Assembly: GCA_948907985.1 (NCBI GenBank)
Contig: CAQWMM010000004.1
Coordinates: forward strand, 319 to 64,318
Length of the DNA stretch: 64,000 nt
Origin: an uncultured Bacillota bacterium
GTDB lineage: Bacteria > Bacillota > Dehalobacteriia > UBA4068 > UBA4997
Direction of reading: 5' to 3'
The notes beneath the pieces are model-generated. The model worked only from the letters and a program-made list of their open reading frames with translations, ran no database searches and was not told the DNA's origin. Positions 1 to 64,000 of the stretch are shown here, in pieces; positions within the stretch are counted from its first letter, which is position 1, and the number at the start of each line of letters is the position of its first letter. The translations under genes were made by a program, and so were the position numbers.

Positions 1-2
1 AG

Positions 3-2660
3 GTTTGGATGGGGCAGCCGGTCGCCTATCGACTGAACATGAACGGCGAGATTACGGATGTTAAACTCTTTTCTTCTGTGTTAAACGCGAGCCAAGAAGA
101 GATCCAGGTAGTAAACAATACTTATCTGAAAAGCGCTTCCAGCAGTAAATTCTATACCCTGGCGCAAAACGCAGTTATTTTTGAGGTTGGCGAAGACGAC
201 CATAATGTGGACGTTTGTTTGGTGAACCGCTCCGATTTGCTGACCGGCGGGGATTTTACGCCGGAAACTCTAAGCAATATTGCCATGGGTAGTATTGACG
301 GCGCACCTGCTTTCTATGATTTAGATGCCTATGCCAAATTTGAGTTGAACGCGGATGGGGCTATCTGCGCTTTGGCTTATACGACGCCTAGCCGTGTAAC
401 ATTACGCTACGCTGTGATTGAAGATTGCAAAATTGTTGATGAAAATCATGCCGGCGAATTGGACAACGGAATGTATGACTATGGTATCAAGCTGGTTGGT
501 AATGAGTATATTTATGATTTGGATCGTATGCTACCAGGAATAGGCAATGGCCGATTTGTTATTTATGGTTTGGCTGGCAACGCAGTAATTCCGTTCTATG
601 TTTATAAGCAGAATAATGGCTTGACAAATTTTGCTAAGCAGTTAAGCTCCTTTAATGACGGTTTGCTGAATTTTGCTGAGCCAATCGAGCCGGTTATGGA
701 TGACTTCAATTATAATCAGGATAGCTTGGAAGTAAAAACTGTGCCTACCGATAGCAATACCGTTGTTTATGTGATTGATGAAATAACCGGCGAATATCAA
801 AAAGGTTCTTTGCAGGATATTGCCAAGGGTTCTTGGGCGTATGTTCCGGTGATTGACGAGGACGGTTTTGCCGATTGCGTGCTGGTTGACAATTACTCGC
901 ACAGCACTTTGGAGAGAGTTCCGGTAACCGGTGTTACTCTGAATAAAAGCGAGTTGACCTTGGAGCTGAAAGGCAGCGAACAGCTGACGGCTGCTGTTGA
1001 GCCGGCAAACGCTACCAACAATACGGTGGCCTGGACAAGCAGCAATGAAAACGTGGCTACCGTTGATAAAGACGGCAAGGTTATGGCTGTTGGTGTGGGC
1101 GCCGCGACAATCACCGCGACTGTTGAAAAACAAAAAGCGGAATGTCAGGTAACCGTTAAGGCAACTATCAATGAGGCGCTGGACAATGTTCTGGATAATC
1201 CCAACGCCAGCCAGGCGCAGGTGCAGGAAACTATTAACGCCCTGGATAAGGATGAGCTGGCGGCGGCGATTGTAGCCGATAAAGAACTGATGGCGAAAAT
1301 TGCCCAGCTGGAAAATAAACTGGGTGGCACGACGGTTAATGTGGCGGTGGAAGTGGCTGTAAAGGCTGCCGACGTTATCGTGGTGGGCGCTAAGGTGAAT
1401 GACTTTAAGGCAGAATTGCAGATTGACAAGCCTGAAAACGCAAATATTAAAGTTGACGTGCCGGAAAATTATACAGATTTTCGTTTTTCTATGAACTTGG
1501 TTAATGCCGAAACCCAAGCTAAGGTGGATGTGGTTGTGCCAATGGAAATGACCTTGCCAATCCCGGTAGTCGAGGGAACTATTTTCCGCGCTGATACCTT
1601 TAAGTTGTGGCATAATCATAACGGCCAAAATGTGGAGGTTGCAGCGACAGTTAGCCAAAAAGACGGTAAATGGTTCGCCAAATTTATGGTGAATAGCTTC
1701 AGCGATTTTATAATGACCTATCAGGAGATTAAACTTGACGAGGTTTATACTATTACTTTTGATGCCGACGGCGGCACGCTGGCAACGGGCGTTAGCAATC
1801 CGGATTATGTAACCAAAGGCGGCGAATATACAATGCCTGCCGCCAGCAAGAGCGGCTACACCCTGAAACATTGGGCAATCGGCGCGAAAGACAGCGCCAC
1901 AACTGCCCAAGCTAACGAAACCTACACATTCAGCGCAGATACGACAGTTTACGCTGTTTGGGACCGAAACAGCACCTCCGGCGGCAGCCACAGCGGCGGC
2001 AACCGCAATCCGAGCGGCACAAGCACACCGACCAAACCAGAGCAACCCACCAAACCGACTACGCCCGAAAAGCCCGGAACAACCACCAACCAACCGAGCG
2101 GCACGGTTACCGCGCTGAACATTAACAACGTATTTGCGGACGTTAAAAACGGCGAGTGGTACTCCGAGGCGGTGGCTTACGTTTACAACAAAGGTATGAT
2201 GAACGGCACCGAAAAGGGCTTTGAACCGAACGCCGCCACCACCCGCGCCATGCTGGTTACCATGCTGCACAGATTAGCGGGCGAGCCGAACACCGGCAAT
2301 GCCAACTTCAGCGACGTAGCCGACGGCCAGTGGTTCAGCAAGGCGATTGCCTGGGCCAGCGCTAACGGCGTGGTTACCGGCTATGCGGACGGCAAGTTTG
2401 GCCCCAACGACGCAATCACCCGCGAGCAGTTGGCGGCGGTGCTCTACCGCTTTGCGCAGGCCAAGGGCATGGACGTTTCCGCCAAAAGCGGCTTGAGTAA
2501 TTTCAGCGACAGCGGCAAGGTTAGCGGCTGGGCGCAAGAGGCTATGCAGTGGGCAGTCGGCGCAGGGATAATTAATGGCGATAGCGGAGCGCTGAAACCG
2601 CAGGGTAACGCCACCCGCGCCGAAGTCGCGATGATGATTATGCGCTTTAACGAGATGTAA
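3..2660 (+). CDS. S-layer-homology (SLH) domain surface protein, 5' partial (reading frame open to window edge); Big_2 Ig-like domain, Thr/Pro-rich linker, three C-terminal SLH repeats
   Basis: 883-aa ORF. The Big_2-like block is VTGVTLNKSELTLELKGSEQLTAAVEP...ATITATV. A TPTKPEQPTKPTTPEKP linker is followed by three SLH repeats (e.g. FADVKNGEWYSEAVAYVYNKGMMNGT). The central region is paralogous to the protein at 33060-36236. Confidence 0.8.
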   Translation, partial: VWMGQPVAYRLNMNGEITDVKLFSSVLNASQEEIQVVNNTYLKSASSSKFYTLAQNAVIFEVGEDDHNVDVCLVNRSDLLTGGDFTPETLSNIAMGSIDGAPAFYDLDAYAKFELNADGAICALAYTTPSRVTLRYAVIEDCKIVDENHAGELDNGMYDYGIKLVGNEYIYDLDRMLPGIGNGRFVIYGLAGNAVIPFYVYKQNNGLTNFAKQLSSFNDGLLNFAEPIEPVMDDFNYNQDSLEVKTVPTDSNTVVYVIDEITGEYQKGSLQDIAKGSWAYVPVIDEDGFADCVLVDNYSHSTLERVPVTGVTLNKSELTLELKGSEQLTAAVEPANATNNTVAWTSSNENVATVDKDGKVMAVGVGAATITATVEKQKAECQVTVKATINEALDNVLDNPNASQAQVQETINALDKDELAAAIVADKELMAKIAQLENKLGGTTVNVAVEVAVKAADVIVVGAKVNDFKAELQIDKPENANIKVDVPENYTDFRFSMNLVNAETQAKVDVVVPMEMTLPIPVVEGTIFRADTFKLWHNHNGQNVEVAATVSQKDGKWFAKFMVNSFSDFIMTYQEIKLDEVYTITFDADGGTLATGVSNPDYVTKGGEYTMPAASKSGYTLKHWAIGAKDSATTAQANETYTFSADTTVYAVWDRNSTSGGSHSGGNRNPSGTSTPTKPEQPTKPTTPEKPGTTTNQPSGTVTALNINNVFADVKNGEWYSEAVAYVYNKGMMNGTEKGFEPNAATTRAMLVTMLHRLAGEPNTGNANFSDVADGQWFSKAIAWASANGVVTGYADGKFGPNDAITREQLAAVLYRFAQAKGMDVSAKSGLSNFSDSGKVSGWAQEAMQWAVGAGIINGDSGALKPQGNATRAEVAMMIMRFNEM

Positions 2661-2778
2661 TAATAAAATTATCGAGAACCGGCCCGCCAATCAGGCCAGC
2701 TCTTGAGATTTAGAAAATGATAATGCACCCCAAAGGTACCTAACTTTTGGGGTGCATTGCTTTTTAGCGTTTTTTTGT

Positions 2779-4224
2779 TTAGGCGCGCCTTGCCTCTATC
2801 TCCTCCGCCTCTGTCGGCTGCAAATGCAGAACATGGCGTTTGGCCTCGCCGTTGGTGTTTTGCAGGGCCGCATTGGCATTAGCCAGCAACAGTTTAATGC
2901 GGTTCTCCTGATTGGTGCGCGACGCTCCCGGGTCATAGTCAATCGCCACAATATTAGCCTCCGGGTGGCGTTCCTTAACCGCGCGGATCATGCCTTTAGC
3001 CACAATATGATTAGGCAGGCAGCCAAAAGGCTGGGCCGACACAATATTATTCACGCCGCTTTCAATCAAATCCAGCATTTCGCCGGTCAGCAGCCAGCCC
3101 TCGCCCATTTTAACCCCCTGGCTGATACAGCCTTTGGCCGCGCGCTGAACCTGCGCAAATGTAGCCGGCGGCATAAAAGTTCCGTCCAGGCGGATAACAT
3201 TGCGCATGGCCAGCTGCCCAACCATCAGCAGCTTAAACAACGCCTTTTGCAAAAGGTTTTTCAGGGTCGGGCGGCTGTAAAGCTTGGCGTCGACAAAATT
3301 GTTATTCAAACAGTAAAGCATAAAATCCAAAACACCCGTAACCACTGGCTGCGCTCCCTGGCTGATCAGATAATTTTCCAGATCGTTATTGCCCAACGGC
3401 GCATACTTCATATAAATTTCGCCCACAATGCCCACTTTGGGTTTAAGCACTTTCCGCCGTTTAATCTGTTTAAAGGCGTTCAAAATCTTCAGATAATTCG
3501 GCCCCAGCATCAAAAAGCGCCCCGAGGCAAAAGCCTGGTCCAGCTGATTGGTTAAAATCTCCACCACCTTGTCGGTGTGCCCGGCGATCTCCTCATATGG
3601 TTTGCACTGATTTTTCAGCCACAAAATCATATCGCCGTAATAACAGGCGAACAGGCAGCGCAGCAGCGTCCCCTTGCTCAAATAAAATCCGCCCTCCGCC
3701 TGCAATCTATCCAACCGCAGGGCAATCACCGGGATATGTGAAAGCCCATTTTTCTCCAGCGCCTTGCGCAGCAAATATATGTAGTTAGAGGCCCGGCAGC
3801 CGCCGCCGGTTTGGGGCAGCAGCAGGGCAATTTTGCTCAAATCATATTTGCCGCTTTTAATCGCGTCCAAAAGCTGACCAATCGCCAGCAGGGCCGGGTA
3901 GCAGGTGTCATTGTGAACATTTTGCAGCCCCCGCTCCGTAACACTATAACCAACATTTTCCAAAAACTCAATGTTATAGCCCTGCCGGCGCAAAATGCCG
4001 CCAATCAGCTTAAAATGTACAGGCAGCATCTGCGGCACCAAAACAGTATAATCGGCTTTCATATCCGCCGTAAACTGCCGCAAAGGGACTTCATGCTCGC
4101 GCAGTGGCTGTTCCATCTCTTCGCGTTCCGCCTGACTAAACATCATTTCCCAAAGATTGGTCAGCCGATTCAGGTGTGCCTGAAAACTTTGGCCAATTTC
4201 CGTTTTATTGGGCTTCTCCACCAT
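2779..4224 (-). CDS. 2-hydroxyacyl-CoA dehydratase (HgdB/D-component-like) family protein, uncharacterized
   Basis: 481-aa ORF with the conserved Cys-containing architecture of the family. It lies 16 nt downstream of its fusion-activase partner in the same orientation. Confidence 0.55.
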   Translation of the reverse strand: MVEKPNKTEIGQSFQAHLNRLTNLWEMMFSQAEREEMEQPLREHEVPLRQFTADMKADYTVLVPQMLPVHFKLIGGILRRQGYNIEFLENVGYSVTERGLQNVHNDTCYPALLAIGQLLDAIKSGKYDLSKIALLLPQTGGGCRASNYIYLLRKALEKNGLSHIPVIALRLDRLQAEGGFYLSKGTLLRCLFACYYGDMILWLKNQCKPYEEIAGHTDKVVEILTNQLDQAFASGRFLMLGPNYLKILNAFKQIKRRKVLKPKVGIVGEIYMKYAPLGNNDLENYLISQGAQPVVTGVLDFMLYCLNNNFVDAKLYSRPTLKNLLQKALFKLLMVGQLAMRNVIRLDGTFMPPATFAQVQRAAKGCISQGVKMGEGWLLTGEMLDLIESGVNNIVSAQPFGCLPNHIVAKGMIRAVKERHPEANIVAIDYDPGASRTNQENRIKLLLANANAALQNTNGEAKRHVLHLQPTEAEEIEARRA

Positions 4225-4239
4225 GATTTTTACCTCCTG

Positions 4240-7224
4240 CTAACCTATTATTGATTTCTGCGGCAACGATTTTTGCATATTTTTTTCCATAGCCGCCAAC
4301 AAACTGCGCGCCCGGATTTTAACCGCCGCCAGATTATTAACCTCGTCAATTTTCAGCTGGGTATAAATCTTGCCGTTGCGTTCCAAAATATCTTTAAGCT
4401 CGTCGCTGGTTATAGCGTCCAGCCCACAGCCAAAGCTGACAAGCTGCACCAGCTGCATATTCTCATGGCGGCAAACATAGCGCGCCGCATTATACATTCT
4501 GGTGTGATACGTCCATTGGTTCAGAACGTTCACTTTCTGGCTGTATACCAAATCGGTCAAAACGCGCTCCGACACCACCACGAACCCCAGCGAGTTAAAC
4601 ATCTTATCAATACTATGGTTGATCTCCCTGTCCACATGATAAGGCCGACCGGCCAGCACCACCACGTTCCAGCCCTCTTCTTCGGCCTGGCGCAGCGCGT
4701 TCAGGCCATACTCTTCCACATCCGCCCACCAGCTGCGATAAAAACGCCAGGCCTGGTTGGCCGCCTGAATACAGTTGGCCAGCGTAAAGTTCAGTTCCGG
4801 ATACAAATCATAAAAACGGTTCGCCAAAACCAGGCGGTCGTTCAAACTCAAATAAGGATACATAAAGTCAATATCTTTCAGCGCCGGCACGTTGGCATGC
4901 AGCAGCTCGGGATAATAAGCCACCACCGGGCAGTTATAATTCTTATCGCCGCGCCCCTCGTCGATGTTATAACTGGAGCAGGGATAAAAAATCCGCTCCA
5001 CGCCCTTGGCCAACAGCGCCTCAATATGCCCGTGCGCCAGCTTTGCCGGATAACAAACCGTATCCGAGGGGATCGAGAACTGGCCCCTGGCGTAAAGCTG
5101 CCGCGATGATTCGCCGGAAATCACCACATTACATTTAAGCTCCTTAAAAAATGTATACCAAAAAGGCAGATTTTCATACATATTCAAAACCAGCGGTATA
5201 CCAATCGTCAAGCGACCCGGGTTCGCCGCCGCTTCTTCCTCGGCAGTCTGCATCAGCGCTTTAAATTTATTGTTGATGTATTCATAAACATTGGGCCGGT
5301 TCAGCGGTTTGCCGCCCTGCCCCCGCTCACATTTGTTGCCGCTGATAAACCGCCGCCCGTTAGGGAACAGGTTGATTGTCAAAGAACAGTGGTTAGCGCA
5401 GCCCTGGCAGGTAGCCGGCCGGGCCTGATGCTGAAAAGCCGCCACCTCTGCCGCCGGCAAAATGCTGGACGCGCTTTTGCCCAGGGCCTTGTGGCGTTCC
5501 TGCGCATAAAGCGCCGCCCCAAATGCGCCCATCAAACCGGCAATATTCGGGCGCACCACGTCATAACCCAGTTCGCGCTCAAAACTGCGCAGAACCGCGT
5601 CATTCAAAAACGTTCCGCCCTGCACCACGATTTTCCGCCCCAGCTCGCTGGCACTGTGCACCCGCAGCACCTTGTAAATGGCGTTTTTCACCACGCTGAT
5701 TGCCAGGCCGGCGCTGACGTCGCCAATTTCCGCCCCGTCGCGCTGGGCCTGCTTAACAGAGGAGTTCATAAAAACGGTGCAGCGCGAGCCCAAATCCACC
5801 GGCCGTCTGGCGAATAAGGCCAGTTTAGCAAATTCCGCCGGCGAATAGCCCAGCGCCTCCGCAAAAGTCTGGATAAAAGAACCGCAGCCGGAACTGCAAG
5901 CCTCATTCAACACAATACTGTCAATCGTGTCATTGCGGATGGTGAAACATTTCATATCCTGCCCGCCGATGTCAATAATGTAGTCCACCTGCGGCTCGAA
6001 AAAGTGGGCCGCCGTAAAATGGGCCACCGTTTCCACCAGACCATAATCGATATTAAAAGCGTTCTGGATCAGTTCCTCACCGTAACCGGTAACCGCCCCG
6101 GCGCGCAGTTCGATTCGGTCGCCCAACAATTCGTAAATGTGCAGCAGCTGGTTTTTAATAATCGGCAGCGGATTGCCCTGATTGCTGGCATAGTAGGTAT
6201 AAAGCAAGTTGCCGTTCTCGCTGATCAGGGCCAGCTTCGATGTGGTGCTGCCCACGTCAATACCCAAATAGGCCGCGCCCCGATAGCTGGCAATATCCGC
6301 CTCCGGCACGCTGTCGCGGCGGTGCCGGTCCAAAAACTGTGCGTATTCCACTTCATCAGCAAAAAGCGGCTCTAAAAATCGGCTTTTACCCTTAATTGCG
6401 CTTTGCGAATCCAGCAGTTTTTTCTTCAGATCCTTATAGGTAAAAGTTTCCGTCTGGCCGTCCGCATAAACCGCCGCGCCCAGGGCCACAAAATATTGCC
6501 CCATTTCCGGAAAGACGGCGTTTTCCGGCGCCAGCCGCAGCGTTTCGATAAAGCGCTGCCGCAAACCCATATTAAAAGAAAGCGGCCCGCCCAAAAACAG
6601 AACCTGCCCCTCAATCCGCCGCCCCTGAGCCAGGCCGGTAACCGTCTGCTCGGCCACCGCCTGATAAATACTGGCGGCAATATCTTCCTTGGCGGCTCCC
6701 TGGTTAATCAGCGGCTGAATATCCGTTTTGGCAAAAACCCCGCAGCGCGAGGCTATCGGATAAATTTTTTTATGGCGCAGGCTAAGTTCGTCCAATTCTT
6801 CCACGCTGACATTAAGCAGCGTCGCCATTTGGTCGATAAACGCCCCCGTGCCGCCGGCGCAGGTGCCATTCATGCGCTCCTCCATGCCGCCGGTCAAAAA
6901 CAAAATTTTAGCGTCCTCGCCGCCCAGCTCAATGACCACATCCGTGTCCGGCTCCAACTCGTCCACCGCGCCGGACAGAGCGTAAACCTCCTGCACAAAA
7001 GGAATACCGCTCGCCTCAGCCAGCGACATCCCAGCCGAGCCGCTAATAGCCACTTTAACCTCATGCTTGTTAAGCAGCAGAGCCAACCCCCCGACAATTT
7101 CCGTCAGCTTTTCAGCAATTCTGGAACCATGGCGCTGATAGGTTGAATATAGCAGCCGTCCGCCATCGTCAATTAAAACTACCTTAATAGTTGTCGAACC
7201 AATATCAATACCTAATCTATACAT
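4240..7224 (-). CDS. CoA-substrate-specific enzyme activase: tandem BadF/BadG/BcrA/BcrD(HgdC)-type ATPase domains fused to a C-terminal dehydratase-associated domain
   Basis: 994-aa ORF. There are two actin-fold ATPase N-termini: MYRLGIDIGSTTIKVVLID and, from about aa 310, YLGIDVGSTTSKLALIS. A Cys-rich C-terminal domain follows. It forms an operon with 2779-4224. Confidence 0.6.
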   Translation of the reverse strand: MYRLGIDIGSTTIKVVLIDDGGRLLYSTYQRHGSRIAEKLTEIVGGLALLLNKHEVKVAISGSAGMSLAEASGIPFVQEVYALSGAVDELEPDTDVVIELGGEDAKILFLTGGMEERMNGTCAGGTGAFIDQMATLLNVSVEELDELSLRHKKIYPIASRCGVFAKTDIQPLINQGAAKEDIAASIYQAVAEQTVTGLAQGRRIEGQVLFLGGPLSFNMGLRQRFIETLRLAPENAVFPEMGQYFVALGAAVYADGQTETFTYKDLKKKLLDSQSAIKGKSRFLEPLFADEVEYAQFLDRHRRDSVPEADIASYRGAAYLGIDVGSTTSKLALISENGNLLYTYYASNQGNPLPIIKNQLLHIYELLGDRIELRAGAVTGYGEELIQNAFNIDYGLVETVAHFTAAHFFEPQVDYIIDIGGQDMKCFTIRNDTIDSIVLNEACSSGCGSFIQTFAEALGYSPAEFAKLALFARRPVDLGSRCTVFMNSSVKQAQRDGAEIGDVSAGLAISVVKNAIYKVLRVHSASELGRKIVVQGGTFLNDAVLRSFERELGYDVVRPNIAGLMGAFGAALYAQERHKALGKSASSILPAAEVAAFQHQARPATCQGCANHCSLTINLFPNGRRFISGNKCERGQGGKPLNRPNVYEYINNKFKALMQTAEEEAAANPGRLTIGIPLVLNMYENLPFWYTFFKELKCNVVISGESSRQLYARGQFSIPSDTVCYPAKLAHGHIEALLAKGVERIFYPCSSYNIDEGRGDKNYNCPVVAYYPELLHANVPALKDIDFMYPYLSLNDRLVLANRFYDLYPELNFTLANCIQAANQAWRFYRSWWADVEEYGLNALRQAEEEGWNVVVLAGRPYHVDREINHSIDKMFNSLGFVVVSERVLTDLVYSQKVNVLNQWTYHTRMYNAARYVCRHENMQLVQLVSFGCGLDAITSDELKDILERNGKIYTQLKIDEVNNLAAVKIRARSLLAAMEKNMQKSLPQKSIIG

Positions 7225-7403
7225 AAAGTTCCCCCTGGTAAAAAATCAGATATTAAATTTCTTGGGTTTATTTGTCGTGTTTCTTCCTATTATAATATAT
7301 TTTTAAAAAAAATCAAGTCTTTTTTTATACTTGTCAAAAAATATAAAATAGAGTATAATAATGTTAAACTATTTTTTCACTAAATTCACAGGGAGGCGCC
7401 AAT

Positions 7404-7781
7404 ATGCCAGCATACATTAATATTCTATTAAATCTTTTTTTTATTGTTCTGATTTTTGTGGCCATTATTGCCATAGTAGTCAGCAAACTGCACGAAAAAC
7501 CGCTGCAATGGCCGGACTTGGCAAATTTTGGAGAACAGCGCGAAGTTTGGCTGGAGGGCATGGAGGATTTGGATCTTTTCCCACAGTATGGTTATCACCG
7601 CTATCGCGACGTTTATCTTAATATGCGCCGAATCCCGGTAATAGTTATGGAGCCAAAAATCATTGACGAGCAGCTTTGCTATCGTTTCATCGACGTTAAA
7701 ACCGGCGAGGAGGGGTATGACATTCCCCAGTTCGTAATGCTTTTGGGTACCGAAACCCCGGCCAAAATTGTCAGTTTTTAA
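7404..7781 (+). CDS. hypothetical small membrane protein
   Basis: 125-aa ORF with an N-terminal TM helix. The RBS is GGGAGG 7 nt upstream. An upstream promoter reads TTGTCA-17-TATAAT (7330-7360). Confidence 0.5.
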   Translation: MPAYINILLNLFFIVLIFVAIIAIVVSKLHEKPLQWPDLANFGEQREVWLEGMEDLDLFPQYGYHRYRDVYLNMRRIPVIVMEPKIIDEQLCYRFIDVKTGEEGYDIPQFVMLLGTETPAKIVSF

Positions 7782-7789
7782 AAAACTAA

Positions 7790-7828
7790 AAAATCCCCTA
7801 ATAATAAATATTAAGGGATTTTTTTATT
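7790..7828. terminator. bidirectional intrinsic terminator between the small ORF (+) and atpC (-)
   Basis: The hairpin is aaaaatcccctaat...attaagggattttttt, with T/A tracts on both sides. Confidence 0.5.
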
Positions 7829-7837
7829 ATGCTTTAA

Positions 7838-8251
7838 TTATTTAAGCTTACTGGCCTTAATACGGTTAATAGCGCGGTGCAGAGAAAGTTCACAGCGCAG
7901 CAAATCCAAATCCTGTCTGCGGCTGTGGTCATGCAGACGTTCCTCCGCTCTGGCTTTAGCAGCCTGCGCTCTGGCCACATTAATCTCTTCGGCGCGCTCG
8001 GCCGCCTCGGCCAGCACAATAACAGTGTTGTCCTTAACCTCAGCAAAGCCGCCGCTCACCGTCAAATAATGGTCAGCATTAGCCTGATTATATTTCACAA
8101 TGCCAATATCTAATGTTGTCATCAAGGGCGCATGATTCTTCAAAACGCCCATCGAACCCTTGGTGGCCGGCAAATTAACCGTCGCCACATTCTCTGACAT
8201 CAACAGACCGGCAGGTGTAACAATATCCAAGCGGATTACATCTTCAGCCAT
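7838..8251 (-). CDS. atpC: F1Fo ATP synthase epsilon subunit
   Basis: 137 aa. The N-terminus is MAEDVIRLDIVTPAGLL. It is the last gene of the atp operon. Confidence 0.9.
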   Translation of the reverse strand: MAEDVIRLDIVTPAGLLMSENVATVNLPATKGSMGVLKNHAPLMTTLDIGIVKYNQANADHYLTVSGGFAEVKDNTVIVLAEAAERAEEINVARAQAAKARAEERLHDHSRRQDLDLLRCELSLHRAINRIKASKLK

Positions 8252-8254
8252 AGC

Positions 8255-9655
<1,401 letters not shown>

Positions 9656-9701
9656 TCAACCTCCTTAAAAGCAGGGATCATTTTTTCTCAAGCGCGCAGC
9701 C

Positions 9702-10586
9702 CTATTCCAGAGCCGCCGCGCCGCCGACAATCTCGGTAATTTCTGTTGTAATCTGAGCCTGACGCGCCCGGTTGAGTGAAAGCGTCAGTTTATCAATCAA
9801 TTCAGAGGCGTTGTCGGTCGCCGAATCCATAGCCGTCATACGAGCGCCATGCTCGCCGGCTTTGGCTTCCAGTAGCAGACGGTAAATGGAAGAATCCACA
9901 TATTTGGGCAAAATAACGTCCAAAATCTCTTTGCCGCCCGGCTCAAATATATAGTCGGTTTCAGTCTGCATTCCCTGTTCCGCCTCGGCGTCCGCTTGCG
10001 CCGCGCGCTGGATCGGCAGCACCTGCTGGCAATCCGGCACCTGCGTCAGCACCGAAACAAACCGGGAATAGATGACATGAACCTCGTCAACCTCACCATC
10101 AAGGTATTTTTTGATTACATAATCACTCAGCGCCTTACCTTGGCTGACATTGGGCGCGTCGCCAATATTGGTAAACACGTCCATAACGTTATACTGCGGC
10201 CTGGTGCGGAAGTGCTCGCTGGTTTTGTTGCCAATCAGCAGCATCTCGCCGTTTTGGCCCTCCGGAACAGCTTTAAGCCGCTCTTCGGCAAACCGCAGCA
10301 AGTTGATATTGTAGCCGCCGCAGAGTCCGCGGTCGCCGGCAATTACAATATACAAAATATTTTTCACCTCTTCACGAGGTTTCAAAAACGGAGTATCATA
10401 TTCTTCGCCGCCGGCCAACAGGTGGTCCATAACCTCCTGAATTTTATCCGAATAAGGGCGTATCGCCACCAAAGTAGACTGCGTTTTGCGCAGTTTAGCT
10501 GCCGAAACCATTTTCATGGCCTTGGTAATCTTCTGGGTGCTGGCAACGCTCTTAATGCGGCGTCTGATGTCACGCATATTAGCCAA
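9702..10586 (-). CDS. atpG: F1Fo ATP synthase gamma subunit
   Basis: 294 aa. The N-terminus is MANMRDIRRRIKSVASTQKITKAMKMV. Confidence 0.9.
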   Translation of the reverse strand: MANMRDIRRRIKSVASTQKITKAMKMVSAAKLRKTQSTLVAIRPYSDKIQEVMDHLLAGGEEYDTPFLKPREEVKNILYIVIAGDRGLCGGYNINLLRFAEERLKAVPEGQNGEMLLIGNKTSEHFRTRPQYNVMDVFTNIGDAPNVSQGKALSDYVIKKYLDGEVDEVHVIYSRFVSVLTQVPDCQQVLPIQRAAQADAEAEQGMQTETDYIFEPGGKEILDVILPKYVDSSIYRLLLEAKAGEHGARMTAMDSATDNASELIDKLTLSLNRARQAQITTEITEIVGGAAALE

Positions 10587-10715
10587 AGCAATCTCACCAC
10601 CTTTACGCTGTAATCGAAATCAAAATATCAAGGTTTTAGTCAGAACATAACCTGCCGCTGCCGGCCAGAACTGTCTGGACGGATTTGAGAGCGGCATAAT
10701 CTGTTCTACGGCCCT

Positions 10716-12227
<1,512 letters not shown>

Positions 12228-12269
12228 TCACCTCTCTAAGTTCATCCTACATAAATTTATAACAACGCC

Positions 12270-12821
12270 TTACTGCTCGTCTTCCAGCGTCAACGAGTCC
12301 TTTAAGGCCCGCAGCTGCTGGCTTAAACTGGCGTCATATACTGTATCGTCAATCTGCACCTTAAGCCCGCCGATCAAATTTTTGTCAACCTGGGCTTTCA
12401 GGCGGATTTTGGCGTTCAGCTTGGCAGCCAGCGCCTGTTCCAGCGCCGCCGCCTCTTTTTCGGCCAAAGGCACCGCCGTATGCACCAGAACCTGGCGCAC
12501 ACCGTCGGCCTCGTCGCAAAGATCCAGATACGCGGCCAAAAATTCCGGCAGACTGGCCTCCCGCCCTTTATCCAAAACCAGGAAAATAAAGTTCTGAATT
12601 TCCTGCGGGGCGTCGTCCTTAGCCAAAAGCTGGCTAATCAACTTCTTTTTATCAGAAGTCGACATCAGCTTGCCATAAATCATCTGGCCGAGCTCCTCAT
12701 TTTGCTGCAACATCTCCACAAAATCCTGAAGAACGCGGCCAAAGGCGGCCTGCTGCTGTTTGGCCTGCGCCAGCTCCAGCAAAGCCTTTGCATAGCGTTT
12801 TGTCAAACCAGCCTTAATCAT
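12270..12821 (-). CDS. atpH: F1Fo ATP synthase delta (OSCP) subunit
   Basis: The listed ORF is 190 aa. The likely true start is the ATG at 12821 (MIKAGLTKRYAKALLELA), which removes the overlap with atpF. Confidence 0.8.
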   Translation of the reverse strand: MIKAGLTKRYAKALLELAQAKQQQAAFGRVLQDFVEMLQQNEELGQMIYGKLMSTSDKKKLISQLLAKDDAPQEIQNFIFLVLDKGREASLPEFLAAYLDLCDEADGVRQVLVHTAVPLAEKEAAALEQALAAKLNAKIRLKAQVDKNLIGGLKVQIDDTVYDASLSQQLRALKDSLTLEDEQ

Positions 12822-13302
12822 TTTTTGCCGCCACCTCTGCAATATATTTGTCCACCAGGGCCATATGCTGCTTATCAGTCATATCCTCGGCCAGCAGGCG
12901 GCCGGCCACGGATACCACCATATCAGCAACTTCACCCTTGATAGCCAGAATAGCGTCGGCCTTTTCCTTGGCAATTTCCGCCTCGGCCCGCGCCAGGATA
13001 CTGTCGGCAGAGTTTCTGGCCTGGGCCAGAATATCTTCCTTGGTAACCTCGGCGTTCTTCTGGGCCTCGTCCAAAATAGCCTTGGCCTGCCGTCTGGCGT
13101 CAGCAATTTCTTCCGCCAGCTTAGCGCTCATCTGTTCAGCCTCCCGGCGCGCCTCGTCAGCCTTATTCAGACTGTCGTCAATGGTTTGCTGCCGGGAATC
13201 AATCATGCGGATAACCGGGCCCCACATGAATTTATATAAAATAGCCACGAGAATTAAAAAATTCACCATGACAAATATTAAATCCTTAACATCAATCTCC
13301 AT
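12814..13302 (-). CDS. atpF: F1Fo ATP synthase b subunit
   Basis: The likely start is MEIDVKDLIFVMVNFLILVAILYKFMWGP, with an AAAGGAGG RBS 11 nt upstream. There is a single TM helix followed by a long coiled coil. The listed ORF start at 13368 is probably an over-extension. Confidence 0.75.
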   Translation of the reverse strand: MEIDVKDLIFVMVNFLILVAILYKFMWGPVIRMIDSRQQTIDDSLNKADEARREAEQMSAKLAEEIADARRQAKAILDEAQKNAEVTKEDILAQARNSADSILARAEAEIAKEKADAILAIKGEVADMVVSVAGRLLAEDMTDKQHMALVDKYIAEVAAKND

Positions 13303-13407
13303 AAAGGCGATTGCCTCCTTTCGGTTGATCCTCTTTGTTGGCATTGACGCCGCCCCGCCCATGCGCACGCAAAGCGCACAGGCAGGCGAGTCAATATTAG
13401 GCTTCTA

Positions 13408-13638
13408 TTAGATGTTGCCTACGATCATGAAAGCGATCAGCAAACCATAAATGGTCAAAGCTTCCAACAAAGCCATAGCCAAAATCATAGCTGTACGGAT
13501 GTCGCCGGCAGCCTCAGGCTGACGGGCGATGCTCTCCATTGCAGCAGCGCCAACTTTGCCCTGGCTCAAAGCCGGGAAGATGGTAGAAACCGCAATAGCC
13601 AAAGCAGCAGCCAAAGCAATAACAGCACTTGTTTCCAT
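13408..13638 (-). CDS. atpE: F1Fo ATP synthase c subunit (proteolipid)
   Basis: 76 aa. It has a two-helix hairpin with the conserved carboxylate, in the context LLEALTIYGLLIAFMIV. Confidence 0.9.
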   Translation of the reverse strand: METSAVIALAAALAIAVSTIFPALSQGKVGAAAMESIARQPEAAGDIRTAMILAMALLEALTIYGLLIAFMIVGNI

Positions 13639-13761
13639 ATTAGAACTCCTCCTTTCTAAATCCCGGGCCTAAAAATCCCCATGGATTTTAAAACTTTATA
13701 CGAATAATACTTAAACGGGAAAACTAAATTTTAAATTAGGGCCTAAAAACAAATCACAACA

Positions 13762-14433
13762 TCAATGCCCTGCGCTGGTGGCCGTGTCAATATAAATGGC
13801 TGAAAGCATGGTAAACACCAGCGCCTGAATAGCGCCGAAAAGCAAACTAAGCACCATAATGACGATTGGCGCACCCAGCGGGATCAGCCCGCTAACCTGA
13901 TGTAGCACAGTTTCTTCACCATAGATATTACCGAATAGACGCAAAGAAAGAGATAACGGGTGAGTAACCTCTTCCAGCAGCATCAAAGGCAGCAGCGGCG
14001 CTACTGGCTTCACAAAATGCCCTAAATAATGCACGCCGTGATATTTGAAACCGCCAAACTGCGTGGTTAAAAACGTGATCAGCGCCAGGCCCACCGTACA
14101 GCTAAGCGTGCCGGTTGGGGGCTGAAAGCCCGGCAGTTCTCCGGCCAAAGGCAATAAGCCGCTGTAATTAGAAACAATAATAAACATAAACAGCGTCCCC
14201 AGGATTGGCAAAAAATAAGTTGCTTTTTCCTTGCCAATAATGCTGGCATAAAAATCACGAAGGCTCCCCACCGCGTATTCCAGCGCGCTTTGCAAACGTC
14301 CCGGTTTACGCTCTTTAAGGTTGCGGGTGCCGGCAATCGCCACCACGCTCAACACCGCCGTAATCGCCACCGACGTAGTCATCACACTGTCCACAGCGAA
14401 GCCGCCGACTTCAAACAAAATAGCGTTAGACAT
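13762..14433 (-). CDS. atpB: F1Fo ATP synthase a subunit
   Basis: 223 aa polytopic membrane protein. The conserved Arg lies in LSLSLRLFGNIYGEE. Confidence 0.9.
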   Translation of the reverse strand: MSNAILFEVGGFAVDSVMTTSVAITAVLSVVAIAGTRNLKERKPGRLQSALEYAVGSLRDFYASIIGKEKATYFLPILGTLFMFIIVSNYSGLLPLAGELPGFQPPTGTLSCTVGLALITFLTTQFGGFKYHGVHYLGHFVKPVAPLLPLMLLEEVTHPLSLSLRLFGNIYGEETVLHQVSGLIPLGAPIVIMVLSLLFGAIQALVFTMLSAIYIDTATSAGH

Positions 14434-14519
14434 AAATACCTGCCTCCTTTCTTTGCAAACTTAATGTAAAATATTTGAAAACTTTTTTACATCTCTTAAA
14501 TAAAAATAACCATATTGTC

Positions 14520-14682
14520 CCGCCCTCTCAGCCATCGACTCCCTAAAGGTCGCCGCTGCCAGCTCCCCCAAAAGGGGGAGCCAAGTTTAAATACTTAACT
14601 ATTAATAAACATTTTAAACCTGCCTCTCCCTTTGGGAGAGGTGTCATATCTGACCGTTAAGGAAGATATGACGGAGAGGGTA
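14520..14682. repeat. MITE-like element copy A (terminal inverted repeats GCCCTCTC...GAGAGGGT, internal palindromes), inserted between atpI and atpB
   Basis: The left end is cgCCCTCTCag and the right end gacgGAGAGGGta. Internal hairpins are gctcccccaaaagggggagc, cctctccctttgggagagg and tcatatct...agatatga. A 25-nt stretch is identical with copy B. Confidence 0.6.
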
Positions 14683-14687
14683 ATTCA

Positions 14688-15071
14688 TTAAGAACCCTGT
14701 CCCGCTCTAATTCGCTTATTCATACCGGAACAGGCCAACATAATCTGGAAGAAAACCGTAATCATCAACGCCACCCCCAGCAGGATATACTCCCAGCGGA
14801 AAGGCAGCATATTCCTGGCCAAAAACAAGCCCAGCAGCAAAAGCACATCCAACAGATATTTGCTGACATGAAACCGCAATATCACATTCAAAGTTTGGCG
14901 GTCTTCCGCCTGCTTGTCCCCTCCGGCCGCAATCGCCGCTGCCGCTTTGGCGTCCCGTTTCTTTATCACATTAAAAAGCAAGGCCAGAGCTAGCAATGCC
15001 CAAGCGCCGCCAATCAACATACCCAAAAGCAGCGCGTAAACAATTTCCATAATGCTCTGACCTCCCGTCAA
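14688..15071 (-). CDS. atpI: ATP synthase protein I-like small membrane protein
   Basis: 127-aa hydrophobic protein at the first position of the atp operon. The true start is possibly the internal MEIVYALLLG. Confidence 0.5.
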   Translation of the reverse strand: MTGGQSIMEIVYALLLGMLIGGAWALLALALLFNVIKKRDAKAAAAIAAGGDKQAEDRQTLNVILRFHVSKYLLDVLLLLGLFLARNMLPFRWEYILLGVALMITVFFQIMLACSGMNKRIRAGQGS

Positions 15072-15195
15072 GTTTCTGCTTAAAGCTTCGGCCCAGCCGC
15101 CCCAATTTGCTTAAAGCCGCTTTTCCAATTATTATTATACAAAAGAGGAGGGCAAAAGGCAATACCAAAAACCCATTTTACACAAAATTTTTCAA

Positions 15196-15233
15196 AAAAT
15201 ATTTTACGGCAGCCATTTTTTATGGCCGCCGTA
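15196..15233 (-). terminator. intrinsic terminator downstream of ridA
   Basis: On the minus strand the hairpin is tacggcggccat-aaaaaa-tggctgccgta, followed by a T-run. Confidence 0.5.
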
Positions 15234-15237
15234 AAAA

Positions 15238-15624
15238 TTATGCTTCCGGAATTTTCGCAATCAGTTCCACTTCCAACAGACTGCCCTTCGGCAAAGCCGC
15301 AATCTGCACGCAGGAGCGCGCCGGATAAGGCTGCACAAAATATTCGGCATAAATAGCGTTAACCGTGGCAAAATTCGCCAAATCCGTTAAAAACACCGTA
15401 GTTTTCACCACATCGGCAAAGCCGCAGCCCGCCGCAGCCAGCACCTGCTGCAAATTGGCAAAAACCTGCCGGGCCTGGCTGTCCACATCCGCCGCCGCCA
15501 AATCGCCGCTGGCCGGATTAATCGGCACCTGACCGGACGCGAACAAAAATCCGCCCGCTTTAATCGCCTGCGAGTACGGCCCCAGAGCCGCCGGCGCCGC
15601 CGCTGTCGCAACTTGTTCCAACAT
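15238..15624 (-). CDS. ridA: RidA/YjgF family reactive-intermediate deaminase
   Basis: 128 aa. The N-terminus APAALGPYSQAIKAGGFLFASGQ is typical of RidA. Confidence 0.8.
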   Translation of the reverse strand: MLEQVATAAAPAALGPYSQAIKAGGFLFASGQVPINPASGDLAAADVDSQARQVFANLQQVLAAAGCGFADVVKTTVFLTDLANFATVNAIYAEYFVQPYPARSCVQIAALPKGSLLEVELIAKIPEA

Positions 15625-16243
15625 TTACCTCACTCATCCCTTCTATGTTATTTACACTATTTGCAGCCGAGGCGCCGCCGTCTGTCTGCTGCTCCTCGTC
15701 CTCAAACACAGAATCATATTTTTCATGTTCCTTAGCCTGCATCGCCATCATCTTAGCCATCGTATAGAGCACCTGACTGTATTCCAACAGCTTTTGTTCG
15801 TCGGAGCCCGGCACCTGGCCGCCGGAAGAAATACGCCGCGCAATTTCCATCATCTTCAGCATATATTCCATAGCCTCTTTGGCGGCCTCCACCTCGTCTT
15901 TGGCCTTTTCCGCATTTTCCTGCAACATTTCCTGCATGGCTTTTGCAGCCTGCGCCTGCATTTGCTCCTCAAAGGCCTGCTTGTTGTCCACGCCGGTCAG
16001 CGCTTTATAAACCCTGGCGGCATATTCAGCCGAGCCCTTTTTTATCGACAATTCCACCTTATCCCGCCGGCTGACCGTGGCCTGCTTGGCGGCTGTCTGC
16101 TGCAAATCCTTTTGCGCGCTCTCTTCCAGGCGCTGCGCCATATCCGCCACCACCGAGCGGCCAGCGCCGTTATCGGTCTGTTTGCCGCGCCGGACGTTCT
16201 GCCCGCCGAAAAGTTTGTTGTTGCTAAAAGTTGTGATCCTCAT
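15560..16243 (-). CDS. hypothetical protein (Ala/Gln/Lys-rich, predicted helical)
   Basis: 227-aa ORF. Its 3' end overlaps the ridA start by 65 nt, so the true end is uncertain. No recognisable motifs. Confidence 0.4.
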   Translation of the reverse strand: MRITTFSNNKLFGGQNVRRGKQTDNGAGRSVVADMAQRLEESAQKDLQQTAAKQATVSRRDKVELSIKKGSAEYAARVYKALTGVDNKQAFEEQMQAQAAKAMQEMLQENAEKAKDEVEAAKEAMEYMLKMMEIARRISSGGQVPGSDEQKLLEYSQVLYTMAKMMAMQAKEHEKYDSVFEDEEQQTDGGASAANSVNNIEGMSEVNVGTSCDSGGAGGSGAVLAGD

Positions 16244-16300
16244 AATATCAAGCCTCCTTGACCCTGGCTTTAAGGGCTGTTTATTTAAGAATGGTTATCT

Positions 16301-17374
16301 TTAATGATGGCCGTTGCGGTGATGACCGTTAGCATAATGATGTGTATGGTTCAACTGGCAGTTTTCCGCACAATAGGCATAGTTATGCGTATGATTCAGC
16401 GGGCAGTTTTCCGGGCAATATGAGCCGCTGCGCCGGTGCGCCTGCTGATAAAAATAGTCGTCCCGCTCCACCTGCATATCCAACAGTTCACCGGTGTAGG
16501 CGTCCAGCTCCATTTCATACTCCGTGAAGTTATAATAAATCTCCACCTCATAAACCCAACGGTTATCATCATATTCCAGCTTCAGCTTGGTTATGTTGTT
16601 AAGTGTCGCCCCGGGAACCTGGCGCAGGGCCGCCGCTCTGGCCGCGTCGTTATCCATCATTTGCGGCTGGCCGTTAGTTTGATTGCCGGCCTGATTGCCG
16701 GTCTGATTTTGATTGCCCGCCGGCTGCTGCCCACCGGGATTAGTTGTACTGCCAAAACTATCCGCGTCGGTAACGGTAGTGCCAACCCCCGCCCCGCCGG
16801 AAAGGGTAATTGTGCTGGTGTAGCCGTTCCAATCAACATTTTTGCCCATCAGTTCGCCAATCGCCCGCAGCGGCAGATAAACCGAACCGTTATAAAGCAG
16901 CGGGTAAACATAAGAACCGTCGGAGTTGCTGAAACTGCGAACCGCGCCGTCCACCATAATTTTAAAATCCGGGCGCAACTGGGCGCTGACGTATTGCTGA
17001 CTGGCCGGCGTCAAACGGCCGGTGGTCGGCGCAGCGGTGCGCACCCCCGCCAGGCTGACGGTAAGATTGGCCTCATCCCAGTTAACATTTTTATTCATCA
17101 ACTCGCCGATCGCCCGCAGCGGCAAATAGGTTGTGCCATTATAAACCAGCGGATAAACCGGACTGCCGGAGGAATTGAAAAAATTCTGCTGCACACCGTC
17201 CACGATAATCGTGTAGGACGGATTTAACTGCGCCGTAACACCAGTCGCCACCGGCGCGGCATTAGCGGGGCCGGAAAACCCGGCAAACAGATTAACCAGC
17301 AGAAAGGCCCCCAAAAAAATAAATGGAGCAGAAAAGGAGCCCTTTAACCAAGTGTTCTTTTTCATAAACAACAT
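16301..17374 (-). CDS. secreted protein with two copper-amine-oxidase N-terminal-like (stalk) repeats, a PepSY domain and a His/Cys-rich C-terminal tail
   Basis: It has a signal peptide. The stalk motif YPL(V/L)YNG(T/S)xYLPLRAIGELMxKNV(N/D)W occurs twice. The PepSY-like block is ITKLKLEYDDNRWVYEVEI. The tail carries CPENCPLNHTHNYAYCAENCQLNHTHHYANGHHRNGHH. Confidence 0.6.
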   Translation of the reverse strand: MLFMKKNTWLKGSFSAPFIFLGAFLLVNLFAGFSGPANAAPVATGVTAQLNPSYTIIVDGVQQNFFNSSGSPVYPLVYNGTTYLPLRAIGELMNKNVNWDEANLTVSLAGVRTAAPTTGRLTPASQQYVSAQLRPDFKIMVDGAVRSFSNSDGSYVYPLLYNGSVYLPLRAIGELMGKNVDWNGYTSTITLSGGAGVGTTVTDADSFGSTTNPGGQQPAGNQNQTGNQAGNQTNGQPQMMDNDAARAAALRQVPGATLNNITKLKLEYDDNRWVYEVEIYYNFTEYEMELDAYTGELLDMQVERDDYFYQQAHRRSGSYCPENCPLNHTHNYAYCAENCQLNHTHHYANGHHRNGHH

Positions 17375-17454
17375 CCTTTCTCAATATCTTGTCTGCCTGA
17401 AATTTTTCTTCATATTAATATTATAAAAAATTTTACGCCGTTGTGCAAGCCTTT

Positions 17455-19425
17455 TTAGGATTTTTTAGCGGCAGTTTTTGGCTGGGCGCGCTTAAACTGC
17501 CTTTTTCCTCCCGTCCCGCGGCGCGGCTCCTCCGGGAACTTAACATAGCGATTAGACGTGCGGCAATCCTGCACCAAAAACTGCACATAACGGCGGATAC
17601 TGGCCATAAAAACCTCCTCCGTCATCCGCCCGTCCGCGATAGCGGCAAGGCCGCGTTCCCATTTGCCGGTGGTTTCCGGTGATTTCAGCTCCGGCGGCGC
17701 CACATCCATCAAGCGTTCGCCCTTCTCAGTAGGCAGCAGCGCCTTAGCCTGCCGGCGGATATAGCCCACCTTAAGCAGGCGCTCAATAATCGCCGCCCGC
17801 GTGGCCGGCGTGCCCAAACCACTCTCTTTCAGCTGTTCGCGCAGCGCCTCGTCCTCCACAAAGCGGCCGGCGTTTTCCATGGCCGAAAGCAGCCCGGCTT
17901 CAGTGTATGGTTTGGGCGGCTGGGTTTTTTTACGCGCCGCCTTAGCCACCAGCGTCTGCACCGCCTCGCCTTCCCGCAGGCTGGGCAAATTTTGGTTTTC
18001 CGCCTCCTTGCCGCCAGCCGTCTTTTTAGAGGCCGCCGCCTTTTCTGCTGCCAACATCTGATAGGGCCGCTGCCAGCCCAGCGCCAAAACTTCCTGCCCG
18101 CGCGAGGCGAAAATTTCCGCCCGGGGCAGGCCGTCCTTTTCGGCGGCCACCTCGGTTAGAACTCTGGTTACGGCGTAACGGCAGGGTGGATAGAAAACCG
18201 CCAGAAAACGCAGCGCCACCAGCTGAAACACCTTTAGCTCCTCATCCATCAGGTTATCCAGACGCAGCCGGCCCTCGGTAGGAATAATAGCGTGATGATC
18301 GGTGATCTTGCTGTTGTCGATAATCCTTTTACCAAGCGGCAGCGGCCCCGGCAGCAATTCCTGCGCCACCGCCCCAAACTGCGGCAGCTCCGCCAGCTGA
18401 CGCACCCGCCCCAAAAGGCGCGGCGCCAGATCCTCGCTTAAATAACGGCTGTCCGTGCGCGGATAAGTTAAAAGCTTGCGCCGCTCATACAAGCTCTGGG
18501 CAATATCCAGCGTTTTCTGGGCGGAAAAGCCATAGCGCCGGTTACAATCGCGCTGCAACTCTGTCAGGTCGTAAAGCAGCGGCGGCGGCTGGCTTTTCTC
18601 TTCCCGGCTGACCTGCAAAACCCGAGCCGGGCGGCCTTTAACCCGGGCAGCCAGCGCTTTGGCTTTTTCCGCCGCCGCCTCGCCGGTAATTCTGCTTTGC
18701 CCTTCCTGGTTCTGCCAAATACCCCAATAGCCGCTGGCCCCCTCCGGTTCCGCCGGCAGAGCGAAATCCGCTTTAACTTCATAATATTCCTCCGGCACAA
18801 AAGCTGCGATCTCCCGCGCCCGGTTAACGATAATCGCCAGGGTGGGGGTTTGCACCCGGCCAACGGAAAGCAGGGTATTATATTTAAGCGTATAGGCGCG
18901 GCTGGCGTTAATACCCACCAGCCAGTCCGCCTCCGAACGGCAGCGGGCCGAGGCGAAAAGCCGATCGTAATCCGCGCCGGGACGCAGGCTGGCAAAGCCC
19001 TCCCGAATGGCCTGATCAGTCATGCTGGAAACCCAAAGCCGCTGGAAAGGCTTGCGGCAGCCGCACAGCTGATAAATATAGCGAAAAATCAACTCGCCCT
19101 CGCGGCCGGAATCGGTGGCGCAGATCAGGCTGGCCACCTCCGGGCTTTTCAGCAGCCGGCGCAGCACGGCCAGCTGGCTTTTGCCGCCGGGAACCGCGCG
19201 CAGCTGCATTTTTTCCGGCATAATGGGCAGAGCATCCATGCGCCATTTTTTCCATTCCGGGTTATAATCCTCCGGATCACAGAGCGCGGCCAAATGGCCA
19301 ACCGCCCAGGACACCAGATAATCCCCGCCGCCAAGATAACCCTCACCCTTTTCCCGGCAGCCCAGCACACGAGCGATATCCCGGCCAACCGATGGTTTTT
19401 CGGCAATCACTAAAATTTTTGACAC
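17455..19425 (-). CDS. topB: DNA topoisomerase III
   Basis: 656 aa. The TOPRIM N-terminus is MSKILVIAEKPSVGRDIA. The type IA catalytic region is present. Confidence 0.9.
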   Translation of the reverse strand: MSKILVIAEKPSVGRDIARVLGCREKGEGYLGGGDYLVSWAVGHLAALCDPEDYNPEWKKWRMDALPIMPEKMQLRAVPGGKSQLAVLRRLLKSPEVASLICATDSGREGELIFRYIYQLCGCRKPFQRLWVSSMTDQAIREGFASLRPGADYDRLFASARCRSEADWLVGINASRAYTLKYNTLLSVGRVQTPTLAIIVNRAREIAAFVPEEYYEVKADFALPAEPEGASGYWGIWQNQEGQSRITGEAAAEKAKALAARVKGRPARVLQVSREEKSQPPPLLYDLTELQRDCNRRYGFSAQKTLDIAQSLYERRKLLTYPRTDSRYLSEDLAPRLLGRVRQLAELPQFGAVAQELLPGPLPLGKRIIDNSKITDHHAIIPTEGRLRLDNLMDEELKVFQLVALRFLAVFYPPCRYAVTRVLTEVAAEKDGLPRAEIFASRGQEVLALGWQRPYQMLAAEKAAASKKTAGGKEAENQNLPSLREGEAVQTLVAKAARKKTQPPKPYTEAGLLSAMENAGRFVEDEALREQLKESGLGTPATRAAIIERLLKVGYIRRQAKALLPTEKGERLMDVAPPELKSPETTGKWERGLAAIADGRMTEEVFMASIRRYVQFLVQDCRTSNRYVKFPEEPRRGTGGKRQFKRAQPKTAAKKS

Positions 19426-19451
19426 TATGTACTCCTAACATAATTTGATGT

Positions 19452-19595
19452 TGTAATTTTTTTGTCAGCACGCCGCCCTCTCAGTCATCCAGCCTCGCTG
19501 GATGCCAGCTCTCCCAGAGGGGAGAGCCACGTTTTACAAGCGAAAAGGCCTGCCTCTCCCTTTGGGAGAGGTGGCTATTTTGGGCCTTTAAGGCG
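19452..19595. repeat. MITE-like element copy B (TIRs GCCCTCTCAG...GACGGAGAGGGC)
   Basis: It sits in the intergenic region between topB and the aminopeptidase gene. It shares with copy A the identical 25-mer cctgcctctccctttgggagaggtg and the right-end motif ttaagg...gacggagaggg. Confidence 0.6.
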
Positions 19596-19641
19596 AAAAA
19601 TAGACGGAGAGGGCGTAATATGCAGATGAGCCGCTATTGAC

Positions 19642-21057
19642 CTATGCCTCAATAAAGGCTTTATAGCCCTTGTACGCCTCAAACACATCAGCCTTGCTGA
19701 CGACCTCCCAGGGCGCGTGCATACTCAAAACCGGCACGCCGCTGTCGATAACCTCCATACCGTAAAGCGCCAGAATATAAGCGATCGTGCCGCCGCCGCC
19801 CAAATCCACCTTGCCCAACTCCGCCGTCTGATAATGCACCCCGGCTTCATCCATAACCTGCCGCAGCCAACCTAAGTATTCCGCGTTAGCGTCATTAGAA
19901 CCGGATTTGCCCCGCGCCCCGGTGAACTTGTTAAACACCAGCCCATGGCTTAAATAGGCCACGTTATTTTTCTCAAAGGCCGCGGCATAAGCCGGATCAA
20001 AGGCCGAGCTTACATCGGAGGACAACATGCGGCTATGCTGCAAAAGCCGCCGCAGGTTAAGTTCGGAGAACTCGCCGCACAAATTCAGAAGCTCGGCCAC
20101 GGCATTTTCAAAAAAGCGGGACTGCATACCCGTTGCGCCCACACTGCCGATTTCCTCCTTATCCACCAGCAGGCAACAGGCGCAGCGCCGGCTGTTTTCA
20201 ACCTCCAGCATGGCCCGCAGCGAGGGATAGGCGCAAGCCGCATCGTCCTGCCCATAAGCCAAAATCATACTCCGATCCAAACCGGCCTCCCGGGCCGCTC
20301 CCGCCGGCGTAACTTCCAATTCGGCCGAAACAAAGTCTTCCTCCTCAAGGCCGTATTTTTCTTTAAGCAAGCGCAAAATATTGGCTTTAACCGCCTGTTT
20401 AGCCGTTTTTTCAGTTTTTTCGTCCGCTTTATCCGGTTCGGCTTCGGCCTGCGCCGCATTGCCCACCAACAAGTTCAGGGCCTCGCCCTCCACCACGCGC
20501 GCGCCCTTTTTCTCCAGCTGCTCCTGCGCCAAATGAATCAGCAAATCCGTCACGCAAAAAACCGGATCGTCCTTATCTTCGCCAATCACAATATCCACCG
20601 TCTGGCCGTCCTTTTTCACCACCACGCCATGCAGGGCCAGGGGCAAAGTTACCCATTGATATTTTTTGATGCCGCCGTAATAGTGCGTATCCAAAAAGGC
20701 CAGTTCGCCGTCCTCAAACAGCGGGTTTTGTTTAATATCCAGCCGGGGCGAATCAATATGCGCCCCCAAAATATTCAGCCCGGCCAAAAGCGGCTCCTCT
20801 CCCAGCCGGAACAAAGCTACCGCCTTGCCCATGCAAACCCGATACAATTTGGCCCCCGGCTGTAAATCCGCGCCGCCGGCGGCGATTAGTTCGTCCATAT
20901 CCACATAGCCCGCCGCCCGGGCCTGGCGTACAATCTCACGCACGCTTTCCCGCTCGGTTTTGCAGTCCGTCAAAAACCGGCGGTAATCCGCCGCGACGTT
21001 TTCCAGCTGGGCCCGCTCCGCTTCATTATATAGCTTAAAACAATTTTTTCTTTCCAA
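19642..21057 (-). CDS. M18-family aminopeptidase
   Basis: 471 aa. The LGAHIDSPRLDIK motif resembles the M18 HTDSP region. Confidence 0.7.
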   Translation of the reverse strand: MERKNCFKLYNEAERAQLENVAADYRRFLTDCKTERESVREIVRQARAAGYVDMDELIAAGGADLQPGAKLYRVCMGKAVALFRLGEEPLLAGLNILGAHIDSPRLDIKQNPLFEDGELAFLDTHYYGGIKKYQWVTLPLALHGVVVKKDGQTVDIVIGEDKDDPVFCVTDLLIHLAQEQLEKKGARVVEGEALNLLVGNAAQAEAEPDKADEKTEKTAKQAVKANILRLLKEKYGLEEEDFVSAELEVTPAGAAREAGLDRSMILAYGQDDAACAYPSLRAMLEVENSRRCACCLLVDKEEIGSVGATGMQSRFFENAVAELLNLCGEFSELNLRRLLQHSRMLSSDVSSAFDPAYAAAFEKNNVAYLSHGLVFNKFTGARGKSGSNDANAEYLGWLRQVMDEAGVHYQTAELGKVDLGGGGTIAYILALYGMEVIDSGVPVLSMHAPWEVVSKADVFEAYKGYKAFIEA

Positions 21058-21184
21058 TTTTCTTCGCCTCCCAAAAAATTCTTTATAAATAATTATAAGA
21101 CAATTTTACAATAAATACAAGACGCCCCCTTGAAAACCTAGTAAATATATGTTATTATAGGGTAAAAGGAGCGTTGCAAAAAAA

Positions 21185-21619
21185 ATGAAAATTTCCACCA
21201 AGGGCCGCTACGCCCTGCGCATGCTGCTGGATTTGGCCGAGCATCAGAACGAGGGTTTCATTGCGCTAAAGGATATTGCCGCCCGCCAGCAGATTTCCAA
21301 AAAGTATTTGGAGCAGATTGTGGCGATTTTGAACAAAACGGATATACTGCAAACCAACCGCGGTTTTCAGGGCGGCTATAAACTGGCCAAGCCGCCCCGG
21401 CAATACACCGTCGGCGATATCCTGCGCCTGACGGAGGGCAGCCTGTCCCCGGTATCCTGCCTGGATTTGGGGCCGGCCAGCTGCCCGCGCCACAACTTTT
21501 GCGCAACGCTGCCCGTCTGGCAGGGGTTAGAAGCGGTTATCAACAACTATCTGGACGGCGTTACCCTGCAAGATATTTTGGAACAGCAGCAATCCTTAAA
21601 TGAACAAAAGTCTAATTAA
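21185..21619 (+). CDS. Rrf2-family transcriptional regulator
   Basis: 144 aa. The N-terminus MKISTKGRYALRMLLDLA carries the Rrf2 HTH. The Cys-rich C-terminus has CLDLGPASCPRHNFC. The promoter reads TTGAAA-17-TATTAT. Confidence 0.8.
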   Translation: MKISTKGRYALRMLLDLAEHQNEGFIALKDIAARQQISKKYLEQIVAILNKTDILQTNRGFQGGYKLAKPPRQYTVGDILRLTEGSLSPVSCLDLGPASCPRHNFCATLPVWQGLEAVINNYLDGVTLQDILEQQQSLNEQKSN

Positions 21620-21673
21620 ACCAACCCGGCAAACAATCTGCCGGGTTGGTTTTTTGCGTGAACACTTAATAGC

Positions 21674-23005
21674 CTATTTAACCACTTCAACCAGCTGCTG
21701 GACATATTTTTGGCAAAGCTCGTCAGAGGCGGCCTCCACCATCACCCGCACCACCGGTTCCGTGCCGCTGGGCCGAATCAGCACCCGCCCCTCGCCGGCC
21801 ATTTGTTCCTCAATCTGCGCCGCCAGCTGTTGCAGGGCCGGATTATGCAGCGCCGCCTGCTTATCCGCCACCCGCACGTTCTGTAAGAGCTGCGGATAGG
21901 TTTTAACCGGCTCGGCCAGCTTGGAAAGCGGCACTTTGCGCTCCAGAATTACTTCCATCAGTTTAATGGCCGTCAAAATACCGTCGCCGGTGGAGGCATA
22001 TTTGCTGAAGATAATATGGCCGGATTGTTCGCCGCCCAGACGGTGGCCGTTTTGCAGCATATTCTCATAAACAAAGCGGTCGCCCACCGCCGTTTTCTCA
22101 TAGTCGATACCCAAAGCGTCGAAAGCCTTATAAAGCCCCAGATTGGACATCACCGTGGTTACCACCGTATTATTAAGCAGCTTGCCTCGCTCTTTCATAT
22201 AACGGCCATAGATGTAAAGAATTTTATCGCCGTCCACCACGCGGCCCTGCTCATCCACAGCCAGGCAGCGGTCGGCGTCGCCGTCAAAAGCGAAGCCAAC
22301 GTCCAAATGCAGCTCGCGCACCAGATTTTGCAGTTCTTCAATGTGGGTGGAACCGCAGTTCATATTAATGTTGGTGCCGTCTGGCTCGTTGTTGATCGCG
22401 GTGGTTTTCGCGCCCAGAGCGTCAAAAATGCTTTTAGCCAGCATCCAGGCGCTGCCGTTGGCACAGTCCAGCCCCACCCGCATTCCGCGGTAAGAGCGCA
22501 CCGCCAGCGAGATTAAATAGCCCATATAGCGGTTACGCCCGGCGGTGTAATCAACGGTGCAGCCAATTTCATCCCGCAAAGCCAACGCCGGCTCTGGCGA
22601 GCCGCTGTCCAGATATTCTTCCAGCCGGGCAATCGTTTCCGCGTCCATCTTCTCGCCGCGCTCGTTCAAAAGTTTAATGCCATTGTCATAAAAAGGGTTA
22701 TGGCTGGCCGAAATCATCAGGCCGGCGTCGAAATCCTCGGTGCGCACCACATAAGAAACGCTGGGCGTGGTGGTAACATGCAGCAGATAAACATCGCCAC
22801 CGCAGGAGGTCAGCCCGGCCACCAGCGCATATTCCAACATATAGCTGGAACGCCGCGTGTCCTTGCCGATCACAAAACGGCAGCGCCGCCCCCGAAGCTG
22901 CCGGTAATACCCCGCCAGAAAACGGCCGATTTTATAGGCGTGCTGCGCCGTCAAATCCACGTTGGCCTCCCCCCGGAAACCATCGGTGCCAAAATACTTA
23001 CCCAT
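21674..23005 (-). CDS. glmM: phosphoglucosamine mutase
   Basis: The GTDGFRG and SASHNP motifs are present. The start is moved to MGKYFGTDGFRG (RBS GGGGA). The listed ORF start at 23047 is probably an over-extension. Confidence 0.85.
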   Translation of the reverse strand: MGKYFGTDGFRGEANVDLTAQHAYKIGRFLAGYYRQLRGRRCRFVIGKDTRRSSYMLEYALVAGLTSCGGDVYLLHVTTTPSVSYVVRTEDFDAGLMISASHNPFYDNGIKLLNERGEKMDAETIARLEEYLDSGSPEPALALRDEIGCTVDYTAGRNRYMGYLISLAVRSYRGMRVGLDCANGSAWMLAKSIFDALGAKTTAINNEPDGTNINMNCGSTHIEELQNLVRELHLDVGFAFDGDADRCLAVDEQGRVVDGDKILYIYGRYMKERGKLLNNTVVTTVMSNLGLYKAFDALGIDYEKTAVGDRFVYENMLQNGHRLGGEQSGHIIFSKYASTGDGILTAIKLMEVILERKVPLSKLAEPVKTYPQLLQNVRVADKQAALHNPALQQLAAQIEEQMAGEGRVLIRPSGTEPVVRVMVEAASDELCQKYVQQLVEVVK

Positions 23006-23160
23006 ACAATCATCCCCATAACAGAAATTATACTTATATTTTATCATAAAAAAACTTGGCTGTCTAGTTTCCGGCCCAATTATTGCCTTATTTTATAGAC
23101 CTGAATTAAGTCCTGCCGAATTAAATTTTACCAATTTAGCAAAAAATTTGTCCACAGGCC

Positions 23161-23189
23161 TTGACAAGCGCCGCCGCATTTTGTATAAT
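23161..23189 (+). promoter_or_regulatory. consensus sigma-A promoter of the tRNA cluster
   Basis: TTGACA (23161-66), 17-nt spacer, TATAAT (23184-89), with an extended TG. Confidence 0.55.
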
Positions 23190-23219
23190 ATTTTATGCGT
23201 GATTGAGAGACATTGCAGT

Positions 23220-23308
23220 GGAGAGGTACCGAAGCGGTCATAACGGAGCGGTCTTGAAAACCGTCGCACAGCAATGTGTCGTGGGTTCGAATCCCACCCT
23301 CTCCGCCA
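23220..23308 (+). tRNA. tRNA-Ser (anticodon TGA)
   Basis: The acceptor stem pairs GGAGAGG with CCTCTCC, the anticodon loop is CTTGAAA, the variable arm is long and CCA is encoded. Confidence 0.85.
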
Positions 23309-23325
23309 ATTTACGCACTTGACAT

Positions 23326-23420
23326 GGAGAGTTGGCCGAGTCGGTCGAAGGCGCTCGCCTGCTAAGCGAGTATACGGGCAAAAACCTGTATCGGGGGTTC
23401 GAATCCCCTGCTCTCCGCCA
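23326..23420 (+). tRNA. tRNA-Ser (anticodon GCT)
   Basis: The acceptor stem pairs GGAGAG with CTCTCC, the anticodon loop is CTGCTAA, the variable arm is long and CCA is encoded. Confidence 0.8.
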
Positions 23421-23534
23421 CTAAATGAACACTTAACGATCGACAAGACCAGCAAAGCTGGGCGAAGACAGAGTTTAGTGTGAATTAATCCATTTGGCTT
23501 TAGGCAAATGGTTAGCTTATGATTTTATTTACAT

Positions 23535-23611
23535 GTGCTACTAGCTCAGCTGGATAGAGCGTCTGGCTACGGACCAGAAGGTCGGGGGTTCGAATCCCTC
23601 GTAGCACGCCA
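23535..23611 (+). tRNA. tRNA-Arg (anticodon ACG)
   Basis: The acceptor stem pairs GTGCTAC with GTAGCAC, the anticodon loop is CTACGGA, the T-loop is GGTTCGAATCC and CCA is encoded. Confidence 0.85.
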
Positions 23612-23645
23612 AAAGCGTCCACTTTTTTGTGGACGCTTTTTCTCT
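23612..23645 (+). terminator. intrinsic terminator after the tRNA cluster
   Basis: The hairpin is agcgtccac-tttttt-gtggacgct, followed by ttttt. Confidence 0.6.
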
Positions 23646-23761
23646 CTTATAAACACCGATTATGTTAATAAACGGGATAACTTTTAGAAAGTTTTTCAAC
23701 CAAAATTTTCCCGCTTTTAGCCAAACCCGCACCACGCATAGCTTGTCAGAATCACCAATTC

Positions 23762-23802
23762 TGTGGAAAACCCTGTGGAAAAGTGTGGAAAACAGTGGAT
23801 AA
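23762..23802 (+). promoter_or_regulatory. cluster of four phased DnaA-box-like repeats upstream of sbcD
   Basis: TGTGGAAAA occurs three times and AGTGGATAA once, starting at 23762, 23774, 23784 and 23794 (10-12 bp phasing). These are reverse complements of TTTTCCACA and TTATCCACT. Confidence 0.5.
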
Positions 23803-23856
23803 CTTGCTTATTTAGAGCTCAAAAGCCTTAGATTGTAAAAAAAAGGACTTTACACC

Positions 23857-25011
23857 ATGAAATTAATCCATCTGGCCGATTTGCATATCGGCAAAAGCTT
23901 AAATGATTACAGCCTGATTGACGACCAGCGTTATATTTTGCAACAGATTTTACAGCTGGCGCGTCAGCATCAGGCTGACGCCGTGCTGCTGGCCGGCGAT
24001 ATTTACGATAAGGCCGTCCCCAGCGAGGAGGCCGTCCGCCTGCTGGACGAATTTTTGCAGGGCCTGACCGAACTTAACCTGCCGGCGTTTATAATCAGCG
24101 GCAACCATGATTCTGACGAGCGGCTGAACTTCGGCAGCCGTCTGTTTGCCAAAAACCAGATTTATATTGCCGCCAAATATAACGGCCAACTTTATCAAAA
24201 AACCTTGCAGGATGAATTTGGCCCGGTTAACTTTTATCTGCTGCCTTTTGTTAAAGCCTCGCAGGTACGGCATTTTTTCCCCGAGGCCGCCATCGCCAGC
24301 TATGATGACGCGGTGCGTCTGGCGGTCGGCCAGGCCGAAATTGACGTCAGTCAGCGCAACGTTTTGCTGACGCACCAATTTGTAACCGGACGCGGGGCCG
24401 AAGCCAACCCGGAACTGGCCGGCTCCGAAACTGCGGCGGCGCTGACCGTCGGCACGGTGGAGCGGGTTTTCGCCGATTGTTTCGCCTCTTTCGATTACGT
24501 CGCCATGGGGCATATTCACGCCCCCCAGCCGGTAGGCGGCGCAACCGTCCGCTATGCCGGCTCACCCTTAAAATATTCGCTGGCCGAGGTTAACAATCAA
24601 AAATCCGTCCCGCTGATCAGCCTGGGGCCCAAAGGCAACTGCCAGGTGGAGCTGCTCCCCCTGCGCCCCCGGCGCGAACTGCGCTGCCTGAAGGGGCGCC
24701 TCAACCAGCTGCTTAGCCCGGAAAATATCCAAAATACGGACGATTATATTTACGCCGTTTTAACGGATGAAGAACCGATTACCAACGCCATGGGCATTTT
24801 TCGCCAGTATTACCCCAACACCCTTAAAATCGGCTATGATAACGCCCACACCCGGACAGCCGCCCAGCCTGATCCTGATAAAATCCGAACAAATAAGCCC
24901 CCTTTAGAACTCGTGGCGGATTTTTATCAAATGATGTATGGCTGTGAGATCAGCCCGGCAGAATTGCAGATTATGCAGCAGGCCGCCCAAAAGGCAGGTG
25001 TTCCGTTATGA
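23857..25011 (+). CDS. sbcD: exonuclease SbcCD, nuclease subunit D
   Basis: 384 aa. The N-terminus is MKLIHLADLHIGK and the calcineurin-like phosphoesterase motifs are present. Confidence 0.9.
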   Translation: MKLIHLADLHIGKSLNDYSLIDDQRYILQQILQLARQHQADAVLLAGDIYDKAVPSEEAVRLLDEFLQGLTELNLPAFIISGNHDSDERLNFGSRLFAKNQIYIAAKYNGQLYQKTLQDEFGPVNFYLLPFVKASQVRHFFPEAAIASYDDAVRLAVGQAEIDVSQRNVLLTHQFVTGRGAEANPELAGSETAAALTVGTVERVFADCFASFDYVAMGHIHAPQPVGGATVRYAGSPLKYSLAEVNNQKSVPLISLGPKGNCQVELLPLRPRRELRCLKGRLNQLLSPENIQNTDDYIYAVLTDEEPITNAMGIFRQYYPNTLKIGYDNAHTRTAAQPDPDKIRTNKPPLELVADFYQMMYGCEISPAELQIMQQAAQKAGVPL

Positions 25012-28000
25012 AACCGTTAAAATTGACGATCAGCGCAATCGGCCCTTACGCTGCCCAGCCGCCGGCCATTGACTTTGAACAATTCGCCCCCCGCGGCCTG
25101 TTTCTGATTTCCGGCGATACCGGCGCGGGCAAAACCACAATTTTTGACGCTATCTGTTTTGCCCTCTACGGCGAAACCAGCGGCCAGTGGCGCAGCACGG
25201 CCAATCTGCGCAGTCAGTTTGCCCAGCCGGACACCCCCAGCTTTGTGGACTTCACTTTCAGCAACCAGGGCCAGATTTACCGTCTGTACCGTCAGCCCGC
25301 CTATGCCCGCCCTAAAAAGCGGGGCGGCGGCCAAACCCAGGAGACGGAAAAGGCTACGCTCTACTGCGGCAACGAGCCGCCAATCGAGGGCAAAGTTCAG
25401 GTTAACAAACGCGTTCAGGAGATTTTGCAAATCAACTTTCAGCAGTTCAAGCAAATTGCCATGATTGCCCAGGGCGAGTTTTGGAACCTGCTGAACGCCA
25501 CCACCAAGGAACGCACTAAAATTTTGCGCACCATTTTTATGACCTCCCCTTACCAAAATCTGGAGGCCGAACTGCGCAGCCGCCGTGCCGAAAGCCTGAA
25601 AAACCGCCAGCGGTTGGAAAACAGCGTTATCCAATATTTTCAGGAAGCCGCCGCCGCAGACGACAGCCCCCTGGCCGGCCGGCTGGCCGAACTGCAAACC
25701 CGGGCCAGGCAAAGCGGCAGCGCCTGGAACCTCGAAGATATGCTGAATATTTTAGCCGAACTGCAAGACGAAGACCAGGCCAGGCTGCAAACCGCCAATA
25801 ACAGCCTGCAAACGGCCCAAACCGCTTTAGACCGGCTCAAAGAACAACTAGCCACCGCCAAAGTAAACAATGATTTTTTACAGCGCCGGGAAACATTTCA
25901 GCAGCAACAGCGACAGCTGGCCGAAGAGGCCGGGGAGGTCAAACAGTGCGAACAGCTGTTAACCCGGCAAAAGGCCGCCCGGCGCGAGGTTCTGCCCGCT
26001 TATCAACGCTGGCAGGAAAACGCACAGGCGGTTGAAAAGACGGCGACAGACATTGCCGAACAGCAGAGCAGGCTGCAAAAAGCCCGGCAGGATTTAACCG
26101 CCGCCGAAAGCGCGCGCCAACAAAAGCTGCAAAGTAAACCCCAGGCCGAAGAGCTAAATCAGCAGGCCCGGCGGCTGGCCGAAGATATTGCAAAATATAC
26201 CCGGCGCGACGAACTGCGCCAAACCGCCGCCCGACTGCAAGAAGAGGGACGGCTCTGCCAGCGGGAGGAAGAAAATCTGCGCCAAACGAACAAGGATCTG
26301 CAAAGCAAAATCGCCGCTCTGGAGGCGGAAATTGAACGCTGCCAAAACGCCCCCGCCCAGCTGGTTGCCAGCCAAAGCCGCGGCAAAGAACTGCAAAAAA
26401 TCTTTGAGAGCGCCCAACAGCTTTTGCAGCAAACCATTCCCCAATATAAAAAGGCCAAAAACGCCCTTGCCGCCCAGCAGGCCGCTTTTGCCAAAGCGCA
26501 AAACGCCTGGCAGCGGCTGGACGAAGAATATAAGCGGCAGGAAATTATTCTGGAAAACTGCCGCGCCGGCATTTTGGCCCAAAGCCTGCAAGAGGGCGCA
26601 CCCTGCCCGGTCTGCGGCGCAGTTCATCATCCCCGGCCGGCAGCCCTGCCCGCGCAGGCCATCTCCGAAGAAGAACTGAAACACAGCAAGGAACTGGCCG
26701 AGGCGGCGCAAACGCAAAAAAATAATTTACTGACCGAAGTGGAAACCAGCAAAAACACCTTACAACGGCAAGGGCTGGAACTGCGGCAAAAGGTTTTGGA
26801 GATTCTGCAAAACGAATACGCGCCCGCCCTCGAGCAGGCCGCAGCCGCCGCCGGCGGCGACGAACTGGAGCGGCTGCTTAAACAAGCTATAACCGGTTTT
26901 GAACAACAACAGCAAGAAAATCAGCAGGAACAGGATAATCTGACCAAAGATTGCCAAACCTATCAGCAGGCCGGCCAACAACTGAACAAAGCCCGCAATG
27001 AGGAAACCGCCAGTCTGAAAACCCGCCAGGAACAATGGCAGCAACAGCGGGACAACTATCAGCAAGCCTGGGCGGAAAATCAGGCGCAGCTTGGCGGCCT
27101 GACCCAACTGGAGTTTGCCGATGCAAAGGCCGCTGCCAACGCCCAACAGCAGTGCGAACAGCAGGCGCAGGCTATTTTGCAGGCTATCGAGCAGACCGAA
27201 CAGCATTTTGCCAATGCCCAAAACCAGCTTAGCCGGGCAGAAAGCGCCCTGCAAACTCTGGAAACCAACCTAAAGGAGCAACAGGCTAAAGCGGCGGCCA
27301 GCCGGCAGATCCTTGCTGACGCCTTGCAGCAAAAAGGCTTTACTGATACTGCCGAATTTAAGTCCGCGCTGGCTTCCGAGCAGGCAATCGCCGCCGCCGA
27401 GGCAGCAATCAACGACTATTACAGCCGACTGACAGCCAACCGCCAACAGCTGCAACAGGCGGAACAAGACGCAGACGGCAAAACGCCGATTGACGAAGAA
27501 GAGTTGGAGCAACAAATCCAGGAGCAAACCTGCCGGCTGCAAGCTTTTCAGCAAGTCAGCAGCGCTATCAGCCACCGTATAGACGATAATCAGCGCCGCT
27601 TTGCCAATATCGACCGGCAGAAAGCTGATTTGGCTAAATACCGGCAGGAATATGAACTTTGCAGCCGCCTGTGTAATCTGGTTGGCGGCAACATTAGCGA
27701 AAAGGCTAAAATCACGCTGGAGCAATATATTCAGGCTGCCGGCTATGACAGTATTATCGACGCGGCCAACCGCCGGCTTTTGCCGATGAGCGATGGCCAG
27801 TTTGAACTCTTCCGCCAGAATAAGGCCGGCAATATGCAGAGCGAAAGTTTTTTGGATTTGGAAGTACAGGATAATTTTACCGGCCGGCGGCGGCCGGTGG
27901 GCAATTTATCCGGCGGCGAAAGCTTTAAGGCCTCGCTTAGCCTGGCACTGGGCCTTTCCGATACCATATCCGGCAGTTTGGGCGGCATACAAATGGACGT

Positions 28001-28202
28001 GCTGTTTGTGGACGAGGGTTTCGGCACGCTGGATAAAAAATCCATTGAAAGCGCGCTGGAAATTCTAACCGGCCTTTCTGCCAGCAGCAAGCTAATCGGC
28101 GTTATCAGCCACCGCGAGGAATTACGGGAAGCTATCCCCCAGCAAATTAACGTTCGCAAAAGTCGCACCGGCAGCAGCCTTATTATTGACACCGGATTTT
28201 AA
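25008..28202 (+). CDS. sbcC: exonuclease SbcCD, ATPase subunit C
   Basis: 1064 aa. Walker A GDTGAGKTT is present. A long Q/A/E-rich coiled coil carries the zinc hook CPVCG. The C-terminal signature and D-loop are present (LSGGESF...DEGFGTLD). Confidence 0.9.
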   Translation: MKPLKLTISAIGPYAAQPPAIDFEQFAPRGLFLISGDTGAGKTTIFDAICFALYGETSGQWRSTANLRSQFAQPDTPSFVDFTFSNQGQIYRLYRQPAYARPKKRGGGQTQETEKATLYCGNEPPIEGKVQVNKRVQEILQINFQQFKQIAMIAQGEFWNLLNATTKERTKILRTIFMTSPYQNLEAELRSRRAESLKNRQRLENSVIQYFQEAAAADDSPLAGRLAELQTRARQSGSAWNLEDMLNILAELQDEDQARLQTANNSLQTAQTALDRLKEQLATAKVNNDFLQRRETFQQQQRQLAEEAGEVKQCEQLLTRQKAARREVLPAYQRWQENAQAVEKTATDIAEQQSRLQKARQDLTAAESARQQKLQSKPQAEELNQQARRLAEDIAKYTRRDELRQTAARLQEEGRLCQREEENLRQTNKDLQSKIAALEAEIERCQNAPAQLVASQSRGKELQKIFESAQQLLQQTIPQYKKAKNALAAQQAAFAKAQNAWQRLDEEYKRQEIILENCRAGILAQSLQEGAPCPVCGAVHHPRPAALPAQAISEEELKHSKELAEAAQTQKNNLLTEVETSKNTLQRQGLELRQKVLEILQNEYAPALEQAAAAAGGDELERLLKQAITGFEQQQQENQQEQDNLTKDCQTYQQAGQQLNKARNEETASLKTRQEQWQQQRDNYQQAWAENQAQLGGLTQLEFADAKAAANAQQQCEQQAQAILQAIEQTEQHFANAQNQLSRAESALQTLETNLKEQQAKAAASRQILADALQQKGFTDTAEFKSALASEQAIAAAEAAINDYYSRLTANRQQLQQAEQDADGKTPIDEEELEQQIQEQTCRLQAFQQVSSAISHRIDDNQRRFANIDRQKADLAKYRQEYELCSRLCNLVGGNISEKAKITLEQYIQAAGYDSIIDAANRRLLPMSDGQFELFRQNKAGNMQSESFLDLEVQDNFTGRRRPVGNLSGGESFKASLSLALGLSDTISGSLGGIQMDVLFVDEGFGTLDKKSIESALEILTGLSASSKLIGVISHREELREAIPQQINVRKSRTGSSLIIDTGF

Positions 28203-28393
28203 AACCTCATTTCTTCATAAAATACCAGTTCGCTAACCGGCATACAGGTTTGCTGCCGCCGAAATTCGCCCGCCAGTTTTAAATATACGAAAACTACCTG
28301 ATTTAGGGCCCTGCGGCCTTTAAAAAATGTTGCAAAGCACCGGAAAATATGGTAAAATAAAAAAATAATTATTATGCTTGAGGTGTGGCCAAA

Positions 28394-28783
28394 ATGCAAA
28401 TCAGAGAATCCGCCGAGGATTATTTGGAAACTATCCTGATCCTGAAAGGCGAAAACGGCAATGTTCGTTCCATAGATATAGCGCACCATCTGGGCTTTTC
28501 CCGCCCCAGCGTCAGCATTGCCATGAAGAACCTGCGCGAAAACGGCTATATCAACGTATCCGACGACGCTCTGATAACCCTCACCCCACAGGGCCTGGCG
28601 GTGGCCGAGCGCATTTATGAGCGCCACCAGATTTTAACTGACTGCCTGCTGCGCCTGGGCGTTAGCCCGGAAAACGCCCGCGCCGACGCCTGCCGCATTG
28701 AACATGATTTGAGCGAGGATAGTTTTGCCAAAATCAAGGCATATTATTTAGAAGTTTTGGCCGCAAAAACAAGCGGTGAATAA
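28394..28783 (+). CDS. DtxR/MntR-family metal-dependent transcriptional regulator
   Basis: The start is [17 protein letters not shown], with an RBS GAGGTG and a promoter TTGCAA-17-TAAAAT. Only the HTH and dimerisation domains are present. The listed ORF used a GTG 9 nt upstream. Confidence 0.7.
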
Positions 28784-28811
28784 AATTTTTTTGACAAAAG
28801 GAGTTTTCTCA

Positions 28812-30473
28812 ATGGAAAAAACGGAAGAGAAAGAAAAAATTATGGCCGGAAATTTTATCCATGATGAGATCGAAAGCGATTTGGCGGAAGGGCACAGCCA
28901 GACGGTTCACACCCGTTTCCCGCCAGAGCCTAACGGTTATCTGCATATCGGCCACGCCAAAAGCATTTGCCTTAATTTTGGCGCCGCCCAAAAATATAAA
29001 GGACTTTGCAACCTGCGCTTTGACGATACCAACCCCGCCAAGGAAGAGCAGGAATTTATGGATTCGATTAAAGCAGATGTACGTTGGCTGGGCTTTGACT
29101 GGCAGGACAGGCTTTTTTACGCCTCCGACTATTTTGAGCAAATTTATGGTTATGCCGTTGAGTTGATTAAAGCCGGCAAAGCCTACGTTTGCCAACTCTC
29201 CACCGATGAAATGCGCGAGCACCGCGGCACTATCGGCGTGCCGGCCACCTCTCCCTGGCGCGATCGTCCGATTGAGGAAAGTCTGGATTTGTTCAGCCGG
29301 ATGCGCGCCGGCGAATTTGCCGACGGCCAATACACCCTGCGCGCCAAAATTGATTTAGCCTCGCCCAACTTTGTAATGCGTGATCCGGTGATTTATCGGA
29401 TTCAGCACGGCGAGCATAACCGCACTGGCAACGATTGGTGCATTTACCCCATGTATGATTTTGCGCATCCCCTGTCCGATTCGCTGGAGGGCATCACTCA
29501 CTCCATTTGCACTATGGAATTTGAAATTCACCGCCCGCTTTACGATTGGGTTATCGCCAACACCAGCTGCCCCACCAAAAGCCGGCAGATTGAGTTTGCC
29601 CGCCTGAACCTCACGCATACGGTAATGAGCAAGCGTTTTTTGCGCCGTCTGGTGGAGGAGGGCAAGGTGCGCGGCTGGGATGATCCCCGCATGCCCACAA
29701 TCTCCGGTTTACGCCGCCGCGGTTTCACGCCGGAGGCAATCCGCGATTTTTGTGAGCGTATCGGCGTAGCCAAAGCCGACAGTATCGTGGACTATGCCCT
29801 GTTGGAACATTGCCTGCGCGAGGACTTAAATGCCCGCGCCGACCGGGTTATGTGCGTGCTGCGGCCGCTTAAAGTAGTAATCACCAATTATCCGGAAGAC
29901 GGACGGGAAATGTTGCCCATTGAAAATAATCCGGAAAAACCGGAGCGCGGCAAACGCCTGCTGCCTTTTGGACGCGAAATCTATATTGAGCAGGATGATT
30001 TTATGGAAGAACCGCCAAAGAAGTTTTTCCGCTTAAAACCCGGCGGCGAAGTGCGCCTGAAAGCCGCCTATATTATCAAGTGTGAAGAAGTTATCAAAGA
30101 CACTGACGGCAACATTACCGAGCTGCACTGCACCTATGATCCGGAAACCATCAGCGGCGGCTCCAGCACCAAAAAGGTTAAGGCCACCATTCATTGGGTA
30201 AACGCCAAAGAATGTAAAACTGCTGAGGTTCGCCTATATGATTATCTTTTTACAGATGAGAATCCCTCACCGGCCAGCGGCGACTTTATGGACAGCCTAA
30301 ACCCAAATAGCCTGCAAGTTTTATCTAATGCTAAAATTGAGTCGCTGTTGCCTATGCCGTCCGAGAAATTCCAATTTCTGCGCCATGGTTACTTCTGCGT
30401 TGATCCGGATACCGAAAATGATCATCCCGTATTTAACCGTATTGTATCCCTCAAATCTTCTTTTAAAGTTTAA
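28812..30473 (+). CDS. glnS: glutaminyl-tRNA synthetase
   Basis: The class I HIGH motif appears in [19 protein letters not shown]-like VMSKR is present. The start is moved to MEKTEEK (RBS AAAGGAG). Confidence 0.9.
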
Positions 30474-30509
30474 TATAAACCTGCTAATTTAACCTTATAC
30501 AAAAAAACA

Positions 30510-30558
30510 ATACGCCGCCGTTCTATCCGAAAGAAATTGAGAACGACGGCGTTTATTT
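30510..30558. terminator. bidirectional terminator between glnS and the 30573-31436 gene
   Basis: The hairpin is acgccgccgttct...agaacgacggcgt, flanked by T/A runs. Confidence 0.5.
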
Positions 30559-30572
30559 AATATTCAATATAT

Positions 30573-31436
30573 CTATATCTCAACACGCGCCCGCAGTAAA
30601 AGCTTTTGCATTTGTCTTTTACTCAAACAAATTATAAAATGCTGTGCGTCATAAACCCATTCCTGCTTATTAATTTCTGCCAGCAATGCCTGATAGGGAA
30701 CCGAACCAGCCAGCCGCCCGTCAAAAACCAGCCCCACATACCAGTTATTTAGCTGCCAATCCTGCCCGCTTATACACAAATTAGCGTCATAGGGCAACAC
30801 CGAGGCCACATCGGCCGTCAGAACATATACGCCGAATAATTCACCATCTTTTTTCTTATAGACATTAGCCTTGGCATAATATAAATCTTGTGATTGCAGC
30901 TTATGCAAATAGTTATCAAATTTTCTGGTGTCACCGCCAATCAGCCGCAAGGAATGTTCATCAAGCGAGATTGGGTTTTTTACGCCACAAATATTCAAGT
31001 TTAGGTATTTGCCGCTACAAACATCCGCCAGCATTTGCAGCAAAACGCGCTCACTGGTTTTAATATCCAGACGAATACACTCGTCAAGTCTCGCCAGCGT
31101 CATTTCCTCACCGTCACGTTCAAACACCATTGTTTGCAGCCTGTGGCATATTTTTTTTATAAAATTGTAGAAAAAATGTATATCGCGCCAGCCGCTGGGC
31201 AATGATAAACGTAGCGCTATCTCGCCAGGCTCGCTAGCAAACTCAAAACCGCGGCATATATTATTTGAATCAAAAACTACCGTATATTTACCTAAAACAT
31301 TTTCCTGCAAACAGTAGTTATTATCCATAACCCCATAACACATACCCGGCAACAGAAACGACGGCAATGCAAGCTCTTGATCTTTTCGCATACTTCTAAT
31401 TATTACATTTACCGCCATATTAAAAATTAGGCTCAT
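30573..31436 (-). CDS. hypothetical protein, uncharacterized
   Basis: 287-aa ORF with non-repetitive composition and no recognisable motifs. It is adjacent to the small-peptide cassette array. Confidence 0.55.
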   Translation of the reverse strand: MSLIFNMAVNVIIRSMRKDQELALPSFLLPGMCYGVMDNNYCLQENVLGKYTVVFDSNNICRGFEFASEPGEIALRLSLPSGWRDIHFFYNFIKKICHRLQTMVFERDGEEMTLARLDECIRLDIKTSERVLLQMLADVCSGKYLNLNICGVKNPISLDEHSLRLIGGDTRKFDNYLHKLQSQDLYYAKANVYKKKDGELFGVYVLTADVASVLPYDANLCISGQDWQLNNWYVGLVFDGRLAGSVPYQALLAEINKQEWVYDAQHFIICLSKRQMQKLLLRARVEI

Positions 31437-31533
31437 TTATCATATTTGTGTTTTTTCATATTATATCAAAAGTCCAATATTATGTCAAATAAAATTATTT
31501 TAATAAATAGACTATTCTAATTATAAACAAAAT

Positions 31534-31640
31534 AACCTCCCTTGGTTTCCCATTGGAGGTTTCTTTTACTCTTTTCTAAACAAAGGCTTGCGCCATTGTC
31601 TATCATCAAATTTTGCAAACAATCTAAACTTCTTCCCAGA
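31534..31640. repeat. conserved inter-cassette element copy 1 (bidirectional terminator-like hairpin plus ~75-nt conserved segment)
   Basis: The hairpin aacctcccttggtttcccattggaggtt is followed by tctaaacaaaggcttgcgccattgtctatcatcaaattttgcaaacaatctaaact. Two further intact copies lie at 32507-32615 and 32960-33055. Confidence 0.6.
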
Positions 31641-31733
31641 ATTTTTCCAATTTTCGCCTTTAATCTAGCTTTTTAGCACACAGTATGCTATAATATAGTT
31701 ACTCACCGCCTCAGGCAGAGAGGAGGTGATTTC

Positions 31734-31826
31734 ATGAATTTTTTTATCTCATTTGCCATCGTTGTCTTGGGTAACATAACCTCTCATTATGCTATCAAAT
31801 GGTTGGACAACATATTTAAGCGGTAG
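31734..31826 (+). CDS. Fst/Ldr-like type I toxin candidate, 30-aa hydrophobic peptide MNFFISFAIVVLGNITSHYAIKWLDNIFKR
   Basis: Extended -10 TGCTATAAT (31686-94). RBS AGGAGGTG 6 nt before the ATG. One TM helix and a charged KWLD..R tail. It is followed by a bidirectional terminator and a convergent promoter. The peptide is too short to appear in the ORF track. Confidence 0.55.
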   Translation: MNFFISFAIVVLGNITSHYAIKWLDNIFKR

Positions 31827-31867
31827 TCAGCCTGGGTTTAAGCTACCCTACTTAGTTAAAAAGAATA

Positions 31868-31938
31868 GAAGAACCTCAGCGGCAACTGGGGTTCTTCGTT
31901 TTGCAACTTGATGATTTCATGAATTTTTATTCTCTCAT
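31868..31938 (-). ncRNA. candidate antitoxin antisense RNA 1 (convergent, RNAII-like)
   Basis: Minus-strand promoter TTGACT-17-TAGAAT (plus coordinates 31969-74 and 31946-51). The transcript would end at the shared hairpin 31871-31894. It contains the complement of the toxin translation-initiation region via the direct repeat at 31909-31940. Confidence 0.45.
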
Positions 31939-32019
31939 TGTTATCATTCTACCACACTTACCTAAAAAAGTCAACCCCATTTCTTCACAAAAAAAGCACC
32001 CCCAGTTTCCCGGGGGAGC

Positions 32020-32120
32020 TTTTCGCCTTACTCAAAACCAAGCATTAAAACTCTTCTTGGCTCCCCCTTTGGGGGAGCTGTCAAATATAAGCTGAAAGCT
32101 TTTATTTGACTGAGAGGGCT
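32020..32120. repeat. MITE-like element copy C (partial), inserted into the spacer element of cassette 2
   Basis: Contains gctccccctttgggggagc and caaatataagctgaaagcttttatttg, and ends with gactGAGAGGGct. It replaces the tctaaacaaagg...ttttg part of the conserved spacer. Confidence 0.45.
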
Positions 32121-32241
32121 ATACAAACAATTTGATCCCTTCCCTAAATTTTTTCAATTTTCGTCTTTAATTTAGCTTTTTAGCACACAGTATGCTATAA
32201 TATATTTGCTAAGCGCCTCTTGGCAGAAAGGAGGTGCGAGT

Positions 32242-32331
32242 ATGAATGTATTACTTTCCATTGCCTCTGCCGTTACGGCAAATGTAATCTCCTATTATGT
32301 TTGCAAATGGCTAGACGGCAGACGGCGCTAA
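32242..32331 (+). CDS. Fst/Ldr-like type I toxin candidate, 29-aa peptide MNVLLSIASAVTANVISYYVCKWLDGRRR
   Basis: Extended -10 TGCTATAAT (32193-201). RBS AAAGGAGGTG. Hydrophobic helix plus KWLDGRRR tail. Same cassette architecture as cassette 1. Confidence 0.55.
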   Translation: MNVLLSIASAVTANVISYYVCKWLDGRRR

Positions 32332-32389
32332 GTTAGCCTGGGTGTAAGCTACCCTACTTACTTAAACAAAAAGTTCGTTAAACAGAATA

Positions 32390-32462
32390 GAAGAACCCCA
32401 GCTGCAACTGGGGTTCTTCGTTTTGCATTTGTGCAAATATGAACATATTACTTTAATTTCCT
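32390..32462 (-). ncRNA. candidate antitoxin antisense RNA 2
   Basis: Minus-strand promoter with perfect consensus TTGACA-17-TATAAT (plus coordinates 32492-97 and 32469-74). It ends at the bidirectional hairpin 32393-32416. The direct repeat 32433-32461 mirrors the toxin RBS/start. Confidence 0.5.
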
Positions 32463-32717
32463 TTTATTATTATACCACCAACCCAATCTTTTGTCAAGCA
32501 CAAAAAGAACCCCCTCTCAGTTTCCCATTGGAGGTTTATTTTACTCTTTTCTAAACAAAGGCTGGGAGCCACTGTCTATCATCAAGTTTTGCAAACAATC
32601 TAAACTCTTTCCCAAAATTTTTCCAATTTCAGCTAAACTTCTGGCTTTTTCCCATACCCTGTGCTATAATAGACTTGACCGCATTAAACATACCTGCGGC
32701 GGAGGGAGGTGGGAATT

Positions 32718-32801
32718 TTGCTAGGTTGGTTTCTCACAGTGCTCGGCACCGTAATTGCAAACGTGATTTCTGATTGCATAAGCAAATGGTTAGAACGGTG
32801 A
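32718..32801 (+). CDS. Fst/Ldr-like type I toxin candidate, 27-aa peptide (TTG start) LLGWFLTVLGTVIANVISDCISKWLER
   Basis: Extended -10 TGTGCTATAAT (32662-70). RBS GGAGGGAGGTG 6 nt before the TTG. There is no in-frame ATG, and a GTG 7 codons downstream is an alternative start. Hydrophobic helix plus KWLER tail. Confidence 0.45.
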   Translation: MLGWFLTVLGTVIANVISDCISKWLER

Positions 32802-32839
32802 TAAACAAATCTAATCGGGTCTAGGCTACCTTTAAAGCC

Positions 32840-32914
32840 AGAAAACCCCCAGGTTGCGACTGGGGGTTTTCTCTTTCTAATTTACTAAGTTTTTTCTCAC
32901 AGCTTTAACTTTCT
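32840..32914 (-). ncRNA. candidate antitoxin antisense RNA 3
   Basis: Minus-strand promoter TTGACA-17-TATAAT (plus coordinates 32944-49 and 32921-26). It ends at the hairpin 32843-32870. The direct repeat around 32876-32905 (tttttctcacag) mirrors the toxin start region. Confidence 0.5.
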
Positions 32915-33059
32915 GTATTAATTATACCACCAAGCCAATCTTTTGTCAAGCACAAAAAGAACCTCCCTCAGTTTCCCAAGGGAGGTTCTTCAAACTCATT
33001 TCTAAACAAAGGCGTGAGCCATTGTCTATCATCAAGTTTTGCAAATAATCTAATTTAGA

Positions 33060-36000
33060 TTATTTGATTATTACATTAACAGCGATGACATTCTCACCGT
33101 CTTTCAAAGTAACGTCTGCTTTCTTAATTGTACATTCAAAAACACCGCTCTTTGTCTCGTCAATATCGACTATATCCGCATCAAGCCAAGTAGCATTCAG
33201 CTTAACTTCGATATCTTTAACTTTGTCAGAACCATTGTTTTCAACAGTGAAAGTGATTGCGGAAGTCTTATCCTTAACTGTTCCTACTTCGAAATCATGG
33301 AATCTAACAGTATCGCCATCTTTGTCTTTAACTGTCAGTTTGATATCCTTCTTGAAAGTTGCTTTAGAAGAAGTCTTATCGTCTTCATCATAATCTCTGT
33401 TGGTAACATATTCGTCTACCAATACTGCACCTGCATAACCGTCATCGTTGATAAACGGAACATATGCGTAGGAGTTTCTGCTAATATCGCTCAAAGCGCC
33501 TTCTCTGTACTTACCAGTGTTAGAATCCAGAACGTAAACCACGGTATTAGCGTCTGTCATTACGCGATTTACATAAACATTATTTCCATCAATGTTTGCT
33601 TCATCGCCATAATTCTCATCATCATTATGGAACTCATCCATATAATCGATAAGTACAACAGGATCTTTGAAATAAATCCAGCCGTCATTGAAACCGCTTA
33701 CCAATTTAGCTAAATTGGTCAAGCCATCGGTCTTTTTATAAGACGCCAAAATGTCGATCTCATCACCGGACAATGTGTAAACAATGAAATGACCTGCACC
33801 AGGTTTAGCACCATTAAGAACATCACCCAGATCATAAACTTTATCGTCGCCCTCCAAAGTGATAGCGAAATCGTCTTCACCATTGCTCATAAAGCCAGCA
33901 TGATCAGCATCAGTGAACTTCCAAGCCTTGATTACACCGTAGTACTTGGTGCTGCTATGAGAAGAAGTATAAGCAAATGCTTTAATGCTATGGTTGGTAT
34001 TGCTTATATACTTGGCATAAGCCTGAACAGGCAAGAACTTATAACCATCTGTAGTCAACATTTTAACATCGTCAACTGTTTCTGGCTCAAAATCGCCGCC
34101 GCTCAGCAACGCAGAACGTGTTACTAAAGATACATCCAGTTCATTTTCATCTTCGCCAACCTCAAAAATAACTACATTCGAGGCCAAGGAAGCGGACAAT
34201 CTAGTACCAGTGCTAGTGCCATCTGCTGCTTTTACAGGCTCAGTTACCAAATAAGCGTTGTTCTTAACCTGAATCTCGGTGTTGCCACCATCCAGCATAT
34301 TAGTCCAAGCGCTACCAACTAACTTACCATCTTTATATGCGTCATTACCATTTGCATCTTCAGCATTCCAACCGCCACTAATAGTCTTAATAGCGCCGTC
34401 AGCATTCAACTTATAGGCTACCGGCTGACCCATATATTTCTGTACCATTTCAGTATTCTGCGGTTTACCTTTGCAGTCCTTTGACAAATCATAGGTTACA
34501 GTGTAACCTTCCTGCGTAAACAGGGTGATTGTGGACATGCTCTTGCCCCAGCTGCCGTTGCCGCCACCGTCAACAACTACGCCGTAAAGGGTTGTACCGG
34601 TAGAAGTTTCGTCAACGATAATAGCTGCAATGGTGTTATCCTTATTCAGCAAGTATTTAACATTGTTGTTGTAAACATCTTCAGATGTTACATCAGACTG
34701 TTCCAGATCTTCTTCGTAGAACTGCGGATTCAATGTTACAATACCATCAACATCCTCATCTGCTTTTTGATTAGGATCATTTACAAACACATATTTCTTG
34801 CCGCCGATTGTCGCTTTATGCTGATACCACTTAATATCATCACCATCTTTAAGCGTTCCAACCTCGGTACGGGTAAAGTCGCCGGATTGATCAGTTACTT
34901 TAACATACAATTCGCCTTCTTTGATCTCTCTGATAGCATCGCCAACCTGCAAATCGGAGGGAGCAACAAACTTGCCATCAGCATAAACCAAAGTATCAGC
35001 GTCGTTCATGTTAACAGTCTTGGTCTTGCTACCTACCAAACGAGCAGATGCAGTGGTCATGCTCTTAACGTAGTAAGCTTTGTCTTCAAAATCTCTGTCA
35101 GATGCTACATAGTAAACCTGATCGTCATCATTGAAGTACATAGAATAATTGGTATTCTTCCAATCTTTTTCTACATCATCGGTCAGAGTAGGATCTTTTA
35201 CAGCATTGTAGTTAGTGGAAAGAACTTTAACCTTATTATCGCCATTCTGTTCAACCTTATCGGTTACAGTCTGGATATAAGATTCAACTTCGATAAAACG
35301 AGCATACTTTCTGTCGCCCTCAGTTACATAATAAACTTTGCCCTGATGATGTTCCAAATCGAACAAACCTTCAGCATTGTGGGAAACAGCAGTGTTTTCG
35401 TCAACAATAACATTACCGTCAAAATTATCTTTGCCTACTTTGTTATCGTTGGTGTCTTTTGCCAAGTTGGCAATACGACCAGCAACGTTCCAGTTCAATG
35501 TTTTATCAGCAACATTGCGAACCTGGTTAATAGTAGCAAAGTCATCTACTTCGATAAAGGAACCCTCAAAGCTGTCGTCCAACAAAGTGATGTAGGTAGA
35601 ACCGCTCTTCGTTGTCTGTTTGTAAACAAACTCATTGGTATCTTTATCATAAGTAACAATAGCAGTATCCAATGCTTCACCCAGCATAACAACGATGTCG
35701 CCACGTTTTGCAGCAGCGCTGGCAACGATAGATACATCGTCCATAATGCCAATCTGGTTAGCTTTGGTTACATAGTTTACCGGCCAGCTGCCAGTCAGGT
35801 TGTCATTGTAGCCCAACAAACGCAGCAAAACGGTAATAGCCTCCTGGTTGGAGATGGTATCATTCGGACGGAAGTTGCCGTTGGTGTCGCCCTTGAAAAT
35901 GCCAAGGCTCTCAGCAGCATTAATCCAACCGGTATACCAGCTATTTGCACGAACATCTTTGAAAGCGCTAGCGTTGGCCTCCAACATTGTAGCGGTTTCT

Positions 36001-36236
36001 TTAGCGCCCGCAGCGGTTACGGCAATTTTAGCAAATTCAGCACGAGTAATCGTCTTATCCGGGCCGAAAGTGCCGTCTTCGTAACCTTCAATGATGCCCA
36101 ACGCAACTGCTTTCTTGATTGCGTCCTGCTCCACAACGGGGCGCTCGGAAACATCGCTGAAAGTTGCTGCGTAGGCACTGGCAGAGAATGCAAACATCAT
36201 TACAACTGCCAAAAGAACTACGAGTTTCTTTTTCAT
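33060..36236 (-). CDS. S-layer/SLH-domain surface protein with three N-terminal SLH repeats and a large C-terminal exposed region
   Basis: 1058 aa. It has a signal peptide (MKKKLVVLLAVVMMFAFSASAYA) and N-terminal SLH repeats. The central region is paralogous to 3-2660 (e.g. VVIFEVGEDENELDVSLVTRSALLSGGDFEPET). The RBS is AAGGAGGAAAAAG. Confidence 0.85.
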   Translation of the reverse strand: MKKKLVVLLAVVMMFAFSASAYAATFSDVSERPVVEQDAIKKAVALGIIEGYEDGTFGPDKTITRAEFAKIAVTAAGAKETATMLEANASAFKDVRANSWYTGWINAAESLGIFKGDTNGNFRPNDTISNQEAITVLLRLLGYNDNLTGSWPVNYVTKANQIGIMDDVSIVASAAAKRGDIVVMLGEALDTAIVTYDKDTNEFVYKQTTKSGSTYITLLDDSFEGSFIEVDDFATINQVRNVADKTLNWNVAGRIANLAKDTNDNKVGKDNFDGNVIVDENTAVSHNAEGLFDLEHHQGKVYYVTEGDRKYARFIEVESYIQTVTDKVEQNGDNKVKVLSTNYNAVKDPTLTDDVEKDWKNTNYSMYFNDDDQVYYVASDRDFEDKAYYVKSMTTASARLVGSKTKTVNMNDADTLVYADGKFVAPSDLQVGDAIREIKEGELYVKVTDQSGDFTRTEVGTLKDGDDIKWYQHKATIGGKKYVFVNDPNQKADEDVDGIVTLNPQFYEEDLEQSDVTSEDVYNNNVKYLLNKDNTIAAIIVDETSTGTTLYGVVVDGGGNGSWGKSMSTITLFTQEGYTVTYDLSKDCKGKPQNTEMVQKYMGQPVAYKLNADGAIKTISGGWNAEDANGNDAYKDGKLVGSAWTNMLDGGNTEIQVKNNAYLVTEPVKAADGTSTGTRLSASLASNVVIFEVGEDENELDVSLVTRSALLSGGDFEPETVDDVKMLTTDGYKFLPVQAYAKYISNTNHSIKAFAYTSSHSSTKYYGVIKAWKFTDADHAGFMSNGEDDFAITLEGDDKVYDLGDVLNGAKPGAGHFIVYTLSGDEIDILASYKKTDGLTNLAKLVSGFNDGWIYFKDPVVLIDYMDEFHNDDENYGDEANIDGNNVYVNRVMTDANTVVYVLDSNTGKYREGALSDISRNSYAYVPFINDDGYAGAVLVDEYVTNRDYDEDDKTSSKATFKKDIKLTVKDKDGDTVRFHDFEVGTVKDKTSAITFTVENNGSDKVKDIEVKLNATWLDADIVDIDETKSGVFECTIKKADVTLKDGENVIAVNVIIK

Positions 36237-36402
36237 CTTTCTTTTTCCTCCTTATAAAGTTGGTACATTGATATCGGTTGAAGTCCAACCGATTCCCCAA
36301 GCCCCCTCGGTCGGCTCTCAAAACCCGCCGAAGAAACTTTTCACCATAATTACAATCACTGAAACAAAAAACTTGCGCACAAATTAAAATTTTCTTTAGA
36401 AA

Positions 36403-36431
36403 ATTTTAATTTAGCACTTAACGATTGACAA
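36403..36431 (-). promoter_or_regulatory. candidate promoter of the S-layer gene (long ~160-nt 5' UTR)
   Basis: On the minus strand TTGTCA-17-TAAAAT. On the plus strand the -35 is tgacaa at 36426-31 and the -10 is atttta at 36403-08. Confidence 0.45.
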
Positions 36432-36943
36432 GTCCAAAGGACGCAGTCAGAGTTTAGTGCGTGTGCGTCCATTCGCACAGCGAATGGATTCCTTTCTTCG
36501 TTCCCGAACCAACTTTGCAAGTCATCTTCCCCGAGGCCGCCAACTCCGCCTAAAAAGTCAGCCCAAGCCGCGCTCCGGCCGGCCTGTTTTGCCGAATAAC
36601 AAGCCGCCCATCCTGCCCCCAGGCACAACCCCTCAAACAGTTTGGCGGTTTTGCAAAATCTGCATAGACCTAACAAAGCCTGTCCACAAACTCCCGACTA
36701 TTAGCACAGTCAGAGTTTGCCGATTCATAGACCCGCACAGCAAACCTATAAACCCTTGTTCCTATAATTATGATGTGGTTTTAAGTGAAACCTCCACCAA
36801 TATCATATATATACTACTACATCTGGACAAAAAAAACAACCCTTTTTCCACAATTAATTTAAAAATTTCTACATAATTTCCACAAGCATACTTTTTAACA
36901 AAAACCGGTTGACTTTTTCCTTTTCTTCTATTATAATAAATAT

Positions 36944-37033
36944 AAAGCACCGCAAGTAAGCGGTTGGCCAGCTTTGGTTAAACATTTCATGAACGTCAAC
37001 CGCCACTATTGGCACTAGTGGCGGTTGTTTTTA
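36944..37033 (+). ncRNA. candidate small RNA (consensus promoter plus intrinsic terminator, no ORF with RBS)
   Basis: The promoter is TTGACT (36908-13), 17 nt, TATAAT (36931-36). The terminator hairpin caaccgccactattggcactagtggcggttg (36996-37026) is followed by ttttta. Confidence 0.4.
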
Positions 37034-37237
37034 TGTGTACGTTTTAACTCGACTGTAAACGTAAAGTTCCCAAGACGAATCACTATACGCAGGGACATAT
37101 GCCTCACCCCCTTTCGAGGGAATTTTGGCTAACCGCCTACCGTAGTTTTGCAGTGCTGGTATAATTATAATAATAAAATCGTTTTTTGTCAACTAAATAT
37201 ATTTGAAATATAAAATTTTTTATGCTTTAATTATCAA

Positions 37238-37265
37238 AATAACCTCCCACCAAAATTTTGGTGAG
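37238..37265 (-). terminator. intrinsic terminator downstream of the fabK-like gene
   Basis: On the minus strand the hairpin is cctctcaccaaaa-ttttggtgggagg, followed by a T-rich run. Confidence 0.5.
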
Positions 37266-37275
37266 AGGTTATTCT

Positions 37276-38238
37276 TTAACCCAGCAATGCCGGCGCATTC
37301 TGCAAAGCTGTTGTGGCCTCCTGCATAAGATCCTCCATAATCTGGGCGCAGCTTGCCCGATGATCAATCAAGCCGGAGATCTGCCCGGCCATAAAGCAGC
37401 CGCCTTCCAAATCGCCGTCTTTAGCCTTAAGCAGCCCCCGATCAGCCAGCTTTTCCAGCTGCTCCGGCGAAGTCCCCGGCTTTTTTTCCAGTTCCGCATA
37501 GCGCAGGGGCATGGGCGTTTTCAGCGCCCGCACCACATGAGAAGTCCCGCGCCCGGTAACAATCGTATCCGTATCTGCGGCGTCAATAATCTTTTGTTTA
37601 TAGAGATCAGAAACCGGGCATTCATCGGCGGTTAAAAAAATCGTGCCCAGCTGCACGCCTGCCGCGCCCAAAAGCAGCATCGCCGCCATCGAGCGCCCAT
37701 CGGCAATACCTCCGGCGGCCAAAACCGGAATATTCACCGCCCGGCGCACCTGCGGAACAAGGGCCAAAGTAGTCATCTCGCCAATATGCCCGCCGGATTC
37801 CGTACCCTCGGCCACCACGGCATAAGCGCCCAGGCTTTCGGCCTTTTTAGCCGCGCGCACATGCGGAATCACCGGTATAACCTTAACGCCAGCCGCCAAC
37901 AGTTTGGGCATATGCGGCGAGGGATCGCCCGCCCCAGTGGTTACCACCGGAACCTTGGCGGTGATTACAAAATCAATAATCTGGGCAATCTCCGGACTTT
38001 GCAGCATCAAATTAACACCAAAGGGTTTGCCGGGCTGCAACAGCTGTTGGCAGCGACGAATTTCTTCAGCCACCTGGGCGGCGGTCAGGCCACTGCTGCA
38101 AATCAGACCAAGCCCGCCGGCATTGCTCACCGCCGCGGCCAGTTCCGCTGTCGAAATATAGGCCATACCACCCTGAAAAATTGGGTACTGCAAACCCAAA
38201 TCCCGGCACAGCACGCTTTGAATTTGTTGCATTTTCAA
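37276..38238 (-). CDS. fabK: enoyl-[ACP] reductase FabK / nitronate monooxygenase family flavoprotein
   Basis: 320 aa. YPIFQGGMAYISTAELAAAVSNAGGLGLI is the typical FMN-binding TIM-barrel N-terminus of FabK/NMO. Confidence 0.7.
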   Translation of the reverse strand: MKMQQIQSVLCRDLGLQYPIFQGGMAYISTAELAAAVSNAGGLGLICSSGLTAAQVAEEIRRCQQLLQPGKPFGVNLMLQSPEIAQIIDFVITAKVPVVTTGAGDPSPHMPKLLAAGVKVIPVIPHVRAAKKAESLGAYAVVAEGTESGGHIGEMTTLALVPQVRRAVNIPVLAAGGIADGRSMAAMLLLGAAGVQLGTIFLTADECPVSDLYKQKIIDAADTDTIVTGRGTSHVVRALKTPMPLRYAELEKKPGTSPEQLEKLADRGLLKAKDGDLEGGCFMAGQISGLIDHRASCAQIMEDLMQEATTALQNAPALLG

Positions 38239-38288
38239 AAGCCCCCTTTTTCTACTATAATAATATTTTATTACAACTTAAAGACGTC

Positions 38289-39551
38289 TTATTTTATATA
38301 CTCCACGCCCATATACTTCTGAAGTACCTCCGGCACTTTTACAGAACCGTCCGGCTGCAAATAATTTTCCAAAATAGCGGCCACTGTGCGCCCCACTGCC
38401 AAACCAGAGCCATTCAGAGTATGCACATATTCCGGCTTGCTCTTCGCATCCCGGCGGAAACGGATATTAGCGCGCCGCGCCTGATAATCCTCAAAATTGC
38501 TGCAAGAAGAAATCTCCCGATAAACCCCCGCGCCGGCCATATAAACCTCAATATCATAAGTTTTCGCCGAACTAAAGCCCAGATCGCCGCCGCAAAGGGT
38601 AACCACCTGATAAGGCAGGCCCAGCATCTGCAAAAGAACCTCTGCGTCATGCGTCAGCGCCTCTAGCTCGTCATAGCTGTTTTCCGGCATACAGAATTTA
38701 ACCAGCTCCACCTTATTAAATTGATGCTGACGAATAATGCCCCGGGTATCGCGCCCAGCCGAACCGGCCTCCGCTCTAAAACAGGCCGAATAAGCGCAGT
38801 GGTGAATCGGCAGCTTTGCGCCGTCCAAAATCTCGTCAGCATAGAGATTGGTAACCGGTACCTCGGCGGTCGGGATCAAATAATAGTCCGTACCCTCCAC
38901 ATGGAACATATCCTCGGCAAATTTCGGCAGCTGGCCGGTGCCGGTCATGGCCTTGCTGTTAACCATATACGGCGGGAAGATTTCCACATAACTTTTAGAA
39001 GTATGCACATCCAAAAAGAAGTTATACACCGAGCGTTCCAGCCGCGCGCCCAAACCGCGGTATACCACAAAGCGCGCCCCGGAGATTTTGGCTGCCCGTT
39101 CAAAATCCAGAATACCCAAACTTTCCGCAATATCCCAGTGATTTTTCGGCTCGGCAATCTGCGGCAGCTCGCCCCAGCGGCGCTGTACCGGATTATCCGC
39201 GTCAGAATTGCCAAAGGGCACGCTTTCATTGGGAATATTCGGAATAGCCAGCAAAGTAGTACGAATTGTTTCCTCCGCCGTTTTCACCTGCGCGTCCAGT
39301 CCGGCAATCTCATCGCCCAGTTCGCGCATCTTTTCCATAATCGGCGCGGCGTCCTGGCCGTTTTTCTTCAACACGCCAATTTCCTTAGAAGCCGCGTTAC
39401 GTTCCGCTTTCATCTGCTCCACCTTAGCCAAAAGCTCTTTGCGGCTGGCTTCCGCCTGCAAAAATGGCCCCAAATCCACCTCAATATTACGTTTCTTCAA
39501 CTTCTCAACCACCAATTCCGGATTGGCAGCCACAAACCTTGCGTCCAACAT
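38289..39551 (-). CDS. serS: seryl-tRNA synthetase
   Basis: 420 aa. It has an N-terminal coiled-coil arm and class II motifs. Confidence 0.9.
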
Positions 39552-39678
39552 TTTTAAATCCTCCTACATTTAATAAATATGATATGCTTAATTTTTTATT
39601 TTCAAATTATATAAAAACTTAAAAGAAGATTAATTTAAAAATCCTCCTACGTTTAATAAATTATGATATGCTTAATTT

Positions 39679-40326
39679 TTATAACAGCAACAGCCTTGCC
39701 AAAGCATTAACATCCGCCACATAATAGTCCGCGCCAGCCACGAGTAACTCTTCTTTGCTGCCAACGCCCCAGCCTACGCCGATTGTCTGCATACCGGCCG
39801 CCTTGCCGCAAGCAATATCCACCGCCGCATCGCCGATAAAGGCCGTCTTCTGCGTATCCGTCGCCGGGATTTTCATTTCGGCCAGAGCCAGCAGGGCCGG
39901 TTCTGGATCTGGTTTGTGCTTTTCACTGGCCTCTATGCCAAATATTTTCACAAAATAATCCTGAACACCTAAAATCTCTGCCGACCAATCCGCGCCCCAC
40001 TGCAAACGGCTGGTAACAATACACATTGGAACTTCCGCCTCCTGCAATTTATCCACCAATGTGGGAATACCGGCAAAAGGCCTGATCATCTTGGGCAAAT
40101 ACAAAAAATTATATTCCCGAAAATTGTCCATATACTCCTGTTCCCGGCCCGGCGCAAACTCCGCTGCCGTTTCATACATCGGCCGGCCAATAAAGCTTTT
40201 AGCGGCCTCTTCATTCCAGGAAAGGCCCATTTTTTCGTGCGTCGCCTGCGAGCTGCGCAAAATCATCGGCACACTGTCAGAAAGTGTGCCATCCAAATCA
40301 AAAATCAAAGCGTCAAATTTCGCCAT
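39679..40326 (-). CDS. HAD-superfamily hydrolase (phosphatase-like)
   Basis: 215 aa. The N-terminal DxDGT motif is FDLDGTLSDS. Confidence 0.7.
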   Translation of the reverse strand: MAKFDALIFDLDGTLSDSVPMILRSSQATHEKMGLSWNEEAAKSFIGRPMYETAAEFAPGREQEYMDNFREYNFLYLPKMIRPFAGIPTLVDKLQEAEVPMCIVTSRLQWGADWSAEILGVQDYFVKIFGIEASEKHKPDPEPALLALAEMKIPATDTQKTAFIGDAAVDIACGKAAGMQTIGVGWGVGSKEELLVAGADYYVADVNALARLLLL

Positions 40327-40343
40327 ACCGCACCACTTCCTTT

Positions 40344-41276
40344 TTAAAATTCCACATCCGGCAAAAGAATCTCCAAAAGCCGCGCAAGCTCATCATCACT
40401 ATAATATTCTAACATAATGCGGCCGCCCTTACGCGTCTTTTGCAGCTTAACCTTAGTCTGTAAACGCGCGCAAAGCTTATCAGAGATATCCCGCAGCAAC
40501 AATTCCTCACTTTTAGGCGACGCCGCCGGTTTCAAGCTGTCTTTACGCTGTTTTTCCACCGGTCTATTTTCTTCTGCCGACGAAGTATAAAGCAAAGCCG
40601 GATTTTTAGCCATTTCTTCCGTTTGACGCACCGTCAGGCCCTCCGCCTGTACTTTTTCCGCCAGAGCCAAACGATCCGCTTCACTTTCCGCCATCAACAA
40701 AGCCTTGCCGTGTCCAGCCGAAATCCGCCCGGAGCTTATCAGGTCGCGGATCTGTTCCGGCAGCGCCAACAAGCGCAGAGTATTGGCAATATAAACCCGA
40801 GATTTACCCAAACGGTCAGCCAGCGTGGCCTGCGTATAGCCATGTTCATCCAAAAGCCGCCGGTAGCAGGCCGCCTCCTCCAGAGGGTTTAAATCCTGAC
40901 GCTGAATATTTTCAATTAACGCTACCTCCAGTGTAACGTCATCAGTCAGAGTTTTCAAAATAGCCGGTATTTTCTTCAAACCGGCCATTTTGGCCGCCCG
41001 CCAACGACGTTCCCCAGCAACAATTTCATATTTATAACGTTTGCCAACGATCGGCCGCACTAAAATTGGCTGCAAAACGCCCTGTTCCTTAATACTGGCC
41101 GCAAGTTCACGCAATTTGCCCTCTTCAAAAATCCGACGCGGCTGTTCCTCATTAGGTGAAACCGCCTCCAGATCAAGCTGCAAAACCTGTTTGCCCTCCA
41201 GCCGGGGCGTCAAATTGATTGCCGGCTGATTGCCAAAAAGAGCGTCCACACCGCTGCCCAGGCCTTTTTTTACCAT
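40344..41276 (-). CDS. spo0J: chromosome partitioning protein ParB/Spo0J
   Basis: Start at MVKKGLGSGVDALFG. The ParB box GERRWRAA is present. The listed ORF start at 41300 is probably an over-extension. Confidence 0.85.
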   Translation of the reverse strand: MVKKGLGSGVDALFGNQPAINLTPRLEGKQVLQLDLEAVSPNEEQPRRIFEEGKLRELAASIKEQGVLQPILVRPIVGKRYKYEIVAGERRWRAAKMAGLKKIPAILKTLTDDVTLEVALIENIQRQDLNPLEEAACYRRLLDEHGYTQATLADRLGKSRVYIANTLRLLALPEQIRDLISSGRISAGHGKALLMAESEADRLALAEKVQAEGLTVRQTEEMAKNPALLYTSSAEENRPVEKQRKDSLKPAASPKSEELLLRDISDKLCARLQTKVKLQKTRKGGRIMLEYYSDDELARLLEILLPDVEF

Positions 41277-41301
41277 GCTGTTTTTTCCCCCTTGCAACAA
41301 G

Positions 41302-42087
41302 TTATTTTCTCTTTTTTCTGGTTTTCTTCAATCCACAGCGTTCCAAAACCAACTGCGCCAAATCATGGTAAGCCTCCGCACCCCGGCTTTTAGCGTCATA
41401 ACGGCTAATCGGCAGCCCATGGCTAGGGGCTTCAGACAAGCGCACATTGCGGGGAATAACCACCTCAAACACCAAATCGCCAAAATGTTCTTTAACCTGA
41501 TCCACCACCTGGGCCGCCAAATTAATCCGTCCGTCATACATCGTCAGCAACACGCCCAAAATATTCAAAGCTGGATTAAAGGTTTGCCGAACTTTCAAAA
41601 AAGTATTTATCAACTGCTGCAAACCCTCCAAAGCGTAATATTCCGCCTGAACCGGAATAATCAGGCTGTCGGCCGCCGTAAGCGCATTAAGCGTCAGCAG
41701 ACCAAGAGAGGGCGGGCAATCCACCAGTACAAAGTCATAAGCGTCGGCCACCGGCTGCAAACCGCGCAGCAAACGGCTTTCCCTCTCCTCCAAGGACACC
41801 AGCTCCAACTCGGCCCCAGCAAGATTAATATCAGCCGGCAGCAAATACAAATTATTAAAGTTTGTTTCAATAACAGCCTCCGCAGGCTGACACTCCTCCG
41901 TTAACACCTGATAAATACTGGCCGTAAGTTCGCGCCGGTTAATGCCCAAACCACTGGTAGCATTACCCTGCGGGTCCAAATCCACCACCAGCGTTTTTTT
42001 GCCCAGCCCAGCCAGCGCGTCCGCCAAATTGATTACAGTTGTGGTTTTAGCCACGCCGCCTTTTTGATTAGCAACCGCAATTATCAT
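41302..42087 (-). CDS. soj: chromosome partitioning ATPase ParA/Soj
   Basis: 261 aa. The deviant Walker A motif is in AVANQKGGVAKTTT. Confidence 0.9.
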   Translation of the reverse strand: MIIAVANQKGGVAKTTTVINLADALAGLGKKTLVVDLDPQGNATSGLGINRRELTASIYQVLTEECQPAEAVIETNFNNLYLLPADINLAGAELELVSLEERESRLLRGLQPVADAYDFVLVDCPPSLGLLTLNALTAADSLIIPVQAEYYALEGLQQLINTFLKVRQTFNPALNILGVLLTMYDGRINLAAQVVDQVKEHFGDLVFEVVIPRNVRLSEAPSHGLPISRYDAKSRGAEAYHDLAQLVLERCGLKKTRKKRK

Positions 42088-42101
42088 TTTTTTCTCCTAG
42101 T

Positions 42102-42950
42102 TTAAAAAGGATTTTTCTTGATGACCGCCGTTCTTCTTGGCAAATCGCGGCGGCACGGTACCACCTTTTTAATTATCACAATACTACGTTTTTCGCCGCC
42201 CGGCAGTTTATACTCCTGAACTTCTTCCAGACGGCCGCCCAGCTGGAAAATCGCGTTTTTTGCCGCGTCAACCTCTTCCTGATAATTGTCGCCTTTCATA
42301 GCCAAAAAGAGACCCTCCATCTTTACCATCGGCAGGCAATATTCCGTCAGAACATTCAGCGGGGCCACCGCTCTGGCCGTTGCAAAATCAAACTGTTCGC
42401 GATAAAGCGCCAAATGCCCGGCCTCTTCGGCACGCATACGTCCGATATGAATATTACAAATATTAATCCGCTCCGTTGTAAACTTCACAAACTCATAGCG
42501 CTTATTCTGCGAATCAATAACCGCAAACCGATTATCCGGATGTGTAATAGCCAGCGGAATAGCCGGCATGCCCGCGCCGGTACCAACATCGATCATCCGC
42601 CGTTTGGTGCTGCCCGCCAAAAATGGCGAGAGCATCAGACTGTCGATAATATGTTTGCAGGCAAACTCTTCCGGGTCGGTAATCGCCGTCAGATTAATAT
42701 TAGCGTTGCTGCGCACCACAATTTCATAATAATCAGCCAGCATTTCTTCCATTTCTTCGTCCAATTCCACACCGGTTGGCTTAATATGCTTTTTCACCAT
42801 ATTAATAAATTTTGTTCGGTCAATTTTAATACCGTCCGCCGTATAATCGCGCAAATCGTCCAAATTTTCCTCGGCAAGCGGTTCGCCGTAAGTAAACCGC
42901 TCCGCCGCCGGTGATTCCCGATTGACTATTTTCTTAAATAAATTAAACAT
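42102..42950 (-). CDS. rsmG: 16S rRNA (guanine527-N7)-methyltransferase RsmG/GidB with ~50-aa N-terminal extension
   Basis: The SAM-methyltransferase motif is MIDVGTGAGMPAIPLAI. The start is moved to MFNLFKK (RBS GGGGAG). The listed ORF start at 42995 reads through the parS site. Confidence 0.7.
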   Translation of the reverse strand: MFNLFKKIVNRESPAAERFTYGEPLAEENLDDLRDYTADGIKIDRTKFINMVKKHIKPTGVELDEEMEEMLADYYEIVVRSNANINLTAITDPEEFACKHIIDSLMLSPFLAGSTKRRMIDVGTGAGMPAIPLAITHPDNRFAVIDSQNKRYEFVKFTTERINICNIHIGRMRAEEAGHLALYREQFDFATARAVAPLNVLTEYCLPMVKMEGLFLAMKGDNYQEEVDAAKNAIFQLGGRLEEVQEYKLPGGEKRSIVIIKKVVPCRRDLPRRTAVIKKNPF

Positions 42951-42976
42951 ATACTCCCCTGGTCTTAAAATGTTTA

Positions 42977-42996
42977 AATGTTTCACATGAAACATT
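42977..42996. promoter_or_regulatory. parS-like site (AATGTTTCACATGAAACATT), one mismatch from the palindromic TGTTTCACGTGAAACA
   Basis: Inverted repeat with 9-nt arms and a 2-nt spacer. It lies within a ~50-nt block duplicated at 45263-45312. Confidence 0.55.
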
Positions 42997-43240
42997 TTTT
43001 ATAATTTTGACAAACTATTTTACAATAATTATCTAATAAAAGATTTTCTTTATAGAATAAATTCTGTTTTTGATACTCTTTTTTAGTATTGACAAACAAT
43101 TTTATAATAATTATCTAATAAAAGTTTTTCTTTATAGAATAATATATTATTCTGGCATAGAATTTTTCTCTAAAAAATAGGAAACCTTTCTATCATATAT
43201 AATAAGATATTTTCTCCAGAATGTCAAGATTATAAAAAAA

Positions 43241-45148
43241 TCAAGATTTCAAAATAATGAGTAGAACGGCAATGTCCGCCGGCGAAACACCGGTAATCCG
43301 CCCAGCCTGCCCCAGATTATCCGGCCGAACGGCGGCCAGCTTTTGGCGCGCCTCCAGGCTCAGTCCCTCAATTTTGCTATAATCCAAATCCAGCGGCAAT
43401 TTTTTGCTTTCCAGCTTGGCAAAGCGCGCCACCTGCTCCTGCTGCTTTTTAATATAACCCGCATATTTTGCCGCAATATCCAGCTGCTCTGCCACATCGC
43501 GGCTTTGCGGCTCCCGGTGCAAAATTTGGCAGACCTGCCGGTAGTCAACCTCCGGCCTTTTCAGCAATTCCCAGGCGCGGATATTGCAGGAGAGCGCCGG
43601 CTGCAAATTAACGGCGGCGGCATTTTCCTGCGTTATCACCGCCTGCTCCAAAAAATGTTTTTCAGCAGCCACCGCCTGCTCCTTAGTCTGCCAGCGGTGA
43701 TAAGCGGCGTTATCCGTCAAACCAAGTTTATAACCCAACTCCGTCAAACGGCTGTCAGCATTATCATTGCGCAGCAAAAGACGATATTCCGCCAGAGAAG
43801 TAAACATACGGTATGGCTCGGTTACGCCCTTACTTACCAAATCATCAACCAAAACGCCCAGATAGGCGTCCGCCCGGCCCAGAACCAAAGCCGGCCTTTT
43901 AAGCAAACTTAGAGCGGCGTTAGCCCCGGCCAGCAGGCCTTGTCCGGCTGCCTCCTCATAACCGGATGTGCCGTTAATCTGACCGGCAGTGTATAGCCCA
44001 GCCACCGGTTTAGTTTCCAATGTTAGTTTCAGCTGGGTTGGTTCCACAAAATCATATTCAATGGCATAGGCCGGCCTGATTATTTTAACCGCTTCCATTC
44101 CCGGAATAGTGCGCATAAAAGCATACTGCACATCTTCCGGCAAACTAGTAGACATACCCTGCACATAATATTCGTTGGTGTCCAGTCCCTCCGGCTCCAA
44201 AAAAAGCTGGTGATGTGGCCGCCCCGGAAAACGGCGCAGTTTATCTTCAATCGACGGGCAATAACGCGGGCCAATGCCCTTAATCAGACCGCTATACAGC
44301 GGGCAACGGTGCATATTATCCAAAATGGCGCGGTGTGTTGCTTCATTAGTATAAGTCAGCCAGCAGGAAATATTTGGCCTTTTCACACCCACCGGCGGCG
44401 TATAGGAAAAATGCAGGCCGCTGTCATCCCCCGGCTGCTCTTCCATGCGGCCAAAATCCAAGGTATTCTTATCCACACGGGCGGGCGTGCCCGTCTTAAA
44501 GCGTCCAAGCTTAAAACCTAAGGCCCGCAGACTATCCGAAAGATAAACCGCCGGTGGATAACCGGCCGGCCCAGAGGGATAGGCACAGCTGCCCATAATC
44601 ACATTGCCCTTTAAATATGTGCCGCTGGTAATCACCAACCGCCGGCAACGATAAATTGCCCCAGTGCGCAGACGCAGACCGCAAATTTGCGGCTGACCAC
44701 TTTCAGCCATTTCGGTTAAAATTGCCACCGCCTCGCCCTGCTTAATATCCAACTCCGGCTGTGCCTGCAAATAGGCCAGCATCGTGCGCTGATACAACTT
44801 TTTATCAATCTGGGCGCGCAGCGCCTGCACCGCCGCCCCTTTGCTGGTATTCAACAAACGAATTTGAATTTGCGTCAAATCGGTGATTTTGGCCATCGCG
44901 CCTCCCAAGGCGTCAATCTCGCGCACAATCACGCCCTTGGCCGGCCCACCGATTGAGGGATTGCAGGGAGCCATGGCCACACTGTCCATAGAAAGCGTAA
45001 CCAACAAGGTGGATACGCCTAAACGCGCCGCAGCCAGCGCCGCTTCACATCCGGCATGCCCCGCGCCCACCACAATCACGTCATACTCGCCAGCCTCAAA
45101 ACAATCTACATCATTATTATCTAATAATTTGTAATCTTGACAAACCAT
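43241..45148 (-). CDS. mnmG: tRNA uridine-5-carboxymethylaminomethyl modification enzyme MnmG/GidA
   Basis: 635 aa. The FAD-binding N-terminus is [24 protein letters not shown] ~20-aa N-terminal extension is present and the true start is uncertain. Confidence 0.85.
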
Positions 45149-45269
45149 TCTTCTTAAAATCTTGACAAACTATGTGTCATAATTCCTCTCATATCATTTC
45201 ATCTCTATAAAAATAGGACTACTTTCTAAAATATTAGAATAACCCCGCTCCGAATTTTCAAAGCCTTAA

Positions 45270-45289
45270 AATGTTTCACATGAAACATC
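45270..45289. promoter_or_regulatory. second parS-like site (AATGTTTCACATGAAACATC)
   Basis: Same inverted repeat as 42977-42996, in the same flanking context (cttaaaatgtttcacatgaaacat.ttttataat.ttgaca.actat). Confidence 0.5.
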
Positions 45290-45428
45290 TTTTATAATAT
45301 TGACAGACTATATTACGTTATACTTCTATTAAAATTTTATCTCTATAGAATAGGATTGCTTTTCTAAAATACTAAACTAAACCCTCTCCTGATTGCCAAG
45401 GCCTCAAAAAATCCGGAATGCCAAAGCC

Positions 45429-45950
45429 TTAAAAAGATGAGGTAAAGCTGATCGGTTCGACGGAAAGCGAGATTTCGCCAGTACGAATAATTTCGATAAT
45501 GCCGTATTTCTGCATAATCTCGCAGAAAGAGTCAATTTTGCGGCTGTCGTTGGTAACCTCAATAACCATCGACTGGGCGTTGAAGTCGATAATATGCCCA
45601 TGGAAAACCTGCACCACGCCCATAATCTCCTGGCGCATAGCCTCGGAGGATTTAATTTTAACCAACGCCAGCTCACGGCTCATTGAACCGGCTTTAGAAA
45701 GATGCACCACCCGATACACCTGCACCAGCTTTTCAATCTGCGCCATAATCTGTTCCAGCTGCCAGTCAGCCGAAACCTGCACCACCAGAGAAATCCGCGT
45801 TACATTGTCCTTTTCCGTTTTAGAGGCCGCGATAGATTCAATATTATAACCCCGTCTGGAAATCAAACCGGAAACATGGGTTAAAACGCCGGGGCTATCC
45901 TCCACAAATACGGCCAGCTGTTTTCTTTTCAATCCCTTTTCCATCAGCAT
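45429..45950 (-). CDS. ilvN: acetolactate synthase small (regulatory) subunit
   Basis: 173 aa. The ACT domain N-terminus is LAVFVEDSPGVLTHVSGLISRRGYNIESI. Confidence 0.8.
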   Translation of the reverse strand: MLMEKGLKRKQLAVFVEDSPGVLTHVSGLISRRGYNIESIAASKTEKDNVTRISLVVQVSADWQLEQIMAQIEKLVQVYRVVHLSKAGSMSRELALVKIKSSEAMRQEIMGVVQVFHGHIIDFNAQSMVIEVTNDSRKIDSFCEIMQKYGIIEIIRTGEISLSVEPISFTSSF

Positions 45951-47641
45951 TCACCCCCTGCAAAAACCATATCGGAAAGCGATTTGCCCGGCGCTACCAT
46001 CGGCATAACATCCTCCAGCTCGTCCACCATAACCTCCAGCACCACCGGCCCTTTAGCCGCCTGCGCTTTTAAAAGTCCCTCCTGCAGTTGCTCCGGTTTT
46101 TCCACTTTAATTCCCTGGCAGCCCATCACCTCGCCGAGAGCGGCAAAGCTAAGTTTAAACTCATGCTTAGAGGCCGACATCCGCTCGTTATAAAACATTC
46201 TCTGCCATTGGCGCACCATACCCAAACCGCGGTTATTCAGCACCAAAACCTTAACCGGCAGCTGCTCCTCGGCCAGGGTTGCCAATTCCTGGCAGTTCAT
46301 CATAATACTACCGTCGCTGGAAACCAGCCAAACCTCTTTTGGCTGTTCGCTGCCCTCTTCCACCAAAGCAGCGCCCAGCGCCGCTGGCAGGCCATAGCCC
46401 ATAGTGCCCAGGCCGCCGCTGGTTAAAAAGCTGCGCGGCTGCTTAAACGTCATATACTGCGCCGTCCACATCTGGTGTTGGCCAACGTCGGTACAAATAA
46501 CCGCCTGGCCCTTGGTTAAACGGTTTAACTCTTCCAACACCGCCTCCGGCTTAATCACCTTGTCGGACTTTGCATAAGCCAGCGGCCTTTCTTCTTTCCA
46601 TTTCTGGCAGGTTTTCTGCCATTCGGCAATATTACCAGTAGCCGCATTATCCGTCAGCAGTTTAATTGACCATTTCAAATCACCCTGCAAGCGCCAATCC
46701 ACACGCACATTTTTGTTAAACTCCGCTGGATCAATATCCAAATGAACCACCCGCGCCCCCGGCGCAAAAGTTTGCAGGGTGCCGGTAACCCGATCGTCAA
46801 AGCGCACGCCCAGCCCCAGCAGCAAATCGGTATGCTGTACCGCCATATTAGCTGCATAAGTGCCGTGCATACCCAACATACCCAAATGCAGCGGCTTGTC
46901 CGTCGGATAGGCAGAAAGCCCCATCAGACTGGCGCAAACCGGAATACCGGTTTTTTCAATAAAAGTATTCAGCTCTGCCGACGCGCCGCTGCTCACCAGA
47001 CCGCCGCCGATAAACAGCACTGGGCTATGGCTGCGGCCAAGCGCATCACAGATAGACTGCAAGTCAGAAGTATCCCCCTCCGCTTTTGGCTGATAACTCC
47101 ATTTCAGGCTGGCCAAATCCGCCGAATAATCCCACTCGCCCTCATCAACTAAAACATCTTTGGGAATATCCACCACCACCGGGCCGGGCCGGCCAGTGCG
47201 GGCAATATAAAAAGCTTTCTTCAAAATCAGGGGCAGCTGTTCAACGTCCGGCACCAAAAAATTGTGCTTGGTAATCGGCGTAGTTATGCCAATCATATCC
47301 GCTTCCTGAAAAGAATCCTTGCCGATAGCCGGTCTGGTAACCTGGCAGGTAATACAAACCAGTGGTATAGAATCCATATTGGCGGTAGCAATGCCCGTAA
47401 CCAAATTAGTAGCTCCCGGCCCGCTGGTGGATACGCAAACCCCCACCTGGCCGGAACGCCTGGCAAAACCGTCCGCCGCATGCACCGCGCCCTGCTCATG
47501 GCGGGTTAAAATATGGCGCAGGCCACTGTCATAAATCGCGTCATAAAGCGGCAAAGCCTGGCCGCCCGGATAACCGAAAATTGTTTTGATACCCTCTGCT
47601 TTGATGGCCTCCACCACCATTCTTGCACCACTTAACTGCAT
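45944..47641 (-). CDS. ilvB: acetolactate synthase large (catalytic) subunit, biosynthetic type
   Basis: 565 aa. ThDP-dependent enzyme with three domains. The conserved GGLGTMGYGLPAALGA block is present. Confidence 0.85.
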   Translation of the reverse strand: MQLSGARMVVEAIKAEGIKTIFGYPGGQALPLYDAIYDSGLRHILTRHEQGAVHAADGFARRSGQVGVCVSTSGPGATNLVTGIATANMDSIPLVCITCQVTRPAIGKDSFQEADMIGITTPITKHNFLVPDVEQLPLILKKAFYIARTGRPGPVVVDIPKDVLVDEGEWDYSADLASLKWSYQPKAEGDTSDLQSICDALGRSHSPVLFIGGGLVSSGASAELNTFIEKTGIPVCASLMGLSAYPTDKPLHLGMLGMHGTYAANMAVQHTDLLLGLGVRFDDRVTGTLQTFAPGARVVHLDIDPAEFNKNVRVDWRLQGDLKWSIKLLTDNAATGNIAEWQKTCQKWKEERPLAYAKSDKVIKPEAVLEELNRLTKGQAVICTDVGQHQMWTAQYMTFKQPRSFLTSGGLGTMGYGLPAALGAALVEEGSEQPKEVWLVSSDGSIMMNCQELATLAEEQLPVKVLVLNNRGLGMVRQWQRMFYNERMSASKHEFKLSFAALGEVMGCQGIKVEKPEQLQEGLLKAQAAKGPVVLEVMVDELEDVMPMVAPGKSLSDMVFAGGEC

Positions 47642-48984
47642 TCTTCAACCTCCTTAACAGCCAGCCAAATTGCACATTCCAGGCGCATCCGGCTAATTTG
47701 GCAGCCCATTTCATAAGGCTGCATAATATCATGATGAAAAAGTTCAGCGTTAGCATGGCAGCCGCCGCTGCAAAAAAATCTGGCCCAACAGTTCCGGCAG
47801 CTTTTTTTATTATAAACATGCGCCTGGCGAAACTGCTCCTCCAACTCATGGCCACGCTCCGAAATACCATTAGTCAAATCGCCCATCTTAAAGCCTTCGC
47901 GGCCCACAAACTGGTGGCAAGGATAAAAATCACCCTCCGGCGTTACCACCAAATACTCATAGCCCGCGCCACAGCCGGTTAAACGCTTGGGCAGGCAGGG
48001 GCCGTGTTTTAAGTCCAGCTTAAAATGAAAGAACTCAAACGGCTGGCCGTCTTCCCGGCGCTGCTGGAATAAATTAGCCAACTTCCAATATTCTGCCTTT
48101 AACTGCGGCAAATTCTCCTCTAACAGCTTACGTTCGCCCTCCAGTTCCACCGCCGGTTCCATGGAAAGTCTGGGAAAGCCCAAATCCAGCCAATGTTTAA
48201 TATCCTCGCAAAAATCCTTATTAAAAGCTGTATAAGTGCCGCGCACAATCGCGTTGCCGCGGCTGTTCTGCGCCAAAAACTGTTTAATATGCTCCGTTAC
48301 AATCTGATAACTGCCCTTGCCGCCCGCTGTAACCCTCTGGCGATCGTGCACTTCCGGCCGGCCGTCATGGCTTAAAACCACGCTGATGTTTTCCTGTTCC
48401 GCCCAGGCAGAAATTTCCGGCGTCAGTCCTACGCAGTTAGTAGTAAATGTAAAACGGAAAGTTTTGCCATAAGCCTTTTCACGCTCGCGGCCATAAGCCA
48501 CCAGCTTTTTAACCACGTCAATATTTAAAAGCGGTTCACCGCCGAAAAAGTCAACCTCCAAAAAAAGCCGGCTGCCGCTATGCTCCAAAAGATAATCCAG
48601 AGCCGCCGCGCCCACCTCAAAACTCATTCGCGCCCGCTGGCCGCCAAAACTGCCGGTAGAGGCAAAACAATAACGGCAGCGCAGATCGCAGTCGTGGCAA
48701 ACATTCAAACAAAGTGATTTTAAAACCGGCGCCGGCGGTTCGTATTTATCCAAATAGGCGTCTTCGCTGAAGAGAACTCCTTGTTCTTTCAACTCTGCCA
48801 GTTCGTTCAAAATTTCCGCGTCAATTTTCTCCGGCTCTTCGCCGTTTTGCAGATTCTCCAAACAGTCCGCCGTCGCCTGGTCTATCCGCAGCACCGAACC
48901 GCTGTTAATATCCAAAAGCAAAAAGCCGTCTGGCACGGCAAACCAATGTATTTTTTCCAGCTCTTTAGCTGTAATCTGTTGCAT
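47632..48984 (-). CDS. scfB: radical SAM/SPASM-domain peptide maturase (SCIFF/ranthipeptide maturase ScfB-like)
   Basis: 450 aa. The CxxxCxxC motif is CDLRCRYC. The C-terminal SPASM Cys cluster is C..CRNCWARFFCSGGCHA. It is immediately downstream of the SCIFF precursor ORF and has an RBS AAAAGGAG. Confidence 0.75.
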   Translation of the reverse strand: MQQITAKELEKIHWFAVPDGFLLLDINSGSVLRIDQATADCLENLQNGEEPEKIDAEILNELAELKEQGVLFSEDAYLDKYEPPAPVLKSLCLNVCHDCDLRCRYCFASTGSFGGQRARMSFEVGAAALDYLLEHSGSRLFLEVDFFGGEPLLNIDVVKKLVAYGREREKAYGKTFRFTFTTNCVGLTPEISAWAEQENISVVLSHDGRPEVHDRQRVTAGGKGSYQIVTEHIKQFLAQNSRGNAIVRGTYTAFNKDFCEDIKHWLDLGFPRLSMEPAVELEGERKLLEENLPQLKAEYWKLANLFQQRREDGQPFEFFHFKLDLKHGPCLPKRLTGCGAGYEYLVVTPEGDFYPCHQFVGREGFKMGDLTNGISERGHELEEQFRQAHVYNKKSCRNCWARFFCSGGCHANAELFHHDIMQPYEMGCQISRMRLECAIWLAVKEVEECS

Positions 48985-49041
48985 AATATTAACTCCTTTT
49001 CAGCAGGCCCCGTCTGCGCCTGCTCTCACATAAAATACAAA

Positions 49042-49073
49042 GGGACGCGGCCAGGCCAGCGTCCCCTGCATAA
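49042..49073 (-). terminator. hairpin (attenuator/partial terminator) between scfA and scfB
   Basis: The hairpin gggacgc-ggccaggccagc-gcgtccc is followed on the minus strand by a T-rich run. Confidence 0.4.
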
Positions 49074-49080
49074 TGCCCGC

Positions 49081-49218
49081 TTATTTTTCGCAGGCCTGAT
49101 TGCCGACTGTGCAAGAAGTTTTGCAGGCCGACTGGCAGGAGCTTTGGCAGTTGCCGCAGCCGCCGGTTTTTGCTGTTTGCTGCAATTTACCGGAGATTAC
49201 CACCTGAATATGTTTCAT
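49081..49218 (-). CDS. scfA: SCIFF (six Cys in forty-five residues) ranthipeptide precursor
   Basis: Exactly 45 aa: MKHIQVVISGKLQQTAKTGGCGNCQSSCQSACKTSCTVGNQACEK. RBS GGAGGCAGATGAA. It is absent from the ORF track because it is shorter than 60 aa. Confidence 0.8.
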   Translation of the reverse strand: MKHIQVVISGKLQQTAKTGGCGNCQSSCQSACKTSCTVGNQACEK

Positions 49219-49391
49219 TTCATCTGCCTCCTTATTTTTTGCTTATTTGATTGATTATATCACAAATTAACTCTCTCTTCAATAGGCCAGGCCCAAAAAA
49301 ACGCTTGCAGACAAAAAAATCAATCATTTTGCACCCGCCGCCTTTTACAAGCATAAATATAAATATCAAAATTAAAAGGAGGTTCTTCAAA

Positions 49392-49706
49392 ATGCTTTTA
49401 AACTCTATCTATGGCAACACCTGCGGCAGCTGTGGCTGCGGCAACAACGGCAGCTTATTTGCCAACAACAACACCGGCTGCAACAGCTGTGGCTGCAATG
49501 GCGGCTGTAACAACTGCGGCTGTAACAACTGTGGCTGCAACAATGGTTTTTCCGGCTGTGGCAACAATCTGGGCAACGCCGCCTACGGCTTTGTCGGCGA
49601 TTGGGTAAACATCGTAGTTACCCTCACCGTTCTGCAAAGCATTCTTGGCCTGGTTTGCAACTGGAACTGCGGCTGCGGCTGCGGCACAACCACTTACGCC
49701 AACTAA
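49392..49706 (+). CDS. Cys/Asn/Gly-rich small membrane-anchored protein with repeated CGCNN motifs (novel; possible RiPP precursor or metal-binding peptide)
   Basis: 104 aa: MLLNSIYGNTCGSCGCGNNG...CNSCGCNGGCNNCGCNNCGCNNG...WVNIVVTLTVLQSILGLVCNWNCGCGCGTTTYAN. A strong RBS AAAGGAGG lies 8 nt before the ATG. It is transcribed divergently from scfA and followed by a terminator. Confidence 0.6.
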   Translation: MLLNSIYGNTCGSCGCGNNGSLFANNNTGCNSCGCNGGCNNCGCNNCGCNNGFSGCGNNLGNAAYGFVGDWVNIVVTLTVLQSILGLVCNWNCGCGCGTTTYAN

Positions 49707-49752
49707 TTTGCGCCAACAAACTTCAACTTATTCCAGAACAGAACAAAGCGGT

Positions 49753-49795
49753 CGGTATCTTTAAGCCGGCCGCTTTTCTCAAAAAATCTTTTTCT
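49753..49795 (+). terminator. intrinsic terminator after the Cys-rich ORF
   Basis: The hairpin agcggtcgg-tatctttaag-ccggccgct is followed by a T-rich run. Confidence 0.5.
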
Positions 49796-49822
49796 AAAAT
49801 TTTTCAAGGAGGTAATATAAAT

Positions 49823-50761
49823 ATGAATAAACAGGAAGTAATTAACCGTCTGCATGAAACCAGTCAGGCTCTGGAACAGCTGGCTCAGCATTTAAGCGAG
49901 CTGGAACCAGCGCAGGCGGAAACCGAAACCAGCCCGACAGCGGATATAACAGCTGCGGCAGACACAACAGACATAACAGACGCAACAGATACTTCGGATG
50001 CGACAGAAGATGAAGAAGACCCCGCCCCCCCGGCCGAATTTATATCGCACGCGGAAACCAATTCAGAAATAGCCGATTTAATTATCGAAACCACTTTTGA
50101 GCCTATCGACGATGAACCGGCAAAAAAAAATGACGATTCAACCAATTCTTCGGTCAAAAGCGCTAACGCCCCCTTCAATTTTTCAGCAAACGGTTCAAAT
50201 AATAACCCATTTGCTAAAATTATCAACAATCTGTTGAGCAAACCAATTCCCAATGCCAACAATCTGGGCGCTTTTAATCCTCTGCAAATGTTAACCGGCG
50301 GACTTGGCGGTTTGCCCGGAGGGCTATCAGGTTTGCCCGGAGGGCTATCAAATTTGCCCGGCTTAAACGGTCAATCCCTGCCCGCCACTCTGGCCGAACT
50401 GCATGATAACCCTCAACTTTTAGGTATGATTAAAAATGTCAGCAACAATCCACAAATGCTTAATATGCTCTCTGCCCTGACCGGACAGGACAGTCAAACC
50501 CTCCAACAAACCCTGCAAAGCTTACAGCCCAAACCTGACAACATCACTGCACAACCAAACAGTCAACCCGGCGTTCAATCAGACGTTCAGCCAACAATTC
50601 AAGCTGCCGCCAGACAGGCCGCTATACCGCAAACTGAATTTACTCCCTTAAATATTGCCAATTCTGCTGACGCCGCCGGTAGTCTGCCTTCCACTCCCTA
50701 CCTTGATTCTCTGCTGGCCGAATGGCATTGGCAGCCCTACGCCCGCGCCTGGAATTTTTAA
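49823..50761 (+). CDS. hypothetical acidic low-complexity protein with GGLPGGLSGLPGGLSNLPGLNG repeats
   Basis: Start at MNKQEVINRLHE with RBS AAGGAGG. The central region is Asp/Thr-rich (TADITAAADTTDITDATDTSDATEDEED). The listed ORF start at 49601 overlaps the preceding gene and is probably wrong. Confidence 0.55.
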   Translation: MNKQEVINRLHETSQALEQLAQHLSELEPAQAETETSPTADITAAADTTDITDATDTSDATEDEEDPAPPAEFISHAETNSEIADLIIETTFEPIDDEPAKKNDDSTNSSVKSANAPFNFSANGSNNNPFAKIINNLLSKPIPNANNLGAFNPLQMLTGGLGGLPGGLSGLPGGLSNLPGLNGQSLPATLAELHDNPQLLGMIKNVSNNPQMLNMLSALTGQDSQTLQQTLQSLQPKPDNITAQPNSQPGVQSDVQPTIQAAARQAAIPQTEFTPLNIANSADAAGSLPSTPYLDSLLAEWHWQPYARAWNF

Positions 50762-50847
50762 GATATTGACAAACTATGTTAGGTAATGCTGTTATGTAGG
50801 GATATTCTATATAGAATAAAAAGTGCCTCTAAAAACATACTTTAAAC

Positions 50848-50906
50848 CTGGCTCCCCCCTCTGGGGGAGCTGGCTATTTGCGTTAGCAAATAGACTGAGG
50901 GGGCGC
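50848..50906. repeat. MITE-like element copy D (short deletion derivative)
   Basis: Contains gctcccccctctgggggagc and ctatttgcgttagcaaatag, and ends with gacTGAGGGGGCg, which resembles the right TIR. Confidence 0.4.
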
Positions 50907-50947
50907 TTACTTCCCCTTTTAGGGAAATTAAAATATTTTTTTGATTT

Positions 50948-51757
50948 TTATTTATTTTCAGCAGCTAACTTAAAATAGGCTTTAAATTTATCCTCCGGCA
51001 TACCAAAAACCGGAATTTCCGAGCAGATCTGCCTGTTTTCGTCGTCCGGTTGATTAAGCCCGTCCTGCCGCAAACGATAACGCAGATTTTGCGCCGTTCC
51101 CAGATTACCGTCATAAAGTCTAAGCCCGGGAAACATCTGCTTTAACAAACCACGCAGAAAAATATAATGCGTACAACCCAAAACCAAAGCGTCGTCTTTA
51201 TCCGATGATAAAACCGCCTCCAGCTTATTCCGCAAATAATCGCAAATAACGTCAGTTTTTTTATTAATCAACTCATTTTCAATCAGCTGTACTAATCCCG
51301 GGCAAGGCAAAATTTTAATTTCCGCCAAAGCAGAATCTGCCGCTAAAAGCCGGCGCAGTTTTTCTCCCCTGGTGGTTACATCCGTAGCCAGAGCGACAAT
51401 TTTCTTTTCGCCGTTTTTCACAGCCAAATGTACCGCCGGTTCCATACCCAAAATCGGCAAATCCGGATTTTCCGCCCGCAAAGCCGCCGCCGCGGCGCTG
51501 GTAGCAGTATTACAGGCAATCACCATTGCTTTAACGCCGCGTTTTTTAAAAAAAGCCGTAACAGCCCGCGCCCGCTGCAAAATAAATTCCTGGCTACGTT
51601 CCCCATAAGGAGCGTTTGCCAAATCGCCAAAATAAACAAAACGCTCGGCCGGCAGCAAATTCTGCGCCAAGGGCAAAAAACTAATACCCCCCACCCCAGA
51701 ATCATAAACGCCAATCTCCGCCTGTTTAAGGCCCGTCTTATCTAAACAATTCTCCAT
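50948..51757 (-). CDS. murI: glutamate racemase
   Basis: 269 aa. GVYDSGVGGISFL...CNTATSAA are the conserved racemase motifs. Confidence 0.85.
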   Translation of the reverse strand: MENCLDKTGLKQAEIGVYDSGVGGISFLPLAQNLLPAERFVYFGDLANAPYGERSQEFILQRARAVTAFFKKRGVKAMVIACNTATSAAAAALRAENPDLPILGMEPAVHLAVKNGEKKIVALATDVTTRGEKLRRLLAADSALAEIKILPCPGLVQLIENELINKKTDVICDYLRNKLEAVLSSDKDDALVLGCTHYIFLRGLLKQMFPGLRLYDGNLGTAQNLRYRLRQDGLNQPDDENRQICSEIPVFGMPEDKFKAYFKLAAENK

Positions 51758-52901
51758 TTTTTACCTCAATCAGCTGATAATCTTCTTCAGACAGCTTTTT
51801 CAGCTCACCGGCTATTTCCGTAGCCGTAATAAAAATTTGCGCCTTGTCCAACATCAGCCGCAGCAAAGCCTGACGGCGGTTTTTATCCAATTCAGAAAAA
51901 ACGTCGTCCAACAGCAGCAGCGGATAATAGCCGGAAAGCTGATAAACCAGCTCCAACTCCGATAATTTCAAGGCCAAAGCCGCCGTACGCTGCTGCCCCT
52001 GCGAGGCATAATAACGCCCCTCGTTATCATTAATATAAATGCGAAAATCATCACGGTGCGGCCCCAACAGTGTTGTCCGCCGCCTTTGATCCTCCGCCCT
52101 TCCGTCGGCGTAAGCCTGGCGCAGGCTGGCGCTTAATTCCGCCGGCGATAAAGCGGCAATTTTTTCTTCCGGCCAAACCGATAAATATTGCAGGCGTAAA
52201 CATTCCTGTTCATTTGTCAGTTCCGCTTGAATTTTCCGCCCGGTCTGATTTAACAAAGTCAAAAGCTGCAAACGCCGCTGCATAATCACCGCGCCGTTTT
52301 CGGCCAGCTGCTCCTCCCAAACCGCCAGTTGTTCGTCTGCCTGCTGTTTATTTTTAGGCGGCCTAAAATCCAGCTGTTTCAGCAAATTATTGCGCTGCTG
52401 TAAAGCCCGGCGATAATTATTCAAATAAAGATAATAGCCCTTGTATAACTGAACCATTTCCCGGTCCAGAAACTTCCGGCGCACCTCCGGAGCTGATTTA
52501 ACCAGCTGCAAATCTTCCGGCGTAAAAACCACCGTATGCAGCAGGCCGGCAATTTCACTAATCCGGCGGCAGGGCTTTTCATCACGTTTCCACAGCCGGC
52601 GATTATGCGTCCCTTTCGTTTTAACCGCTTCCGAACCGACGGAAAGCAAATGCACGCCGTCTTTATTACTATATTCCGCCCGCAGATAAAAAAACTCCTC
52701 GCCCTGGCGGCGCAGCTTATCGTCCCCCTGCTCCCGAAAGGACGAACCCAGGCTTAAATAAGCGATTGCCTCCAGCAAATTAGTTTTCCCTTGAGCGTTA
52801 TCGCCCAAAATTAAATTCAGGCGCGAATTAAAACTGACTTCCGTATCCCGATAATTGCGAAAATTGCGCAGCACCAGCGTATTTAAATGCAAACCAGCCA
52901 T
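51738..52901 (-). CDS. recF: DNA replication and repair protein RecF
   Basis: 387 aa. The Walker A motif is GDNAQGKTNLLEAI. The signature motif is near the C-terminus. Confidence 0.9.
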   Translation of the reverse strand: MAGLHLNTLVLRNFRNYRDTEVSFNSRLNLILGDNAQGKTNLLEAIAYLSLGSSFREQGDDKLRRQGEEFFYLRAEYSNKDGVHLLSVGSEAVKTKGTHNRRLWKRDEKPCRRISEIAGLLHTVVFTPEDLQLVKSAPEVRRKFLDREMVQLYKGYYLYLNNYRRALQQRNNLLKQLDFRPPKNKQQADEQLAVWEEQLAENGAVIMQRRLQLLTLLNQTGRKIQAELTNEQECLRLQYLSVWPEEKIAALSPAELSASLRQAYADGRAEDQRRRTTLLGPHRDDFRIYINDNEGRYYASQGQQRTAALALKLSELELVYQLSGYYPLLLLDDVFSELDKNRRQALLRLMLDKAQIFITATEIAGELKKLSEEDYQLIEVKNGELFR

Positions 52902-52902
52902 T

Positions 52903-53118
52903 TTAGTCCGCCAAAATCAGCTTAAACTGCCGCTGCTCCACCTCGATAATATCGTTCGGCTGCAATTTATGTCCGGCCTCCAAACAAGGGCTGCCGTTCA
53001 CGCCAACCAGGCCGGCATGAATAATTTCCTTAGCCTGGCCGCCGGTCAGGCTAACCCCTGACCATTTTAAAAACTGCGCTAAAGTAATCGGCAAACTTTT
53101 TACTTCAATATCTTGCAT
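52903..53118 (-). CDS. yaaA: S4-domain RNA-binding protein YaaA
   Basis: Start at MQDIEVKS with RBS GGAGAAAAAT. It lies between dnaN and recF, as in Bacillus. Confidence 0.7.
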   Translation of the reverse strand: MQDIEVKSLPITLAQFLKWSGVSLTGGQAKEIIHAGLVGVNGSPCLEAGHKLQPNDIIEVEQRQFKLILAD

Positions 53119-53156
53119 ATTTTTCTCCAAACCGAAATTCTCCAACAAGCGCTTTA

Positions 53157-53206
53157 AACTGCGCTAAAGTAATCGGCAAACTTTTTACTTCAATATTTTG
53201 CATAAA
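53157..53206. repeat. tandem duplicate of the first ~48 nt of yaaA, creating an upstream 30-codon ORF
   Basis: aaactgcgctaaagtaatcggcaaactttttacttcaatat.ttgcata occurs at 53072-53121 and again at 53157-53206. The second copy has its own RBS (GAGGT) and an ATG. Confidence 0.5.
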
Positions 53207-53221
53207 AAACCTCAATCAGCT

Positions 53222-54334
53222 TTAGTTAGCTAAACGCAGCGGCAGAATAATATAAGTAAAGCTTTCATTATCTTCCTCCGCCATCACGCCCGGCGTTAAA
53301 TTGCCGGATAACTTCATATAAATATTTTCGCTGTTGCTGACTTTCAAAAAGTCCAGAATATATTTCAAATTATAGCCTACCAATAATTCTTCTCCCTGAA
53401 AATCGGCCGGGATAACCTCGCGGATATTGCCAATATCGGTAGTATTAGCGGTTATCACAATCTGGCCGTCGGCAAATTCCAGGCGCACCGTATTATTAGC
53501 GTCTTTGCTAAGCAGACTGGCGCGCTTTAAGGCGCTGCCCAAAAGCTGCTTATTAACAAAGGCCTGATGTTTAAAACTTTCCTCCTTAGGAATAATCGGC
53601 CGATAATCCGGAAACTGCCCGGAAATCAAACGGGAAACAAAAATTGTCGCTCCCAGCTTAAAACAGGCGTTGTTATGGCTGATGCTGACTTCCACCTGCT
53701 CTTCAGCGTCGGCCAGGTTAGCCACGTCCAGCATTGTTTTAGCCGGTACGATAACCTGAATTTTATCCTCGCTTTGGGTTTGCCAAATTCCCTTGGTTAA
53801 AGTCAGACGGTGAAAATCGGTCGCCACCATATTCAAATTTTTTCCCTCAATATCCAACATAACACCGGTTAAAATCGGCTGAATTTCATCGTTAGCCGAG
53901 GCAATCGCCGTCTGTTTAACCATACGGGCAAAAACTTCGCCTTTAATGCTGGCCTGCAAATCGCCGGTCAGGCTGGGCAGCTGCGGGAACTGTTCGCTTT
54001 CAAAACCGCGCATATTAATAGAAGAAGAGCCATAATTAATATTAATATCACAATCGTTGATAAGACTTAGATTAATATTATTATCCGGCAGTTGTCTAAC
54101 CAGATCAATAAAACGTTTGCCGTCGGCAATCACCATTTGGCCGGGCTGCACAACGTCAGCCGACATATTGCATTGAATGGCAATATCCAAATCTGTAGCG
54201 CGCAGGGTTAAATAATTTTCTTCAGCAATCAGTAATATACCGTTCAAAATCGGCATAGTGTTTTTAGAAGAAATAGCTTTGCCGATGATCTGAACGGCAT
54301 AAAGCAAATCTTCTTTTTGACAGTTAATATTCAT
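53222..54334 (-). CDS. dnaN: DNA polymerase III beta sliding clamp
   Basis: 370 aa. The N-terminus MNINCQKEDLLYAVQIIGKAISSKNTMPILNGILL is canonical for DnaN. Confidence 0.9.
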   Translation of the reverse strand: MNINCQKEDLLYAVQIIGKAISSKNTMPILNGILLIAEENYLTLRATDLDIAIQCNMSADVVQPGQMVIADGKRFIDLVRQLPDNNINLSLINDCDININYGSSSINMRGFESEQFPQLPSLTGDLQASIKGEVFARMVKQTAIASANDEIQPILTGVMLDIEGKNLNMVATDFHRLTLTKGIWQTQSEDKIQVIVPAKTMLDVANLADAEEQVEVSISHNNACFKLGATIFVSRLISGQFPDYRPIIPKEESFKHQAFVNKQLLGSALKRASLLSKDANNTVRLEFADGQIVITANTTDIGNIREVIPADFQGEELLVGYNLKYILDFLKVSNSENIYMKLSGNLTPGVMAEEDNESFTYIILPLRLAN

Positions 54335-54832
54335 AAATCAGTAATACTCCCTTCCTGGTCAGCATATTAATAAGCAAACAGTTTTTATAAATTCTTATCA
54401 TCATTATTATCATTTAAACGGTGGTAGTAGTAATAGGCGGTGTTTATTTTGTGGAAAACTTTTTTCAGCTTTGATTTTTAGGGGGTTTGTTTAAATTTTA
54501 GTCCTGGGAAAACCTATGGGATTTTTGTTGGAAAATACTGTGCATAATTTCCGTTATACACCGCCGCGCCCATTTTTTAACTTTTTGCCAACAGGCGATG
54601 TGTAAAAAGTTTTCCCAAATTCTGTATAATCCGGTGGAAAACTTTTTTTGTGTTCAACTATTATACTATAAATAACTGATTTTCACAATAGCTTTTTAAA
54701 ACTCTTTTTCACTAATCCACAATTAATCACAACAGCGCGCTGTTATTCAGCATAAAAAAAATCCTACCGTTTTTTCAGGTAAGATTTTTTTTATGCGAAG
54801 TAATATTTTTATTAACATTTTATTTACATATT
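54335..54832. promoter_or_regulatory. oriC region part 2 (dnaA-dnaN intergenic): DnaA-box-like sites and AT-rich unwinding-type sequence
   Basis: ttgtggaaaac, ccggtggaaaac and taatccaca are DnaA-box variants. A long A/T stretch (aaaaaaaatcctaccgttttttcaggtaagatttttttt) is a candidate unwinding element. Confidence 0.5.
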
Positions 54833-56182
54833 TTAAGAACGGTTAATAATTGTGGTTAGTTCCTGAATAGATTTTTGCAGGCCAACGTCCACTTTCAGAT
54901 TGTTAGTAATTTTTTTAGTACCGTTTAATACAGTGGTATGGTCGCGTTTGCCGAAATGTTCGCCGATTTCGTTCAGGCTCATATGCAGCAGCGTCTGACA
55001 TAGATACATTGCGATGTGGCGGGGTTTGGTGATGCTCTGGTCGCGCCGGGGAGAGGCCAGGTCGCCGCTTTGCAGATTAAAATAACTGGCTACGCAGTCC
55101 TTAATCAAATCAGGCGAAAGGGCCTGTTTTTGTTTGTTTGGCAGAATATCGTCCATAACCGTTTCGGTCAGGCTCAAATTTATAATAGAAGAATTATTGA
55201 CCAGGGCATAATATTTAACTCGATTAAGGGCGCCTTCCAGTTCACGGATATTAGACGGAATATTGGTAGCTATGTAAGCCAGAGAATCGTTGGTGATTTT
55301 CAGATTTTCAATCGAGGCCTTATATTGCAGAATAGCAATGCGGGTTTCTAAATCCGGCGGCTGAATATCGGTAATCAGACCGCCCTCAAAGCGTGAACGC
55401 AGACGTTCTTCCAGCGTAGCAATATCTTTGGGATGGCGGTCGGAGCTGATAACGATTTGTTTGCCCTGTTCATAAAGAGCGTTAAAGGTATGGAAAAATT
55501 CTACCTGCGTTTCTTCCTTGCCGGCCAAAAACTGAATATCGTCGACCAGAAAAATGTCGGCGGTGCGGTAACGGTTTTTGAATTTGTGAGCGGAACCTTG
55601 CCGTACCGAAGAAATAAATTCGTTAGTAAAGGTTTCGGTAGAAATATATAAAATATTGGTGTTGGGGCGTAAGTTTAACACCCGATGGCCGATGGCGTGC
55701 ATTAAATGGGTTTTGCCAAGGCCGGAGCCGCCGTATAAGAAAAGCGGATTATAATTTTTGGCCGGCCGGTCGGCCACCGCTAAGGCCGCGGCGTGAGCAA
55801 AACGGTTGCTGCTGCCTACTACAAAACTTTCAAAAGTATAACGTGGGTTAAAATTAAAACGATTAGGATTATTATTAAAATTTTCCTGTTGAAAAGGAGC
55901 TTGGTTCTGTTCAGTTTCAGTATTAAAATTCTGATTTTCATTTTTAATAAAAACAATATCCAGATTTTCGTCGGCCACCTTGATTGCGCTTTCCTGCAAA
56001 ATCTGTACATAATGCTTTTCCATCCATTCGGCCTGGCCGTCGGAATGAACTTTTATATAAAGGGTAGACTGCCGCTTATCTACATCAATAATATTATCAA
56101 ACCAACGCCGGATGGTTTCCTGACTTAGGTGTTGTTTTAAGTCCGACATAATCTGCGGCCATAATTCATACTTCATACTCAA
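54833..56182 (-). CDS. dnaA: chromosomal replication initiator DnaA
   Basis: 449 aa. The AAA+ Walker A motif is GGSGLGKTHL. The C-terminal HTH is present. Confidence 0.95.
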   Translation of the reverse strand: MSMKYELWPQIMSDLKQHLSQETIRRWFDNIIDVDKRQSTLYIKVHSDGQAEWMEKHYVQILQESAIKVADENLDIVFIKNENQNFNTETEQNQAPFQQENFNNNPNRFNFNPRYTFESFVVGSSNRFAHAAALAVADRPAKNYNPLFLYGGSGLGKTHLMHAIGHRVLNLRPNTNILYISTETFTNEFISSVRQGSAHKFKNRYRTADIFLVDDIQFLAGKEETQVEFFHTFNALYEQGKQIVISSDRHPKDIATLEERLRSRFEGGLITDIQPPDLETRIAILQYKASIENLKITNDSLAYIATNIPSNIRELEGALNRVKYYALVNNSSIINLSLTETVMDDILPNKQKQALSPDLIKDCVASYFNLQSGDLASPRRDQSITKPRHIAMYLCQTLLHMSLNEIGEHFGKRDHTTVLNGTKKITNNLKVDVGLQKSIQELTTIINRS

Positions 56183-56537
56183 AATCTCCTCAATATAACA
56201 GAGCTGATTAAATTCTATACAAATAACTTATCAACATAAAAATGGGGATAAAAACCGATATGTCTAACAAATTACTCAAAAAAATTTATCGCTTATCTAT
56301 AATACCAAATTTTTTCCACTTTTACAAGGTATTTTTTGTGGAAAAGTATGGAGTTTTTTAAACAACTTGAAAAAAAATTTTTTGTCTGCTGTTTTGTCAG
56401 CTTTTTAGCAAATATTTTAATAATAAGTGCTTGACAAAAGCGGCCGTTTTGTATATGATATAATTTGGCTGTTATTTTGAAATTTTTACATTAAACAGCG
56501 CTGGTCTATGGACTAAATTAGAATGGAGGTATAAATA
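56183..56537. promoter_or_regulatory. oriC region part 1 (rpmH-dnaA divergent intergenic) with DnaA-box-like sites
   Basis: ttttccact, tgtggaaaa and ttatcaaca are box variants. There are divergent promoters (TTGACA...TATGATATAAT for rpmH). Confidence 0.5.
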
Positions 56538-56672
56538 ATGAAAAGAACTTATCAACCTAAAAGACGCGTACACAAAAGAGTGCATGGTTTTATGGCTCGT
56601 ATGAGCAGCAAAAACGGCCGTAAAGTTTTAAGCCGCCGCCGGGCTAAAGGGCGCAAATTGCTTTCTGCCTAA
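56538..56672 (+). CDS. rpmH: 50S ribosomal protein L34
   Basis: 44 aa: [44 protein letters not shown]. Absent from the ORF track because it is shorter than 60 aa. Confidence 0.9.
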
Positions 56673-56684
56673 AATTTGTTAAAA

Positions 56685-57122
56685 ATGCTGAAAAAACAGT
56701 ATCGCTTAAAAAGAAGACAGGACTTTCGTCGGGTTTATCAACATGGCAAAACGCTGAAAAACCGGGCTTTTGTGATATGCTATCGCAAGATAGCATATCG
56801 TAAGGCAGCATATCAGAAAACGGCGTATCAGAAAGCAGCAGTTAATAATACGGCTTATCAGAAGAAAAACAAGTGCGCAGAACAGCCGAAAGCGCGCTTG
56901 GGTTTTTCTGTGTCTAAAAAAATCGGCAAAGCAGTAGAGCGTAACCGTGTGCGCCGCAAATTGCGCGAGGCCTGCCGTTTAGAGTTGGCCGCTTTTGCGC
57001 CCGGCTATGATTATGTTCTGATTGCCCGTCAAGGCGCTAAGAATGAAACTGTGGAAGGGCTGCGCCGTTACCTGTTAAAAGCTTTGCAGGAAGTTAATTT
57101 ACGGGAAGTTGAAAAAAAATAA
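56685..57122 (+). CDS. rnpA: RNase P protein component, with an internal AYQK-repeat insertion
   Basis: The RnpA RNR motif is [12 protein letters not shown]. The start is moved to the ATG at 56685. An insertion of about 25 aa, [25 protein letters not shown], arises from tandem 15-nt DNA repeats. Confidence 0.8.
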
Positions 57123-57171
57123 CCGTGGTACAGACGAAAAACGAATCCGCGGTTCAAAAAAGGCAGAAAAT

Positions 57172-57381
57172 ATGAGCAGGCTCTTATTAATGTTAATTCG
57201 GTTTTATCGCGCGGCAATATCGCCGCTTTTGGGTGCAAATTGTCGTTTTATTCCCACCTGTTCGGCTTATGCTATGCAGGCCATCGAAAAATACGGTGCA
57301 TGGAAAGGCGGCTGGTTAGCTTTGCGCCGCATTTTGCGTTGCCATCCTTTTTGCAAAGGCGGCTATGATCCGGTTCCCTGA
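57172..57381 (+). CDS. yidD: membrane protein insertion efficiency factor YidD
   Basis: [42 protein letters not shown] is the canonical YidD sequence. Confidence 0.8.
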
Positions 57382-57485
57382 AAGTGAAAAATCAGAAAGT
57401 AAAACGAGATAATAAATTTTTGTAGAAAAGTATGTTTGCCAAAATAAAAAATGGCAGTTAAAACGAGAGGATATTATTAAAAAAT

Positions 57486-58364
57486 ATGTCATTAGAAGTT
57501 TTTGTAGCTAACTGTTTAGAGGCTATTTTTAATCTGACGCAAACGCTGGGTTTTCCCAGTTACGCCATAGCGATTTTTGTTATTGCTGTTATCATCAGGA
57601 TGATTTTGCTGCCGCTTAACATTAATCAGCTGCGTTCCAGCGTGGCCATGCAACAGATTCAGCCGCAGGTTCAGGAATTGCAGGAGCGCTACGCCGCCAA
57701 TCCGGAGTTAATGAATCAAAAGCTGATGCAGCTGTATCAGGATTATAATATTAATCCGCTTTCCGGCTGCCTGCCAATGTTGATTCAATTCCCGATTATG
57801 ATAGGCCTTTATAACGGGTTAAGGCAGTTTATACCCCTGCACCAGGAATTTTATAAATTTTTATGGATACCGGATCTTGGTCAGACGGATACCACCTATA
57901 TTATGGTAATTTTAGTGGCTGGCAGTACCTTTTTGCAGAGTTATATTATAACCGGCAAACCCACCCAGCCAATGCAAAAATATATGCTTTTTGCCATGCC
58001 CCTGATGATGGGCTGGATGGCGGCTTCTTTTCCGGCCTTTTTGTGTATTTACTGGCTGGGTGTAACCATTGTGGGTATTTTACAACAGCTGATTATTAAC
58101 AAACCAATGCGGGCTAAAATGCAGCAGCGGGCGGAAGAACTGGAAGAAGAAAAACGCCGAAAAAATGAAGAGCGAGCCAACGGCAAATCCAGAGTCAGCC
58201 GCAATCACAACAGAAAAGCCAATAAGGCGGAAAATAGCAGCGGCGAGCCGGCGGTTTCTCTGCAAAAAAATAATAAAGATGATAAGGCGAACGCCGAAAA
58301 GGCTGAAAACGATGATGAAAATACTGCGGAAACGCCTAAAAAGCGCCGGCGCAGACGCCGCTAA
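57486..58364 (+). CDS. yidC: membrane protein insertase YidC/OxaA (short Gram-positive type)
   Basis: 292 aa with 5 TM helices. The C-terminal tail is basic (KKRRRRRR). Confidence 0.85.
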   Translation: MSLEVFVANCLEAIFNLTQTLGFPSYAIAIFVIAVIIRMILLPLNINQLRSSVAMQQIQPQVQELQERYAANPELMNQKLMQLYQDYNINPLSGCLPMLIQFPIMIGLYNGLRQFIPLHQEFYKFLWIPDLGQTDTTYIMVILVAGSTFLQSYIITGKPTQPMQKYMLFAMPLMMGWMAASFPAFLCIYWLGVTIVGILQQLIINKPMRAKMQQRAEELEEEKRRKNEERANGKSRVSRNHNRKANKAENSSGEPAVSLQKNNKDDKANAEKAENDDENTAETPKKRRRRRR

Positions 58365-58400
58365 AATTGTCTGACAAGATATTTGAAAAGAGGATATAAG

Positions 58401-59093
58401 ATGAAGATTATGGAGAAAAAGGTTTTAGAAAAATCTGCAAAAACGGTAGAGGCCGCTATTCAGCTGGCTTTACAGGAAATTGGCCTTAGCCGCGACGAAG
58501 TGGATATTGAGATTGTCGATCCTGGCTCTAAGGGTGTGCTGGGGCTGTTTGGCGGCAAAGATGCGGTTGTTAAGGTCAGTTATAACGACCAGGATCGCGG
58601 GCGGGACGCGATTGCCTTTTTGCAGCCGATTTTTACGATGCTTAAAGTGGAAGAACAACCCAGCTATACCATCGAGTTTAAAGAAGAAGATATGCTTTGG
58701 ATTACATTCTCCGGCCAGGGCCTGGGTTCGGTTATCGGGCGCCGGGGCGAAACCTTGGACGCTTTGCAATATTTAACTAATTTAGTGGTTAACCGTCAGT
58801 TTGAGGAAAAATGCCGTATAGTGCTTGACGTAGAAGGTTATCGGGCCGAGCGCGAAAAAACGCTTACCCATTTAGCCAAAAAAATGGCGGATAAAGCGCG
58901 CCGCAGCGGCCGCGATGTGATGTTGGAGCCAATGAGTCCGCACGAGCGGCGGGTTATCCATATCGCTTTGCAGAACGAGGCTGGCATTAAAACCGTTAGC
59001 GTAGGCGAAGAACCTTACCGTAAGATTATTATTAAATCTCTGCACAGCAACCGCGGCCGTAATCGCAATCGGGAAGAAAGGCCGCAGTTATAA
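58401..59093 (+). CDS. jag: Jag/KhpB RNA-binding protein (KH and R3H domains)
   Basis: Start at MKIMEKKVLEKS with RBS AAGAGGA. The R3H region is HERRVIHIALQNEAGIKTVSVGEEPYRKI. Confidence 0.8.
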   Translation: MKIMEKKVLEKSAKTVEAAIQLALQEIGLSRDEVDIEIVDPGSKGVLGLFGGKDAVVKVSYNDQDRGRDAIAFLQPIFTMLKVEEQPSYTIEFKEEDMLWITFSGQGLGSVIGRRGETLDALQYLTNLVVNRQFEEKCRIVLDVEGYRAEREKTLTHLAKKMADKARRSGRDVMLEPMSPHERRVIHIALQNEAGIKTVSVGEEPYRKIIIKSLHSNRGRNRNREERPQL

Positions 59094-59094
59094 A

Positions 59095-60507
59095 ATGTTG
59101 GGCAATACGATTGCTGCAATCGCTACGCCGCCGGGCAATGGAGCCATTGGAATTATCAGAATCAGCGGTCCGGAGGCTTTGGCGGTGCTGCAAAAGATTT
59201 TTTGGCCGGCAGGCGCTTTGTCTGCCGGTCTTTTTAAACCGGAACCGCGCAAATTATATCTCGGGCAGATAAAAAATACCGACGGCAGTATCTTAGACCA
59301 GTCAATGGCGGTTTATATGCCGGCGCCTCATTCTTATACAGGCGAGGACGTGGCCGAACTGCAATGCCATGGCGGTTATTTGGTATGTCATGAAGTTCTG
59401 GCGGCGGTTTGCCGGGCCGGGGCGCAGCTGGCCGAACCGGGAGAGTTTAGCACGCGTGCTTTTATCAATGGTAAGCTTTCTTTGGACCAGGCGGAAGCCA
59501 TAATTGATATTATTGAGGCTAAAAGCGTCGAGGCCTTAAAAATATCAGAACGGCAGCTGGCCGGCAGTCTACAGCAACGGCTGGATAAATCAGCCGATGC
59601 GCTTTTGGATATTTTGGCGCAGTTGGAATTGGCGGTTGATTATCCGGAAGAAACCGATGATCAGGCTTTGCAGCGGCAAATTTTGCAGGAGCTGACCGCC
59701 GTACAGGCCGAAGTACAAAAATTGCTTAATCAGACTAAAAGCGGCCGCTATTTTCGTCAGGGTGCGCTAACGGCCATTGTCGGCCCCGCTAATGCCGGCA
59801 AGTCCACCTTATTGAACGCTCTGCTGCAAGTGGAACGCGCTATTGTAACCTCGCAGGCCGGTACCACCCGCGACACAGTGGAGGAATATTATTTGCTGGA
59901 CGGCTTGCCTCTGCGTCTTGTGGATACTGCCGGTATCAGAGAAACTGCCGATTTGGTGGAACAGGCCGGAATTGAGCGCAGCAAAAAGGCTCTGACTGAA
60001 GCGGATTTAGTATTACTGACTTTAGACGTTAGTCAGCCGACGAAAGATTTTTGGTTTGATTTGTTGCTTAACAGCGCCCAAAAGGAAAATAAACTGTTGG
60101 TATTGCTTAATAAAATAGATTTGTTGGCTGATAATCAGCTTTATGAGCAGCGTTTGGCCAAATTAACCGAAATTTGTAGAGAAAACGCCGTGCCCCTTTT
60201 GAAACTTTCGGCTAAAGATAATCAGGGTTTAGATGAGCTTAAACAGGCAATTAGCCGGATTTTGTTGGCCGGACAGCCAAACGGCGAACCGATGGCGGCG
60301 CTGTTGAACGACCGGCATAAGGCGGCGTTGTTGACGGCGCAGAATATTTTGGAAAGCGCCTTACAAAACGCGTCTTTGGGCTTTGACGCTGCTATGCTAA
60401 GTATTGATGTACAAATGGCCTGGCAAAGTCTGGCAGAAATAGGCGGCAAGGCTGCCTCCGAGGAAATTATTAACCGGGTTTTCGAGCGTTTTTGCCTGGG
60501 TAAATAA
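59095..60507 (+). CDS. mnmE: tRNA modification GTPase MnmE/TrmE
   Basis: 470 aa. G-domain motifs GPANAGKST and DTAGIRE are present. The C-terminus is CLGK. Confidence 0.9.
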
Positions 60508-60753
60508 AATTTAACTAAAAAGAGGTTTTATTTTTATCCAAAAAATTTATAAGCTTTATTTTACCGCCGCTTTCATTGAAAACGGCGGCCTTTGTTTTTG
60601 TCGCTTTTTTATAATAGACAATTTGTCGTTTTCGTAAGAAACTGTAAATTGTTATGCTTGCTATTTAATACATTCTATGATATAATTTTTCAAAAGGAGG
60701 GAATGGTGCAGTAATGATTCAGCTTGTTGCAATCGGAAAAGTATATTGCGCCA

Positions 60754-63714
60754 ATGCAAATGAAACAGCAAAATAAAATCTGGTATTCAGCTTTTTATGC
60801 AGTTATCATTCTGATTGCGGTTCTGTTGTTGTTTTTTTTCTATACAATGCAGAACAAAATACGTATTCAGGAACAAAACAGAATTTATGCTGAAGATTCG
60901 GCGCGCCAGACTGTTGAACGTATTGAAAGCGAGTTCAACAATGCTTTGCAGCGTATTCAAAACTGCGCTTATTTGGTCAGCAACGGCGGCGGCGTAGACG
61001 CTTGCGACGCCCAAATGCTGAAAGATATTGAAAGAAATTCCACTTTTGATAATATTCGTTTCACCAATGCCGACGGCCTGAACCTGGCTTCTGACGGCAA
61101 TACTAACGATAGCTCAGATCGCAGTTATTTCCGGCGCGGTATGAAAGGTGAAAGCGGTATGGAAACAGTGGCCGCCTCCAGAATCACCGGCCGGCCGATG
61201 ATGGTTTTTTTTGCGCCGGTATATAATGGCGCGGAAGTTGCAGGCATTTTTTTGGGGCTTTATTTCTCTGAGGATTATTTGCGGGAAATTTTATCAGCCA
61301 CTTATTTTGGCGAACCCGCTGACGTTTTTCTTTGTATGCCGGACGGTACGGTGATTGCCAGCTCGGATAATGACGCTTATGGTAATAATCTGTTTGGTTC
61401 TTTAACGCAAAATGGCGTTATTGATGCGCAAACAGCCGGCGAGGCTCAGGCTGCTTTTGTAAGCGGTAATGATGTGGCGCTTTTATGTGGCAGCGGCAGC
61501 CAAACGGACAATCTTTGCGTTATGCACCTTGACGATTATGATTATGTTCTTGTGCAGGCTTTTCCCAAAAATATCACGCAGGCGATGGTGAACCGGGCTA
61601 ACAGGGCAGGTATTATACTGGAAATATGTCTGCTGGTTTTGTTTGTTATTTATATTGTTTGTCTGTTGGTTAAAAGCAGAAAGCAGCGCAAAGTTCTGGA
61701 AAAGGAAAACAAATTAATCGGCGACGTGCTCCAGGGTGTGAATATTCTTTTTTCTTCCCGCTATCTGATTGTGGATTTGGATAAAGATCACTACTCCTAC
61801 ATGGCGGGGGTTAAGCCGCTGAATAACAGTATCCCTGAAGAAGGCGTATACAGCACGTTTATTCAGTTTCATTCGGCAGAAATTATTGGTGATGAAGACA
61901 AAGCGGCTTTTGCTAAATTTGCAGAAATAACGACTATTCGCGAAAATCTCCGCGATAAGGACTTGGATCTTTTGGAATGTCATGTTATGCGCGACGGCCA
62001 GGAAATTTGGGAACTTCTGCTGCTGGTCTGCTTGGAACGCCGGGAGAACCTGCCGGTTAGAGTTTTATTTGTTCGTCAGGATATTACCGGGCGGGTAAAA
62101 AAACGGCACGAACAAACCCAGGCTCTTCAGGACGCTTTAATGCAGGCGCAGCATGCTAACCAGGCTAAAACTACTTTTCTGTCCAATATGAGCCACGATA
62201 TCCGCACGCCGATGAACGCGATTATTGGCTTTGCTACTATTGCAGCCAGCCATATGGAGCGCACAGATCAGGTTCGGGATTGCCTGCAAAAAATTCTTTC
62301 TTCCAGCAATCATTTGCTGGGGCTGATTAATGATATTCTGGATATGAGCCGAATTGAAAGCGGTAAACTGCAAATTCATAATCAGGAATGTAATATTTCA
62401 GAATTGATGCACAATCTGGTGAATATTATCCAGCCGCAGGTTAAGGCCAAACAGATGGAAATGTTCATTGATACCTTTGAGGTGGTCAATGAGGATATTA
62501 TTGCCGATCCGCTGAAGTTAAATCAAATTTTTATTAATTTGATGGGTAACGCTGTTAAATATACGCCGGCCGGCGGCACTGTAACTTTCCGTATTATCCA
62601 GAATACCACCTTTAAGCACGGCTGGGGCGATTTTGTTTTTATTATTAAGGATAACGGTATCGGTATGTCGTCAGAATTTGTTAAACATATTTTTGAACCC
62701 TTTGAGCGTGAATCAACAGCTACCAGAAGCGGTATTCAGGGCGCGGGGCTGGGTATGCCGATCACCAAGAGTATTGTTGACCTTATGGGCGGCGAAATAT
62801 CTGTTGAAAGCGAGGTTGGCAAAGGCACGACAGTTACGGTGAAACTGCCCTTGCAGTTGCAGGATGTTGAAAAGGCTGCCGAGCAGATTAAAGAACTGGA
62901 GGGACTGCGTTCGCTGGTGGTTGATGATGACTTTAACGTTTGCGATAGCGTCAGCAAAATGCTTAAAAGTATTGGTTTGCGTTCAGAATGGACCACTTCC
63001 GGCCGGGAGGCGGTTTATCGTGCCAAATCGGCCTGCGAGGAGGGCGATCCATACCACACCTATATTATTGATTGGCAGATGCCGGAAACCAGCGGTTTGG
63101 AAACCGCCAAAAAAATTCGCAGTGTGGTTGGTGATGAAGCGCCGATTATCATTTTGACGGCTTATGATTGGACAGATATTGAAGAAGAGGCCAAAGAGGC
63201 CGGGGTTACGGCCTTTTGTGCCAAACCTCTGTTTATGTCGGATTTGAAAGCGGCCTTGCTGGCCGCCAACAATATTGGTAACGTTAACCCTGCCGATGCT
63301 GCCGAAGTTGTTTGGACGCAGGTTGATTACAGCGGTAAGCGTCTGCTTTTGGTTGAAGACAACGAACTTAATCGGGAGATTGCCGAGGTAATTCTGGAAG
63401 AGGCAGGTTTTGTAATTGAATCCGCTCCTGACGGAACCGACGCGGTAGATATGGTTGAAAAAGCTCCCGAGGGGTATTATGACGCAATATTGATGGACGT
63501 CCAAATGCCGATTATGAACGGCTATGAGGCAACAAAGGCCATTAGGTCAATGCACCGCAAGGATGTTAAAAATCTGCCGATCATTGCCATGACGGCTAAC
63601 GCCATGGAAGACGACAAGGAAAAGGCCTTGAAAAGCGGTATGAGCGCGCATATTGCCAAACCGCTTGATATTGATTTATTTATGAAAGTTCTGTATCAGT
63701 TTTTACATAAATAA
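60754..63714 (+). CDS. hybrid sensor histidine kinase/response regulator (periplasmic Cache-like sensor, HisKA, HATPase_c, two receiver domains)
   Basis: The H-box is LSNMSHDIRTPMNAI. N, G1 and G2 boxes are present. Two REC domains carry the conserved Asp (VVDDD..; LLVEDN..). The start is set at ATG 60754 because the listed ORF used a TTG. Confidence 0.8.
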   Translation: MQMKQQNKIWYSAFYAVIILIAVLLLFFFYTMQNKIRIQEQNRIYAEDSARQTVERIESEFNNALQRIQNCAYLVSNGGGVDACDAQMLKDIERNSTFDNIRFTNADGLNLASDGNTNDSSDRSYFRRGMKGESGMETVAASRITGRPMMVFFAPVYNGAEVAGIFLGLYFSEDYLREILSATYFGEPADVFLCMPDGTVIASSDNDAYGNNLFGSLTQNGVIDAQTAGEAQAAFVSGNDVALLCGSGSQTDNLCVMHLDDYDYVLVQAFPKNITQAMVNRANRAGIILEICLLVLFVIYIVCLLVKSRKQRKVLEKENKLIGDVLQGVNILFSSRYLIVDLDKDHYSYMAGVKPLNNSIPEEGVYSTFIQFHSAEIIGDEDKAAFAKFAEITTIRENLRDKDLDLLECHVMRDGQEIWELLLLVCLERRENLPVRVLFVRQDITGRVKKRHEQTQALQDALMQAQHANQAKTTFLSNMSHDIRTPMNAIIGFATIAASHMERTDQVRDCLQKILSSSNHLLGLINDILDMSRIESGKLQIHNQECNISELMHNLVNIIQPQVKAKQMEMFIDTFEVVNEDIIADPLKLNQIFINLMGNAVKYTPAGGTVTFRIIQNTTFKHGWGDFVFIIKDNGIGMSSEFVKHIFEPFERESTATRSGIQGAGLGMPITKSIVDLMGGEISVESEVGKGTTVTVKLPLQLQDVEKAAEQIKELEGLRSLVVDDDFNVCDSVSKMLKSIGLRSEWTTSGREAVYRAKSACEEGDPYHTYIIDWQMPETSGLETAKKIRSVVGDEAPIIILTAYDWTDIEEEAKEAGVTAFCAKPLFMSDLKAALLAANNIGNVNPADAAEVVWTQVDYSGKRLLLVEDNELNREIAEVILEEAGFVIESAPDGTDAVDMVEKAPEGYYDAILMDVQMPIMNGYEATKAIRSMHRKDVKNLPIIAMTANAMEDDKEKALKSGMSAHIAKPLDIDLFMKVLYQFLHK

Positions 63715-63730
63715 AACGTACTTTATAACA

Positions 63731-63763
63731 AAAAACCTGGGTTAGCAATCCAGGTTTTTTTAT
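63731..63763 (+). terminator. intrinsic terminator after the hybrid kinase gene
   Basis: The hairpin aaaaaacctgggttagcaatccaggtttttttatt. Confidence 0.6.
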
Positions 63764-63821
63764 TAAGCGAAGCAACAGCGACTCGTAGGAAGTCCAGCTG
63801 CTGGATGCGCCGCCGTTCACG

Positions 63822-64000
63822 TTAAAACGGCGGCGATTGTTTTTGCTGTTTCCAGGTTAGTCCGTCTTTCGAAGTCAGAGTAATTTTATCACCATCATGT
63901 GCTAGATGACCGGACATTGTCAGCGTATCGCCATTGTAACGAATCTCGTCAACGCAGAAATAATCACCTTTCTTTATCCTGGCTTTCACCTTACATTCAA
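63822..64000 (-). CDS. hypothetical protein, 3' fragment (continues beyond window)
   Basis: The minus-strand ORF is open to the window edge and ends ...DGLTWKQQKQSPPF*. No recognisable motif. Confidence 0.3.
   Translation of the reverse strand, partial: ECKVKARIKKGDYFCVDEIRYNGDTLTMSGHLAHDGDKITLTSKDGLTWKQQKQSPPF

Follow-up and report, generated by a model that had tools for sequence, protein, structure and literature searches.

A clade-restricted cysteine-rich small protein with an invariant hydrophobic helix, encoded next to the SCIFF operon of an uncultured Bacillota bacterium: a candidate sporulation protein

Proteins of the YjcZ family are small and almost devoid of charged residues; a single hydrophobic helix follows their Gly(/Cys)-rich N-terminus. 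The gene that lends its name to this tiny sporulation protein family, B. subtilis yjcZ, belongs to the sigma-K regulon (PMC517825). Cysteine-rich proteins are also known from spore surfaces. CdeC and CdeM are lineage-restricted spore-surface proteins without known domains that contain 9% Cys together with NPC and NGNNGGNNNNC repeats, and CotY, CotZ and ExsY self-assemble through disulfides (PMC6101409). Sigma-K promoters have an AC at -35 and a CATATAAT-like -10; in C. difficile and B. subtilis it is this AC together with the CATA-type -10 that separates them from sigma-E promoters (PMC3789822). Cysteines are used in another way in peptides modified by radical SAM enzymes, which can join Cys to Asn in beta-thioethers (NxxcA) and can also link Cys to Thr or Asp; among Clostridia, SCIFF is widespread (PMC8326336).

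Here we describe a gene for a 104-residue Cys/Asn/Gly-rich protein, located on a 64-kb stretch of DNA from an uncultured Bacillota bacterium (the whole stretch is called the window). The initial annotation had pointed to it as a membrane-anchored peptide divergently paired with the SCIFF operon and offered three candidate roles: a second ranthipeptide-type substrate of the neighbouring radical SAM enzyme, a metal- or sulfide-binding peptide, or a keratin-like structural peptide.

The Cys-rich gene, its product and its family

The gene and the parts of its product are as follows.

49375..49382, + strand: ribosome-binding site AAAGGAGG, 9 nt before the ATG
49392..49706, + strand: coding sequence of the 104-aa Cys/Asn/Gly-rich protein (open reading frame, homologues, codon-position test)
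49392..49415, + strand: N-terminal motif MLLNSIYG (family consensus MLxNSI[FY]G, from the family alignment)
49416..49568, + strand: hypervariable low-complexity linker of CxC and CxxC units with Asn/Gly between them
49466..49543, + strand: array of a 15-nt (5-codon) repeat, ~5.4 copies, inside the linker
49569..49670, + strand: near-invariant core, residues 60-93, LGNAAYGFVGDWVNIVVTLTVLQSILGLVCNWNC (alignment)
49602..49658, + strand: hydrophobic helix, residues 71-89 (Kyte-Doolittle 19-residue mean 1.96)
49671..49703, + strand: variable short C-terminal tail GCGCGTTTYAN

Both the open reading frame and its strong ribosome-binding site are present as first reported, and so are the hydrophobic segment WVNIVVTLTVLQSILGLV and the C-terminus CNWNCGCGCGTTTYAN. 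The product (MLLNSIYGNTCGSCGCGNNGSLFANNNTGCNSCGCNGGCNNCGCNNCGCNNGFSGCGNNLGNAAYGFVGDWVNIVVTLTVLQSILGLVCNWNCGCGCGTTTYAN) contains 22 Asn, 21 Gly and 16 Cys residues, one Asp and no Lys, Arg, His or Glu, with a pI of ~4; the 21 cysteines counted earlier are in fact the glycines. Cys makes up 15.4% of the protein and Cys, Gly and Asn together 57%, a combination of high Cys content and low-complexity repeats as found in Cys-rich spore coat and exosporium proteins. The linker consists of six CxC and four CxxC units with Asn/Gly separators and almost nothing else, and is predicted to be disordered. Its repeated CGCNN units, noted from the start, are encoded by the 15-nt repeat array.

Is such a repetitive stretch a gene at all? 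The GGC/AAC/TGC codon repeats leave other frames open, among them one that starts MATPAAAV, and gene callers sometimes choose an antisense open reading frame at a related neighbour gene. Both points would fit a non-coding GC-rich repeat or a different true frame. Against this stands the pattern of nucleotide change in the core: 26 residues are unchanged across 14 orthologous loci, with a mean third-position identity of 58% in the invariant codons, and the codons that do change do so at the third position in 21 cases, at the first in four and at the second in none. This pattern fits the 49392 frame only and therefore indicates purifying selection on the protein in that frame rather than on DNA or RNA. 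Proteins of a single 90%-identity cluster (83-92 aa long) differ in their linkers by gain or loss of whole CG/CN units in frame, and across the family the N-terminal motif and the core keep their frame over linkers of 24-72 residues. From this in-frame length variation and the codon-position pattern it follows that the other open frames are by-products of the codon repeats. A GGAGG-type ribosome-binding site lies at the equivalent position in all orthologues, and Rfam gave no RNA family match at the locus. The alignment, the codon-position pattern and the length variation within the cluster refute a non-coding repeat or an alternative frame, to which we give practically no credence. Homologues exist as well, and with them falls the proviso of the initial annotation that the locus might lack any and be a mere non-coding repeat. 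Judged from these comparisons, 49392..49706 is no chance feature but a real, translated protein-coding gene in the frame given; the aligned codons show the helix to be under extreme purifying selection and the linker to vary through in-frame gain and loss of repeats.

A word-indexed search of 5.8 billion proteins returned 47 homologues of 67-114 aa, none of them named. There are about 50 homologue clusters in total, nearly all from metagenome-assembled genomes (MAGs) of uncultured gut 'Peptococcaceae'/Bacillota. The 185,579 species-representative genomes contain 13 loci, all in MAGs of uncultured 'Peptococcaceae' or Bacillota, including that of Candidatus Avidehalobacter gallistercoris, and their sources, where named, are animal and human guts. 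Deeper searches changed little: when 1.84 billion representatives were searched exhaustively with HMMER and a 41-position core profile, one divergent relative (P0066) was gained, a second word-indexed search with a widened profile found no further members, and a metagenome contig scan added five loci, every one of an already known type. No member was found in cultured spore formers by the species-representative genome and profile searches. Pfam, NCBIfam, PHROG and PDB-sequence searches gave no meaningful match for the window protein, 46 members, the neighbouring Cys-rich proteins or the acidic partner introduced below. By all these searches the family is undescribed, clade-restricted and unannotated, which bears out the initial view of a novel, conserved Cys/Asn/Gly-rich peptide with one hydrophobic anchor helix.

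A few matches call for separate mention. P0065 and P0067, which matched the core profile weakly, are spurious: a repeated FQSL[LV]G...NWN unit resembles the LQSILGLVCNWN part of the profile, and both look like translated direct-repeat arrays, possibly CRISPR. P0003 (96 aa, on a 555-nt contig) and P0045 (114 aa) have foreign N-termini, the former with an extra hydrophobic segment GGNSALWIIILIIILFGWGG and the latter with a PF03853-like fragment. Neither the window nor any locus compared has a counterpart of these N-termini, and the two proteins are probably chimeras that arose on short contigs in assembly or gene calling.

The homologues share a common layout of MLxNSI[FY]G, a variable linker, the near-invariant block LGNAAFxFVG[DE]WVNIVVTLT[IV]LQSILGLVCNWNC and a short Cys-rich tail that ends in GCNN in most members; 25 columns are invariant in the 46-protein alignment. 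The number of cysteines ranges from 7 to 20, their spacing varies even within a 90%-identity cluster, and W, Y and F occur in the linkers of many members. The linkers of many members, for example P0014 and P0026, contain the motif V[LM]G[TA][SN]T(G), where the window protein has SLFANNNTG instead. The same motif is seen in one member of a second Cys-rich family discussed below (L020, 2165..2185) and, as VAGTST and ILGTST, in both small Cys-rich genes of locus L025 (the P0066 gene at 2659..2826 and its neighbour at 2395..2592). Its sharing suggests a common origin, recombination among the genes or a processing site.

Basic residues (K/R/H) are absent from 44 of the 46 members and 36 have a single acidic residue, which in the window protein is D70, directly before the helix. 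Nearly all members end 6-16 residues beyond the helix; with the Cys at the end of the helix as the starting point, the tails measure 7-31 residues (median 8). Neither the window protein nor the family has a signal peptide, and the N-terminus is uncharged. One hydrophobic segment within ~30 residues of the C-terminus and no signal peptide is the pattern of a tail anchor, and the placement of the helix suggests such a layout, in which the Cys-rich region would therefore remain cytoplasmic. AlphaFold2 predicts a single helix (residues 65-91) in an otherwise disordered protein, at low confidence (pLDDT 47). The invariant helix includes N, T, T, Q and S residues and is identical in L013, where RecF identity is just 50%; together, these polar residues and this constancy point to tight helix-helix packing or to binding of a conserved partner. 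A protein without basic residues, with a helix unchanged at such a distance and a linker that mutates by repeat slippage, is of unusual design. Since it lacks K and R, tryptic proteomics is blind to it.

Promoters, the acidic partner and a second Cys-rich family

The signals and the gene that surround the coding sequence on either side are listed here.

49331..49371, + strand: conserved promoter-like block, present in all 14 orthologous upstream regions, SCIFF-less ones included
49282..49254, - strand: sigma-A-type promoter-like site of scfA, TTGAAG-17-TGnTATAAT (10/12 matches plus an extended -10 TG)
49745..49783, + strand: terminator-like hairpin with a 12-bp G+C-rich stem, then a U-rich tail (fold test)
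49823..50761, + strand: partner gene downstream of the Cys-rich gene; its 312-aa product is acidic and mostly disordered

The block upstream of the Cys-rich gene is composed of GCACC (49331-49335), 17 nt between AC and CATA, and CATAAATATAAATATCAAAA (49352-49371), and reads GCACC-N17-CATAAATA at 49331..49359. In the form GCACC-N17-CATAAATATAAATATC it is conserved upstream in 14 of 14 loci, and a window-wide scan finds one copy of the motif against 0.01 expected. Unlike a sigma-A promoter, it has no conserved TTG and no T at the last -10 position. With AC at -35 and CATA at -10 the block resembles a sigma-K promoter in layout, but only five of eight positions match the sigma-K -10 example CATATAAT, which comes from C. 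difficile. When all loci were scanned with a loose version of the motif, mainly the promoters of both Cys-rich families were hit and no recognisable sporulation gene.

The scfA site lies on the opposite strand, 48 bp from this block. The 173-bp divergent promoter region described initially has the size reported, but it is not a shared promoter: it holds two back-to-back promoter-like sites of different types.

Downstream, the hairpin at 49745..49776 (dG -21.5 kcal/mol, z -5.35, with 0 of 200 shuffles equally stable) and its U-rich tail agree with the claim that the gene has its own terminator. A hairpin of differing sequence is found at the equivalent position in other loci. In some species it leaves no space for a separate partner promoter, and the acidic partner is therefore probably expressed by partial read-through. 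Only through such read-through can two of the initial statements, that the gene has its own terminator and that it is co-transcribed with the next one, both hold.

The acidic repeat protein itself is as first described, with 312 aa, a pI of 4.1 and two GLPGGLS repeats. Its gene follows the Cys-rich gene in the window and in 12 further loci, and like the latter it is clade-restricted and unannotated. AlphaFold2 models it as mostly disordered with conserved helical islands, at a confidence (pLDDT 49) that, like that for the 104-aa protein, is too low to support fold searches. The conserved islands comprise an N-terminal helix, NNNPFAKL, the G/L/P repeats, LPTTLAELHDNPQLL...NNPQMLNML...LTGQD and the C-terminal YLDSLLAEWHWQPYARAW; the segment LPxTLAELHDNPQLLxMLxNVxNNPQMLNMLxxLTGQD is conserved, and the C-terminal LLAEWHWQPYARxW is invariant. 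The NPQ-x-L repeats recall STI1/ubiquilin-type motifs, which bind hydrophobic helices, but an STI1-like chaperone domain was rejected for want of HMM support.

In sister species a second hypervariable, unannotated Cys-rich gene lies directly upstream of the 104-aa-type gene; it is absent from the window. The copies located are:

L005, 7731..7895
L011, 7621..7914
L012, 7448..7732
L014, 7372..7854
L017, 461..793
L018, 7460..7753
L019, 5121..5402
L020, 1965..2585
L023, 9491..9901

The encoded proteins begin with MACCNN..., MAKNC... or MANNN..., share the motifs GGLGIFGRRFPLGG and G-[LC]-G-I-[FW]-G, reach 24% Cys and contain the hypervariable repeats CGC, CNNC and CCDPCQ. Their promoter is sigma-K-like and of the same type as that of the 104-aa gene (GCAC[CA]-N16/17-CATAACCTGTACTATAAA, also in the divergent locus L025). 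In L021 the public call over this gene is a 141-aa open reading frame on the - strand (4669..5094), as opposed to a + strand frame from 4792. Codon-repeat genes appear to be systematically mis-called, and the second family is for this reason probably under-represented in protein databases.

The SCIFF operon as a neighbour

On the other side of the divergent region lie the two genes of the SCIFF operon.

49081..49218, - strand: scfA, SCIFF precursor (PF13165 E 1.3e-21, 76.6 bits; TIGR03973 73.2 bits)
47632..48984, - strand: scfB, SCIFF thioether-forming radical SAM/SPASM maturase (TIGR03974 524 bits, cutoff 425)

The adjacency on which the initial annotation had built is real: both genes are identified by their profiles (PF13165, TIGR03974), and the gap of 173 bp between scfA and the Cys-rich gene is confirmed. 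The order ilvB - scfB - scfA <> Cys-rich gene - partner - murI - recF is shared by the window and its two closest relatives (L008, L009), and divergent placement beside scfA-scfB, confined to one subclade, is seen in the window and ~10 other lineages. How firm is this association? In seven further species the second Cys-rich gene lies between scfA and the 104-aa-type gene, on the strand of the latter. In five lineages (L013/L027, L014, L019/L021, L023 and L025) the 2.6-10 kb compared on each side contain neither scfA nor scfB, and no radical SAM gene is listed among the Pfam-annotated neighbours in L021, L023 and L025. The two Cys-rich genes stay adjacent in all five, with ndk, a YitT-like gene or pepF as the upstream neighbours in these SCIFF-less loci. 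The module still adjoins murI, recF, dnaN and dnaA in L013 and L025, and therefore the scfAB-ilvBN side is the variable one.

The conserved unit is thus the second Cys-rich gene plus the 104-aa-type gene, usually with the acidic partner, and neither this module nor its promoter motif depends on SCIFF for its conservation. Local synteny accounts for the divergent pairing with SCIFF, which is direct in the window because the second gene is missing there. The co-occurrence with SCIFF maturases proposed as a check breaks down in the five lineages. More generally, adjacency to a RiPP maturase in one genome is weak evidence for a substrate relationship.

Some other features of the window may be recorded here. 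It contains a replication-origin gene set (dnaA, dnaN, an S4-domain gene and recF, with rnpA, yidC, jag and mnmE on the other side; 53222..56182 and 56676..60507). The Cys-rich module is ~5 kb from dnaA, an origin-proximal place that is kept in the distant relatives L013, L023 and L025. Three tRNA genes are clustered at 23220..23608 (+ strand). Downstream of an SLH-domain gene (1058 aa, 33060..36236, - strand), a 1.6-kb stretch without any open reading frame of at least 100 aa (31526..33053) consists of 3-4 diverged direct repeats of ~450-520 nt, each bearing conserved hairpin-like elements such as GAAGAACCYCAGCNGCAACTGGGGTTCTTC.

Possible roles and known counterparts

What might such a protein do? 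We favour, with a probability of roughly 0.45, a mother-cell-expressed structural protein of the spore surface or forespore membrane that would be cross-linked through its cysteines. This tentative reading is chosen because the conserved AC-N17-CATA promoter-like motif resembles the signature of mother-cell sigma-K, and because of the analogy with CdeC/CdeM, CotY/CotZ/ExsY and YjcZ. Of the three roles first put forward, the keratin-like structural peptide would be the best fit. On this view the mother cell would probably produce the protein late in sporulation, as a small structural component peculiar to the clade. The hydrophobic helix at its C-terminal end would serve either as an anchor, in a tail-anchor topology, or to drive self-assembly, the N-terminal Cys/Gly/Asn region would face the cytoplasm, and the cysteines would cross-link it into the spore coat, the exosporium or a forespore-surface layer. 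It may act together with the second hypervariable Cys-rich protein, which the genome of the window lacks, and with the acidic disordered partner produced by terminator read-through. We infer sigma-K dependence, membrane insertion and topology, cysteine cross-linking and spore localisation.

Several observations bear on this sporulation reading from outside the gene. D. formicoaceticum, the cultured Peptococcaceae-affiliated Dehalobacterium, sporulates (PMC5597755); the relation of the MAGs to Dehalobacterium rests on NCBI labels and a genus name. A comparative-genomics paper on Dehalobacteriia holds no sporulation information. Neither the 64-kb window, with a Pfam scan of ten of its unassigned open reading frames, nor the flanks of the loci yielded a recognisable sporulation-specific gene, and Pfam and NCBIfam searches gave no homology to known coat or exosporium families. 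Coat proteins are usually not membrane-anchored, which counts against the reading as well.

An alternative is a vegetative tail-anchored membrane protein. Its helix would oligomerise in the cytoplasmic membrane or bind a conserved partner there, and its cytoplasmic Cys-rich region would have a role outside the spore, for example in redox buffering or envelope organisation. The tail-anchor-like topology would suit such a protein, the N, T, T, Q and S residues of the helix are compatible with packing of membrane helices, no sporulation genes are nearby, and the housekeeping genes murI, recF, dnaN and dnaA adjoin the locus near oriC. The conserved promoter, however, has no sigma-A -10, whereas the neighbouring scfA has a good sigma-A site, and the companions with CCDPCQ-type repeats look structural, not enzymatic. 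We regard this vegetative role as rather unlikely, though deserving of attention. A membrane-tethered, metallothionein-like binder of metal or sulfide, with CxC and CxxC units forming metal-thiolate clusters, is improbable: the disordered linker made almost entirely of such units and the Cys content agree with it, but the free variation of Cys number and spacing, even inside a 90%-identity cluster, argues against defined metal clusters, many linkers contain aromatic residues, no metallothionein family matches, and no metal-homeostasis genes are adjacent.

More doubtful still is a second ranthipeptide-type substrate in which ScfB would link Cys to Asn or Thr by thioethers within the Cys/Asn-rich region. 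Cys and Asn are both abundant in the peptide, and in the window and ~10 other lineages scfA-scfB is its divergent neighbour. The headline link with SCIFF nevertheless weakens on several counts. Both Cys-rich genes persist in the five lineages without scfAB within 2.6-10 kb, it is the scfAB-ilvBN side that changes while the murI-recF side is stable, another gene separates the peptide from scfA in most linked species, and the two promoters differ in type; the consistent pairing with a radical SAM/SPASM maturase that would mark a ranthipeptide precursor is lacking across the homologues. ScfB is a standard enzyme, which passes its own equivalog cutoff and scores far below those of the Cys-rich-repeat maturase families (CcpM, 167 vs 500; CXXX-repeat, 111 vs 350; CefB, 82 vs 600), outside which it thus falls. 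The peptide has no SCIFF-like leader and no match at E <= 1 to the SCIFF profiles PF13165/TIGR03973, and BLASTP against scfA gives just a 6-residue low-complexity match (E 0.3). Conservation peaks in a hydrophobic helix that follows the putative core, an arrangement unlike a leader-core layout, and SCIFF is widespread in Clostridia that lack the Cys-rich protein. With the linkage broken, the leader absent and the maturase canonical, the substrate role proposed initially is unsupported. A variant that we consider a long shot, slightly behind even the substrate role, has ScfB cross-linking the Cys/Asn-rich proteins of the module, namely the 104-aa protein and the upstream MACCNN.../CCDPCQ-repeat protein of sister species, in trans as structural proteins, through non-alpha thioethers from Cys to Asn or Thr. 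If true, it would tie the near-universal, enigmatic clostridial SCIFF maturase to a thioether-reinforced, membrane-anchored spore or envelope layer. The favoured sporulation reading, if true, would offer a first way into the spore-surface architecture of an uncultured gut lineage and a new type of membrane-anchored coat component.

How, then, does the family compare with described systems? With SCIFF, ranthipeptide and Cys-rich-repeat RiPP precursors it shares, in the window, a small Cys-rich peptide beside a radical SAM/SPASM maturase, and it has thioether donors and possible acceptors (Cys, Asn, Thr). It differs from them in failing the SCIFF HMMs, in having no conserved leader, in its inconsistent linkage to a maturase and in its membrane-type helix. 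The linker of CxC/CxxC motifs, disordered without ligand, is like that of metallothioneins; unlike these, it varies in its Cys pattern, contains aromatic residues and is joined to a membrane-type helix, and no family matches.

The resemblance to sporulation proteins is closer in kind. Like the YjcZ family, the 104-aa family is small, nearly uncharged and has one helix; unlike in YjcZ, this helix is unrelated in sequence and C-terminal, after a long Cys-rich linker, and neither the window protein nor the 46 members match the YjcZ family HMMs (TIGR01732, Pfam YjcZ-like) at E <= 1. With C. difficile CdeC/CdeM and Bacillus CotY/CotZ/ExsY it shares a high Cys content, low-complexity repeats (as the NGNNGGNNNNC of CdeM), the absence of known domains and a narrow lineage; its promoter motif would suggest late expression in the mother cell as well. 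It is set apart from all five by the absence of detectable homology, by smaller size (67-120 aa) and by the lack of basic residues, from CdeC/CdeM by 15% instead of 9% Cys, and from spore-surface proteins as described by its invariant hydrophobic C-terminal helix. The family is best filed with the small, lineage-specific Cys-rich structural, probably sporulation, proteins.
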